Shown: positions 1-35,905 of the stretch, piece by piece
Numbering within the stretch: the stretch's first letter is position 1
How the letters are laid out: every line of letters begins with the position of its first letter
Source of the DNA: Lentisphaerota bacterium
GTDB lineage: Bacteria > Verrucomicrobiota > Kiritimatiellia > RFP12 > JAAYLN01
Reading direction: 5' to 3'
NCBI GenBank assembly: GCA_012514915.1
Contig: JAAYZJ010000318.1
Span: 1 to 35,905, forward strand
Length of the DNA stretch: 35,905 bases
Notes under the pieces: generated by a model
What the model saw: only the letters and a program-made list of their open reading frames with translations
What the model was told of the DNA's origin: nothing
Databases searched by the model: none
Program-made: the position numbers and the translations under genes

Positions 1-1046
1 CCGCCACGGCGGATGAAATCTGGGAGCAGACGACGGCCATGCTGGCCCAGCCCGGATTCTCCGCGCGGGGCTTCATGACGCGCAGCAACGTCGAGGTGGT
101 CTGCACGACCGACGACCCCGTCGACTCGCTCGAGCACCACCGGGCCGTCCGCGCGAGCGGCTTCCCGGTACGGATGCTCCCCTCCTGGCGCCCCGACAAG
201 GCGCTGCTCATCGACCGGCCCGCCTTCTGGAACGCCTGGCTCGACAAGCTGGCCGCCGCGTCGGGGAGCGCGGTCGACTCGTATGCCGAACTCCTGCAGG
301 CGCTGGAACGCCGCCACGCCGTCTTTCACGACGCGGGCTGCCGCCTTTCCGACTACGGCCTCGAAACGGTGCCCGACGCCGCTCCCTGCTCCGGGAAGAA
401 GCTGGCCGCCATCTTCGACAAGGTGCGCGCCGGCGGCACGCCGACCGCCGCCGAAGCCGCCCAGTTCCGTTTTGAACTGCTGGTCGCGTGTGGACGGATG
501 GATGCCGCCTCGGACTGGACCTGGCAGATCCACTACGGCGCCCTGCGCAACACCAACACCCGGCTCTTCGAGGCGCTCGGTCCCGATGTCGGCTGCGACA
601 GCATCGGCGACTTCACCGTGGCCCGGGCGATGGCACGCCTCTTCGACCGCCTCGACCGCGACGATGCCCTGCCGCGGACGATCGTCTACACGTTGAATCC
701 GCGCGACAACGAGCTGCTCGGCACCATGATCGGCAATTTCCAGCGGGGCCCCGTGCCGGGCAAGATCCAGTTCGGCAGCGGCTGGTGGTTCAACGACCAG
801 AAGGACGGCATGCGCCGCCAGCTCGAGGCGCTCTCCCAACTGGGGCTGCTGAGCCGCTTCGTCGGGATGCTCACCGACAGCCGCTCGTTCACGAGCTACC
901 CGCGGCACGAGTATTTCCGCCGCATCCTCTGCGGCGTACTGGGCGACGACATGGAACGCGGCGAGCTGCCCGACGATCTGCCCTGGATCGGGAAGGTCGT
1001 GCAGGACATCGCCCACCACAACGCCGCCCGCTATTTCGGTTTCTAA
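1..1046 (+). CDS. uxaC: Glucuronate isomerase (uronate isomerase), 5'-truncated by the window edge
   Basis: Reading frame 3 is open from the window edge (..ATADEIWEQTTAMLAQPGF..). It is collinear with the C-terminal two-thirds of E. coli UxaC, including the motifs TTDDPVDSLEHHR, SWRPDK, LNPRDNE, GSGWWFNDQKDGM, GMLTDSRSF and HEYFRRIL. TAA stop at 1044-1046. Confidence 0.9.
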   Translation, partial: ATADEIWEQTTAMLAQPGFSARGFMTRSNVEVVCTTDDPVDSLEHHRAVRASGFPVRMLPSWRPDKALLIDRPAFWNAWLDKLAAASGSAVDSYAELLQALERRHAVFHDAGCRLSDYGLETVPDAAPCSGKKLAAIFDKVRAGGTPTAAEAAQFRFELLVACGRMDAASDWTWQIHYGALRNTNTRLFEALGPDVGCDSIGDFTVARAMARLFDRLDRDDALPRTIVYTLNPRDNELLGTMIGNFQRGPVPGKIQFGSGWWFNDQKDGMRRQLEALSQLGLLSRFVGMLTDSRSFTSYPRHEYFRRILCGVLGDDMERGELPDDLPWIGKVVQDIAHHNAARYFGF

Positions 1047-1076
1047 TGCGGGCAAAGCCTGCAACCCTCACCCCGC

Positions 1077-1097
1077 CCCTCTCCCAGCGGGAGAGGG
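1077..1097. terminator. Perfect 9-bp stem / 3-nt loop hairpin between convergent genes; candidate bidirectional terminator or REP-like palindrome
   Basis: ccctctccc (1077-1085), agc loop, gggagaggg (1089-1097). It lies in the 93-bp gap between the uxaC stop (1046) and the lactonase stop (1140). A short T-run (cgttttt) follows about 10 nt downstream on +. Confidence 0.45.
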
Positions 1098-1139
1098 AGA
1101 AAACAACGTTTTTGGTTGGCCTTGTCGACCGGCAAGTAA

Positions 1140-2201
1140 CTAACCCGCGACGATGCAGGTGGGGCGGTGGACGGGATAGGTGCCCGGTTGCCGCGTGATC
1201 GCGCCGCTGGCGGGATCGAAGGCGTAGCAGGCGATTTCGTTCGACAGCTTGTGCCCCACCAGCAGCGTGCGGCCGTCGGGCAGCAGTTCGAAATCGCGCG
1301 GGAACGAGCCGGTCAGCGGTGAAATCGCCAAGCGTTCGAGCCGGCCGCTGTCGGGGTCGATGGCAAATGTGGTCAGACTGTCGAAGCCGCGGTTCGAGGT
1401 GATGAGACAACGCCCGTCGGGGGTCACTTTCAGCGCGGCGGCCTTGCTCTCGCCGGCGAAGTCGTCCGGCAGCGCGCGGATCGTTTGAATCTCCTCGAAC
1501 GATTCACCCGTGTAGCGCAGGGCGACGACCGTGCTGTCGAGCTCGTTCAGAAGAAACGCCAAACGGCCATTGGGATGGAAGCGGAGATGGCGCGGGCCGG
1601 CGCCGGGCGCGGCATGAAACGCGCGGGCGGGGTCGGCGCGCAGGCCCTGGCGGGCGTGGGCGAAGTCGTAGAGGATGACCTGGTCGAGGCCGAGGTCGCA
1701 GACCGTGAGCCAGCGGCCGTCGGGCGTGACGGCCGCGAAGTGGGCATGGGCGCTCTCCTGGCGCACCGGATCCGGCCCGCGCCCCTTGTGCCGGACCGTG
1801 ACGAGCGAATCGGACGCCAGCGCGCCGTTGGCATCGAGGGCCAGCAGGCCGGCGTGTCCCCCGGCGTACTCAGCAAAGACGAGTGTCTGTTCATCGGGCG
1901 CGAGCGATAGATGGCAGGGGACGCTTCCCGGCGTCGGGCACATGTTCAGCCGCCTCAGGGATGCCCCTTCGATGGCATAGGCTGCCACGGCCCCGGCCGC
2001 GTCGCGGGGGGCGCCCGGCGCGCGGCTGCACACCGTGTAGAGGCGGGTTCGCGCCCGGTTCAGGGCGAGATACGTCGGGTTCTCGATGCCCTTCAGCACA
2101 TTGAGCGGCCGCAGTTCGCCCGCCGCAGGATCAACGTCGAGGACATGAATCCCCGCCAGGCTCTCGTCGGTGTAGCTGCCCACCCAGACCATCGTGTTCA
2201 T
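1140..2201 (-). CDS. Lactonase family protein (6-phosphogluconolactonase / 3-carboxymuconate cyclase-like 7-bladed beta-propeller)
   Basis: The 375-aa ORF runs 1140-2267. I place the start at the internal ATG at 2201 (MNTMVWVGSYTDES..) because it aligns with YbhE-type N-termini. Blade-like repeats with VTPDGR, FHPNGR and LLPDGR motifs. TAG stop at 1140-1142. Confidence 0.75.
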   Translation of the reverse strand: MNTMVWVGSYTDESLAGIHVLDVDPAAGELRPLNVLKGIENPTYLALNRARTRLYTVCSRAPGAPRDAAGAVAAYAIEGASLRRLNMCPTPGSVPCHLSLAPDEQTLVFAEYAGGHAGLLALDANGALASDSLVTVRHKGRGPDPVRQESAHAHFAAVTPDGRWLTVCDLGLDQVILYDFAHARQGLRADPARAFHAAPGAGPRHLRFHPNGRLAFLLNELDSTVVALRYTGESFEEIQTIRALPDDFAGESKAAALKVTPDGRCLITSNRGFDSLTTFAIDPDSGRLERLAISPLTGSFPRDFELLPDGRTLLVGHKLSNEIACYAFDPASGAITRQPGTYPVHRPTCIVAG

Positions 2202-2379
2202 GTGAAAAGCATAGCCACCGCGACCGGCGTCGTCAAATCCTCGCTGACGACTCCATTCGACGACCATCGCCTACGATCAACCCCAGCAAGAGAACAGCCG
2301 CCGGGGGGGGGGCAGGCTCCAGCGGTCCGGCTTTCTTTTCGCAGGTTATGCCCCCTCATCAAGCAGAAATCGATCGCCG

Positions 2380-2408
2380 TTTTCATTTCAGGCCCCCTGT
2401 GCTACACT
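2380..2408 (+). promoter_or_regulatory. Candidate sigma70-type promoter with extended -10 for nrnA
   Basis: TTTTCA (2380-2385), 17-nt spacer ending in TG, then TACACT (2403-2408), giving TGcTACACT. The ATG is at 2420, only 12 nt after the -10. Called by eye only. Confidence 0.3.
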
Positions 2409-2419
2409 AAGGACGATTT

Positions 2420-3415
2420 ATGACGACTATCCCCCCGTCTGACCCCATGCAATCCGTTTTGGACCGCCTGCTGGCGGCCAAGCGCGTGGTTGTGACCGCC
2501 CACATACGGCCCGATGGCGACGCACTGGGCTCCGCACTGGCCCTGGGTGGTTTGCTGCGTCGGCAGGGTAAGACGGTCCAGGTGGCGCTTGACCGCGACG
2601 AAATCGGAGTGGCAGGCGTCCTGGTGGGGCCCCACGTCCTTGTGCCGACCGCGGAAGCCGACCCGCGCGCCGACTTGCTGGCAGTGGTGGACTGCGCCGT
2701 CAAGCACCGCATGCCGGAAGCGCTGTCGCCCTGGGTAGGACGCCTGCCGACAGTCAACATCGACCATCACCCGACGAACACCCGTTTCGGGAATGCGCAG
2801 TGGATCGATGCACATGCGAGCAGCACCGGGGAACTGATCTGGCGGCTCGCGCGGCAGGCGGGATGGACGATGGACCGCAAGATCGCCGAGGCGTTATGGG
2901 TCGCCCTGATCACCGACACGGGGCGGTTCGCCTACGAGGCGACGTCGCCGACCACGCTCACCTGCGCGAGCGACCTGCTTACGTACGGCGTGAGGACGGC
3001 CTGGCTCAACGAGCAAATCTATTCGATCTTCGACTGGCGTGTCCTCCAGTTGCGCAAGCGCGCCTATGCCAGTCTGGAAACATGGCAGGGGGGACGGGTT
3101 TCCGTCGTGTCGCTGGGGCACGACGATTTCGCCGCCACCGGATGCACCAAGGCCGATGCCGAAGACATCATCGAGATTCCCCGTTCCCTGCGCGGCAGCC
3201 AGATCGCGCTGTTTCTCTACGAGACGGAACCGGAGGCCGTGCAGACGCGCGTCAGCATCCGCACCCGTCCTCCGCTCGATGCCATCCTCCTCGCCAAGCG
3301 CTACGGCGGCGGCGGGCACCACCGCGCGGCGGGGGCCAACGTGCCGGGGGGGCTTGCGGCGGCCCGTGCCGAACTGCGCCGCGCCATCGAGTCCGACGGG
3401 CTCTACGGCGCCTAG
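2420..3415 (+). CDS. nrnA: DHH-family phosphoesterase, bifunctional oligoribonuclease / pAp phosphatase NrnA type
   Basis: 331 aa. DHH motifs: HIRPDGDALGS (motif I), NIDHHPTN (DHH) and the DHHA1 motif GGGGHHRAAGA near the C-terminus. Confidence 0.85.
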   Translation: MTTIPPSDPMQSVLDRLLAAKRVVVTAHIRPDGDALGSALALGGLLRRQGKTVQVALDRDEIGVAGVLVGPHVLVPTAEADPRADLLAVVDCAVKHRMPEALSPWVGRLPTVNIDHHPTNTRFGNAQWIDAHASSTGELIWRLARQAGWTMDRKIAEALWVALITDTGRFAYEATSPTTLTCASDLLTYGVRTAWLNEQIYSIFDWRVLQLRKRAYASLETWQGGRVSVVSLGHDDFAATGCTKADAEDIIEIPRSLRGSQIALFLYETEPEAVQTRVSIRTRPPLDAILLAKRYGGGGHHRAAGANVPGGLAAARAELRRAIESDGLYGA

Positions 3416-3517
3416 ACACGGGTACTCGGTTGGAAGCTGTGAAATAATCGCCTGCATACGGTCGGGACGGAGCCCGACCCTCCAAAACGCAAGGAAAACG
3501 GCGTATTATTGACCACT

Positions 3518-3551
3518 GGGGGGCGGGGCGACAACCGCACCCCCATTTTTT
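3518..3551 (+). terminator. Intrinsic terminator-like hairpin plus T-tract downstream of nrnA
   Basis: GC-rich stem: gggggg-cgg (3518-3526) pairs with ccg-c(a)ccccc (3535-3544), 9 bp with one A bulge and an 8-nt loop. It is followed immediately by a-tttttt (3545-3551). Confidence 0.55.
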
Positions 3552-3557
3552 CACGGC

Positions 3558-3587
3558 TTGACCAAGTGTCTGCCCCTTCCCTATAAT
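3558..3587 (+). promoter_or_regulatory. Near-consensus sigma70-type promoter (TTGACC-N18-TATAAT)
   Basis: TTGACC at 3558-3563 and TATAAT at 3582-3587. The GTG start of the next ORF (3595) lies 7 nt after the -10, with no purine-rich SD in between. Confidence 0.5.
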
Positions 3588-3594
3588 TTCGCTT

Positions 3595-4674
3595 GTGAGC
3601 GATACACGCATAGAGACCGATTCACTTGTCGAGCAGCTACTCCACGGCACGCCACTTGCCGCCTGGCGGCGGCTGGTCGAGAGCGCGCGTCTGTTTGAAC
3701 AGCTGGCTCCGTGGGGCTGGATATCCCCCAGCCAGTTTATTGGCCTGCGTTTCGCCGCCGACACCCCCATCGCCTTCGTCAGCATCATGGGCGCGCAGTT
3801 GCCGACCCACTGCTGCTTCGCCTATCTGGGGTGGGAGGCGCTGGCGACCATTCAAGAGCAGATGCAGGCGCAGCAGCTCTCGATCCGCGACCTGATCGAG
3901 ACTCCGGCCCTGCAAGTGAACTTTCCGGAGGCCAGCACGCTCGACCCCAAAGACCTCGCCATCCTGGCGGCGTGCCCCCTGCCGCTGGACAAGTCCACAC
4001 GGGCGCCTCTTTTCCGCAGCCACCGTCCGGGGTTCCTGCCCTGGATTCTCGATACGGATGAAGTGCACCTGATGACGGAAATCCTCCGTCAAACGGCGGG
4101 CGTCGCCATGCGGAGCGAAACCGACCCGGCCTTGCTCGAGCCACCGGAGCCGGGCCTGGTCCTCGTCCGGAGCCACAATGCGGCCGGCGCCTGGGTGGAG
4201 GAGTGGCTCCCCTGCCCGGCGCGCGCCGAATTCGACAGGCCCCCGGTGCTGGATGTCGCCAAGCTCGCGCAGGTCGCGGCCCTGCGCTGCGGGCCGGCCC
4301 GCGTGCAGTTCGATCTTTCCCTTACCCGGGCGACCGTCGGCGAAAAGGGGAGCCGCATCCGCACCACCTACCTGCTGGCGGCTTTCGACAGCGAGGACGG
4401 TCGCTGCATCGGCGCCGACGTCATCCTGCCGACGGACGGCATCCCCGCGATGTGGCGGTCGGTGCCGGACCGACTGCTCGCGATCTGTCTCCATGCCGGC
4501 ACCCGGCCGCGCGAGATCGAGGTCTGCTCGGAGCAGATGATGGAAACGCTGCGTCCCCTGCTGGGCAAATTGCCGATCCGGCTGACGTTCCGCAGAAACC
4601 TGCCGCATTTTCAAGCCTTTATCGACAACATGGACCCGGCCGCACGGGCCACGGAGATGCAGCCCCATGAATAG
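3595..4674 (+). CDS. Hypothetical protein (359 aa), no family recognised
   Basis: GTG-initiated ORF directly downstream of the strong promoter. Its 3' end overlaps the pdxJ start by 8 nt. Normal amino-acid composition, unlike the R/G/P-rich mirror ORF 3637-4713 on the minus strand. Confidence 0.6.
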
Positions 4675-5410
4675 CCCCGTCCGACTCGGCGTGAACATCG
4701 ACCATGTCGCCACCCTGCGCCAGGCACGCCGATCTGATTATCCCGACATTGTCGAGGCCGCCCGGATCTGCGAGGAGGCCGGCGCCTGCGGCATCACGGT
4801 TCATCTTCGCGAGGATCGGCGGCATATCCAGGACGACGACGTGATCCGCCTCCGGCGGGCGATCGCGACCCGCCTGAACCTCGAAATGGCCAACGCCCCC
4901 GATGTGCTGGCGCGCGCGGTCGAGGTTCGTCCGCACGAGGCCTGCCTCGTGCCGGAGCACCGCGAGGAATTGACGACCGAGGGCGGCCTCGATGCCGACG
5001 GGAACCGTCAGGCCCTCGCCGCGACGATCCGCGCCCTGCAGGATGTCGGCACGGAGGTCAGTCTCTTCATCGATCCCGAGCCCCGGCAGATCGAGGCGGC
5101 CGCCGCGCTCGGCGCGACGCACATCGAGCTGCACACCGGCACCTATTGCCGCCTGCACGGTGCCCGCCAGGCGGAGGAGCTCGCGCGCCTGACCGAGGCG
5201 GCGCAACTGGCCCACCAGGCCGGACTGATCGTGAACGCCGGGCATGGCTTGACGCTCGCCAATGTGGGCCCCGTCTGCCGCATCCCGCGGATGCACGTGT
5301 TGAACATCGGGCACAGCATCGTGTGCCACGCCGTCTTCGTCGGCCTGGCCGCGGCCACGCGCGCCATGCTCGCGGCCATGGCCGCCGCGCCGCAGGCAGA
5401 ACCGTCATGA
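4667..5410 (+). CDS. pdxJ: Pyridoxine 5'-phosphate synthase
   Basis: 247 aa. The N-terminus [15 protein letters not shown] and [13 protein letters not shown] are hallmark PdxJ motifs. Full-length collinearity with PdxJ. Confidence 0.95.
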
Positions 5411-6993
5411 GATTCCGCTCCGTCGCCGCAATCCGCCAGCGCGAAGCCGTCGCGATCGGGCAAGGTCTCCCGGCGGCCGTTCTCATGGAGCGGGCCGGCA
5501 CGGGACTGGCGCGCGCCATCTACCGGCTGCTCCGGGCCCGGGGGGGGAGCATGTGCCTGTTCGCGACGGGGCATGGCAACAACGGCGGCGACGCCTTTGT
5601 CGCGGCCCGTCTGCTGGAGCAGTGGGGCGTCCGCTGCGAGCTGCGTTTGACCGCCGCTCCGGCGGCGTTGAAGGGCGCGGCGCGGCAAGCCTGGGAGCTG
5701 CATGAGGCCGCGGCCGCGCCGCATGCCGTGGTCGACATGGTCGACCGCGACGTGCTCTGGCGCGAGAGCGACCCCGCGGCGGCCGTACCGCCGGACGCCG
5801 TCGTGGTCGATGCGCTGCTGGGCACCGGCGCGCGCGGCGCGCCGGACGGAACCATCCGCGCGGCGATCGACTGGATCCATTGCTGCGCGCCGCACGCCGC
5901 CATCGTGGCAGTCGACCTGCCGTCGGGCATGGACGGCGACACCGGCGCGCCCCTGGGCGGCGCGTCGGTCCGTGCCGATCTGACCGTCACCTTCGACGCC
6001 CCCAAGCGCGGCTTTCAATTTCCCTGCGCCTGGCCCGCGCTGGGGCGGGTCGAGACCGTCGACATCGGCCTGCCGGACGACGGCGGGGAGCCGAACGACG
6101 AACACGGCGCCTGCGACGCGCTGACGGCAACCGATCTGGCGCCCTTGATCCGCCGGCGCCGGCGTGACAGCCACAAGGGGGACTACGGACACCTGCTGGT
6201 GGTCGGCGGTTCCGCCGGGATGGCGGGCGCCCCGGCGCTGGCGGCGCTGGGGGCGCTGCGCGCCGGCGCGGGGCTCGTCAGCGCGCTTGTCCCCGCGTGC
6301 GCGGCGGCGACGCTCGCCACCTGCGTCCCCGAGGCGATGACGTTCACACTCCCGGAACGGGGGGAAGCCGCGGCGGGGACGGCGCTTCCCCTGGGCCGGC
6401 GGACACTGACCGACTTCGACACCCTCGTCGCGGGTCCCGGACTGGGCACGGACGACGGGGCGAGAGGACGGATCGCGGCGCTGCTCGCGGCGGCACCTCC
6501 CCGCCTCCTCCTCGACGCCGACGCGTTAAATGTCCTGGCCCTTGACCGTCCCCTCCGCACCCTGGGCGGACCTGGACGGGTCATTCTGACCCCGCATCCG
6601 GGCGAGGCGGCGCGGCTGCTCGGCACGACGACGGCGGCGGTGCAGGGCGACCGGGCCGCGGCGGTGCGGCGTCTGGCCGACGCGACGGGAGCGGTTGTCG
6701 TGCTAAAAGGGTGCGCCACACTCGTCTGCGCCCCTGGCGGGCGGCCGCTGATGAATCTGACGGGCAATCCGGGACTGGCATCGGGCGGCAGCGGCGATGT
6801 CCTGAGCGGGGTGATCGGCGCGCTCTGGGGGCAGGGCCTGTCGGCGCCGGAGGCGGCGGCGCTCGGCGTCTACCTGCATGCCACGGCGGCCGACCTGGCG
6901 GCCTGGCGCGGCGGCGAAGCCGCCTTGATCGCCAGGGATGTCGCGGCGCATCTGGGCGAAGCGGCGGCCACCCTCGGTGCCGGGCACCCTTGA
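5407..6993 (+). CDS. nnr: Bifunctional NAD(P)H-hydrate repair enzyme (YjeF_N epimerase + ADP-dependent dehydratase)
   Basis: The start is placed at ATG 5407 ([13 protein letters not shown]..), which overlaps the pdxJ TGA as ATGA. The upstream 87 codons of ORF 5146-6993 are an overlap artefact. [16 protein letters not shown] is the YjeF_N motif. The C-terminal carbohydrate-kinase-like domain has [14 protein letters not shown] and [16 protein letters not shown]. Confidence 0.9.
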
Positions 6994-7043
6994 AGGAACG
7001 GCCGCCGGCCAGGCCCGCGGCCGACATACAAGCAGGAGACACC

Positions 7044-7919
7044 ATGCAGACCATCGGTTTCATCGGCACGGGCGTCATGGGCAGCAGCATGGCGGGGCAT
7101 CTGCTGGCCGCCGGCCACACGCTGCACCTCACGACGCGGACACGCGCCCGGGCGCAGGAGCTGCTCAATCACGGCGCCGTGTGGCACGAGACCCCGGCGG
7201 CGCTGGCCCCCCGGTGCGACACCGTCTGCACGATGGTCGGTTTTCCCGCCGATGTGGAGGCGGTCTATTTCGGAGCCGACGGTCTTCTGGCGGCGGCCCG
7301 GCCCGGGACGCTGCTGATCGATTTCACGACCTCGTGTCCCGACCTCGCGGCGCGCATCGCCGCCGAGGCCCGTTCACGCGGACTGCGGACGCTCGACGCG
7401 CCCGTCTCGGGCGGCGACAAGGGCGCGCGCGAGGCGACCCTCTCGATCATGGTAGGCGGCGACCGGGAGGTTTTCGAAGCCGCCCTGCCGCTGTTCAACC
7501 TCATGGGCAGACGGATCGTGCATCAGGGGCCGGCGGGCAGCGGGCAGCACGCCAAGATGTGCAATCAGATCGCGATTGCGGGCAACATGATCGGCGTCTG
7601 CGAGGCGCTGGCCTATGCCCGGCGGGCGGGACTCGACCCGGAACAGGTGCTGGCCAGCATCGCCTCGGGAGCCGCGGGAAGCTGGTCGCTCTCGAACCTG
7701 GCGCCACGCATGCTGGCCGGCGACTTCGCGCCCGGCTTCTACGTCAAGCATTTCGTCAAGGATCTGGGAATCGCGCTCGAGTCGGCGCGGGCGATGAAGC
7801 TCGATCTGCCCGGCCTCGCCCTCGCCCTGCGGTTGTACCGCGAGCTGGCGGAGGCGGGCGCGGCCGAGTGCGGCACGCAGGCGCTGATCCGGCGCTGGGA
7901 GGCAAGTGGCGGGCGGTAG
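7044..7919 (+). CDS. NAD(P)-dependent oxidoreductase, 3-hydroxyisobutyrate dehydrogenase / 2-hydroxy-3-oxopropionate reductase family
   Basis: Start at ATG 7044 with an AGGAGA SD at 7034-7039. Rossmann motif IGFIGTGVMGSSMAGHL. DAPVSGG and the catalytic-Lys region GSGQHAKMCNQ are typical of the HIBADH family. Confidence 0.85.
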   Translation: MQTIGFIGTGVMGSSMAGHLLAAGHTLHLTTRTRARAQELLNHGAVWHETPAALAPRCDTVCTMVGFPADVEAVYFGADGLLAAARPGTLLIDFTTSCPDLAARIAAEARSRGLRTLDAPVSGGDKGAREATLSIMVGGDREVFEAALPLFNLMGRRIVHQGPAGSGQHAKMCNQIAIAGNMIGVCEALAYARRAGLDPEQVLASIASGAAGSWSLSNLAPRMLAGDFAPGFYVKHFVKDLGIALESARAMKLDLPGLALALRLYRELAEAGAAECGTQALIRRWEASGGR

Positions 7920-7930
7920 GCGGTGGCGTG

Positions 7931-8845
7931 TCAGCGGGAGAGGGCCTGAACCGCCGCGCGGAGGGCGCGGATATGGTCGGGCGTCGTGCCGCAGCAGCCC
8001 CCGATGATCGACGCGCCGGCGTCCACGAGGCGGGGCACCTGCGCCGCCATCTCCGCGGGAGTTTCCGGGAAGACGTCCTGGCCGTCCACCTGCGCCGGGA
8101 GGCCGGCATTGGCATGCACGAGCAGCGGCACCCCGGCGGCGACGGACCGCATGGCCCGCACGATCTCCACCATCCGTTCGCTGCCGTTGCCGCAGTTGGT
8201 GCCGACGATGTCGGCGCCGTCCGCCAGCATCGCCGCGGCCGCCTCCTCGGGCGACACGCCCATCATGGTGCGGTAGTCGCCCTGCACTGTGCGTGAAAAG
8301 GTGAAGGTGACGATGGCCGTGCAGGCGGTGTGCGCCTTGACGGCCCGCAGCGCCAGCCGTGCCTCCTGGATGTCGCTCATCGTCTCGATGCAGATCGCGT
8401 CGGCGCCGCCCCGCGCCAGCGCCACCACCTGCTCGCGGAAGCTGGCGGCCATCTCGGCCTCGGTGACGTCGCCCATCAGCAGCAGCTTGCCCGTGGGCCC
8501 CACCGAGGCAATCACCCATTTTTCGCCGCCCGCCTCGGCGGCCGCCTCGGCCGAGAGACGCGCGGCGGCCTCGTTGATCGCGACCGCCTGGCCGGACAAG
8601 CCGAAGTGGGCGAGCTGCAGCGAATTGGCGCCGAACGAGTTGGTCTCGACCAGGTCGGCACCGGCCGCGAAATAGGCCTCGGCGATCGCCTTGACCTCGC
8701 GGGGATGATCCAGCGACCAGCGGTCGGGATTCTCGCCGACCTGAAGCCCCTTGGCTTTGAGAAAGGTGCCCCAGGCGCCGTCGGACACCAGGATGCGTCC
8801 GCTGCGGAGCGCCTCGAGGAGTGTGCGTTTCGGAGTGGTCTTCAT
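7931..8845 (-). CDS. Homocysteine S-methyltransferase family protein (stand-alone Hcy-binding domain)
   Basis: 304 aa. DGAWGT.., VETNSFGAN and the C-terminal zinc-ligand motif GGCCGTTPDHI are typical of the MetH N-terminal / BHMT / MmuM Hcy-binding domain. Its ATG (8845-8843) overlaps the upstream gene's TGA (ATGA). Confidence 0.85.
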   Translation of the reverse strand: MKTTPKRTLLEALRSGRILVSDGAWGTFLKAKGLQVGENPDRWSLDHPREVKAIAEAYFAAGADLVETNSFGANSLQLAHFGLSGQAVAINEAAARLSAEAAAEAGGEKWVIASVGPTGKLLLMGDVTEAEMAASFREQVVALARGGADAICIETMSDIQEARLALRAVKAHTACTAIVTFTFSRTVQGDYRTMMGVSPEEAAAAMLADGADIVGTNCGNGSERMVEIVRAMRSVAAGVPLLVHANAGLPAQVDGQDVFPETPAEMAAQVPRLVDAGASIIGGCCGTTPDHIRALRAAVQALSR

Positions 8846-10953
8846 TCTTGTCCCCTGTCCGCTTCCGGCGGCCGTGCGGCGGGCTCAGCCGCCACCCAGA
8901 CATCCGGCCAGCAGTCGTTGCCGGTATGGAAAGTAATCCGGACGGCCGCCTCGGCCGGCGTGCCGGTTTCCCACGCGAAGATCTCGTAGTCGGCGGTGTC
9001 GTGCTCGTGCCCGCCCGCGCTCGCCCCGAAGACAAGCAGGCGGCCGTCGGCCGACAGGCGTGGAAAATACTCGTGGCTGAAGGCACCAGGAAGATCGAGG
9101 AGCGGAATCGACGTCTGCGTCGTCAGGGAGTGAAGGAAGATGATGTTCTTCATCTGCCCACCCTGCCCCACATAGAGCAGCGAGTCGTCCGTGGCCCAGT
9201 TCAACTGGCAGGTCGATCCATCGCCGACCGGCGTGAAGACGCCATCGGCATCCACCCAGCCGGTCGCGCGGCGCGCGCCACGCAGCGTGATGGCCGTCGC
9301 GCCGGTTGCTGACCGATAGTCGGGCGTCTGCAGCGAGATCCCCTCGGCAATCGGCGCCTGGCCGGTCCGCAGGAGCACCTGCTCGCGACCGTCGCGCAGC
9401 GACAACCGGATTACCTCGCGGTCACGGTTGCGCTGAAACACGATCGACCGGCCCCCGTCGGCCCAGGTCGCGAAGAAGGCGTTGGTGGCGACCCGCCGTT
9501 CGGTTCCCGTGTCCAGATCGAGGATCCAGGCATCCCACGGGGCCGATTGGCGCTGCGACACCCAGGCCACCTGCGAACGGGCGAACAGGACCTGCCTGCC
9601 GTCCGGCGAGAGCCGGGGATAGGTCTCGGTGTGCGGATCCCGGGTCAGGCGGCGGATATCCTGCGCCGGCCATTCCATGAGGAGGATGTCGTGGTTGCCA
9701 TACCGGTTGGAGCTCCAGACCAGCCGCGCGCGGTGACGGGCCGCCAGGTCGCCCAGCGCCTGAACTTCGGCGGCGCCCGCGGCGACAGCCAACCCCTGCG
9801 ACGGCGGGGTCAGGCGACCGCGTTTGCGCACGGCGCGCCATTCGTAGGCGGCAAACAGCAGGGCCCCCCCCAGGAAGGCGAGGGCCGCGAGGGCGAGGAG
9901 CTTCCGGCGGCGCGGCGGCGCGGCACGTCCGGCGGCCTCCCGGGCGACGGTCGGACGCCCCCACGCGATCGCGACCAAGGCGGCCCCGCCGAGGATGTAA
10001 TCGACCATCTGCGAGACGACGTGCACGGCCAGCATGGCCAGCAGGGCCACTGCGGCGGGGAAGCCGAGCAGGCTCCAAACGGCGGTCGCCCCCCCCTCGT
10101 AGGCGCCGAAACCCATGAGCGTCGGCAGAGGCAGGGCCGCCGCCCCCTCGCCCGCCAGCAGGGCGGGCAGCACCAGGCGCGCGTCCGCTCCGGCCATGGC
10201 CGGCAAGTGGACACGCGTGACGCCGCGGAAAAGGAGGAACAGGCCGGCGTATTTGAACAGACGCACCCCCGCCGAGAGGAGGAACGCGCCCAGCAGCAGA
10301 CGGCGGCTGCGCACGCGGGCCATCGAGGCGAGCGTGTTGTCGACGAAGGCCGCCGCGCGCTGCAGCTGCGGACGGTTCAGCCGCGCCCGCACGCGCGCCC
10401 AGAGGGGAACGATGACCCCGGGCAGGAGGGTGAGCAGGCCCCAGAGACCGACGAGACAGACGAGCGTCAGTGCACCCGCGCCCTTGGCGAGCAGCGGCCA
10501 GGTGGCCTGCCCGCGCGCCCAGGGAGCGGCGATGGCCAGCGCGAGGACGGCGGCCAGCGCGACCAGGTCGAAGAGGAAACTGATCGCCATGCTGCCGAGA
10601 CAAGCCTCGGCCCCGACCCGGTAGTTGCGGTTCATCAGCGCGAGATACCCCAGCTCGCCCGCGCGGGCCGGCAGCAGATCGACCATGGCGTTGCGCGCCA
10701 GCGTCGCCAGGAACGAATGGCCGGCCGACGGCACCCGGGGCTCGCCCGCGCCGCGCAGCAGCAGGCGGTAGCGCTCGGAACGCAGCCACGTCTGCAGCAC
10801 CTGGCAGACCACATAGCCCCCCAGCAACCGCGGAACCACATCGCGGATCGCCGGCCAGAGTTCGGCCTCCTGACCCGTCCCCTGCGCCACCAGTTGGAAG
10901 ATCAGCCCCAGGGTGAGCAGGGAAACGGCCGCGGAAATAACGATTTTCTTCAT
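8842..10953 (-). CDS. Membrane protein: N-terminal flippase-like (LPG_synthase_TM / UPF0104) domain fused to a C-terminal TolB-like PD40 beta-propeller
   Basis: Start at ATG 10953 (MKKIVISAAVSLLTLGLIF..). The 78 upstream codons of ORF 8842-11187 are P/R/A-rich and look non-coding. Residues 1-335 form about 8 hydrophobic helices with the R/K-rich loops typical of UPF0104. An extra TM follows at about residues 351-371. Residues 410-703 carry PD40-type repeats (LSPDGRQVLF, LSADGRLLVF). Confidence 0.7.
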   Translation of the reverse strand: MKKIVISAAVSLLTLGLIFQLVAQGTGQEAELWPAIRDVVPRLLGGYVVCQVLQTWLRSERYRLLLRGAGEPRVPSAGHSFLATLARNAMVDLLPARAGELGYLALMNRNYRVGAEACLGSMAISFLFDLVALAAVLALAIAAPWARGQATWPLLAKGAGALTLVCLVGLWGLLTLLPGVIVPLWARVRARLNRPQLQRAAAFVDNTLASMARVRSRRLLLGAFLLSAGVRLFKYAGLFLLFRGVTRVHLPAMAGADARLVLPALLAGEGAAALPLPTLMGFGAYEGGATAVWSLLGFPAAVALLAMLAVHVVSQMVDYILGGAALVAIAWGRPTVAREAAGRAAPPRRRKLLALAALAFLGGALLFAAYEWRAVRKRGRLTPPSQGLAVAAGAAEVQALGDLAARHRARLVWSSNRYGNHDILLMEWPAQDIRRLTRDPHTETYPRLSPDGRQVLFARSQVAWVSQRQSAPWDAWILDLDTGTERRVATNAFFATWADGGRSIVFQRNRDREVIRLSLRDGREQVLLRTGQAPIAEGISLQTPDYRSATGATAITLRGARRATGWVDADGVFTPVGDGSTCQLNWATDDSLLYVGQGGQMKNIIFLHSLTTQTSIPLLDLPGAFSHEYFPRLSADGRLLVFGASAGGHEHDTADYEIFAWETGTPAEAAVRITFHTGNDCWPDVWVAAEPAARPPEADRGQE

Positions 10954-11005
10954 AGGGGTTGGCTGCGGCCGGACGCGAGGCGTCCGGGGGTTCCCGTGCC
11001 GCGGT

Positions 11006-12316
11006 TCACGCCGGATCGCCGCGCGCGGCGAGCAGGGCGGCGCCGCGGCAGGCCGGTTCACGACAGGCGGCGGCGACAATGTCGATGCCGAGGCGCTCGC
11101 GCTTGAGTTGCAGCCAGAAGGGGCTGTGCGCGCCGCCTCCGGTCGCGACCACCCGGCCGGGGCGGCCCTCGGGGCAGAGGCGGTCAAGCAGGAGGCCGAG
11201 GGTGTCGGCGGAGGCCGTCATGATCGCCCGGGCGTAGTGTCCGTGCCCATGGTCGGGTTGGCGGTTGTCAAAGCCGGCGAGGCCGGGCTGGAGATGCGCC
11301 TGCGGGCGGGCCGTCAGGCCGTCGCAGTCGGGAGGAACGGCGGCGGCCAGCCGGTCAAGTTCTTGAAAGGTGAGTTCCGGGGCGTACGCGCGCCGATACC
11401 ATTCAAGCACCCCGGCGCCGTTGCCGTCGAAGACCAGCAGCGCGTAGGCGTTGGGTTCGGTTCCGGGGAGATGACAGACGCCCGCGCGCGGACGGTAGTC
11501 GTCCGACAGCCCCACGCAGGCCAGCACGGTTCCGGTCGATTCGCTCACGGGGGCGCAGGCCCCCAGCCCCGCCCCAAGCGCGGCCGCATGGTGATCGAGT
11601 GTTCCGGCCGACACCCTCGCGCCGGACGGAAGTCCCAGCAGGCTGCCGCCCGCCTCCGTGCATCCTCCGACCACCGTGCCGGGACGCAGCGGGGTGGCCA
11701 ACTGCGCCAGGCTCAGGCCGCAGGCCGTGACGGCGTCCGGCCACCAGGCCAGCGCGCGCTGGTCGAGCAGCCCCAGGAGCGAGGCGGTTCCAGCATCCCC
11801 CTGGAAGCGCCCGGTCAGGGCGAAGGAAAGGTAGTCGGAAATCGTCAGGACACGAACCGTCCGACGCCAGAGGGCGGGATCGTGCCGCTGCATCCAGACC
11901 AGCTTCGAGACGGCGGCATGACGGCCGAGGCCGCAGCCAAGGCCGGTCGTGGCCACGAAGTCGGGGCGGTCGGCCAGGCCGCGCACGACGTCGGGCACTT
12001 CCGGCGCGCGGGTGTCGGTCCAGAGGATCAGCGGCGTCAGTGGGTTCGCGGCCCCGTCGAGCAGCACATAACTGTTGGCCTGCGACGACCAGGAGAGCGC
12101 GGAGATCTCGTCGACGCGGGCACACGCGCCCTCCAGGGCCTGCTCCAATCCCTGGCGCAGCGTCTGCCAGAAGGCGTCGACCGCGACCTCCGCCCGGTTG
12201 TCGCCGGATCGAACCGGCACCTCGACCCGTCCGATTCCGCGCAGATGCAGGTCGGGATCGAACAGCCCGAGTTTGAAATAACTGGTTCCGAGGTCGATGC
12301 CAAGCCGATAGTTCAT
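11006..12316 (-). CDS. FGGY-family carbohydrate kinase (xylulokinase-like)
   Basis: Start at ATG 12316 (MNYRLGIDLGTSYFK.., the canonical FGGY N-terminal phosphate-1 motif). The 143-codon N-terminal extension of ORF 11006-12745 overlaps the upstream gene and is rejected. The C-terminal VATGGGAHSPFWLQLKRE motif is FGGY_C-like. Confidence 0.8.
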   Translation of the reverse strand: MNYRLGIDLGTSYFKLGLFDPDLHLRGIGRVEVPVRSGDNRAEVAVDAFWQTLRQGLEQALEGACARVDEISALSWSSQANSYVLLDGAANPLTPLILWTDTRAPEVPDVVRGLADRPDFVATTGLGCGLGRHAAVSKLVWMQRHDPALWRRTVRVLTISDYLSFALTGRFQGDAGTASLLGLLDQRALAWWPDAVTACGLSLAQLATPLRPGTVVGGCTEAGGSLLGLPSGARVSAGTLDHHAAALGAGLGACAPVSESTGTVLACVGLSDDYRPRAGVCHLPGTEPNAYALLVFDGNGAGVLEWYRRAYAPELTFQELDRLAAAVPPDCDGLTARPQAHLQPGLAGFDNRQPDHGHGHYARAIMTASADTLGLLLDRLCPEGRPGRVVATGGGAHSPFWLQLKRERLGIDIVAAACREPACRGAALLAARGDPA

Positions 12317-12354
12317 GCCGAAATCCAAAGGGACGTGGTGGCGGAACGCTCCGT

Positions 12355-13713
12355 TCAGGTAGCCCGGGACGGCGTGCCGGGGGTCACCGCGCGCGGCAGC
12401 GAGGCCAGCAGGCGCCGGCTCTCCTCCACCAGCAGGCGCCCGCTGTCGGTCGAAAACACCGAGGTGGAGGCCTCGTAGCCGCCTTCGGCCGCCGCCTGCT
12501 CGGTGGCGATGTAACCGGCCATGGTTCCATTGGCGCAGGAACAGACGAACGTATCGGGATCGTCGGCCCGGAGCGCCAGCGCATATTCGATAAAAGCCTC
12601 GCCCTGCCAGCCGATGAACCGCCAGGGACCGACGGCGAGCAGTTGGATTTCGGCCGGCATGCAGCGGCGCAGCGCCTCGGCGATCCGCCCGTCGGCCTGT
12701 GAACGCGCCAGCGCATGACTGGCTTCGGCGCCGAACAGGTCGCATTCCGTCGTCCGCACCAGGGCACGGGGCGTGCCGTCCTCCCGCTGACGCGCCAGCT
12801 TCGCGCGGACGGCGGCCACTTTGGCCGCGGCCGCCTCGATCGTCGGCAGCTCGCGCAGCGGGTATTCCACCGCCGTGCCGGCCGCGGCGAGGACAAGGTC
12901 GCTCCGAAAGACGATGCGCGCCAGCGCCGACTCGACGGCCCGCCCGAGGATCGTGCCGAGGCGGATGGCCTCGTCGAAGGTCTGCCCGCGGACACAGTGG
13001 CGCGGACTCTGGTTGCCGGCCGCCCCCATGTGGTGCAGGACGGGGAGCGACGGGCCAAGCCGCTCCTGCAGGTAGCGGCGGGCCATGGCGGGGAAGTCGC
13101 CCGTCACGAGCGTCGAATCCTCGTGCAGCACCGTCGGGTGCATCGCGTAGACTTCCATGATGCCGATCAAGCGATCGGAGTCGGCCTCGCGCGCCGCGAG
13201 CACGGGGATCTCGGGATCGGCCGGACCGGCGGGATCGCGGCGGTTGGTGCCGATGCCTTCGACCCGCGCCAGGGCCAGGCCGACCACGGCGGGGCGCAGG
13301 GCGCGGCAGGCGTCGATCCCGGCCTGGACGATCCCCGCCTCCAACCGATCCAGGTAGGCGGGGTCGGCGTTGGGAACCACGGTGTCGTAGCTCCCCGGCC
13401 CGCGATCCTGGACGACCGGCCCCGAGTGCGTGTGCGTCGCCGTGACCATGATCTGCCCGGCCGGGGTGCCGGTGGCCTCGGCGATGCGGCGGCGGGCGCG
13501 GGCGACCAAGTCCTTGGGGACGTAGATGATGTCGTTGGCGATGAACAGCAGCCGGGTCGCACCATCGTCGAGGGCCAGTGCGCTGCTGGTGAGCGGGTCA
13601 TGCACGCCGGTGCTCCAGCGGGCGACATGCGGATAGCCGTAGAGGAACTGCGAGTTCAGCGGCGTGATGTCGGCGGCGGCGGCGCCGGCCTGCAAGCGGT
13701 TGCGAGGGGTCAT
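12355..13713 (-). CDS. Neutral/alkaline non-lysosomal ceramidase N-terminal-domain family amidase (substrate unknown)
   Basis: Start at ATG 13713 (MTPRNRLQAGAAAADITP..), overlapping the upstream TGA as ATGA. AADITP.., GYP.., ALALDDG and VTATHTHSGP are characteristic of the ceramidase_alk N-terminal domain. At 452 aa it lacks the C-terminal tail domain of true neutral ceramidases. Confidence 0.65.
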   Translation of the reverse strand: MTPRNRLQAGAAAADITPLNSQFLYGYPHVARWSTGVHDPLTSSALALDDGATRLLFIANDIIYVPKDLVARARRRIAEATGTPAGQIMVTATHTHSGPVVQDRGPGSYDTVVPNADPAYLDRLEAGIVQAGIDACRALRPAVVGLALARVEGIGTNRRDPAGPADPEIPVLAAREADSDRLIGIMEVYAMHPTVLHEDSTLVTGDFPAMARRYLQERLGPSLPVLHHMGAAGNQSPRHCVRGQTFDEAIRLGTILGRAVESALARIVFRSDLVLAAAGTAVEYPLRELPTIEAAAAKVAAVRAKLARQREDGTPRALVRTTECDLFGAEASHALARSQADGRIAEALRRCMPAEIQLLAVGPWRFIGWQGEAFIEYALALRADDPDTFVCSCANGTMAGYIATEQAAAEGGYEASTSVFSTDSGRLLVEESRRLLASLPRAVTPGTPSRAT

Positions 13714-14909
13714 GCTTCCTTCTCCCGGGTGTACACGGTTTGACCGCCGACCCATGTCCGGCGGATCTGGAACGCGTCATCGAACAGTGTCAGATCGGCA
13801 TCGTAGCCCGGCAGCATCCGCCCCTTGCGATGGGCGAGACGGAGCACCTGCGCCGGGTTGGCGCTGGCCATGCGGACGGCCTGCGGCAGGCTGACGCCCG
13901 CGAGTTGGACGGCGTTGCGCACGGCCAGGTTCAGCGTGAGGCCGCTGCCGGCCAGGCCACCCGAGCGGTTGCCGCAGTTCGCCAGGCGCGCCGGCGCGCC
14001 GGGCGCCGCGAACACCACCTCCTGCCCCCCGAAAGTGAAGTGGCCCGGCGGGAGCCCCGCACCCACCATGGCGTCGGTGATCAGACAGACGCGGTCGGGT
14101 CCCTTGCACTGCAAGGCCATTTGAACGGCCACGGGATCGACATGCACGCCGTCGAGGATGAAGTCGACGGAGACGCCCGGCGCGGCCAGGATGGCCTCGA
14201 CGGCGCCGCACGGGCGCACGCCGCCCTCCGTCACGGGAGGCACCGGGAACACGTCGTAAAAGTGGGTGGCATGGCAGGCCCCCGCGGCGATCGCGCGCTG
14301 CGTCTGGACGACCGACGCCTGCGTGTGCGTCATGAAAACCGGCGCGCCCGCGCGGCTCATGATGCGGATCAGCGGTTCGATGTCCGGGATGTCGGGAGCG
14401 ATGCTGAAAACGGCCGGATAGGGAGCGGCCGCGGCCATCAGGGCCTCGACCCGCTTCGGGTCGGCCGGACCGAGAGCCTCGGGGGAAATGGCCCCGGTGA
14501 AGGTGAGGAACGGACCTTCGAGATGAAAGCCCAGCACCGACGCCCCCGGAGCGTCCGAAGCCTGCGCCAGCCGGGCCAGCATGGCGGCATCCTTGCCGGG
14601 AGGCAGCGGACAGACCGTCGGCAGGAATCCCGTGACGCCATACTGCGGCAGGATCCCGGCGATGGCCGCCAGGTGCTCGGGCCCATCGTCGACCAGATGG
14701 CGGTGCATGCCATGGATATGCATGTCGATGAAACCCGGCGCCAGACAGTGCCCCTGCGCGTCGACATAGCGGTCGTCCGGCAAGCCCTCGGGCCGCCCGG
14801 CGGCGCGGATCCGCGCCAGACGTCCGTCGGCGATCTCTACGGCCGAATCGGGCAGGATGGCGTTTTCAAGAATGACACGGGCGTGGTCGATCAGGAGGTC
14901 AATGGACAT
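13710..14909 (-). CDS. nagA: N-acetylglucosamine-6-phosphate deacetylase family amidohydrolase
   Basis: 399 aa. Collinear with E. coli NagA: PGFIDMHIHG, HLEGPFL, THFYD, ILDGVHVD, CLITDAM, GGLAGSGLTL and GYDADLTLF. Confidence 0.8.
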   Translation of the reverse strand: MSIDLLIDHARVILENAILPDSAVEIADGRLARIRAAGRPEGLPDDRYVDAQGHCLAPGFIDMHIHGMHRHLVDDGPEHLAAIAGILPQYGVTGFLPTVCPLPPGKDAAMLARLAQASDAPGASVLGFHLEGPFLTFTGAISPEALGPADPKRVEALMAAAAPYPAVFSIAPDIPDIEPLIRIMSRAGAPVFMTHTQASVVQTQRAIAAGACHATHFYDVFPVPPVTEGGVRPCGAVEAILAAPGVSVDFILDGVHVDPVAVQMALQCKGPDRVCLITDAMVGAGLPPGHFTFGGQEVVFAAPGAPARLANCGNRSGGLAGSGLTLNLAVRNAVQLAGVSLPQAVRMASANPAQVLRLAHRKGRMLPGYDADLTLFDDAFQIRRTWVGGQTVYTREKEA

Positions 14910-14915
14910 CGTACA

Positions 14916-14943
14916 CCTATAGGCTGGACTGGACTATGGACAA
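14916..14943 (-). promoter_or_regulatory. Candidate promoter for the nagA-like operon (TTGTCC-N16-TATAGG on the minus strand)
   Basis: On the minus strand, TTGTCC is at 14943-14938 and TATAGG at 14921-14916. The ATG at 14909 follows after 6 nt. Alternatively, the AGGTG inside or after the -10 could be an SD for a longer transcript. Confidence 0.25.
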
Positions 14944-14988
14944 GGTTAGCAGAGGCCGCCAACCCGTGCAATGTTCAATCACGTCCCA

Positions 14989-17145
14989 TCACGGCGTGAA
15001 CATCTGGAATTCGGCGGGGGCGAGGGTGATCGTGGTCGTCGTCTCGCGGTGGTGGAGCCGGATCGTGTGCGGCCGGTCGAAGTCGATGTTGTAGAGGCAG
15101 ATTTCGCCCTGCGCAGGGAAGTGCGTGAACGCGACATGGTCGCAGGCTGCGCCCGGCTCGATCCCGTCGTCGGTGATGAAGGTCTCGCCGCGCGTCTCGC
15201 GGGCGATCCTGCGGTAGACCGCGTGGATCAGGCCGAACCGGTTGTCACGGGTCGCGCTGGGCGCGCTGTCGTCCGCCAGGGCGCCGGGATACTCCCACAT
15301 GTTGAGGAAGTAGACCGTGCCCCTGCCCAGCCGGTGCCGCAGGAGGAGGGGCATGAACTGCTCGTCCTCGACGGCGACGACCTCGACCCCCGGCTGCATC
15401 TCGATGCACCCCAGGTGCGTCATGCAGATGCCGAACTTGCGGTGCGGCGAAACGCCCAGCGGCCGTTCTTTACCTGGCGTGACGGCCCAGTAGAACTGTT
15501 TGCCGCGGCCCGTCACCTTCACGCCGCAGAGCTCCGAGAAGTCGCCGCCGCGGATCAGCTCGTCGGCGCCGTAGCTCGTGAAGTTGCGGCGGGTGTTGGT
15601 GGAGAGGTGCGGGATCGAGACAAAAAGCGTCCCGCCCGCACGGACATAGGCGACGAGGGCATCGTACTGCCCCTCGGTGCAGGTGTTCCAGCCGGTGAAG
15701 AGCAACGCCGCGTAGTGTTGCGCGAGGAACGAGGGGTCGGGATCGACCGCGAAGCTCACGATGTCCGTGATGCCGTAGGGCGTGCCGGAGAGGAAGGGAT
15801 TCTTGAAGGGCCCCAGCACCGGAGGACGCGGGTAGAAGGTGTCCGCGAAGATCTCCCAGCCCCGCTCCGGGGCGGCGTGGAACCAGCGGGCGTCCTTGTC
15901 GGCCTGATCGTACTGCCCCGCGATGACCGCGTTGGGATGGAAGCCGCCCGGACCGGCCAGATCGAGGTTCCCCTTGATCGCCGCCACGCGCGCGGCCGGC
16001 TGGCCGGCCGGCGTGCCGCGGGTCTTCAGGAAATCGTAGAAGTCGGAGATGCGGCGGCGGTACTCGCGGCAGACGGGCGAATCGTAGTTCAAGTTCGGGT
16101 AGTGCCGGCGCGCGGCCTCGACATGCGGCGCGCTCAAGTGCGGATCGTTGACGTGGATGTTCCCCAGGCTGAGCTTCGGCACCTGGTGCATCGGCGTGTC
16201 CTCGATGTGGTCGCTCTGCTGCCACCAGTTGCCGCTCTCCACCAGCAGGAGCTTGCAGCCGGCCATGTACTTCATGTAGAGCGAGGCGGTCAGCAACGGC
16301 ATCCGGTGCGGGCAGGAGTACGGCAGCATGCCGTAGTGCTCGTGCGCCAGATCGGTCCCCCAGATCGGCAGGTTGAACTGCCGGTGGAGACCGCGCGACA
16401 GGGCCGAGGCGATGTTGAAGTGCGGCACGGCAAAATCCTCGACGGCGGGGATCTCGATACCGCCGATGATCTCGTAGTCCAGCGTGGCGATGCCGCCCGT
16501 GACCATCAGGCGCGACCAGCCGGCCGCCTTGCGACGCTGCACGCACGACCGCACGCTCGCGAGGAAGTTGGCGGCCAACTGGCGCAGGTCGCCGGCCGTT
16601 TTCCGCGCCAGCGCCAGCTCGGGATCCTCCGTTTCGTTGAGGCGGAAGGTGAACACCTCGCCGACGTTGCACCCCAGGAAGTTGTCCAGGTCGGGCTGCA
16701 TCCGGGCGAGCTGGCTCGGATCGGCGTCGGTGTAGATCGTCATCATCGCCAGCCCGAGCTCGCGGGCCTGGCGGAGCATGCGGACAAGCCCGGCGCCCAG
16801 ACGCTCCGGGTGCTTGGCGATCTCGTCCCAGTCCTGCGGCGTGAGGAAACGGCCGTTGGCCCAGTCGGGGCGCGGCACCTCGAGTCCGAGCTCGTCCAGC
16901 GCCAGGTAGTCGGCCATGGCCAGCAGGCTCTGCTGGGTGGCGCCCCCGTCCCAGATCGCCACCAGGTTTCCCTGGTTTTCGCGCACTGTGCGGTCGATGT
17001 ACCAGGCGGCATCGTGATCCTCCGAAACCCAGCTCGTGTAGTAGGGCCCCGAGGTCTGGAAGATCGTGTCGCCGCGGTGCAGGTAGACCGGTGTTCCCAG
17101 AAAGGTTCCGCAGGCGGGCAGGGTGATCGGCGCGGGGGTGGACAT
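14989..17145 (-). CDS. Hypothetical cytoplasmic protein (about 718 aa), possibly a glycoside-hydrolase-like three-domain protein
   Basis: The ORF runs 14989-17169. I prefer the second ATG at 17145 (MSTPAPI..) because a GGAG lies about 7 nt upstream and this avoids an 8-nt overlap with mutM. No signal peptide. The middle region (ALLFTGWN.., GGTLFVSIPH) resembles the glutamine-amidotransferase-like middle domain of GH42 enzymes. Family not recognised. Confidence 0.55.
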   Translation of the reverse strand: MSTPAPITLPACGTFLGTPVYLHRGDTIFQTSGPYYTSWVSEDHDAAWYIDRTVRENQGNLVAIWDGGATQQSLLAMADYLALDELGLEVPRPDWANGRFLTPQDWDEIAKHPERLGAGLVRMLRQARELGLAMMTIYTDADPSQLARMQPDLDNFLGCNVGEVFTFRLNETEDPELALARKTAGDLRQLAANFLASVRSCVQRRKAAGWSRLMVTGGIATLDYEIIGGIEIPAVEDFAVPHFNIASALSRGLHRQFNLPIWGTDLAHEHYGMLPYSCPHRMPLLTASLYMKYMAGCKLLLVESGNWWQQSDHIEDTPMHQVPKLSLGNIHVNDPHLSAPHVEAARRHYPNLNYDSPVCREYRRRISDFYDFLKTRGTPAGQPAARVAAIKGNLDLAGPGGFHPNAVIAGQYDQADKDARWFHAAPERGWEIFADTFYPRPPVLGPFKNPFLSGTPYGITDIVSFAVDPDPSFLAQHYAALLFTGWNTCTEGQYDALVAYVRAGGTLFVSIPHLSTNTRRNFTSYGADELIRGGDFSELCGVKVTGRGKQFYWAVTPGKERPLGVSPHRKFGICMTHLGCIEMQPGVEVVAVEDEQFMPLLLRHRLGRGTVYFLNMWEYPGALADDSAPSATRDNRFGLIHAVYRRIARETRGETFITDDGIEPGAACDHVAFTHFPAQGEICLYNIDFDRPHTIRLHHRETTTTITLAPAEFQMFTP

Positions 17146-17161
17146 GCGTGGCTCCGTTCTG

Positions 17162-17998
17162 TCAGTCATGGTTCAGGCGCTGGCACGCAGGACAGATGTG
17201 CGTGCCGCGCTGGGCGACAACCAGCCGCGCGAGCGTGGTTCCGCAGCGGGGACACGGCTCGCCGTCGCGGCGGAAGACATTGAGGCGGTCGGCGTGGCGG
17301 CCGCGCCGCCCCGCCACACTGTAGAAATTGGACTGGCCGCTCCCCAGCGTCGTGCCGCGGTCGCGCACGGCGCGGGCGAGGATTTGGCGGATGGCTCCGT
17401 GCAGCGCCCGCGCCTCGTCGGCCGTCAGGCTGCTCGCGGGCCGCCCGGGATGCACGCCGGCCTGCCACAGCGACTCGTCGACGTAGATATTGCCCAGCCC
17501 GGCCACCAGCCGCTGGTCGAGCAACAGCGGCTTGATCGCCCGCCCGCGCCGCGACAGCTCCCGGGCGAAGTCCGGCAGCTTGAACGCCGGACCGAGGGGT
17601 TCCGGGCCGAGATCCGCCAGCGGATCCGACGCCGGCGTGCCGAGCGCGAAGCGACCGAACTTGCGGGTGTCGTTAAACACGAGCAGACGCCCGTCGTCCA
17701 GCGCCAGACGCACATGATCGTGCGGCCCGCGAGGCTCGTCGCCCGCCGCGAAGCGGAGTTTGCCGGTCATGCGCAGGTGGAGGAGGACGCGCCGGCCGCC
17801 GTCGAGATCGAGGACGATGTACTTGCCCCGGCGTCCAACCGCGAGAATCGTTGCGCCGGTCAGCACGCGCCGCACCGCGACGGGATCGGGGCCGAAGGTG
17901 CGCGGCCAGCGCAGCTCGACCGCGACGATCCTGGCCCCGCACAGCCCGCCGGCGCGCAGGCCGCGGACGACGGTCTCGACTTCGGGCAGTTCAGGCAT
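17162..17998 (-). CDS. mutM: Formamidopyrimidine-DNA glycosylase
   Basis: 278 aa. The N-terminal MPELPEVE catalytic motif, the H2TH region and the C-terminal zinc finger CPRCGTTLARLVVAQRGTHICPACQ are present. Confidence 0.92.
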   Translation of the reverse strand: MPELPEVETVVRGLRAGGLCGARIVAVELRWPRTFGPDPVAVRRVLTGATILAVGRRGKYIVLDLDGGRRVLLHLRMTGKLRFAAGDEPRGPHDHVRLALDDGRLLVFNDTRKFGRFALGTPASDPLADLGPEPLGPAFKLPDFARELSRRGRAIKPLLLDQRLVAGLGNIYVDESLWQAGVHPGRPASSLTADEARALHGAIRQILARAVRDRGTTLGSGQSNFYSVAGRRGRHADRLNVFRRDGEPCPRCGTTLARLVVAQRGTHICPACQRLNHD

Positions 17999-18007
17999 GA
18001 ACGGACG

Positions 18008-19276
18008 CTATTCCCATTCGATGGTGGACGGCGGCTTGTTGGTGATGTCGTACACGACGCGGTTGACGCCCGGCACCTCCGTCGCGATCCGGCCGGCCAC
18101 GCCGATGAGGAATTCAATGGGCAGCGGCGCGACGGCGGCCGTCATGAAATCGAGCGTCTGCACGGCACGCAGGGCGACCACCGAGCCGACCGTGCGGGCA
18201 TCCTGGCTCACGCCCACCGTCTGAACCGGGGTGAGGACGGCAAAATACTGGCTGGCCAGCCCCTCCAGCCCATGCGCGGCCAGCGCCTCGCGGAAAATGG
18301 CGTCGGCCGCGCGCAGCCGGTCGAGTTTGGGCTTCGTCAGCTCGCCGAGACAGCGCACGCCGAGCCCCGGTCCCGGGAAGGGCTGCCGATCCGTGACGCT
18401 CGCGGGGATTCCCAGGCAGCGCCCCACGTCGCGCACCTCGTCCTTGAAGAGGTACTTGACCGGCTCGATGATCCCCTTGAAGGCAATCCGCTCGGGCAGA
18501 CCGCCGACGTTGTGGTGCGCCTTGACCGGCTTGCCGCCGTCCCAGCCGCTCTCAATGATGTCGGGGTAGATCGTCCCCTGGACCAGGAAGTCGAGCTCGC
18601 CCAGTTTGCGGGCCTCCTCCTCGAAGACCCGGATGAAGGCTTCGCCGATGATCTTGCGCTTGCCCTCGGGATCGGTCACGCCGGCCAGTAGGGCCAGAAA
18701 CCGATCCTCGGCATCGACGGCGACCAGGTTGATGCCGAACTGGCCGCGGAAAATGTCAATCACCTGGCGCGGCTCGTCCTGGCGCATGCAGCCATGGTCG
18801 ACAAACACGCAGGTGAGCTGAGGCCCGACGGCCCGGTGGAGCAGGACGGCGCACACGGAGGAGTCGACCCCGCCGGACATGGCGAGCAACACGCGCCGTT
18901 TGCCGATCTGGACCCGCAGGTCGGCGATGCTCTCCTCGATGAACCGCTCCGTGGTCCAGTCCTGCTTCAGCTTGCACTGGTCGACCAGGAACGTCTTGAG
19001 GGCGGCGTTAGCGTTGGGCGCGTCGCGCAGGTCGAGGACGGGGATATCAAGCGCCGCCAGGTCGGCCGCCGGCTCCCGGCCGAGCGTCCGCTCGCCAAAG
19101 GCGGCGCCGCGCTGCAGGACGATCGCCCGCGGGGCGAGCTTGCGGATGCGGTCGAGGGAGGCCGTAGAGGGCAGCACCTCGCTGTAGATGTGCAACTGGC
19201 GGACGGCCTTGGCGGCCGCCTGGGCGTTGATCGCCCCGAAATCGAGGATGACGACAGACTCGTGCGAATGGGACAT
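18008..19276 (-). CDS. guaA: GMP synthase-like protein with intact ATP-pyrophosphatase and dimerisation domains but a truncated, degenerate GATase domain
   Basis: Start at ATG 19276 (MSHSHESVVILDFG..), 422 aa versus about 525 for E. coli GuaA. P-loop SGGVDSS, CVFVDHGCMR, DPEGKRKIIG, QGTIYPDIIES, HHNVGGLP, PFPGPGLGVR and the C-terminus KPPSTIEWE are all conserved. The N-terminal 105 aa align only to the first 90 residues and the last 20 residues of the GATase domain. Confidence 0.85.
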   Translation of the reverse strand: MSHSHESVVILDFGAINAQAAAKAVRQLHIYSEVLPSTASLDRIRKLAPRAIVLQRGAAFGERTLGREPAADLAALDIPVLDLRDAPNANAALKTFLVDQCKLKQDWTTERFIEESIADLRVQIGKRRVLLAMSGGVDSSVCAVLLHRAVGPQLTCVFVDHGCMRQDEPRQVIDIFRGQFGINLVAVDAEDRFLALLAGVTDPEGKRKIIGEAFIRVFEEEARKLGELDFLVQGTIYPDIIESGWDGGKPVKAHHNVGGLPERIAFKGIIEPVKYLFKDEVRDVGRCLGIPASVTDRQPFPGPGLGVRCLGELTKPKLDRLRAADAIFREALAAHGLEGLASQYFAVLTPVQTVGVSQDARTVGSVVALRAVQTLDFMTAAVAPLPIEFLIGVAGRIATEVPGVNRVVYDITNKPPSTIEWE

Positions 19277-19356
19277 GACAAAAGGTTTCCTGGGTTCCCG
19301 CCAGTGTCGGACGCCGGGCCATCCGGCCGGTTTCAGGCGGATATCTGGCATCATAC

Positions 19357-19386
19357 CGGGTTACAACGGCCGTTCACAAGGAAATA
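19357..19386 (-). promoter_or_regulatory. Candidate promoter for guaA (TTGTGA-N18-TATGAT on the minus strand)
   Basis: On the minus strand, TTGTGA is at 19386-19381 and TATGAT at 19362-19357. This predicts a leader of about 75 nt. Called by eye only. Confidence 0.3.
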
Positions 19387-19467
19387 ACGATTGCCGAGTA
19401 CCACGTCCATCCGCTAAGGTAAAAGCTTCGCGTTGAAAACCGAGACAGTTTCTACGGGAGACGGAAC

Positions 19468-21789
19468 ATGACCTTTCGCACACTGGCCCTGAGCCTGGCC
19501 TGCATGTTGACGGCCGCCGCGGCGACGGCGAGCGTCGAACTGGCCGCCGGGGGCGCGAGCCGCTGCACCATCCTCGCGCCGGCGCGCCTGTTCATCGCCG
19601 ACCAGAAGACGCCCCCCGGCGCGGTCGGCGCCGCCGAGTTGGAGGCCAACCGCCGCCGCCTGCGGGCGTCCGTCCTCGATCTGGCCCACTATCTCGGCAC
19701 GCTCTCGGGGGCCTCGATCACCGTGGCGACCAACGCGTCCGATGTGCAGGGCGTCGCCGTGCGGATCGGTGAGGAGGCCGCCGCCGTGTTCGGCCCGGTC
19801 GGCCTCTCGGTCATGGGCGGACAGGGCTACCGGGTGGTCGTCGACAAGCGCGGCGTCGGGTTGTTCGGCGAGGCGGATCTGGGCACCAGCTATGCGATCT
19901 ACGATCTGCTGCACCGGCTCGGCTGCCGCTGGTACATGCCGGGCGAACTGGGCGAGGTCATCCCCGCCGTCTCGGACATCCGGCTCGACGAGCAGGATCG
20001 CACCGGGCGCCCACACACCCTCTACCGCGGCGTCTGGTATGCCGACGAGGCGTTCAAGCGGCGCAACCGGACGGGCGGCGTGCAGCTCAGCGCCGGTCAC
20101 GCGCTCGAGGGCTACATCGGCCAGGATGTGCGCGAGCAGCATCCCGACTGGCGGGCGGTCAGCGGCGGCAAGCCGGCCCACCGCCGCCTGAAATGGAGCA
20201 AGCCCGGCGTGGCCGAGGCGCTGGCCGACGGCATCATCGCGCGCCTCGACAAGACGGTCGGCACCCAGTCGATCTCGCTCTCGCCCGACGACGGCATGGG
20301 GTACGACGAGACCGACGACAAGACTCTCGATGCCGGCGACTGGGATTCGAGCATCGGGCAGGTCTCCATCACCGACCGCCAGGTCTGGCTGTGTAACCGC
20401 ATCATCGAGCGGGTCAACGCGAAGCACCCCGGCATCAAGTACGGCATGCTCGCCTACGGCGCCAGCACCCGCCCGCCGGTCCGCGAAAAGCCGCACGCGC
20501 AGCTCGTGCCGCAGATCGCGCCGATCACCTTCCGCCGCGCCCACCCGATGACCGACGACCGCGTCCCCGACAACAAAGAGCTGCGCGCGCTGATCGAGGG
20601 CTGGGCGAAGCTCAGCCCCGAACTCTCCTACTACTACTACGGCTGGTTTCTCGCCGAACCCTCGGCGCCCAACCCCTTCCTGACCAAATGGGCTGTCGAC
20701 GTCCCGATCGCGATGCGCAACAACTGCGCCTACTGGCAGCCCGAGACGCTGGCGAACTTCGAAACGACGATGCACGCCCTCTACATGAGCCTGCGCCTCG
20801 CCTGGGATCCGGCGGAAGACCCCTGGGCCGTCTACGACGAGATCAACACGCGCTTCTACGGACGGGCCGCCCCGCAGATGAAGGCGTACTGGGAACTCGT
20901 CGACAAGACCTGGCTCGACGTCCCCGAGTATTCCGGCTGCGGGTTCGGCCACATGCGCCGCTTCCCGCCCGAGGCGCTGGCGGCCTGGCGCGCCGCGATG
21001 GACGCGGCGCTGGCCGCCTGCACCTCCATCACCGAGTACCGCCGCGTCAAGCTGGCCGACACCTCGCTGCGCCTCTTCGATCTGTTCATGCAGCTCCGTC
21101 GCGATCTGGCCGACGGCCGCTGGACGACACTCGACCGCGACGTCCGGAAGTACATCGGCTGGATGGACGCCGCGGGCGACGAGTACGCCGCCAACTACGC
21201 GTTCGCCCGCGCCCCCTGGGCCTGGCACAAGTCGGTGAACCTCACCTATTTCCGCTCGTTCTACCAGGCGACCTACGACGACGCGGCGCGCCTGGCCGAC
21301 AAGAAGAAGTTCGCGATCCTGCTGCCGCGCCCACTCCGCGAATTCCGCTACCAGGCCGATCCCGACAAGCAGGGCGAGGCGGCCGGCTGGCAGGCGGCCG
21401 CGTTCGACGATGCCGCCTGGAGCACGACCGACGTCTGTCTGCAGACGTGGTCGTCGCTCGACCTGCATGCCTACATGGGCAGCGTCTGGTACCGCACCCG
21501 GGTCAAGCTTGGCACCCTGCCCACCGGCAAGCGGATCAAGCTCTGGATCGGCGCGACCGACGGCAGCGCCAAGGTGTTCGTCAACGGGCGCCACGTCCCC
21601 TACACGACCGGCGTCGACGAGACGCTCGATGTCGCCAACGGCTACTGTAAGCCTTTCCTGTTCGATGTGACCGATGCCGTGGCGGCGAATGCCGAGAACA
21701 CGCTGGCCATCCTGGCCACACGGACTTTTATCAACGAGTTGGGCACCGGGGGCCTGATGGCGCCCGTCACCCTTGTCGCCGAGCAATAG
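19468..21789 (+). CDS. Exported DUF4838-like protein with a C-terminal galactose-binding-like domain (putative glycoside hydrolase)
   Basis: 773 aa. Signal peptide MTFRTLALSLACMLTAAAATASV. The long central region is of the kind annotated DUF4838 in Bacteroidota and PVC genomes. The C-terminal YMGSVWYRTRVKL .. KLWIGATDGSAKVFVNGRHV matches the GH2-type sugar-binding jelly-roll pattern. SD GGGAGACGG lies upstream. Confidence 0.65.
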   Translation: MTFRTLALSLACMLTAAAATASVELAAGGASRCTILAPARLFIADQKTPPGAVGAAELEANRRRLRASVLDLAHYLGTLSGASITVATNASDVQGVAVRIGEEAAAVFGPVGLSVMGGQGYRVVVDKRGVGLFGEADLGTSYAIYDLLHRLGCRWYMPGELGEVIPAVSDIRLDEQDRTGRPHTLYRGVWYADEAFKRRNRTGGVQLSAGHALEGYIGQDVREQHPDWRAVSGGKPAHRRLKWSKPGVAEALADGIIARLDKTVGTQSISLSPDDGMGYDETDDKTLDAGDWDSSIGQVSITDRQVWLCNRIIERVNAKHPGIKYGMLAYGASTRPPVREKPHAQLVPQIAPITFRRAHPMTDDRVPDNKELRALIEGWAKLSPELSYYYYGWFLAEPSAPNPFLTKWAVDVPIAMRNNCAYWQPETLANFETTMHALYMSLRLAWDPAEDPWAVYDEINTRFYGRAAPQMKAYWELVDKTWLDVPEYSGCGFGHMRRFPPEALAAWRAAMDAALAACTSITEYRRVKLADTSLRLFDLFMQLRRDLADGRWTTLDRDVRKYIGWMDAAGDEYAANYAFARAPWAWHKSVNLTYFRSFYQATYDDAARLADKKKFAILLPRPLREFRYQADPDKQGEAAGWQAAAFDDAAWSTTDVCLQTWSSLDLHAYMGSVWYRTRVKLGTLPTGKRIKLWIGATDGSAKVFVNGRHVPYTTGVDETLDVANGYCKPFLFDVTDAVAANAENTLAILATRTFINELGTGGLMAPVTLVAEQ

Positions 21790-21821
21790 CCGGCTGTTCC
21801 GGTCTGGAGAAACGTGTCGAA

Positions 21822-22115
21822 ATGCCGACCTACGAGTATGAGTGCCGCCACTGCGGCCATGCCTTCGAACAATTTCAGAGCATCAAGGCGCCGCCCCTGA
21901 CCACGTGTCCCGTATGCGGTAAAAAGAAGGTCAAGCGCCTGCTGGGCGCCGGCGCCGGCCTGTTGTTCAAGGGTTCGGGTTTCTACCAGACGGACTACCG
22001 GAGCGCCTCCTATCAGTCCCGGGCCAGCGCCGAGAAGACGTCCAAGCCGGAGGCCGCCAAGGCCACGAGCACCACGTCCACGAGCACCACGGCCAAGCCG
22101 ACCGGCCAGGCTTGA
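21822..22115 (+). CDS. FmdB-family zinc-ribbon protein
   Basis: 97 aa. MPTYEYECRHCGHAFE .. CPVCG (the CxxC-x-CxxC FmdB/CxxC_CxxC_SSSS signature), GSGFYQTDY, then a low-complexity S/T/A/K tail. Confidence 0.8.
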   Translation: MPTYEYECRHCGHAFEQFQSIKAPPLTTCPVCGKKKVKRLLGAGAGLLFKGSGFYQTDYRSASYQSRASAEKTSKPEAAKATSTTSTSTTAKPTGQA

Positions 22116-22152
22116 CGCCGGCGACGTCCCGGCCGGCCTCCGGGAGCAGACG

Positions 22153-23307
22153 ATGCGGCGGGTACCCATCAGATTGCGCGCAGGCGGAGGCCGGCAGCCG
22201 TTGCGGCGGCTGGCCGTCGGCCTGCTGCTACTGTCGGAACCGCTCGCCGCAGCCGACGATTTCATCGTCCGAACCACGCCGGAGTGGCGGGTGCATGAAT
22301 TCGCCGTCCTCCGCCTGGCACGCGCCGTGCACCGCGAACTCGTCGAGACGCTCGGGCTCCCCTCCCCCATGAGCCATGGCCCGGTCGAAATCGAACTGGG
22401 ACTGGGCGAGCCGCCGCCGGACGGCGCCGGGCACGCCGTCGTACGCGGCCCCAGCGGCGTGTTCGGGCTGGTCCGCCTGGGCGACCCGCGGGTGCTTGAC
22501 CGCGACGAGACGGCTTTCGCCCTGGCGGCCGCCCTGGTGCGCGCGGCGATCCACAACCGGGCCCGCGGCCCGGAGGCTGTGACCGAACCGCCCGTCTGGT
22601 TCATCCGGGGCGTGGCCCGGCAGGCCGACCCGAGCCTGCGCGGCGCCGACTTCGAGGCGGCCTACGCGCGCTGGTCGGGCGGGCGCCTTCCCGGCGCGGC
22701 CGAATTGTGGCAGGCCAGGCGCTCGCCCGCCGCCCAGCACCTCGACGTGGCCTCGCAGTTGGCGGCCTGGTGCGCCTCCCGTCCGGACCGCCAGCAGCGC
22801 TGGCAGGCCTGGTGCGAGCACCTGGCGCAGGGAGGCGCCTGGACCCCCGGGGCGCTGGCGTCCATCTGGTTCGACGACGACGACCTGGCCCGCCTCGACG
22901 CGGCCTGGGACGCGTGGCTCGTCGTCCGCACGCGCCGCGTGTTCGACCCCGGCACGACGCCGGCGGGCGTCAGGCGGCGTTTCCAGTCGCAATTATTGCT
23001 CTATCCCTGGGAATGTGTTATTTATATCCCTGCCGTGGCGCTGGGTGGAACCCCGCTGGTCTGGTGCATCGAAAACCCCGACAGTCCCGGGGTGCGGCAG
23101 GCCGCCGCCGCCAAGTCGCGGCACCTGCTGCTGCAGGGCGCCGGCCGCGACCCCGCCTTCAGGGAAATGGCGGCAGGCTACGCCGACGTGATGCGGCGGC
23201 TGGCGGCGGGCGCCTCCCGCCGCGAGCTGCGGTCGCGCTGGCGGCAGGCCGAGGCGCAGCGGCTGGCCCTCGAGGCCGAACGGACGGCGCCACCAAGGAA
23301 CGAATAA
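22153..23307 (+). CDS. Hypothetical exported protein, Trp/Arg/Ala-rich
   Basis: 384 aa. SD GGGAG at 22142-22146. N-terminal signal-like segment RRLAVGLLLLSEPLAAADD. No recognisable catalytic motif. Contains an AT-rich rare-codon patch at about 22985-23030. Confidence 0.5.
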   Translation: MRRVPIRLRAGGGRQPLRRLAVGLLLLSEPLAAADDFIVRTTPEWRVHEFAVLRLARAVHRELVETLGLPSPMSHGPVEIELGLGEPPPDGAGHAVVRGPSGVFGLVRLGDPRVLDRDETAFALAAALVRAAIHNRARGPEAVTEPPVWFIRGVARQADPSLRGADFEAAYARWSGGRLPGAAELWQARRSPAAQHLDVASQLAAWCASRPDRQQRWQAWCEHLAQGGAWTPGALASIWFDDDDLARLDAAWDAWLVVRTRRVFDPGTTPAGVRRRFQSQLLLYPWECVIYIPAVALGGTPLVWCIENPDSPGVRQAAAAKSRHLLLQGAGRDPAFREMAAGYADVMRRLAAGASRRELRSRWRQAEAQRLALEAERTAPPRNE

Positions 23308-23313
23308 CCGGGC

Positions 23314-24735
23314 ATGAGTGCAAGCGATAACAAGCGGAAGACCCTGGTAGGGGCGATCCACCCCGATGTGCTGGCCTTCACGGTCGGGCGCGATCCCGAG
23401 CTCGATCTGCACCTGCTCGACTGGGACTGCCTCGGCAGCGCCGCGCACGTCACCATGCTCAGCCGCATGCGCATCCAGCCAACCCTCTTCACGGCCGTCG
23501 AGCGCGCGGCCGTCGTCGCCGAGCTCGCCGCCATCATGCGGGCGGGCCGGGCCGGCGCCTTCGCCATCTCCCAGGAGGATCAGGACGTCCATCTGGCCGT
23601 CGAACGCCGCCTGACCGAGAAGCTGGGCGACCTCGGCAAACGCATCCACACCGGCCGCAGCCGCAACGACCAGGTGGCCGTCGACCTGCGCCTGCATGCC
23701 CGTGACAACCTGCTGGGCGTGTGCGACGAGTGCGTCGCCCTCGCGCGCGCGCTGCTCGCGTTCGCGCGCCGCCACCGCGACGTTCCCATGGTCGGCCGCA
23801 CGCACCTCCAGCCCGCCATGCCCAGCTCGGTCGGCCTGTGGGCCTCGGGCTACGCCGAAGGGCTGCTCGACGACCTGCTGACGGTCGAGGCCGCCTACGC
23901 CTACGCCGACCGCTGCCCCCTCGGCTCGGCGGCCGGCTACGGCGTGCCGCTGCCCATCGACCGCCGGCTGACGGCCGACCTGCTCGGTTTCGCGGCGCCG
24001 ATCCACAATGTCTTCCACGCCAGCAACACCCGCGGCAAGTGCGAGTCGATCGTGCTCGGCGCCCTGGCGCAGATCATGCTCACCTCGTCGCGGCTCGCCG
24101 AGGATTTGATTCTCTTCACGATGCCCGAGTTCGGCTACTTCGCCCTGCCTCCCGAGTTGTGCACCGGCAGCAGCATCATGCCCCAGAAGTACAATCCCGA
24201 TGTGCTCGAACTGATCCGCGCCAAGACGGCGCGCGTCCTCGGGCACCAGACGGCGGTCGGCGCCATCCTCAAGGCGATGCCCGGTGGCTACAACCGCGAT
24301 CTGCAGGAAACCAAGGAGCTCTACCTGGATGGCGTCGCCGTCACGCGCGCCACCCTGCGGATCCTCCACCTGATGACGCAGGGGCTGACGGTCCGTCCCG
24401 ACCGCCTGCGCGCCGGTTTCGGTCCCGGCGTGTTCGCGACCGACCGCGCCCTCGAGCTGGTGGCGTCCGGCGTCCCCTTCCGCGAGGCCTACAGTCGCGT
24501 GCGGGGCAGCCTCGACACCCTGGCCGGCGCCGACCCCGATGCCGCCATCGCCGCCAAACGCCACCTGGGCGGCACGGCCGGGCTCGATCTCGACGGGCTG
24601 GCCGCGCGCGCCGAGGCCATCCGCCGGGAGACGCGGCGCCGGCGCCGGATCGCCCACGCCGCTTTTTCCCGGCTGCTGCACGTCGACTTCCAAACGCTCA
24701 CGCCCCGCGCGGGCCCACGTCAACAGGGAGCCTAA
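23314..24735 (+). CDS. argH: Argininosuccinate lyase
   Basis: 473 aa. Fumarate-lyase superfamily signature GSSIMPQKYNPD, plus TGRSRNDQV and HLQPAMP. Collinear with ArgH. Confidence 0.95.
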   Translation: MSASDNKRKTLVGAIHPDVLAFTVGRDPELDLHLLDWDCLGSAAHVTMLSRMRIQPTLFTAVERAAVVAELAAIMRAGRAGAFAISQEDQDVHLAVERRLTEKLGDLGKRIHTGRSRNDQVAVDLRLHARDNLLGVCDECVALARALLAFARRHRDVPMVGRTHLQPAMPSSVGLWASGYAEGLLDDLLTVEAAYAYADRCPLGSAAGYGVPLPIDRRLTADLLGFAAPIHNVFHASNTRGKCESIVLGALAQIMLTSSRLAEDLILFTMPEFGYFALPPELCTGSSIMPQKYNPDVLELIRAKTARVLGHQTAVGAILKAMPGGYNRDLQETKELYLDGVAVTRATLRILHLMTQGLTVRPDRLRAGFGPGVFATDRALELVASGVPFREAYSRVRGSLDTLAGADPDAAIAAKRHLGGTAGLDLDGLAARAEAIRRETRRRRRIAHAAFSRLLHVDFQTLTPRAGPRQQGA

Positions 24736-24740
24736 CCACC

Positions 24741-25619
24741 ATGCTCAAGCCACGATTCCTCCTCGCCGCCGCCGCCGTCCTGATCCTGACGACGGGGGGC
24801 CCGGCCCCACTGCGCGCGCAAACGGCGGCGCCCCCCGCCGCGGCGGAGACGGGAACCCCCGCCCTCGCCGCACCGCCGGCGCCGCTCCCCGTGCCACTTC
24901 CCCGCGCCGAGGCGCCCGTCATCGAGCGCGCCGAGGCGCCAGCACCGCGCGGCCCGGCGGGCGAGACCGCCACGCGCACGTTTGGCATGTCGTGGCGCGA
25001 GGCCTGGCACTACGGCGGCACAATCATGTGGTTCATCCTCGCGCTATCGATCATCGGCGGGGCCCTCAGCATCTACCTGTTCATCATCCTGCGGCCGGCC
25101 CAGATCGCCCCGCGGGCGCTGCGCAGCGAGTTGCGCGACCGGCTCCGCGACAACGATCTGAACGCGGCACGCCGCGCCTGCGAGAGCCGGGCCTGCCCCC
25201 TCTCCGCCGTCACCCTCGCGGCGCTGGACTACATCCGCGGCATCCCCGAGCCCGATGTCCCCCTGCTGAGGGACGTCGTCGAATCCGAGGGGAGCCGCCA
25301 GGCCGAGGATCTGCAGTCGCAGACGCAGTTCCTGCTCGACCTGTCGGTCATCACGCCGATGCTCGGGCTGCTCGGCACCGTGCTCGGCATGCTCAAAGCC
25401 TTCGGCTCGATCGCGCAGGACTACACGGCCGCCAAGCCCGTCATCCTGGCGCAGGGCGTCTCCCAGGCGATCATCACGACCATCTTCGGCCTGGCCATCG
25501 CCATCCCCTGCATGCTCCTGTACGCCTATTTCCGGCGGCGCGCGGTCCGCATGATCGCCCTTCTTGAAACGGCCGCCGCCGACGTGCTGGCGACCCTGGC
25601 CGGGAGGCGTTCCCCATGA
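24741..25619 (+). CDS. MotA/TolQ/ExbB-family proton channel, with signal peptide and a Pro/Ala-rich N-terminal extension
   Basis: Start at ATG 24741 (SD GGGAG at 24726-24730), 5 nt after the argH stop. Three TM helices. The motif ITPMLGLLGTVLGML and the AQGVSQAIITTIFGLAIAIP helix are hallmark ExbB/TolQ features. Residues 1-85 are a signal peptide plus an A/P-rich stretch. Confidence 0.85.
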   Translation: MLKPRFLLAAAAVLILTTGGPAPLRAQTAAPPAAAETGTPALAAPPAPLPVPLPRAEAPVIERAEAPAPRGPAGETATRTFGMSWREAWHYGGTIMWFILALSIIGGALSIYLFIILRPAQIAPRALRSELRDRLRDNDLNAARRACESRACPLSAVTLAALDYIRGIPEPDVPLLRDVVESEGSRQAEDLQSQTQFLLDLSVITPMLGLLGTVLGMLKAFGSIAQDYTAAKPVILAQGVSQAIITTIFGLAIAIPCMLLYAYFRRRAVRMIALLETAAADVLATLAGRRSP

Positions 25620-26071
25620 GATTCCAGTCCCGCGGCGGCGCGCGCCTCCCCGAGGTCCAGTTCACCTCGATGATCGACATCGTCTTCCTGCTGCTGTGCT
25701 TCTTCATCACGACGTCGGTGTTCTCGCAGTGGGAATACGAAGTCGATGTGGTGCTGCCCACGGCCCAGTCGGGCAAGATGCCCGACCGGCTGCCCGGCGA
25801 GGTGATCATCAATCTGACGCGCGACGGCCGCACGATCATCAACCAGCAGGTGCTCGACGCCGTCCAGCTCAAGGATCGCCTGACACGCCTCGCCCGCTTT
25901 TTCCCGGGGCAGCCCATCGTGCTGCGCGCCGACCGGCTCACCGCCTATGAGAACGTCGTCGGCGTGATCGACCTCTGCCGCCAGGCCGACATCTGGAACA
26001 TCTCCTTTGCCACCAGCGGCGACGAGGATGGCGGCGGTCAAGCGGCCACAACGGGAGGCGCGGCCAGGTGA
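25616..26071 (+). CDS. ExbD/TolR-family biopolymer transport protein
   Basis: 151 aa. ATGA overlap with the exbB-like gene. A single TM carries the conserved Asp (SMIDIVFLLLCFF; Asp codon at 25676-25678). The periplasmic domain has the pattern VIINLTRDG .. PIVLRADR .. Y..VV.VID. Confidence 0.85.
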   Translation: MRFQSRGGARLPEVQFTSMIDIVFLLLCFFITTSVFSQWEYEVDVVLPTAQSGKMPDRLPGEVIINLTRDGRTIINQQVLDAVQLKDRLTRLARFFPGQPIVLRADRLTAYENVVGVIDLCRQADIWNISFATSGDEDGGGQAATTGGAAR

Positions 26072-28488
26072 CATTGGCCCTCCCAAGCCCTGCTGCGGCG
26101 CGGCGGCGCGGGCGTCTCGCAGTCGCCGTTCTGGCCTGCGGATGCGCGGCGGCGTTCGCGGCGGCGCGCGCCGCCGACGATGCGATCGCGCCGGGCGACC
26201 GCAAGCAACTGGCCGACGGGCTCTTCAGCCGCGGCCTGTACGCGCTGGCGCTGCCGGAATACCAGGCGCTGGCAGGAATCCGGCCGCCCGTGCCGCCGCT
26301 CGACGAGATCCTCTTCCGCCTCGGGGAGTGCCAGCGGCGGCTCGAGCAGCCCGCCGAGGCGGAGAGCAGCTACCGGCGACTGGCGGCGGAATGCCCGGCC
26401 AGCCCCTTGCGCGACCGCGCCGTCCTCATGCGCGGCCTGATCGTTCTGGAGATGGGTCGCCCCGCGATCGCCGCCGAACTGCTGGAATCGCTGCTGTCCA
26501 CCAACGCCGCGCCCGATGTGGCGGGCGCCGCGCGCTACCACGCCGGGCAGGCCCGCGAGCAGGCGGGGGATCTCGCCCGCGCGCAGGAGCACTATCAGGC
26601 TCTGCGTGTGCAGGCGCCCGCCCATGAACTCGCCGTCTACGCGGGCCTGCGGCTGGCCGCCCTCCGTGCGCGGGAGCAGACGCCCGCCGCGACGGCCGCC
26701 GCCCTCGCCATCTACCAGCAGATTGCCGACCAGCCTCCCGACGCCCGCGCGGGCGCCGAGGCGCTGTTCCAGGCGGCCACGCTCGCCGACCAGTCGGGCG
26801 ACGGCGAGACTGCCGCCCGCCTGTACCGCCGGCTCGCCGAGCGCTACCCCCTCGACAGCCGCACCGCCGAGGCGGCCCGTCCGGCCGCGTGGGCCCATCT
26901 GCGCACCGGCCGCACGGCCGATGCGCTCGCCTACGCCACCCGTGCCCTGGCCGAGGCCTCCACCCTCACGCCCGCCGAGCGCGCCGAATGGCACTACCTC
27001 CAGGCCAACAGCCAGCGGCTGCTCGAGCAGCGGGACGAGGCCGTGGCGAGCTACGACGCCCTCCTCCTGGTTGACCCCCGCTCGTCCTTCGCGCCGGCCG
27101 CCCGCTTCGAGCGGCTGGTGGCGCTGTTCAAGAGCGGCGCCTACGAGCGGGTGCTCAAGGACGCCGACGCCTTCACCGATCCCCCGCCCAACCAGCGGCC
27201 CGACCTGCTCTGGATGCAGGCCAACGCCGCCGAGGCGCTCAAGGATGCCGCGCGCGCCGTGCAGTTCTACCGGATGCTGGCCGAGCAGGCCCCGCAAAGC
27301 CCCCTGGCGGCCGACGCCACCTACCGCCTCGCCTACCAGCTCCAGCAGCAGCAAGCCTGGGCCGAGGCCTCGCGCCGCTATCTCGAACTCGCCGACCGCT
27401 GGCCGACGAACGCGCTTGCACCCCGTGCCCTGTTCGCTTCGGGACTCTGCCTGGCGCAGGCGGGACAACCCGACGGCGCCCTGCGCGACTGGCGCCGCCT
27501 CCTGACCACCTTTCCCACGCACGAGACGGTTCCCGACGCGCTGTTTCAAAAGGGGCTGGAGGAAATCCGCCTGGGCCAGGACCGCGAGGCCGGCACCACG
27601 CTTGACGGGCTGCTGCGCGAACACGACGGCTACGCGCGGCTCGACGAGGCGCGCTTCTGGCGAGCTCACCTCGCCTACGCCGCCCGCGAGTTCGCGCTCG
27701 CCGAGCAGTTCCTCCGCGCCGCCCTGGCCGGCCACCCTCCCGTCGCGGTGCGGCGCGAGGCCGAATTCCTCCTGGGCCTCGTCCTGCAGGCGACCGGGCG
27801 CGACGCCGAAGCGGCCGCCTGTTTCCAACCCCTGCTCCACGCGCCGATCATCGAGAAATTCACGATCGACCGCCTCAGTTGGCTGGCCGAATTTCAATAC
27901 GCGCGCCAGGCGCTGGCCGAGTCGGAGGCGGCGGCGCGGGCCATGCAGGCGCACGCCCCGTCCGACGACTGGCGACAGGCCGCCGCGGCATTGCTCGGCC
28001 GCGCCCTTCAGGGGGCCGGGAAACGGGACGAGGCGATCACCGCCTACCAGCAGGCCCTGGCGACTCCCGCCCGCACCCGCTACGGCGCCGAGGCGGCGCT
28101 GCGTCTGGGCGAGCTCCTGCTCGAGACCGGCCGCGCGGCCGAGGCCGAAGGCCGCCTGCGGGATGCCGCCGAACGAGCCGCGGTTCCCGAACTGCAGGAC
28201 ATCCGCGCGCTGGCCTACGCGGCCTTGGGACAGGCTGCCGAGCGGCGCGGCGACCGCGAGACCGCCATCCGCTACCACATGAGCGTCGCCCTCCTCTTCG
28301 ACGATGCCGACCGGGTGCCCGCCGCCCTCGACCGCGCCGCCACGCTGCTGGCCGAACTCGGCCGCGGGGAAGAGAGCCGGGCCGCCGCGGATGAACTGCT
28401 GACCCGCTACCCCGACGCGCCGCAGGCGGCCCGCTGGCGCGCCGACGCGGCGGCACCGGCCACCCCCCCGGCCGGGGAGGGGCCCTGA
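26068..28488 (+). CDS. Exported or lipoprotein-like tetratricopeptide-repeat protein (806 aa)
   Basis: GTG start overlaps the exbD stop (GTGA at 26068-26071). N-terminal signal sequence RRRGRLAVAVLACGCAAAFAAARA, with a possible lipobox (VLAC). The rest is wall-to-wall TPR-like helical repeats (..A.Y..G.....G....A...Y..L....P.S..A..A). The mirror ORF 26038-28494 is rejected. Confidence 0.75.
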   Translation: MTLALPSPAAARRRGRLAVAVLACGCAAAFAAARAADDAIAPGDRKQLADGLFSRGLYALALPEYQALAGIRPPVPPLDEILFRLGECQRRLEQPAEAESSYRRLAAECPASPLRDRAVLMRGLIVLEMGRPAIAAELLESLLSTNAAPDVAGAARYHAGQAREQAGDLARAQEHYQALRVQAPAHELAVYAGLRLAALRAREQTPAATAAALAIYQQIADQPPDARAGAEALFQAATLADQSGDGETAARLYRRLAERYPLDSRTAEAARPAAWAHLRTGRTADALAYATRALAEASTLTPAERAEWHYLQANSQRLLEQRDEAVASYDALLLVDPRSSFAPAARFERLVALFKSGAYERVLKDADAFTDPPPNQRPDLLWMQANAAEALKDAARAVQFYRMLAEQAPQSPLAADATYRLAYQLQQQQAWAEASRRYLELADRWPTNALAPRALFASGLCLAQAGQPDGALRDWRRLLTTFPTHETVPDALFQKGLEEIRLGQDREAGTTLDGLLREHDGYARLDEARFWRAHLAYAAREFALAEQFLRAALAGHPPVAVRREAEFLLGLVLQATGRDAEAAACFQPLLHAPIIEKFTIDRLSWLAEFQYARQALAESEAAARAMQAHAPSDDWRQAAAALLGRALQGAGKRDEAITAYQQALATPARTRYGAEAALRLGELLLETGRAAEAEGRLRDAAERAAVPELQDIRALAYAALGQAAERRGDRETAIRYHMSVALLFDDADRVPAALDRAATLLAELGRGEESRAAADELLTRYPDAPQAARWRADAAAPATPPAGEGP

Positions 28489-30254
28489 TGCCACCCTATG
28501 CTTCCTTCAGCCCCGACGGGCACGGCGAACGCAGCAACCACCATTCCCTGCTGCTGGCGCTGGCCATCACCGTCTCGTTCATCGCCCATCTGGTGCTGAT
28601 GATGACCATCTCGGACTGGACGTTCGAGCAGGTGCGCATCGTGGCGGCGGTGCCCGATCCGCCCCGCCCACCCCTGCGGGTCGAGCGGATGGAGCGGGAC
28701 CCGCAGCGCGCCCTGGGCAACCCCGAGACGGGGCGTCCCGAGGACGGCGCCGGGGTTGGGGTTCCGCGCGAACAGCTTCATGCGCTGGCCCGCCTGCCCG
28801 ACCCTGCCCTGGTCACGCCGCCCGCCCGCACCCCCGCTTCGCTCGCGGGCACCCTGGTGAACCTGCAGGCGCCGCCGCGGCAGCCCACTGCGCTGGGCTG
28901 GCAGCCCCGCCAGCAGATCGTGGCCATCGTCGACCGGACGGTGAAGGACGACCTGGCGACCCTGCCGCGCCGCGAAATCGCCCGCATCGAGCGGGTCGCG
29001 CGCGCCCCCGACTACGTCCCGGCGGTGGATGTCACCCGCGACCGTTTCGGCGGCGAGGCCGAAGTGCGCCCGCCACCCGCCGCGCAGACCGTCCGGACGG
29101 GCGGCGAAACGCCCGTCGCCGACCCGCCGGCACCCGCCGACGCCGCCATCCGCCTCGACGAGGGGGCCACCCCCGACGCCGCCATCCACCGCTTCGGCGA
29201 GCGGCCTGGCGACGTCAGCGACTACACGGCCATCGACTCGCGCCTGATGGCCCGGATCGAGACGTTTGCCCCCGACGGTCCGGAGGGGCGCCGCTACTTC
29301 CGGCTGAACATCGCCCGGCGAGACGGCGAGACGCTGCCGGTCGTGCCGAAGGACATCATCTTTCTGCAGGACAGCTCGCGCAGCCTCGCCGAGGAGCGCC
29401 TCTACTTCTGCCGGCAGGCGCTCAAGCGCCTGGTCCCGCGACTGAACCCCGGCGACCGCTTCAACATCGCCCGCTTCAGCGACGCGCCGACCTTCTGCTT
29501 CGAGACCTGGACCCCGGTCACGCCGGCGTCGGTCGCCGCCGCCGACGCGTTCATCGACACCATGCGCTCCGAGGGGGAAACCGACGTGTTCGCCTCGGTC
29601 CGCACGCTGCAAAGCCTGCCGCGCGATCCGGCACGGCCCCTGATCGCCGTCGTCATCACCGACGGCCGTGCCACCGCCGGCCTGACGGCAAGCACGGCGA
29701 TCATCGGCGAGTTCTCCAAAATGAACGCCGATGGGTGCTCGGTCTTCGCCCTCGGCACCCACGGCCGCGCGAACGCCTACCTGCTCGACCTGCTCACCTT
29801 CTGCAACCGGGGCGCCTCGACGATCGTCACCAGCGGCCGCTGGGACATCCCCCGCGAGATCGAGGCGCTGGTCGACGGTCTCGCGCGCCCGGTTCTGGGC
29901 AACGTGCGGGTGACGGCCGACCTGGCCTCGCAGGCCGACCTGCAGCCGCTGCCCGCCGCCAACCTGTATGCCGACCGGACGCTCGAGTTCTTCGGCACGA
30001 CCCCGCCCGGCGTGACGAACCTCGTCCTCCAGGTGCGCGGCGAGGGAGGCGCGACCGCCTGCGACGTGATCTTCCAACTCGACCTGGCGGCGGCGCCCGC
30101 GGGGGGCGAGGCGGTGCGGAAGGGATGGGCGCGGCGCAAAATGCACAGCCTGATCGGCGCCTACGCCCGCGAGCCCGGCGAGCCGCTGCTGCGGGAGATG
30201 CGGCAACTGAGCCGCCTGTACAACGTGCCGATCCCCTACCGGGACGAACTCTAA
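28488..30254 (+). CDS. Membrane-anchored von Willebrand factor A (VWA) domain protein with a TonB/TolA-like N-terminal anchor and Pro-rich spacer
   Basis: The ATG at 28488 shares one nt with the TPR gene's TGA (TGATG). The TM helix at residues 20-41 contains S30-x3-H34 (VSFIAHLVL). Residues 55-245 are Pro-rich and low-complexity. The VWA fold spans about 288-460 with a complete MIDAS site (D295-S-S297-R-S299, T365 in GETD, D392 in TDG). The C-terminal beta-rich region resembles VIT/VWA (YfbK-like) tails. Confidence 0.75.
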   Translation: MPPYASFSPDGHGERSNHHSLLLALAITVSFIAHLVLMMTISDWTFEQVRIVAAVPDPPRPPLRVERMERDPQRALGNPETGRPEDGAGVGVPREQLHALARLPDPALVTPPARTPASLAGTLVNLQAPPRQPTALGWQPRQQIVAIVDRTVKDDLATLPRREIARIERVARAPDYVPAVDVTRDRFGGEAEVRPPPAAQTVRTGGETPVADPPAPADAAIRLDEGATPDAAIHRFGERPGDVSDYTAIDSRLMARIETFAPDGPEGRRYFRLNIARRDGETLPVVPKDIIFLQDSSRSLAEERLYFCRQALKRLVPRLNPGDRFNIARFSDAPTFCFETWTPVTPASVAAADAFIDTMRSEGETDVFASVRTLQSLPRDPARPLIAVVITDGRATAGLTASTAIIGEFSKMNADGCSVFALGTHGRANAYLLDLLTFCNRGASTIVTSGRWDIPREIEALVDGLARPVLGNVRVTADLASQADLQPLPAANLYADRTLEFFGTTPPGVTNLVLQVRGEGGATACDVIFQLDLAAAPAGGEAVRKGWARRKMHSLIGAYAREPGEPLLREMRQLSRLYNVPIPYRDEL

Positions 30255-30284
30255 CGCCCCGGATGGTCGACGGTTGTCACCCGC

Positions 30285-31229
30285 ATGGCTTCGCGATTCA
30301 AAATGGCCCTCCGACAGCGGCGCGCACGGTGCGAACACTCGGCCATCGCCCTGGCGCACTGGATGTTCACGCGGCGCACCCGCCGCCAGATTCTCCAGGC
30401 GGCGCGCTGGATCGGCGATGCCGGCTGGATTCTCGCACACCGCCACCGCCGCATTGCCGCCGCCAATCTCGGGGTGATCTACGGCGACCGGCTGAGCGAG
30501 CGGAGGCGGCGCGCCCTGATCCGCGCCCACTTTCGCCATGCCGCCCGCGTGCTGCTCGACGTCTTCTGGTTCGCGCACGACGGCCAGGCGCGCACCGCCG
30601 ACTGGATGACGATCGAGCCTTCCATGCTGGCCTGGCTGGACGCGCATCCCAGCGCGGTCATCGTGACGGGGCATATCGGCAACTGGGAAGCGGCCGGCCA
30701 GATGGCCGTGGCGCGGGGCTATCCGCTGACGAGCGTCGCCAAGCGGATCGGCACCCCGGACACGACCACGACGCTCAACCGCTACCGCCGATCCCTCGGC
30801 CAGAAGATCGTGATGAGCGAAGGGGCCGTCCGCGGACTGGTGCGGGCCTTGCAGGCCAAGGAATACGTGGCACTCCTGCTTGACCAGCATGTCGAGCCGC
30901 AGCAGGGCGGCGTCTGGGTGAACCTCTTCGGCCTGCAGGCCGCCGTCTCCAGCGCTGCCGCGCGCCTCGCACGCAAGTTCGCCGTCCCCGTCGCGGTTTG
31001 CTTCGCGCAGGCCCTTCCCGACGGACGCTACCGCTGTCGGCTGCTCGGCGTCTGCGAGGCGGATGCGGACGACCCGGTGCCGATGACGCAGCAGATCATG
31101 GATCTGCTGGCCCGCGCGATCCGGCGCTATCCCTCACAGTGGCTCATGAGCTACAAGCGCTGGAAACGCTGGCCCCCCGGCGCCGCCGCCGGCCAGTACC
31201 CTTTCTACGCCCGTCCCTGGCGGCCGTAG
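30285..31229 (+). CDS. Lipid A biosynthesis (Kdo)2-lipid IVA acyltransferase family protein (LpxL/HtrB-like)
   Basis: 314 aa. HIGNWE (the HX4E acyltransferase motif), then LLDQH .. G.WV.LFG and YPSQWLMSYKRWK, typical of the lauroyl/myristoyl acyltransferase family. An alternative start is at 30303. Confidence 0.75.
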   Translation: MASRFKMALRQRRARCEHSAIALAHWMFTRRTRRQILQAARWIGDAGWILAHRHRRIAAANLGVIYGDRLSERRRRALIRAHFRHAARVLLDVFWFAHDGQARTADWMTIEPSMLAWLDAHPSAVIVTGHIGNWEAAGQMAVARGYPLTSVAKRIGTPDTTTTLNRYRRSLGQKIVMSEGAVRGLVRALQAKEYVALLLDQHVEPQQGGVWVNLFGLQAAVSSAAARLARKFAVPVAVCFAQALPDGRYRCRLLGVCEADADDPVPMTQQIMDLLARAIRRYPSQWLMSYKRWKRWPPGAAAGQYPFYARPWRP

Positions 31230-31251
31230 CCGGCAACCTATCGTCTCGCTT

Positions 31252-31312
31252 CGGATGACGACAACGGGGCACGACCACGGGACACGATTGGCTGCGCTCC
31301 CCTCGTCATCCG
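31252..31312. other. Long imperfect hairpin in the 200-bp convergent intergenic region (possible terminator or small structured RNA)
   Basis: cggatgacga (31252-31261) is the exact reverse complement of tcgtcatccg (31303-31312). After a 4-nt bulge, gggg (31266-31269) pairs with cccc (31299-31302). The loop is about 29 nt. No T-tract follows. Confidence 0.3.
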
Positions 31313-31429
31313 TAGTCGCGCGCCGTCGCCGTGTTCCGATATCCCGTGCGCGAGGCGGCTCAACCCGCAAGGGGAGTCATCAATCAACACAAGAGGCTTG
31401 ATCGGCACAGCCGCGCCGGAGTCCCGCCT

Positions 31430-32443
31430 TCAGGCGGAAGTCCCAGGGGGCTTGATGCCCTCAGTGATCTCGACCAACTGCGGCTCGCGTCCCCACCAGT
31501 CGTCCAGGATGCGGCGGTAGTCGTCGGGATGCCGACTCGTGCGGATTTGGCGCCAGAGGAACGGGCCATCGACAAACCGCGCATGCAGGTAGCTCCAGAG
31601 CTCCTTGAGCCGGCCGAGGAGCGGGGCCGGGCCGGACAGCTCGTGCGCCGACTGATCGCCGAAGTCGTCGAGAAAGGCGCGCAGCCGCTCGATGGCGACG
31701 GGGCGGGGATCGCCGCGGATCCGGCCGGGCAGAAAGGGATCGGCGATGATCCCACGCCCGATCATCCAGCCCGACACGGCGGGAAAGCGGCGCCGCAGCT
31801 CGGCCAGATCGGCGGCGGTCCGGATGTCGCCATTGTAGCAGACCGGGTGTCGGCAGGCCTGCAGCGCTGCGGCAAAACCGTCGAGGTCGACATGCCCCTC
31901 GTAGCGCTGCCGCGCCGTCCGCGCGTGAATGGTCACCTCGCGCAACGGATAGCCATTCAGCAGGTCCATGCGTTCCAGCAGCAGGCCGGAGCTCTCGATC
32001 CCCAGCCGGACTTTAATCGAGAACCCACCGGGCATCAGCGCGCATCCCGTGTCCAGCATGCGCCGCAGCGCATCGGCATCGCGCAGCAGGCCGGCGCCGC
32101 GCCCCTTCTTGACGATCATCGGCCAGGGACAGCCGGCGTTGAGGTCGCAGCGGGCATAGCCCAGCCCCCGGATGGCCAGCAGCAGCGTCCGGAGTTCGGT
32201 GGACGACTTGCCGATGACCTGCGGCACCAGCGCCAGTGCCTGGTTGCGGGCCGGCTCGATGTCCGTCAAATGGGTTGCCTTGATGCGCACGCCGGCGACG
32301 GTGGTGAGAAACGGGGAGACGGCGCCGTCCAGATGTCCGAAATGGCGGGTAAGACATTGGCGGAAGGTGAGGCCGGTGACACCCCGCAGGGGTGCCAGCC
32401 ACAGGGTCTGCGGGCTCGGCGGCATGGAGACGGGCCTGGTCAC
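31430..32443 (-). CDS. dus: tRNA-dihydrouridine synthase
   Basis: 337 aa. LAPLRGVT, the NAGCP catalytic-Cys motif, HARTA..Y.G and MIGRG are Dus-family hallmarks. The GTG start at 32443 overlaps the ftsZ TGA (GTGA). An alternative ATG is at 32425. Confidence 0.85.
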   Translation of the reverse strand: MTRPVSMPPSPQTLWLAPLRGVTGLTFRQCLTRHFGHLDGAVSPFLTTVAGVRIKATHLTDIEPARNQALALVPQVIGKSSTELRTLLLAIRGLGYARCDLNAGCPWPMIVKKGRGAGLLRDADALRRMLDTGCALMPGGFSIKVRLGIESSGLLLERMDLLNGYPLREVTIHARTARQRYEGHVDLDGFAAALQACRHPVCYNGDIRTAADLAELRRRFPAVSGWMIGRGIIADPFLPGRIRGDPRPVAIERLRAFLDDFGDQSAHELSGPAPLLGRLKELWSYLHARFVDGPFLWRQIRTSRHPDDYRRILDDWWGREPQLVEITEGIKPPGTSA

Positions 32444-33606
32444 CGATCCAGCACGATCCCCAGGCGGAGATAGGTGGGGCGGTCGAGATCCTCGCCGTTG
32501 ATCAGCGTCGCCTCGACATCCTTGAAGCGTCCGCGTCCCTGCAGGCGGCCGCCGGTTCTGCCGCGCGGGCGGCGCGCGGCAGGCCGCAGATCGCCGGCGA
32601 GGCTTCCCCCCGCCGCGTCGAACGTCTCCTCCGCCGCCGGCTCCGGCAGGCGCGCCCCCGGCTGCCGCGGCCCGTCGAACAGCAGCGCGACGAGGTGGAT
32701 GGAGCCGGCATAACGCTCGTCAAGCACGGTTCCCATGCGCCATTCGCATCCCCGCGCCAAGGCGGCCTGCATGTGCTTGGAAATCTCCGACAGCTCGGCG
32801 AGGCGCAGGTCGCCGCCGGCCAGCACGCCCAGGGTGATGGCCTGCACCTCCTGCAACGGTGGCGCCTTCCCGAGCAGCGGACTGCGGCACAGCCGGGCGA
32901 CGGCCTCCGTGGCGCGCGCGGCGCCGGCGGCGGAGGCCACGGCCAGGCGGCACCGCCCCCTCCCCTGCGCCAGCACGGCCAGCAGCGACTCGGCATCCAG
33001 CGCAATGAACCCGGGCGTCGTGACCAGCCGCCAGAAGAGGGTGAGCGCCGCGCTGAAAACCGCTTCGGCCTGCGGCATGGCGTCCGCCAGCGTCTCGTGG
33101 GCGCCGGCGACGGCGTAAAGCTGATCCAGCGGGAGGACCACGAGGCCGTCGCTGGCCTCTTCGATCAGCGGCAGCGCCCGCTCCGCCTGCGTCAGGCGCT
33201 CGCGCCCCTCGAAGGCGAAGGGGAGGGTTGCCAGGCAGAGGGTATGGGCGCCGGCATTGCGCAGGGTGTTCAGAACCAGGGGGGTGGCGCCATTGCCGAC
33301 CCCGCCGCCGAGGGCCGTCACGACGACGGCCAGCCGCACGCCGGCCAGGGCCGCGGCGACCGCCTCGGCATCGTCCTGGGCCGCCGACCGTCCCTTGACC
33401 GGATCCCCGCCCGTTCCGTGCCCGTCGAACCGCTTGGCCCCGAGAATCATGCAGCGCATGTTGCCGATGCCGCGGGTGGCGACGGCGTCGCTGTCAAACC
33501 CGATGGCCGCCAGTTCGCCGTCGAAGGTCCGCACGGCCGCCGAAGCCAGGCGGCAGCCGCCGCCGCCGACCCCGACAAGCATCATCGAAACGATTGCGTC
33601 GTTCAT
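32440..33606 (-). CDS. ftsZ: Cell division protein FtsZ (divergent)
   Basis: Start at ATG 33606 (MNDAIVSMMLVGVGGGG..), overlapping the ftsA TGA (ATGA). The 212 upstream codons of ORF 32440-34242 lie inside ftsA and are rejected. Collinear with the FtsZ core and in the correct dcw position after ftsA. The C-terminal peptide EDLDRPTYLRLGI resembles the conserved FtsA-binding tail. The signature reads GGGVGNG instead of GGGTG[ST]G. Confidence 0.8.
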   Translation of the reverse strand: MNDAIVSMMLVGVGGGGCRLASAAVRTFDGELAAIGFDSDAVATRGIGNMRCMILGAKRFDGHGTGGDPVKGRSAAQDDAEAVAAALAGVRLAVVVTALGGGVGNGATPLVLNTLRNAGAHTLCLATLPFAFEGRERLTQAERALPLIEEASDGLVVLPLDQLYAVAGAHETLADAMPQAEAVFSAALTLFWRLVTTPGFIALDAESLLAVLAQGRGRCRLAVASAAGAARATEAVARLCRSPLLGKAPPLQEVQAITLGVLAGGDLRLAELSEISKHMQAALARGCEWRMGTVLDERYAGSIHLVALLFDGPRQPGARLPEPAAEETFDAAGGSLAGDLRPAARRPRGRTGGRLQGRGRFKDVEATLINGEDLDRPTYLRLGIVLDR

Positions 33607-34805
33607 CGCCTGAAAAACCCCTGGATAAATTCCTTGAAGGGACGGATGATCCCCGTTTCCTGATAAGTCTTGAAGCCGTAGAGGACCAGGCCGGCGACGG
33701 TCGCGTAGGCGGCGGGATTCTCGACGGCATCGAGACCCGACACGTTGCAGGGCTCGCCGATCTGGCAGGGGACGCCGAAGATCGCACGCCCCAGTTCCGT
33801 CAGTCCGGGCATGGCCGCTCCCCCGCCGGTGAAGACCACGCCCGCGCCCAGCTTGGACAGCGCGCCGGCCTCCAGCAGGGCGCTCCGCACCAGGCGCAGG
33901 GTCTCCGCCAGGCGGGCGTTGATCACGACATGAAACGCCTTCAGGCTGATGCTGCGCTCCTGGAAACCCAGATCCTGCGGAATGGCCAGCCGCTTCAGTC
34001 CGGTCGCGGCGCCGACCAGCGCGTGGCCGTCCGACCGCTTGAGCTCCTCGGCGCGGGCCGTCGGCAGGTTGAAGGCCTGCGTAAGATCGTTGGTGACATG
34101 GTCGCCGCCCACTCCGAACGAGCCGGCGCAGGCGATCACGTTGTCGGCGTAGGCCAGGTAGCTGGTGGTGCCCCCGCCAAGGTCGATCACCACCACGCCC
34201 GCGCGCTTCTGCTCCGTCGTCAGCGTCGCCAGTGCGGCGCACAACCCGCTGAAGACGACATCATCGACATTGAGCTCGACCGACTGCACGACCTTGCGGA
34301 GGTTGTCGATGCGGTTGCGCAGGGCGTGGATCACCAGCATGTCGAGCGACAACTGCGCGCCATGCAGCCCCTCGGGCTTCATGATGCCCGTCTGGTCATC
34401 GAGCCCGAACGACTGGGTCACCGTGTGCATGATGTCGCGGTCGGACGGCAGGTTGACGGCCTGCGCGAGCTCGATGACCTCCTCGACATCCTCGTGCGAG
34501 ACGATCTGGTCGCGCGCGCGCACGGGAACCGATCCCCGGTTGACCTTCGACTCGATGTGCCCCCCGCTCGCGGCCAGCAGCAGCCGGCCGACATCGACCT
34601 CGCTCTCCTCGGAGGCCTGCTGCACGGCGCGCACGACACCGACCTTGGCAAGTTCGACATCGATGATTTGCCCCTTGCGGACGCCGGTTGTCTTGTACAC
34701 GCCGCGTCCGGTGATCGTCACGCGGCGCGCGTCGTCCATTTCGCCGACCAGCGCGATCGTCTGGGTCGTGCCGATTTCCAAAGCTGCAATGGGAGGTATG
34801 GCCAT
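33603..34805 (-). CDS. ftsA: Cell division protein FtsA
   Basis: 400 aa. Actin-like ATPase motifs (ALEIGTT, VVVIDLGGGTT, GGDHVTNDL, VFTGGGA). C-terminal amphipathic helix FKEFIQGFFRR. Confidence 0.9.
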   Translation of the reverse strand: MAIPPIAALEIGTTQTIALVGEMDDARRVTITGRGVYKTTGVRKGQIIDVELAKVGVVRAVQQASEESEVDVGRLLLAASGGHIESKVNRGSVPVRARDQIVSHEDVEEVIELAQAVNLPSDRDIMHTVTQSFGLDDQTGIMKPEGLHGAQLSLDMLVIHALRNRIDNLRKVVQSVELNVDDVVFSGLCAALATLTTEQKRAGVVVIDLGGGTTSYLAYADNVIACAGSFGVGGDHVTNDLTQAFNLPTARAEELKRSDGHALVGAATGLKRLAIPQDLGFQERSISLKAFHVVINARLAETLRLVRSALLEAGALSKLGAGVVFTGGGAAMPGLTELGRAIFGVPCQIGEPCNVSGLDAVENPAAYATVAGLVLYGFKTYQETGIIRPFKEFIQGFFRR

Positions 34806-34826
34806 AGCGTGTGCACGTCCTCTCGC

Positions 34827-35663
34827 TCAGCGCGCATAGGCGCGCCCTTGAATCGTTGCGTCCCAGCTTGCCCGGCCCTGGCCGCGCTCGGAGTTCATCG
34901 CGGTGGCGAGGCCCTTCAACTGGGCCAGCAGAAAGCGCTGGGAGCGCGCATCGTGCTCCCCGAGATGCTTCCAGGCGAGCTTGACCCGCCGCTGATCCGA
35001 CATCGTGCAGATCAGGTAATCCTCGCGAGAGACATCGACATCGACGATCGGCAGCGGCAGCGGGTTGTTCTTCAGCACCTCGAAGAGTTCCAGGGCGGCC
35101 AGCGCCAGCCCGTCGACCCGCGCCCCCGGCACGACGAGTCCGTCGCGGTAGCCCGAGATGCAGGGGAGGGATTCCATGCCGAGGTACCGGACAAAAATCG
35201 TGCCGTCCGCGTCGACGGCAAACGGACGCCGCGCCAACCGCCCCAGCGGTTCCCGCTCGATCACGCGCACCGTAATCCGGTCGGGGAGCCGGCGGGTGAT
35301 GGACAGCGACCGGATCGTGGCGGCGTCGCGCAGGAAATCCTGCTGTCGCCGGCCGATGTCGACCTCGAACAGCGGCATCCCCTCCTGCAGCTTGAGGTAC
35401 TCGCAGACCAGCTCGCGCGTGATCGTGTCGCCGGCCTGCACGTCGATGTGCCGCAGCACGAACTGCCCACTGTGCATCAGGTAGTAGTTCACCCCGCCGA
35501 CGACGCCGGCGAGCAGGAACACGGCCAGGGCCGTGGCGGCCAGTCCAAGCATCAGCCGCCGCTGGGCGTTGCTCCAGACGGCCCGGCCGGCGCTGCGCAC
35601 CCGCAGGCGCCGCAGCAGACCACCCGGTCGCCGGTTCGGTTTTCGGCCAGCCGCCTTCGCCAT
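34827..35663 (-). CDS. ftsQ: Cell division protein FtsQ (POTRA domain)
   Basis: 278 aa. Basic N-terminus, single TM (LMLGLAATALAVFLLAGVVGGV), a POTRA-like segment (LRHIDVQAGDTITRELVCEYL), and a position between ddl and ftsA. Confidence 0.8.
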   Translation of the reverse strand: MAKAAGRKPNRRPGGLLRRLRVRSAGRAVWSNAQRRLMLGLAATALAVFLLAGVVGGVNYYLMHSGQFVLRHIDVQAGDTITRELVCEYLKLQEGMPLFEVDIGRRQQDFLRDAATIRSLSITRRLPDRITVRVIEREPLGRLARRPFAVDADGTIFVRYLGMESLPCISGYRDGLVVPGARVDGLALAALELFEVLKNNPLPLPIVDVDVSREDYLICTMSDQRRVKLAWKHLGEHDARSQRFLLAQLKGLATAMNSERGQGRASWDATIQGRAYAR

Positions 35664-35669
35664 GGTCCG

Positions 35670-35905
35670 TCACGCCTCCCCGCCGGGCGCGTCGCAGGCC
35701 GCCCGCTCGATGATCCGCGCGCACAGGTCGCCAAAGCCCATGCCGGCCCGGGCCGCCGCCTTGGGCAGCAGGCTGGTCGCGGTGAACCCCGGGAGCGAGT
35801 TCAACTCCAGCACGAAGCATTCGCCCGAGTCCATCACCCGGAAATCGACGCGGCCCATGCCGCGGGCGCCCAACGCCTCGACGGTCGCGCGCGCCAGCGC
35901 CTGGC
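35670..35905 (-). CDS. ddl: D-alanine--D-alanine ligase, 3' end only (5' part lies outside the window)
   Basis: The frame is open to the window edge. ..GARGMGRVDFRV..GECFVLELNSLPGFTATSLLPKAAARAGMGFGDLCARII matches the Ddl C-terminus (E.N..PG.T..S..P). TGA stop at 35670-35672. Confidence 0.85.
   Translation of the reverse strand, partial: QALARATVEALGARGMGRVDFRVMDSGECFVLELNSLPGFTATSLLPKAAARAGMGFGDLCARIIERAACDAPGGEA

Follow-up and report, generated by a model that had tools for sequence, protein, structure and literature searches.

The Short guaA Gene and Its Surroundings

The stretch of DNA analyzed here (the window, 35,905 nt) is contig C242 of a MAG of a Lentisphaerota bacterium (genome G000), an assembly of 574 contigs that is 87% complete with 4.3% contamination. 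A gene on its minus strand encodes a protein (P0001) that scores 503.5 bits, in two separate stretches, against NF000848, the NCBIfam model of full GuaA. The gene and its nearest landmarks are as follows.

18008..19276, minus strand: short-form guaA (422 amino acids plus stop)
19350..19379, minus strand: sigma-70-like promoter match TTGTGA-18-TATGAT, ~75 nt upstream of the ATG
17162..17998, minus strand: mutM/fpg (formamidopyrimidine-DNA glycosylase), 9 nt downstream of the short guaA
19468–21789, upstream of and divergent from the short guaA: DUF4838 gene
23314–24735: argH, 4 kb from the short guaA and not a purine gene

The reading frame begins with the ATG at 19276 and is continuous, without internal stops, and the N-terminus of the protein reads MSHSHESVVILDFG. 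This start agrees with the N-termini of the family (M..H(D/E).VVILDFG) and is preceded by AGGA at 9–14 nt. An alternative start at the upstream ATG (19354) was rejected, since family N-termini begin at the equivalent of 19276 and the promoter-like site overlaps 19354. That site is a consensus match only, found as the single hit of a promoter scan in which 0.2 were expected.

No terminator separates the short guaA from mutM, and the two genes are probably co-transcribed. Beyond mutM lie a 726-amino acid ORF without a family match, an amidohydrolase gene, a ceramidase-like gene, and a gene for an FGGY kinase. The linkage to mutM is local to the window and is absent around homologues in the other genomes compared. 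Likewise, no conserved neighborhood of the short guaA was seen at a locus on a 501-kb ENA contig or at the Desulfobotulus locus, where the neighbors are unrelated.

Loss of the Glutaminase Domain

Protein P0001 aligns with NF000848 over amino acids 8–81 (profile positions 1–74) and again over amino acids 87–422 (profile positions 174–512). Its whole-protein score thus lies above the cut-off of 400 bits, yet positions 75–173 of the profile are skipped. Models of the glutamine amidotransferase (GATase) part fall below their cut-offs, with 34.6 bits for TIGR00888, the GuaA N-terminal model (cut-off 172.15), and 11.4 bits for the Pfam GATase family PF00117 (cut-off 22.8). The class I GATase with a Cys-His-Glu triad by which a glutamine-hydrolyzing GMP synthase (EC 6.3.5.2) is recognized is therefore absent from the protein. 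When compared with E. coli GuaA (1GPM), amino acids 3–59 correspond to residues 6–61 and amino acids 92–422 to residues 193–525, so that 32 residues stand in place of 131.

A MAFFT alignment with canonical sequences locates the changes. The LSGGP segment has become LQRGA, GIPVLGICYG has become DIPVLDLRD with an arginine at the cysteine position, and the segment that carries the His-Glu pair (FHPE) is missing, the sequence picking up again in the interdomain helix (ALKTFLVDQCKLKQDW). The first-pass annotation, made by eye, had described the same three departures from E. coli GuaA (QRGA for SGGP, Cys to Arg at 19025–19027, and about 100 absent residues followed by a jump to the interdomain helix), and the profile matches and the MAFFT alignment bear it out; a proper alignment does not recover the triad. 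The corresponding features, all within the short guaA, are listed below.

19013..19276, minus strand: vestigial GATase stub (amino acids 1–88), comprising b1-a1-b2-a2-b3-b4 of the class I amidotransferase fold, with no catalytic Cys, His, or Glu
19106..19114, minus strand: Q55-R56-G57, replacing S-G-G of the oxyanion-hole strand; invariant in the window-type clade
19025..19027, minus strand: codon of R84, aligned to the nucleophile Cys of GICYG; a variable position in the family
18902..19012, minus strand: interdomain linker helix and pre-PP-loop helix (amino acids 89–125), aligned to E. coli residues 193 onward; helices at 89–100 and 109–124 in the AlphaFold2 model

With the region from the nucleophile cysteine through the His-Glu pair deleted, the protein is predicted from its sequence to be unable to hydrolyze glutamine.

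The Synthetase Half

The remainder of the protein shows no such erosion. It scores 433.4 bits against TIGR00884 (guaA_Cterm), above the cut-off of 338.75, and 118.5 bits against PF00958 (GMP_synt_C), above the cut-off of 27; Pfam also finds PP-loop families. The following parts are present.

18287..18901, minus strand: ATP-pyrophosphatase (ATPPase) domain (amino acids 126–330), with PP-loop, lid motif, and a12 motif
18857–18877, minus strand: PP-loop S134-S140 (SGGVDSS), within the ATPPase domain
Within the ATPPase domain, minus strand: lid motif K252-x-H254-H255-N256-VGGLP (KAHHNVGGLP) and a12 motif F277-K-D-E-V-R282 (FKDEVR)
18011..18286, minus strand: GMP_synt_C dimerization domain (amino acids 331–422), ending in KPPSTIEWE, the XMP-binding C-terminal loop

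In an alignment of 54 sequences (A1), the PP-loop, K252, H254, H255, N256, K278, E280, R282, and R297-R308 are invariant, as are K414, P415, P416, T418, E420, W421, and E422 at the C-terminus, while D279 is kept in at least 90% of members. Roles in ATP and XMP binding, adenyl-XMP formation, and the reaction with ammonia have been assigned to the conserved ATPPase and C-terminal residues (bioRxiv 10.1101/808618; PMC10526850). Judging from these alignments, every known ATP-binding, XMP-binding, and catalytic residue is retained in the synthetase half.

A Canonical guaA in the Same Genome

The window genome also holds a canonical guaA, split over two contig ends. One piece (on C127) encodes a GATase with GICYG and FHPE and the other (on C137) the synthetase; they share an overlap of 42 identical residues and together give a protein of 514 amino acids. 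In the window organism, the short gene is therefore a paralog, or second copy. A separate GATase subunit of the GuaA type was not found in this genome, where the canonical guaA gives the sole match to the guaA_Nterm model over its cut-off. The only other GuaA-like GATase, on C539, reaches 94.8 bits against that model. It was rejected as a GuaA-A subunit since it follows trpE, and it is assigned to TrpG/PabA.

Distribution

The deletion is common to many relatives. A search of 5.8 billion proteins returned >100 clusters of 419–424 amino acids with the same architecture and 55–99% identity; those that have a name are annotated as “glutamine-hydrolyzing GMP synthase”. When species-representative genomes were scanned with a stub profile as the pattern, the window-type form turned up in Kiritimatiellia, Lentisphaerales/Victivallales, and Opitutales, and also in Desulfobotulus alkaliphilus (an isolate), Desulfobacterales MAGs, and one MAG labeled Planctomycetota; more distant short forms occur in Bacillota. 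The stub profile (A2) gave 5,358 matches at E ≤ 0.001, and two at E ≤ 1e-30, in a library of representatives clustered at 50% identity. These matches are mostly fragments or the N-termini of canonical GuaA because clustering at 50% collapses the family. Source names of many members refer to anaerobic digesters, rumen, rectum, and termite gut.

A census was taken of 150 genomes of the Verrucomicrobiota sensu lato (GTDB), each ≥90% complete, with homologues accepted at E ≤ 1e-20. The short form was scored there as a single continuous match to residues ~2–422, mostly in a frame of 423–500 amino acids. It was found in 41 of the 150 genomes, and an ATPPase-only form (mostly 329–347 amino acids) in 11. 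In 18 of the 52 genomes concerned (14 with the short form and four with the ATPPase-only form), such a gene has no other guaA homologue beside it, and a canonical guaA coexists with the short form in 27 of the 41. Near relatives G003, G006, G012, G014, and G028 also have the short form only, as does a long-read Kiritimatiellia MAG (G175). Both forms are carried by Desulfobotulus alkaliphilus, a Desulfobacterales MAG, a Victivallales MAG, and a congener of the window genome. While incompleteness of a MAG may hide a canonical copy in any single genome, it would hardly do so in at least 18 genomes of 91–99% completeness.

Sixteen sole-copy genomes (13 of the census 18 plus three further) contain no GuaA-type GATase above the guaA_Nterm cut-off of 172 bits, and the same model does find the archaeal glutaminase subunits in control genomes. 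In two of the genomes (G010 and G028) the stub itself is the sole match to the model, and in G019, which is 99% complete, there is none. The gene for IMP dehydrogenase, guaB, was found in the window genome and in each of the four sole-copy genomes examined for it (G010, G022, G019, and G175); a distance of 2.5 kb separates it from the short guaA in G175. With guaB present and a GuaA-type glutaminase absent, XMP would therefore be made in cells in which the only enzyme converting XMP to GMP is without a glutaminase.

Phylogeny and Repeated Truncation

A quick IQ-TREE analysis of the ATPPase and dimerization parts of 74 sequences places P0001 in a clade (99% support) of 18 short and five ATPPase-only forms. 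The latter branch from within it, a position that points to a further step in which the stub was lost. The clade's neighbors in the tree are Bacillota-like sequences, both short and canonical, rather than the canonical GuaAs of Verrucomicrobiota, the window genome's own copy included. A second clade of short forms from nine genomes (99%) is sister (97%) to the canonical GuaAs of the same genomes, and a third (100%) unites three short and six ATPPase-only forms. The well-supported branches of this quick tree require at least three changes of state, and a single origin of all GATase-less forms is disfavored by an AU test (p = 0.0245), which, with a quick tree, is moderate evidence.

The boundaries of the deletion are the same in all lineages, from directly after G(I/V)PVL, at the nucleophile elbow, to just past FHPE..HT. 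An intermediate is seen in P0109, a Bacillota-like protein of 452 amino acids that retains QFRPEE. It seems from the sequences and the tree that this truncation evolved more than once, in at least three independent events. Such repetition fits the fold, because half of the a/b sheet, made up of the first four strands, is a self-contained unit.

Members of the window-type clade share the motifs QRG, GERT.GR, and VDHGCMR and the change W382V in the dimerization domain. A comparison of the ATPPase and dimerization parts of the three short lineages yielded only V240I, W382V, and G358(N/D) as convergent substitutions, with no clear link to ammonia.

The Retained Stub

Although it has lost its catalytic residues, the stub is conserved. 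Within the window-type clade the mean pairwise identity is 58% for the stub (amino acids 1–88), 65% for the dimerization domain, and 77% for the ATPPase. Seventeen stub residues are invariant in 26 diverse members (D12, F13, G14, N17, Q19, A22, K23, R26, Y31, E33, V34, P36, Q55, R56, G57, P79, and D82). This pattern indicates that the stub is under constraint.

An AlphaFold2 model of P0001, run with the family alignment, has a pLDDT of 87.2 and a pTM of 0.86, with values of 84–96 for the stub block. The stub is predicted to contain strands b1 (7–12), b2 (31–36), b3 (51–55), and b4 (80–82) and helices a1 (20–27) and a2 (41–46), followed by the linker helix (89–100). Only the lid loop (238–255) is poorly defined, as it is in crystal structures. 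In Foldseek comparisons the query-normalized TM-score of the model is 0.84–0.88 to full-length bacterial GMP synthases (GMPS) versus 0.65 to ATPPase-only subunits; the stub is thus modeled where the GATase sits in the 0-degree state.

A reason for its retention is suggested by the enzyme of Plasmodium falciparum. There, salt bridges from Lys24 to Asp412/Asp413 join GATase helix a1 to helix a12 of the ATPPase, which bears catalytic lysines as well, Arg25 touches the His/Glu loop, and the K24L substitution halves even the NH4Cl-dependent kcat (bioRxiv 10.1101/808618). The a1 motif R-R-V-R-E corresponds to K23-A24-V25-R26-Q27 in P0001. The positions that contact a12 are retained and invariant, and alanine occupies the one that would touch the deleted His/Glu loop. 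By this analogy, helix a1 of the stub (K23, R26) would brace helix a12 of the ATPPase (D279, E280), the carrier of the catalytic lysines. We infer from the sequence and the overall TM-scores that a1 contacts a12 and that the stub may have been kept as a buttress of the ATPPase.

The stub might also have acquired something new. In the window-type clade, conserved polar residues (N17, Q19, Q55-R56-G57, and D82) are placed at the C-terminal ends of b1, b3, and b4, the former glutaminase pocket. They could represent a remodeled ligand site, either for capture or gating of NH3/NH4+ that lowers the Km for ammonia or for allosteric sensing of nitrogen or nucleotide status. Together with at least three origins, such a site would define a new, convergent class of ammonia-specialized GMP synthetases with its own regulatory logic. 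This reading is speculative and has only an outside chance of being correct.

Source of Nitrogen and Alternative Explanations

The protein is probably an ammonia-dependent GMP synthetase (EC 6.3.4.1-like) in which the stub serves as structural support of the ATPPase; ammonia as the substrate is suggested by the architecture and by the sole-copy genomes that keep guaB. It would adenylate XMP and then aminate it with free cytoplasmic NH3, acting as an XMP:ammonia ligase. Direct use of NH3 would save the ATP spent by glutamine synthetase, which could plausibly benefit cells in anoxic habitats rich in ammonium and poor in energy. In the window organism the short form would work beside the canonical glutamine-dependent GuaA, and in many relatives it would be the sole GMP synthetase. 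Where the two coexist, they may be isozymes for ammonium-replete versus nitrogen-limited conditions, and in genomes with a canonical guaA, the window genome included, most of the flux may not pass through the short form.

The ATPPase module of GMPS works independently of the GATase when supplied with external ammonia (PMC10526850). The ATPPase subunit of Methanocaldococcus jannaschii alone has a Km(NH4Cl) of 4.1 mM at pH 7, with a kcat that matches the glutamine-dependent rate (bioRxiv 10.1101/2022.02.27.481963). The characterized two-domain enzymes, however, have a poor Km for NH4+ of 26–174 mM (PMC10526850), and given these values an efficient NH3-dependent short form is an assumption.

The first-pass annotation had named three options for the enzyme, namely ammonia dependence, a separate GATase subunit, or a paralog with another role. 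The short gene is literally a paralog in the window genome, and sole-copy status, the presence of guaB, and the lack of a GuaA-type glutaminase favor ammonia dependence over a recruited subunit or a different function. A different function could mean a heterodimer partner of canonical GuaA, regulatory or pseudo-enzymatic in nature, or else an enzyme that aminates or adenylates a different substrate. The coexistence of both forms in the window genome and in two-thirds of the sampled short-form genomes would suit it, as would the clade-specific motifs and W382V. It is nevertheless unlikely, since 14 near-complete short-form genomes have no other guaA homologue, guaB was present in both of the two checked among them (G010 and G022) as well as in G175 and G019, the XMP- and ATP-binding and catalytic residues are all invariant, and the score on guaA_Cterm, an equivalog-domain model, is high.

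Glutamine could still be the nitrogen source if a glutaminase acted in trans, be it a dedicated subunit like that of archaea or a promiscuous class I amidotransferase such as TrpG/PabA. Archaeal two-subunit enzymes exist whose subunits associate only transiently (bioRxiv 10.1101/2022.02.27.481963; PMC10526850). The window genome has its stand-alone TrpG-like GATase on C539, weak class I GATase matches occur in most genomes checked, and subunits such as TrpG/PabA and HisH are possible ammonia donors. Such an arrangement is quite improbable, though: the GATase on C539 adjoins trpE, no match of ≥172 bits was found in the 16 sole-copy genomes with a model that detects the archaeal subunits in controls, none of the loci compared has a glutaminase gene near the short guaA, and the docking place of a GATase is, in the predicted structure, taken by the stub. 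The least credible account is that of a decaying pseudogene, or of an error of assembly or sequencing that makes 100 residues appear to be missing. The genome is indeed a fragmented MAG, but the frame is continuous over 422 amino acids, the same length and boundaries recur in >100 clusters from independent assemblies that include isolates (Desulfobotulus) and a long-read MAG, and stub and synthetase are both strongly conserved. The earlier judgment that the synthetase is fully conserved and the gene not a decayed one therefore stands, and no frameshift conceals the absent segment. Ammonia dependence thus remains the preferred reading.

Comparison with Known Systems and Significance

Two GMPS architectures are recognized, the two-domain type and, in archaea, the two-subunit type, and in all of the enzymes studied, nitrogen is preferentially drawn from glutamine under physiological conditions (PMC10526850). 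GMPS reviews, primary papers, and full-text literature searches, the coverage of which is incomplete, yielded no description of a truncated form. P0001 most likely represents a third architecture, the short form, beside these two.

Like the two-domain bacterial GuaA (EC 6.3.5.2; for instance, E. coli 1GPM, Acinetobacter baumannii 7SBC, and Neisseria gonorrhoeae 5TW7), it has matching ATPPase and dimerization parts (E = 5e-116 to 1GPM) with the full set of catalytic motifs, the same order of parts, the first ~60–80 residues of the GATase fold, the interdomain helix, and a similar predicted fold (TM 0.84–0.88). Unlike these enzymes, it is without ~100 GATase residues, including the equivalents of Cys86, His181, and Glu183, and has QRGA for SGGP. 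With the archaeal ATPPase subunit (GuaA-B; Pyrococcus horikoshii 2DPL, M. jannaschii 6JP9) it shares a synthetase without its own glutaminase and an ATPPase identity of ~46–48%. In contrast to the archaeal system, where a dedicated GATase gene exists, none was found here, and P0001 keeps a covalently attached stub. The bacterial ATPPase-only forms (329–347 amino acids) branch within the clades that hold the short forms.

A precedent comes from NadE, a PP-loop relative whose family of amidating enzymes has both glutaminase-fused members and glutaminase-free members that use ammonia. The glutaminase of NadE is of the nitrilase type, and NH3-dependent NadE is without a leftover stub.

One consequence concerns annotation. 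Short forms score above the cut-off of the “glutamine-hydrolyzing GMP synthase” model and are given EC 6.3.5.2, a systematic error that affects reconstructions of nitrogen and energy metabolism; going by the missing triad, the PGAP-style name “glutamine-hydrolyzing” is wrong for the short form. The short form also illustrates repeated convergent domain decay with identical boundaries. It offers a natural system in which an ATPPase site would acquire NH3 without a channel and in which the contribution of helix a1 to ATPPase catalysis can be addressed. Since cultured Desulfobotulus strains carry both forms, they are a tractable test organism. If many anaerobic Verrucomicrobiota, Kiritimatiellia, and relatives have no GMP synthetase other than the short form, then guanine nucleotide synthesis in these bacteria would depend directly on free ammonia.

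Canonical guaA in the same genome

The genome of the window also carries a full-length guaA with a complete GATase domain, here called canonical, which is split between two contig ends as follows:

C127, 7876-8503, + strand: first piece (GATase part) of canonical guaA, locus L003, at a contig end
C137, 8904-9926, - strand: second piece (synthetase part) of canonical guaA, locus L001, at a contig end

The overlap between the two pieces spans 42 identical residues, and merging them yields a protein of 514 aa. The break in the assembly falls exactly where the stretch shared with the short paralogue begins.

Residue changes and an intermediate form

Two substitutions recur in all three GATase-less lineages. 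Where the dimerisation domain of canonical GuaA reads MTA.W, they have Val instead of Trp (V382 in the window protein, 18131-18133), and the Gly of GVMGDGR is likewise altered (Q358, 18203-18205). Most members of the clade that holds the window protein have a Cys at about its position 88 (PVLDL....CD..TL); this residue is not essential to the family, since the window protein itself carries Asn there (N88, 19013-19015). An intermediate form is represented by P0109, a Bacillota-like protein of 452 aa in which GIPVLG is retained, the deletion is shorter, and a remnant of the His-Glu segment persists as QFRPEE, with Arg in place of His.

Neighbouring genes and taxonomic labels

Two further features of the window are:

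14989-17169, - strand: ORF of 726 aa, downstream of mutM
19468-21789, + strand: exported DUF4838 protein (Pfam DUF4838, 109.6 bits), divergent from the short guaA

The 726-aa ORF had no match in Pfam or NCBIfam. Because it overlaps a long ORF on the opposite strand, it is uncertain whether it codes for a protein. Labels for the taxonomy of the window genome's group disagree among themselves: most close protein matches are labelled Kiritimatiellia, whereas a congener of the window genome (G176, identical to G004) is listed at NCBI as "uncultured Lentisphaerales bacterium".

Paired guaA copies in other genomes

In genome G127 (locus L035, C38:11300-14300), an ATPPase-only guaA directly adjoins the canonical gene, following it in tandem after ~90 nt. 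In G068, 1.7 kb separates the canonical guaA from a short form (C1:178204-182138). The tandem and the pair appear to capture stages of a process in which guaA is first duplicated and then reduced.

Follow-up and report, generated by a model that had tools for sequence, protein, structure and literature searches.

A conserved ExbB-ExbD-TPR-VWA operon of PVC bacteria encoding a candidate VWA force transducer of TonB/TolA topology

The window, meaning the whole stretch of 35,905 nucleotides that was analysed (contig JAAYZJ010000318.1 of a Lentisphaerota bacterium), contains four consecutive genes for an ExbB-type, an ExbD-type, a TPR and a VWA protein. The four open reading frames, their coordinates, their plus strand and their three overlaps are as given in the first-pass annotation of this DNA, and Pfam assigns all four domains named there (MotA_ExbB, ExbD, TPR and VWA). 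The genes, their 5' neighbours and the features discussed below are as follows:

22153..23307, plus strand: secreted 384-aa protein with a signal-peptide-like N-terminus, syntenic in many PVC loci; membership of the cluster uncertain
23314..24735, plus strand: argH-like lyase (Pfam Lyase_1, E 2.5e-49), directly 5' of exbB
24741..25619, plus strand: exbB, ExbB/TolQ-type proton-channel (stator) subunit, 292 aa
25616..26071, plus strand: exbD, ExbD/TolR-type subunit, 151 aa
25676-25678, plus strand: transmembrane Asp D21 of ExbD ('SMIDIVF'), placed by structure alignment
26068..28488, plus strand: TPR gene, exported all-TPR protein of 806 aa, candidate periplasmic scaffold
28488..30254, plus strand: VWA gene, membrane-anchored VWA protein of 588 aa, candidate force transducer with TonB/TolA topology
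28536..28613, plus strand: membrane helix of the VWA protein (residues 17-42) with a TonB/TolA-type S-x3-H motif
28575-28577 and 28587-28589, plus strand: S30 and H34 of the VWA protein
28617..29219, plus strand: Pro-rich, predicted-disordered periplasmic linker of about 200 residues (44-244), from pLDDT and alignment
28899..29021, plus strand: conserved island in the linker, residues 138-178 (W-Q-P-R-Q-x-I ... L-P-R-R-x-I-P-x-I-E-R-V-x-x-A-P-D)
29220..30251, plus strand: predicted periplasmic head, residues 245-588 (beta-hairpin, VWA domain, beta-sandwich, helical hairpin)
29370-29384, plus strand: MIDAS motif D295-S-S297-R-S299, completed by T365 and D392

The genes are closely packed. The start of exbB lies 5 nt past the argH stop, with a GGGAG motif on its 5' side. 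Reading from the sequence, exbB and exbD are joined by an ATGA stop/start overlap at 25616-25619 (ccccATGAgatt), exbD and the TPR gene by a GTGA overlap at 26068-26071 (ccagGTGAcatt), and the TPR and VWA genes by a TGATG overlap at 28486-28490 (cccTGATGcc). At each of these three junctions a GGGAGG-type Shine-Dalgarno sequence is found 8-10 nt 5' of the downstream start.

The gene order, on which the first-pass annotation had built its reading, recurs in relatives: all distinct related PVC loci with enough upstream sequence (19/19; Lentisphaerae, Kiritimatiellia, Victivallales and Verrucomicrobiota) carry ExbB-ExbD-TPR-VWA, and exbB and the TPR gene flank just one ExbD gene, both there and in the window. 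Stop/start overlaps of 4 nt or 1 nt are kept at most junctions of these loci. The TPR gene is directly 5' of the VWA gene in 22 of the 27 related loci with usable upstream sequence; in 5/27 the VWA gene stands apart from the motor and TPR genes. Chance falls far short of explaining this arrangement, and the four genes form a real, widely conserved operon of Verrucomicrobia-like (PVC) bacteria. Among 53 bacterial and archaeal loci of other phyla that share only VWA-head similarity, no relative of ExbB, ExbD or the TPR protein occurs within 7 kb.

Of the 19 distinct loci with the full order, all but three (L003, L029 and L030) have an argH gene 5' of exbB (16/19). The argH-like lyase is probably co-transcribed with the cluster, and we do not think it a functional part of the system. 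The 384-aa protein has tblastn matches at the same position in 11 loci and returned no Pfam, PADLOC or structural match. On the 3' side of the cluster lies lpxL, and ftsQAZ are close by. As claimed earlier for TonB_C, TolA domain III, TolB, Pal and TonB-dependent receptors, the screened ORFs of the window contain no TonB_C, TolA, TolB_N, OmpA/Pal or TonB-dependent-receptor domain. The sole PD40 repeat of the window is fused to an LPG-synthase membrane domain (8842-11187).

Both motor subunits are recognised by Pfam (MotA_ExbB at E 5.8e-25, ExbD at E 1.1e-25). ExbB aligns to the structures of E. coli ExbB, Serratia ExbB and TolQ; its signal-peptide-like N-terminus is followed by a Pro/Ala-rich extension of about 75 aa, as in Serratia ExbB. 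The earlier statement that the stator residues needed for proton coupling are conserved is borne out by three residues. ExbD D21 is aligned with the Asp of the ExbD structures PDB 7ajq and 6tyi and is invariant in the cluster ExbDs (19/19), and ExbB T213 (in 'GLLGTVLGM') and T247, which correspond to T148 and T181 of E. coli ExbB, are invariant across 20 cluster homologues. The position of E. coli ExbB E176 is Gln in the window ExbB and in 14/20 cluster homologues. All NCBIfam equivalog cut-offs are missed: exbB (56.2 bits against 206), ExbD_1 (31.1 against 153), tolQ (62.8 against 221) and tolR (49.1 against 127). NCBIfam places the window ExbD closer to TolR than to ExbD (49 against 31 bits) whereas the family ExbD profile, compared with PDB, prefers ExbD over TolR (48 against 30 bits). 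Because these two comparisons disagree and every equivalog cut-off is missed, we assign the motor to neither a Tol nor a Ton lineage.

In the TPR protein, TPR families (including TPR_6, TPR_16 and TPR_2) cover residues ~80-740 of 806. TIGR02795 (YbgF) matches at E 1.2e-45 with 154.9 bits (cut-off 90.1), a score that is the sum over 8 stretches of the 806-aa protein for a model of 119 positions; on sequence grounds, we read this as a repeat type shared with CpoB/YbgF and not as orthology. The YbgF structure 2xev matches as well (E 2.9e-5), and BatC gives a weak NCBIfam match. Overall, the protein is made of CpoB/YbgF-like and BamD-like TPR units. Its homologues have Sec-type signal peptides, and no conserved lipobox Cys is present among them.

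Relatives of the VWA protein that match over its full length fall into 150 or more clusters at 50% identity (each at E<1e-130). Its AF2 model consists of a helix (17-42), a disordered region (44-224) and a globular part (245-588). TonB and TolA dock on their motors through a Ser-x3-His helix signature. The same signature is found here: S30 and H34 do not change among 18 diverse sequences while the remaining helix positions vary, the His is present in 140/140 family members and SxxxH in 138/139 representatives. The earlier description of an anchored VWA protein at the place of tonB or tolA is thereby strengthened. Since basic residues precede the helix, the topology is predicted to be N-in. The family members whose genes lie away from the motor retain both SxxxH and MIDAS; E. 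coli tonB is likewise unlinked from exbBD.

Following the helix, pLDDT is below 50 over most of 44-224 and the alignment is gap-rich and variable. A motor/stator box candidate, PPLRVE (residues 61-66), lies just C-terminal to the helix and is only weakly conserved (P62 45%, L/V65 78%). The island at 138-178 stands out with hardly any gaps and a mean top-residue frequency of 0.40-0.55 (0.07-0.25 in the flanking linker), the best conserved positions including R141 (91%), R161 (97%) and D175 (91%). Such conservation would suit a docking peptide, and we regard the island as a candidate contact site for the TPR protein or ExbD.

The head is modelled at a pLDDT of about 85-95, and its residues 289-441 match Pfam VWA_3 (E 1.5e-10) and VWA (E 9e-10). 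The best Foldseek match is inter-alpha-inhibitor heavy chain 1 (6fpy, E 4.9e-22), and the head profile retrieves ITIH4 (E 2e-30) and ITIH1 (E 6.5e-28) from PDB; the VWA core also resembles BatB (3ibs) in structure, and TIGR03788 matches the protein at E 3.4e-24. Based on these profiles and the model, we class the head with the ITIH-type VWA domains; its MIDAS metal site is intact. The MIDAS claimed in the first-pass annotation is indeed complete, with D295, S297, S299, T365 and D392 at least 98% conserved: D295, D366 and D392 occur in 140/140 aligned sequences and S297, S299 and T365 in 138-139/140. Pfam finds no TonB or TolA domain on the protein at E up to 0.1; fold and PDB profile searches return VWA relatives only, leaving TonB_C absent, and the TolA family is matched by none of Pfam, NCBIfam and PDB profiles.

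Taken together, the four genes probably encode one envelope machine on the Ton/Tol plan, driven by the proton motive force, for which a Tol-like housekeeping output is favoured. ExbB and ExbD would form the inner-membrane proton motor, and the 588-aa protein the force transducer, whose N-in helix may dock outside the ExbB ring with its Ser30-x3-His34 face. The disordered Pro-rich linker of about 200 residues would span the periplasm, carrying at its tip the VWA head, to which we infer that energy is delivered and whose MIDAS metal ion could hold a partner, located at the outer membrane or close to it, by one of its acidic residues. The 806-aa TPR protein would serve as periplasmic scaffold, probably binding the linker island 138-178. 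This contact is proposed by analogy, as CpoB binds TolA domain II. The output may then be Tol-like tethering or maintenance of the outer membrane, which we favour over nutrient import or gliding. A housekeeping role is supported by the surroundings (argH 5' in most loci, lpxL 3', ftsQAZ near) and by PADLOC, which gives no supported defence match. Against a Tol-like output, TolB and Pal are absent from the window, and Victivallales MAGs carry the cluster despite the presence of TolA in Victivallis vadensis (PMC12204202). The reading as one machine is weakened by the conflicting Tol and Ton affinities of the motor, the poorly conserved motor/stator box, the Gln at the Glu176 position and the 5/27 loci with a separate VWA gene.

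The same parts could also be arranged as a Ton-like import energiser, in which the VWA protein takes the place of TonB and its MIDAS head pulls on outer-membrane transporters or other gated pores to take up nutrients such as glycans or metals. This seems unlikely to us, even though the family ExbD profile fits ExbD structures better than TolR, ExbB carries the Serratia-type N-terminal extension, and the orphan transducer genes resemble an unlinked tonB. We know of no mode by which a VWA head would bind a TonB box by beta-augmentation, the large CpoB-like TPR partner is a trait of Tol and not of Ton, and the flanking genes are housekeeping (argH) instead of nutrient-regulated. Neither the window nor the Pfam-annotated genes of two distant loci (L001 and L003) include a TonB-dependent receptor; it does speak for import that some PVC species, e.g. 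Tichowtungia, have no recognisable TonB or TolA (PMC12204202).

Adhesion or gliding has been suggested for the combination of motor, TPR and vWA proteins (PMC12204202). By analogy with Agl-Glt/CglB, whose parts list (motor, TPR and VWA) is the same, the motor might move or expose a VWA adhesin via TPR scaffolds, and MIDAS-type VWA heads are classical adhesion modules. Nonetheless, we hold a surface machine of this kind to be quite improbable: the VWA protein is anchored in the inner membrane with a linker whose length suffices for the outer membrane only, the cluster encodes no outer-membrane or secretion components, and the cluster, compact, limited to four genes and set among conserved housekeeping genes in many lineages, is no large accessory motility locus. 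It might finally be argued that there is no mechanical coupling at all, with ExbB-ExbD serving a canonical TonB or TolA encoded elsewhere and the TPR and VWA proteins being Bat-like co-residents of the operon. VWA/TPR pairs do occur in Bat operons, BatB and (weakly) BatC are matched, and in 5 loci the VWA gene does not adjoin the motor genes. However, that Ser-x3-His stays invariant while the rest of the helix varies is difficult to account for unless it has a conserved partner within the membrane. Translational coupling is kept at most junctions of the 19 loci, it is the SxxxH-bearing family that is linked to motor genes and not the head-only relatives, and MoxR and DUF58 genes are absent from the window; we therefore give a merely co-resident pair little credence.

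The proposed coupled machine shares with Ton a motor family of the 5:2 type, a transducer with N-in helix, Ser-x3-His and Pro-rich periplasmic spacer, and a transducer gene that is sometimes unlinked from the motor genes. It differs from Ton in lacking TonB_C and a nearby TonB-dependent receptor and in having a large TPR partner. With Tol-Pal including CpoB it has in common the order motor, motor, then transducer, a TPR partner whose repeat units are of YbgF/CpoB type and the housekeeping setting near the division genes ftsQAZ. Here the transducer has no TolA domain III, TolB and Pal are not in the window, and the TPR protein, with its 806 aa and about 8 CpoB-like units, far exceeds CpoB (about 260 aa).

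The distinction from Bat and Zorya drawn in the first-pass annotation stands. Bat operons likewise encode membrane-anchored VWA proteins (BatA, BatB) along with TPR proteins (BatC, BatE), whereas the present cluster has a single VWA protein, ExbB-ExbD and a helix with Ser-x3-His; a Bat aerotolerance operon is excluded by the lack of a MoxR AAA ATPase or DUF58 among the screened window ORFs together with the single VWA gene. Zorya, which combines a ZorA bearing a long C-terminal tail with ZorB and the effectors ZorC/D or ZorE, is excluded too: the cluster has no supported PADLOC defence match, only a weak ZorA core match (E 0.0039) with nothing for the other three proteins, and NCBIfam ZorA2 stays at 11 bits where 700 are required. 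The Myxococcus Agl-Glt/CglB system also unites a TolQR-type motor, periplasmic TPR proteins and a VWA module. In Agl-Glt, CglB is an outer-membrane lipoprotein VWA adhesin, the transducers GltG and GltJ carry TonB_C, and at least 17 proteins take part, compared to four genes in the window, where the arm anchored in the inner membrane is the VWA protein itself. The head is homologous to those of ITIH1/ITIH4, PARP4 and bacterial sortase-target VIT-VWA proteins, which have an intact MIDAS; unlike the window protein, the ITIH/VIT-VWA proteins are secreted or sortase-anchored and have no TonB-like N-terminal module.

The closest precedent is the work of Williams-Jones et al. (Mol Biol Evol 2025), who proposed, from prediction alone, motor-coupled and inner-membrane-tethered vWA force transducers (PMC12204202). 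In PVC bacteria, vWA transducers with an SHLS-type helix adjoin tolQ/tolR-like genes and a TPR gene (PMC12204202, section 8, SI1), and in AF3 models the His of the helix occupies the site on the motor that TonB and TolA use (PMC12204202); this independent in-silico proposal speaks for the coupled machine. The same study reports that Kiritimatiella and a Lentisphaerae MAG have tolB-pal but lack a recognisable TolA (PMC12204202). The published linkers run to about 100 residues or more and hold a motor/stator box directly behind the helix, for which PPLRVE is the candidate here. The window system has several of the published features in common: a Ser/His helix, a disordered or Pro-rich linker, a vWA C-terminal domain replacing TonB_C or TolA domain III, adjacent tolQ/tolR-like genes and a TPR gene. 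Ser-x3-His also follows the basic residues at the distance (about 12 residues) seen in the Tichowtungia aerotolerans exemplar (K19, S31, H35). The design is thus not unprecedented, having been proposed in silico in 2025 (PMC12204202), and the earlier claim of novelty was overstated as far as the operon type goes, which largely matches the published one; what remains of it is that the published type is itself in silico only. There are differences as well. BLASTP aligns the window VWA family with the Tichowtungia exemplar over 81 residues only (E 0.001), and hhalign gives a probability of 43% with a match limited to the start of the VWA fold. The MIDAS (DxSxS, T, D) is intact in the window family, whereas the Tichowtungia proteins have ILDANK there, and the window head is ITIH-like with an added beta-sandwich and helical hairpin, unlike the exemplar. 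Where the exemplar has a pair each of transducers and of heterologous TolR-like genes, the window has one ExbD and one transducer. Judged by alignment, MIDAS and gene content, the window family is a distinct version of the published vWA transducer design, barely alignable to its exemplar.

The four open reading frames proposed by the first-pass annotation all carry the domains claimed for them:

24741-25619, + strand: ExbB (Pfam MotA_ExbB, E 5.8e-25)
25616-26071, + strand: ExbD (Pfam ExbD, E 1.1e-25)
26068-28488, + strand: TPR protein, 806 aa (a series of TPR families in Pfam)
28488-30254, + strand: VWA protein, 588 aa (Pfam VWA_3 and VWA, residues 289-441)

The G+C content of the window is ~70%, and codon-position G+C sets these four reading frames apart from many spurious ones. 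The start/stop overlaps read exactly as first described (ATGA at 25616, GTGA at 26068, TGATG at 28486), and ahead of each downstream start a GGGAGG-type ribosome-binding site lies within the preceding gene. A scan for promoters and terminators gave nothing informative inside the cluster. Domain searches also agreed with the claimed absence of TonB, TolA, TolB, Pal and receptor genes from the window: none of the screened ORFs had a TonB_C, TolA, TolB_N, Pal/OmpA or TonB-dependent receptor domain.

The stator residues are kept as claimed. The transmembrane Asp of ExbD (D21) and residues T213 and T247 of ExbB align with functional residues of the solved ExbD and ExbB structures, and both ring threonines are invariant in 20 cluster ExbBs. 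The equivalent of E. coli ExbB Glu176 is Q242 (window 25464-25466), a position occupied in the cluster ExbBs by Gln (14 of 20), Glu (3) or Asp (1). As to the lineage of the motor, Tol or Ton, NCBIfam and PDB-profile scores disagree in direction. Residues 1-83 of ExbB (window 24741-24990) consist of a signal-peptide-like segment and a Pro/Ala-rich extension of ~75 aa, followed by the first core helix; phmmer aligned this region to the N-terminal extension of the Serratia marcescens protein (ExbB; 7ajq, 6ye4), and among cluster homologues it shows little conservation.

A search of 5.8 billion proteins yielded ~113 full-length relatives of the VWA protein (roughly 590 aa), the few named ones coming from Verrucomicrobiota and Lentisphaerae MAGs, and a profile search of 1.84 billion representatives yielded at least 150 clusters (50% identity), each of them full length with E <1e-130. 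Cultured carriers were sought among the members of the family clusters, where all proved to be MAGs. In an 18-member alignment (29-71% identity to the window protein), Ser30 and His34 are the sole two invariant residues of an otherwise variable membrane helix; their S-x3-H spacing is the one by which the motor-docking face of TonB (S16, H20) and TolA (S18, H22) is defined. Counted over 139 of the profile-search representatives, the helix His is kept in all 139, SxxxH in 138, the DxSxS MIDAS motif in 137, T365 in 99% and D392 in 100%. Basic residues ahead of the helix point to an N-in topology.

The AlphaFold2 model of this protein comprises a helix (17-42), a disordered Pro-rich region (44-224) and a confident globular head (245-588) made up of a beta-hairpin, the VWA domain, a beta-sandwich and a helical hairpin. 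The best matches of the head are inter-alpha-inhibitor heavy chains (6fpy, E 4.9e-22, by structure; ITIH4, E 2e-30, by profile), and neither type of search gave a TonB- or TolA-like match to it. The sole conserved stretch in the variable linker is an island at residues 138-178 (W-Q-P-R-Q-x-I ... L-P-R-R-x-I-P-x-I-E-R-V-x-x-A-P-D), which, being a conserved segment within predicted disorder, is a candidate docking peptide; the post-helix 'motor box' is weakly conserved. Sequence and model together support a reading of the VWA protein as a TonB/TolA-style arm. Since the N-terminal 90 residues gave no match to TonB or TolA of the PDB in a sequence search at E up to 10, this likeness rests on motif, topology and gene context, not on alignable homology.

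The TPR protein has a Sec-type signal peptide and TPR along its entire length, with repeats of the YbgF/CpoB and BamD kind: it matches TIGR02795 over eight stretches (E 1.2e-45) and YbgF of the PDB (2xev, E 2.9e-5). In the Tol system the TPR partner is CpoB, which binds the periplasm-spanning domain of TolA; by analogy, we propose that the TPR protein may dock on the linker island of the VWA protein. A conserved acidic C-terminal tail on the TPR protein was considered as a ligand of the MIDAS and rejected, because the tails are variable. Ancestral CpoB has been inferred to be an outer-membrane lipoprotein (Williams-Jones et al., Mol Biol Evol 2025; PMC12204202). The same location was considered for the TPR protein, given a possible V-L-A-C lipobox in the window protein, and set aside, as most homologues have a plain Sec signal without the Cys. 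In one Lentisphaerales MAG (related locus L015, ~3880-4260) the exbD-TPR spacer holds a tandem repeat, with a repeated 'GSRFTVHG' in the TPR frame.

In a scan of 185,579 species genomes, with a 7-sequence alignment as the query, full-length relatives were confined to PVC bacteria (Lentisphaerales/Lentisphaerae, Kiritimatiellae/Kiritimatiellia, Victivallales and Verrucomicrobiota; one carrier MAG is labelled Akkermansia sp.). The survey of gene order called for by the first-pass annotation, carried out by tblastn with the window proteins, found the order ExbB-ExbD-TPR-VWA kept in all of the distinct loci, 19 of 19, whose upstream sequence is long enough. The TPR gene is directly upstream of the VWA gene in 22 of the 27 loci with usable upstream sequence, ExbD is always single, and overlaps of 4 nt or 1 nt are found again at most junctions. 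Most loci have argH ahead of exbB, and many have a Zn-ribbon gene and a gene for a secreted 384-aa protein further upstream. As a control we inspected 53 loci from other phyla whose likeness is confined to the ITIH-like head, none of which had an ExbB, ExbD or TPR relative within 7 kb; motor linkage is therefore not a trait of ITIH-like VWA genes generally and belongs to the SxxxH-bearing family.

VWA-family genes standing apart from motor and TPR genes occur at 5 loci, with SxxxH and MIDAS still kept, and recall the tonB genes that are unlinked from exbBD in Ton systems. For three of these orphans (L021 1678-2895, L027 5703-7037, L028 1498-2718), which come from MAGs of Victivallales, Lentisphaerae and Kiritimatiellia, the gene immediately upstream is a DUF1015 gene. 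This is a second conserved context and possibly a paralogous lineage.

Within the window the surroundings of the cluster are housekeeping genes; these and other neighbours are as follows:

8842-11187, - strand: 781-aa fusion protein, LPG_synthase_TM (lysylphosphatidylglycerol-synthase-type) membrane domain plus PD40 repeats (TolB-type beta-propeller); the architecture is unusual and the context is that of the envelope
14989-17169, - strand: 726-aa ORF with strong coding bias and zero Pfam matches
19468-21789, + strand: 773-aa DUF4838 protein, glycoside-hydrolase-like
21822-22115, upstream: Zn_ribbon_8 gene
22153-23307, + strand, upstream: secreted protein of 384 aa, unmatched in Pfam and PADLOC
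upstream: argH
downstream: LpxL-like acyltransferase
32440-35663, - strand (opposite to the cluster): ftsQ-ftsA-ftsZ, then dus, converging on the cluster ~2 kb downstream of the VWA gene

Related loci that have a downstream flank showed no ftsQ-ftsA-ftsZ/dus genes there. In 11 PVC loci the secreted 384-aa protein is encoded at the syntenic position upstream of argH-exbB. No more than 8 close homologues were retrieved for it, with no domains, and the fold of its AF2 model, which is of moderate confidence, matched nothing in the PDB significantly. The protein may belong to the system as a component so far overlooked, or simply be a conserved neighbour. A defence search of the cluster (PADLOC) lent no support to a defence island or Zorya, in line with the earlier statement that this is not a Zorya-type system.

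Full-text literature searches returned one relevant paper (PMC12204202). From Proteobacteria, Planctomycetes, Verrucomicrobia, Bacteroidetes and Rhodothermaeota it describes proteins tethered to the inner membrane that combine an SHLS-type helix and a disordered linker bearing a motor box with a C-terminal vWA domain. In its AF3 models the conserved His falls on the motor's TonB/TolA site; the authors assign no function to these vWA transducers and report no deletion phenotypes. The operon type had thus already been proposed in 2025, in silico only, and the first-pass claim that it lacks precedent falls; the architectural reading, a motor with a VWA output, is supported and has become sharper.

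We consider it rather probable that the cluster encodes a machine on the Ton/Tol plan, in which the ExbB-ExbD proton motor would act on the S30/H34 helix of a periplasm-spanning VWA arm, the MIDAS head of this arm would grip an outer-envelope partner by an acidic residue, and the scaffold would be the TPR protein. That the genes are merely co-located and uncoupled seems to us improbable. For the output we favour a housekeeping, Tol-like envelope role, given that the partner is of CpoB type, that the housekeeping synteny of the block is deep and conserved, and that receptor, motility and defence genes are absent. An energiser of Ton-like import is an unlikely alternative on this evidence, and an adhesion or gliding device, as suggested in PMC12204202, is improbable.

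The supplement of the same paper (SI1) lists a Lentisphaerae MAG as 'tolQ-tolR-???- No TolA found', with tolB-pal elsewhere, and Kiritimatiella as having tolB-pal and no recognisable TolA, which suggests that the VWA arm may stand in for TolA. In Kiritimatiellota, Lentisphaerota and some Verrucomicrobiota the VWA protein would then be the 'missing TolA', its MIDAS grip replacing the TolA/TonB C-terminal domain non-homologously. The grip would take hold of an acidic residue, N-terminal or in a loop, of TolB, Pal or some other partner in the outer membrane, and the giant CpoB-like TPR protein, docked on the linker island, would link the machine with division or the growth of the cell wall. Against this, TolA is reported in Victivallis vadensis (PMC12204202), and the cluster is also present in Victivallales MAGs. 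We regard the substitution as doubtful.

To our knowledge, only two monomeric arms are established as carriers of inner-membrane proton energy to the outer membrane in Gram-negatives, TonB and TolA, which have a common C-terminal fold. A conserved single-copy system with the same motor and docking motif and a metal-dependent VWA head would represent a different coupling chemistry; if it were indeed the 'missing TolA', this would be a third mechanistic solution beside TonB-box and TolB-box beta-augmentation. The carriers span environmentally and medically relevant PVC phyla, where TonB and TolA often prove elusive. The hundreds of family members offer clear targets for mutagenesis (ExbD D21, transducer H34, MIDAS D295/S297/S299) as well as for complex modelling. 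The concept itself is published, and our reading of the window system is a prediction throughout.

Judged by sequence, the window system is a different family from the published exemplar, Tichowtungia aerotolerans. The Tichowtungia transducers (SI1, PMC12204202) are 474-476 aa long and align marginally with the window VWA protein (BLASTP E 0.001 over 81 residues; hhalign probability 43%), and they have ILDANK at the place of the invariant DxSxS MIDAS of the window family. Tichowtungia furthermore has two transducer paralogues and two TolR-like genes, whereas the window has one ExbD and one transducer. Both have the same spacing, ~12 residues, between the basic residues and Ser-x3-His. With a single motor, a single ExbD, a single transducer, its MIDAS intact and a conserved candidate docking island, the window system is a cleaner case than the exemplar, and represents a distinct family of the kind proposed in 2025.

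Follow-up and report, generated by a model that had tools for sequence, protein, structure and literature searches.

What does a protein with a VWA domain do when its gene adjoins those of an ExbB/ExbD-type proton channel? The question arose in a stretch of 35,905 nt from Lentisphaerota bacterium GCA_012514915.1 (contig JAAYZJ010000318.1, forward strand), the whole of which is called the window here. A first-pass annotation had read the product of the VWA gene (28488..30254, + strand; 588 aa) as an energy transducer whose output end had been exchanged. For a long time, TonB and TolA were considered the sole arms by which proton energy from the inner membrane reaches the outer one. The energy-transducer reading is supported, having held on most of the tests proposed with it, while the "domain swap" is a matter of evolutionary inference. 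We put at roughly 70% the probability that the VWA protein is the force arm of a four-gene, PMF-driven envelope machine, exbB-exbD-TPR-VWA.

The motor genes and their TPR partner

The four neighboring genes overlap at their start and stop codons. The first encodes an ExbB/TolQ-type proton-channel subunit (24741..25619, +; 292 aa; Pfam MotA_ExbB, 5.8e-25), which has a signal peptide and is extended at its N-terminus by a periplasmic segment rich in Pro/Ala; its stop codon overlaps the start of exbD, which encodes the sole ExbD/TolR-type subunit of the operon (25616..26071, +; 151 aa; Pfam ExbD, 1.1e-25). A periplasmic TPR protein with CpoB/YbgF-like repeats follows (26068..28488, +; 806 aa), and the stop codon of its gene overlaps the ATG of the VWA gene (TGATG). 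This protein matched TIGR02795 (tol_pal_ybgF, 1.2e-45) above the cut-off, in six stretches, as well as several Pfam TPR families, and its homologs carry signal peptides. The same model relates it to E. coli CpoB, but at 806 aa it comprises about six CpoB-like units.

The pore motifs LGLLGTVLGM and AIITTIFGLAIAIP aligned with E. coli ExbB, with the Thr/Pro motifs kept; TM1 has Ala/Tyr in place of Ser34/Trp38, the Tyr at the Trp38 position being invariant. The ExbD transmembrane motif SMIDIVFLLL aligned with FIDVMLVLL of E. coli ExbD, so the Asp is kept. ExbD F131 aligned with residue 132, the last aligned residue of the E. coli ExbD chain; provided that the chain is numbered like the protein, residue 132 is the Leu132 that belongs to the D-box pocket. 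Judged from these alignments, the proton-path residues are kept in the motor genes adjoining the VWA gene.

ExbB and ExbD received similar scores from the Exb models and the Tol models, none of which reached its cut-off, the TolQ and TolR models included. These scores agree with the main competing explanation, a motor-coupled VWA protein that acts in Ton-like transporter gating, or in gliding or adhesion like CglB/Agl-Glt, instead of a Tol-like process. The ExbB extension, similar to that of the "long ExbB" in the Has system of Serratia, points the same way, as do the VWA adhesins that work in Myxococcus gliding; a CglB/Agl-Glt-like role has been suggested for "vWA force transducers" (PMC12204202). 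Against it, the VWA protein lacks the TonB C-terminal domain with which a Ton box could pair as a strand, neither the window nor the conserved neighborhood of the module held a TonB-dependent transporter or gliding gene, and the partner that is conserved, a TPR protein, is CpoB-like. We regard this explanation as a real possibility, though short of an even chance.

A Ser-x3-His face in the transmembrane helix

The VWA protein has a single transmembrane helix at aa 20-41 (28545..28610, +), which AlphaFold2 modeled as one confident helix, 17-42 (pLDDT about 90). The Ser-x3-His pair attributed to it in the first-pass annotation was confirmed from the ORF as S30-x3-H34 (SFIAH; 28575..28589, +) and is preceded by A26, completing an A-x3-S-x3-H face. 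Conservation of these residues, one of the checks proposed with the first reading, was assessed in about 240 homologs, down to 29% identity. Of the 239 homologs in which the helix is included, all have H34 and 237 have S30, the other two having Ala; A26 was found in 212 of 240, with mostly small residues in the remainder. Neighboring helix positions, unlike S30 and H34, vary freely. One S-x3-H in one helix might arise by chance (about 1%, as a rough estimate), but retention on this scale amid variable neighbors excludes chance. By sequence comparison, then, the helix carries a TonB/TolA-type Ser-x3-His face. TonB of E. coli (LLSVCIH) shares the S-x3-H and a linker rich in Pro, and its D-box has a candidate counterpart past the helix in a strand flanked by prolines; E. 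coli TolA (AIIISAVLH) shares the full A-x3-S-x3-H face, and a TolQR-like motor adjoins. In E. coli cryo-EM structures, this Ser and His contact TM1 of ExbB/TolQ (PMC12215075).

The likeness to TonB and TolA holds for the spacing and fails for depth and for the residue at His+11. Counted from the His, hydrophobic residues extend from -14 to about +5, a stretch of about 20-22 in which S/H occupy positions of about 11/15; about 5/9 is their place in TonB and TolA, as in the Tichowtungia proteins considered below. The pair is thus about 6 residues deeper in the VWA protein, and the depth of contact would have to differ from that of TonB/TolA. The remainder of the SHLS motif is not conserved: position His+7 varies among hydrophobic residues, and most homologs have Arg at His+11. 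The L/S of SHLS is poorly conserved in Ton systems too (PMC12215075).

Distribution of the module

The complete exbB-exbD-TPR-VWA string was found in 35 of 50 genome loci, from Kiritimatiellia, Lentisphaerae, and Verrucomicrobiota, even where the surrounding genes differed. It was also found, in a different outer context, in L051/L052, L055, L056, and L057, and in all of these loci the TPR gene had exbD on one side and the VWA gene on the other. The adjacency to exbBD expected of orthologs did not extend to L008, L045, L049, and L053/54, in which the VWA gene is unlinked but S-x3-H is kept. E. coli tonB is likewise unlinked from exbBD, so the unlinked copies do not amount to a refutation. Clustered at 50% identity, the VWA family has at least 129 full-length clusters besides this one.

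The VWA/MIDAS module

Pfam placed VWA_3/VWA at aa 289-441 within a VWA domain of aa 289-463 (29352..29876, +). The MIDAS is complete, as first proposed, with DSSRS (D295, S297, S299; 29370-29384), T365 (29580-29582), and D392 (29661-29663), all on the + strand; its residues were kept in at least 238 of 240 homologs. AlphaFold2 gave a confident fold for aa 245-588, for which the top Foldseek match was the inter-alpha-trypsin inhibitor heavy chain ITIH1 (6fpy; 348 columns, E 9e-21). The module is homologous to ITIH4 by sequence (E 7.7e-30), the two MIDAS sites aligning, and the protein matched TIGR03788 (marine sortase targets) in part.

Beyond the VWA domain, beta strands at aa 468-532 are followed by a helical hairpin at 541-578 (29889..30221, +; AlphaFold2, pLDDT above 90). 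In our reading of the secondary-structure list, strands 468-532 and 253-277 may form one beta-sandwich. The tail, described in the first-pass annotation as YfbK/VIT-like, is indeed beta-rich, but it is ITIH-like and not demonstrably YfbK/VIT-like, since Pfam gave no VIT or YfbK C-terminal domain in the VWA protein; distant matches (P0114-P0120) do carry VIT (PF08487). ITIH1/ITIH4 and marine sortase targets share the VWA domain, the beta region following it, and the MIDAS, whereas the VWA protein has no VIT domain or sorting signal and has a candidate motor-docking helix as its tether in the inner membrane. Pfam and NCBIfam returned VWA-type matches only, with no TonB_C or TolA domain III. Where TonB would offer strand pairing with a Ton box, the VWA protein has a VWA/MIDAS output; in contrast to TolA, it has neither the C-terminal domain nor the helical domain II, and tolB and pal are not adjacent.

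A VWA protein on a membrane anchor could also be a passive scaffold or adhesin of the BatA/BatB type, in which the helix only tethers, S/H are kept for some other purpose such as self-association or metal binding, and the link with exbBD reflects a shared process. Foldseek matches included BatB and an aerotolerance-related VWA protein (3ibs, 4jdu), BatA/BatB are likewise membrane-anchored bacterial VWA proteins, sometimes with TPR proteins, several homologs lie away from exbBD, and the depth of S/H differs from that in TonB/TolA. Such an anchor is nonetheless unlikely: it would give no reason for a polar Ser and a His to stay invariant in about 240 sequences of a helix that otherwise varies, and the four-gene module survives reshuffling of its context. 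BatA/BatB belong to a MoxR/DUF58 operon, whereas the conserved partners here are exbBD and no MoxR or DUF58 gene was found in the window. We know of no BatA/BatB protein bearing an S-x3-H helix.

Topology and linker

Family-wide, the 12 aa preceding the helix have a K+R count of 2.6 and the 12 aa following it a count of 1.4; the flanks of the window's own VWA protein are not decisive. Together with the signal peptide of the TPR protein and the homology to secreted ITIH heavy chains, these charges favor a topology with the N-terminus in the cytoplasm and the VWA domain in the periplasm, in line with the topology on which the first reading depended. The inverse arrangement, with the N-terminus outside and a cytoplasmic VWA domain regulating the motor from within, would suit the indecisive flanks in the window and would set S/H in the inner leaflet. 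It is improbable in light of the family charge bias, the exported TPR partner, the extracytoplasmic location of ITIH-type VWA modules, and a Pro-rich linker of about 200 aa, which is typical of periplasm-spanning proteins. Least credible is a helix acting as a stator plug inside the ExbB pentamer in place of ExbD, as in the TPH-vWA family, which also couples VWA domains to TolQ-like pentamers (PMC12204202): the sequence contradicts it, the helix having no Asp, an exbD with Asp always being adjacent in the module, and S/H being the lateral-docking residues of TonB/TolA.

The linker is rich in Pro, Ala, and Arg, as reported at first (15.1, 14.6, and 12.6% of residues 42-240), but its comparison to the rigid spacer of TonB is unsupported because AlphaFold2 predicted residues 47-220 to be disordered and the TonB (EP)n/(KP)n repeats are missing. 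A candidate motor box, or D-box, lies at P61-P-L-R-V-E-R-M68 ... D71-P72 (28668..28703, +), with the family pattern P-P-[LVM]-[RHK]-[VLI]-[ED]-x-[VLIM]-x-x-D-P. The D-box of TonB, QP-ISVTMVT-P, is a strand of alternating hydrophobic and polar residues with flanking prolines; the candidate has the prolines and the alternation and differs at one position, where a polar residue replaces a hydrophobic one. Two conserved linear motifs follow in the linker: W138-Q-P-R-Q-x-I (28899..28919, +; pLDDT below 50), with W138 at 91%, P140 at 95%, and R141 at 93%, and L-P160-R161-R-x-I-x-x-I-E-R169-V-x-x-A-P-D175 (28962..29012, +), with P160 at 90%, R161 at 99%, R169 at 96%, and D175 at 98%.

A proposed mechanism

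We prefer the transducer reading because S30/H34 stay fixed in an otherwise variable helix, because the four genes overlap and travel together in reshuffled contexts, because the ExbD Asp and ExbB Thr/Pro motifs are kept alongside a D-box-like pattern, and because an ITIH-homologous VWA domain with a conserved MIDAS occurs with a TPR protein above the TIGR02795 cut-off; a published sister family has the same proposed mechanism (PMC12204202). The depth of S/H, the Ala/Tyr of ExbB, the unconserved L/S of SHLS, and the polar D-box residue weigh against it, as do the unlinked homologs and the lack of an outer-membrane partner gene, TolB, or Pal in the window.

The proposed sequence of events is as follows: the helix would dock on the outside of an ExbB5-ExbD2 motor, like TonB and TolA, and the proline-flanked strand at aa 61-72, about 20 residues past the helix, would be bound by the ExbD dimer in the periplasm. 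With its roughly 200 aa, the disordered linker would span the periplasm, its motifs at 138-144 and 159-175 serving as docking sites, most plausibly for the CpoB-like TPR protein. At or near the outer membrane, the metal ion of the MIDAS in the ITIH-type VWA module may grip an acidic residue of a partner, which motor activity would then pull. Tol-like outer-membrane maintenance or constriction, and not nutrient import, is our leading guess at the process served by such a transducer, though a tentative one. More doubtful still is the specific proposal that the module stands in for the missing TolA in Kiritimatiellota and their PVC relatives, with an integrin-like MIDAS grip on a partner in the outer membrane or associated with peptidoglycan, such as TolB or Pal, replacing beta-strand addition and the TPR protein reading the linker motifs.

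Relation to a published family

The idea of a VWA/ExbBD force transducer is already published for a family seeded from Tichowtungia (Kiritimatiellota), and the present family is a variant. In that computational study (Mol Biol Evol 2025), "vWA force transducers" were described with an SHLS helix beside tolQ, tolR, and TPR genes; Tichowtungia has no discernible TolA/TonB, and K. glycovorans has tolB-pal but no assignable TolA (PMC12204202). Both families, each known from computation alone, combine a single S-x3-H helix (the His being His35 in the seed), a disordered linker in which a motor box is proposed, and a VWA-fold C-terminal domain, and in both the gene is syntenic with tolQ-like, tolR-like, and TPR genes of PVC bacteria. 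No similarity to the seed was detectable, however (BLASTP E 0.8; hhalign probability 10%). The seed had no Pfam VWA match and no D-x-S-x-S motif was seen in its transcribed sequence, in contrast to the complete, conserved MIDAS and ITIH-like module of the VWA family. The module described here also differs in gene order, in its CpoB-like TPR protein of 806 aa, and in having one exbD and one transducer, compared with two heterologous tolR genes and two paralogs in Tichowtungia.

The four-gene unit, the invariant and mutable residues S30, H34, and D295/S297/S299, and the further clusters make the VWA family a cleaner test bed than the seed without a MIDAS. If the arm is indeed of the VWA/MIDAS type, the same motor can be wired to a metal-ion-dependent, integrin-style grip; if it is also the TolA equivalent, no earlier case would exist of a bacterial envelope motor that puts a MIDAS bond under mechanical load. 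The VWA family is also a candidate replacement for TolA in PVC lineages that have tolB and pal but no TolA.

Sequence, domains and conservation of the VWA protein

The VWA protein (588 aa) is encoded at 28488-30254 on the forward strand by an ORF that starts at an ATG overlapping the preceding gene's stop codon. The first-pass annotation had described it as a TonB/TolA-type helix and proline-rich spacer joined to a VWA domain, and each detail was found correct when the ORF was read again: S30-F-I-A-H34 in the TM helix (28575-28589, +), the DSSRS of the MIDAS (29370-29384, +) with T365 and D392, and the Pro/Ala/Arg-rich stretch. By composition count, linker residues 42-240 were 15% Pro, 15% Ala, and 13% Arg. 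Pfam matched VWA_3/VWA at 289-441 and nothing else; NCBIfam gave a sub-threshold match at 285-566 to the ITIH-like 'marine sortase target'. Membership in that family (TIGR03788) was rejected: the score, 85 bits, is below the cut-off of 552, and both a VIT domain and a sorting signal are lacking.

An AlphaFold2 model built from 34 homologues contained a single confident helix at 17-42 (pLDDT about 90), disorder at 47-220, and a confident globular part at 245-588 (pLDDT > 90). According to its secondary-structure list, beta strands flank the VWA domain on both sides of this globular part and a helical hairpin comes last; in the model, the strands before and after the domain are read as a single predicted sandwich. 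The best Foldseek match was inter-alpha-inhibitor heavy chain 1 (E 9e-21, 348 aligned columns), followed at lower rank by ArnB/Sec23-24-type VWA cores and BatB. A profile search of PDB sequences returned ITIH4 (E 7.7e-30) and ITIH1 (E 9e-27) with the MIDAS residues aligned, which confirms that the module is a true homologue of these proteins.

A lone S-x3-H in a lone helix would be weak evidence. The protein search returned 113 family matches of about 590 aa each, from metagenome bins of Verrucomicrobiota, Lentisphaerae, and Kiritimatiellia. S30 and H34 were invariant in a 34-sequence alignment reaching down to 29% identity, and S-x3-H lay within the helix in all 110 full-length matches, while the surrounding positions varied among hydrophobic residues. 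Ala occupied the position eight residues before the His in 97 of these 110, giving an A-x3-S-x3-H face. An exhaustive profile search over 1.84 billion representative proteins added 129 full-length clusters, 127 of them with the motif; of the other two, one had Ala-x3-His and one was a gene call truncated at the N-terminus. The conservation of both sites that the first-pass annotation called for was borne out in the pooled 240-sequence alignment: the His was kept in 239/239 and the Ser in 237/239; D295, S297, S299, T365, and D392 were each kept in at least 238, and D366 in all 240. The clusters, from MAGs, were annotated only as 'VWA domain-containing protein' or 'hypothetical', and no cultured host was identified among them. 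In cryo-EM structures of E. coli TonB-ExbBD and TolAQR, the same Ser and His (helix sequences LLSVCIH in TonB, AIIISAVLH in TolA) contact Ser/Trp on TM1 of ExbB/TolQ (PMC12215075).

The four-gene module

Upstream of the VWA gene, on the same strand and joined by stop/start overlaps, lie genes for an ExbB/TolQ homologue (24741-25619, +), a single ExbD/TolR homologue (25616-26071, +), and an 806-aa TPR protein (26068-28488, +). Sequence comparison indicated that ExbD has retained its transmembrane Asp and ExbB its Thr- and Pro-bearing pore motifs. The TPR protein matched the CpoB/YbgF model TIGR02795 above cut-off in six stretches, and it and its homologues begin with signal peptides. The N-terminus of the ExbB homologue carries a signal peptide and about 55 aa of Pro/Ala-rich periplasmic extension, a feature common to homologous loci; HMMER aligned the extension with the 'long ExbB' of Serratia (7ajq).

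With a query built on 10 closer sequences, a search of a single genome for each species yielded 50 loci, all in metagenome bins of Kiritimatiellia, Lentisphaerae, or Verrucomicrobiota. MAGs with the module include assemblies GCA_027623315.1 and GCA_965341715.1 and the one holding contig CAYLUN010000008.1. The order exbB-exbD-TPR-VWA was complete in 35 of the loci, and in six more a contig end interrupts the TPR or exbD gene. More distant members, at 33-41% identity, still had all four genes together, including those in which other genes stand in place of ArgH/unknown/Zn-ribbon upstream (L051, L055, L056, and L057). This makes the four genes the unit, and the upstream genes for ArgH, a 384-aa protein, and a Zn-ribbon protein were rejected as core parts.

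Adjacency to exbBD, the loss of which the first-pass annotation had named as a refutation, held for the complete loci but not for four lineages without adjacent motor genes, in all of which S-x3-H was kept. There the VWA gene was found downstream of miaA- and radC-like ORFs (L008, 1-1720; identities read from translations), after coaE-rho (L045 and L049, about 2900-7600), or adjoining clpB (L053/54; L053, 5574-8983). E. coli tonB is itself unlinked from exbBD, so these copies weaken nothing.

The argininosuccinate lyase gene (23314-24735, +) lies directly upstream of exbB and is retained there even in loci whose VWA protein has as little as about 33% identity, an odd conserved adjacency. The 384-aa protein (22153-23307, +) has a signal-peptide-like N-terminus and no Pfam or NCBIfam match. 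The order Zn-ribbon, 384-aa protein, ArgH, ExbB is kept in most Kiritimatiellia loci, and the 384-aa protein is absent where the module has another context.

Elsewhere in the window lie housekeeping genes, with an LpxL-like acyltransferase downstream of the VWA gene and the ftsQ-ftsA-ftsZ-ddl end of a division cluster on the opposite strand. No TonB_C, TolB, or Pal was found in the window. One ORF (8842-11187, −) fuses LPG_synthase_TM (lysylphosphatidylglycerol-synthase type) to PD40 beta-propeller repeats as in TolB. A 725-aa ORF (14989-17169, −) without a Pfam match shows a codon GC bias like that of coding sequence (GC3 0.92). The mechanically called ftsZ ORF (32440-34242, −) shares about 640 nt with ftsA (33603-34805); its tubulin domain begins only at residue 219, and the true start must therefore lie well inside the ORF.

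Mechanism, topology and linker

We put the probability that the window protein is a motor-coupled force transducer at about 0.7; the observation in the first-pass annotation was confirmed and its interpretation supported. That the protein is instead a passive, Bat-like anchor seems improbable, as this would leave the invariant polar pair and the persistent four-gene unit unexplained. An inverted topology, with the VWA domain in the cytoplasm, is also unlikely. Family-wide, Lys+Arg averaged 2.6 before and 1.4 after the helix, with 12-aa flanks positioned relative to the His; flanks of 15 aa did not discriminate (2.3 vs 2.0). These charges, an Arg/His pair at the N-terminal boundary of the helix, the exported TPR partner, and the extracytoplasmic location of ITIH-type modules favour a topology with the N-terminus in the cytoplasm and the VWA domain in the periplasm. 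Disulfide evidence for a periplasmic location was dropped; co-variation of C308/C337 and C439/C525 was not clean and gave no usable signal. The absence of an Asp from the helix and the presence of exbD exclude a stator-plug role.

About 20 residues past the helix, at aa 61-72, the family shares the pattern P-P-[LVM]-[RHK]-[VLI]-[ED]-x-[VLIM]-x-x-D-P. It resembles the TonB D-box (QP-ISVTMVT-P), an alternating hydrophobic/polar strand between prolines that is captured by the ExbD dimer (PMC10907165), but has one polar position where TonB is hydrophobic. Two further motifs, W138-QPRQ-x-I and LPRR-x-I-x-x-IERV-x-x-APD (159-175), were conserved more strongly (90-99% per key residue); both lie within predicted disorder, and we infer that they are docking peptides. 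CpoB binds domain II of TolA, and by analogy the TPR neighbour would be the obvious candidate reader of the two motifs.

As to the job of the arm, a Tol-like envelope role is suggested, tentatively, by the CpoB-like partner and by Kiritimatiella, where tolB-pal is reported to be present and TolA not assignable (PMC12204202). Ton-like uptake or gliding is possible.

Relation to the published, proposed force transducers

Apart from one paper (PMC12204202; Mol Biol Evol 2025), the literature searched on VWA domains together with ExbB/ExbD held nothing relevant. That paper searched beside motor genes in Tichowtungia aerotolerans (Kiritimatiellota), a bacterium with no discernible TolA or TonB. It described VWA-fold proteins tethered to the inner membrane, in which an SHLS helix (His35) is accompanied by a motor box and a roughly 100-aa linker; AlphaFold3 models placed the helix at the edge of the motor. 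The concept of a motor-coupled VWA arm is thus already published as a computational proposal, which limits novelty here.

The first of the two published transducers was transcribed from the supplement and compared with the window protein. BLASTP gave no match (E 0.8), and profile comparison reached 10% probability over a short stretch only. The Ser/His pair sits at about positions 5/9 of the helix in the seed and in TonB/TolA, as against about 11/15 in the window family. At the sites of Trp38 and Ser34 in TM1 of E. coli ExbB, the ExbB of the window family has Tyr throughout and Ala in most members, respectively, and a Ser further out is also invariant; these sequence differences hint that the contact with the S/H helix may be shifted. 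The window protein is therefore of the same kind as the published transducers, yet its family is a separate one, unrelated to theirs in sequence. What sets this family apart from the Tichowtungia seed is its intact MIDAS, its module of ITIH type, the single exbD, and the TPR partner resembling CpoB. No D-x-S-x-S was seen on inspection of either transcribed sequence, and transducer 1, the one scanned, had no Pfam VWA match; therefore, if the window family is counted, the published class already takes in two or more VWA lineages that are unrelated.
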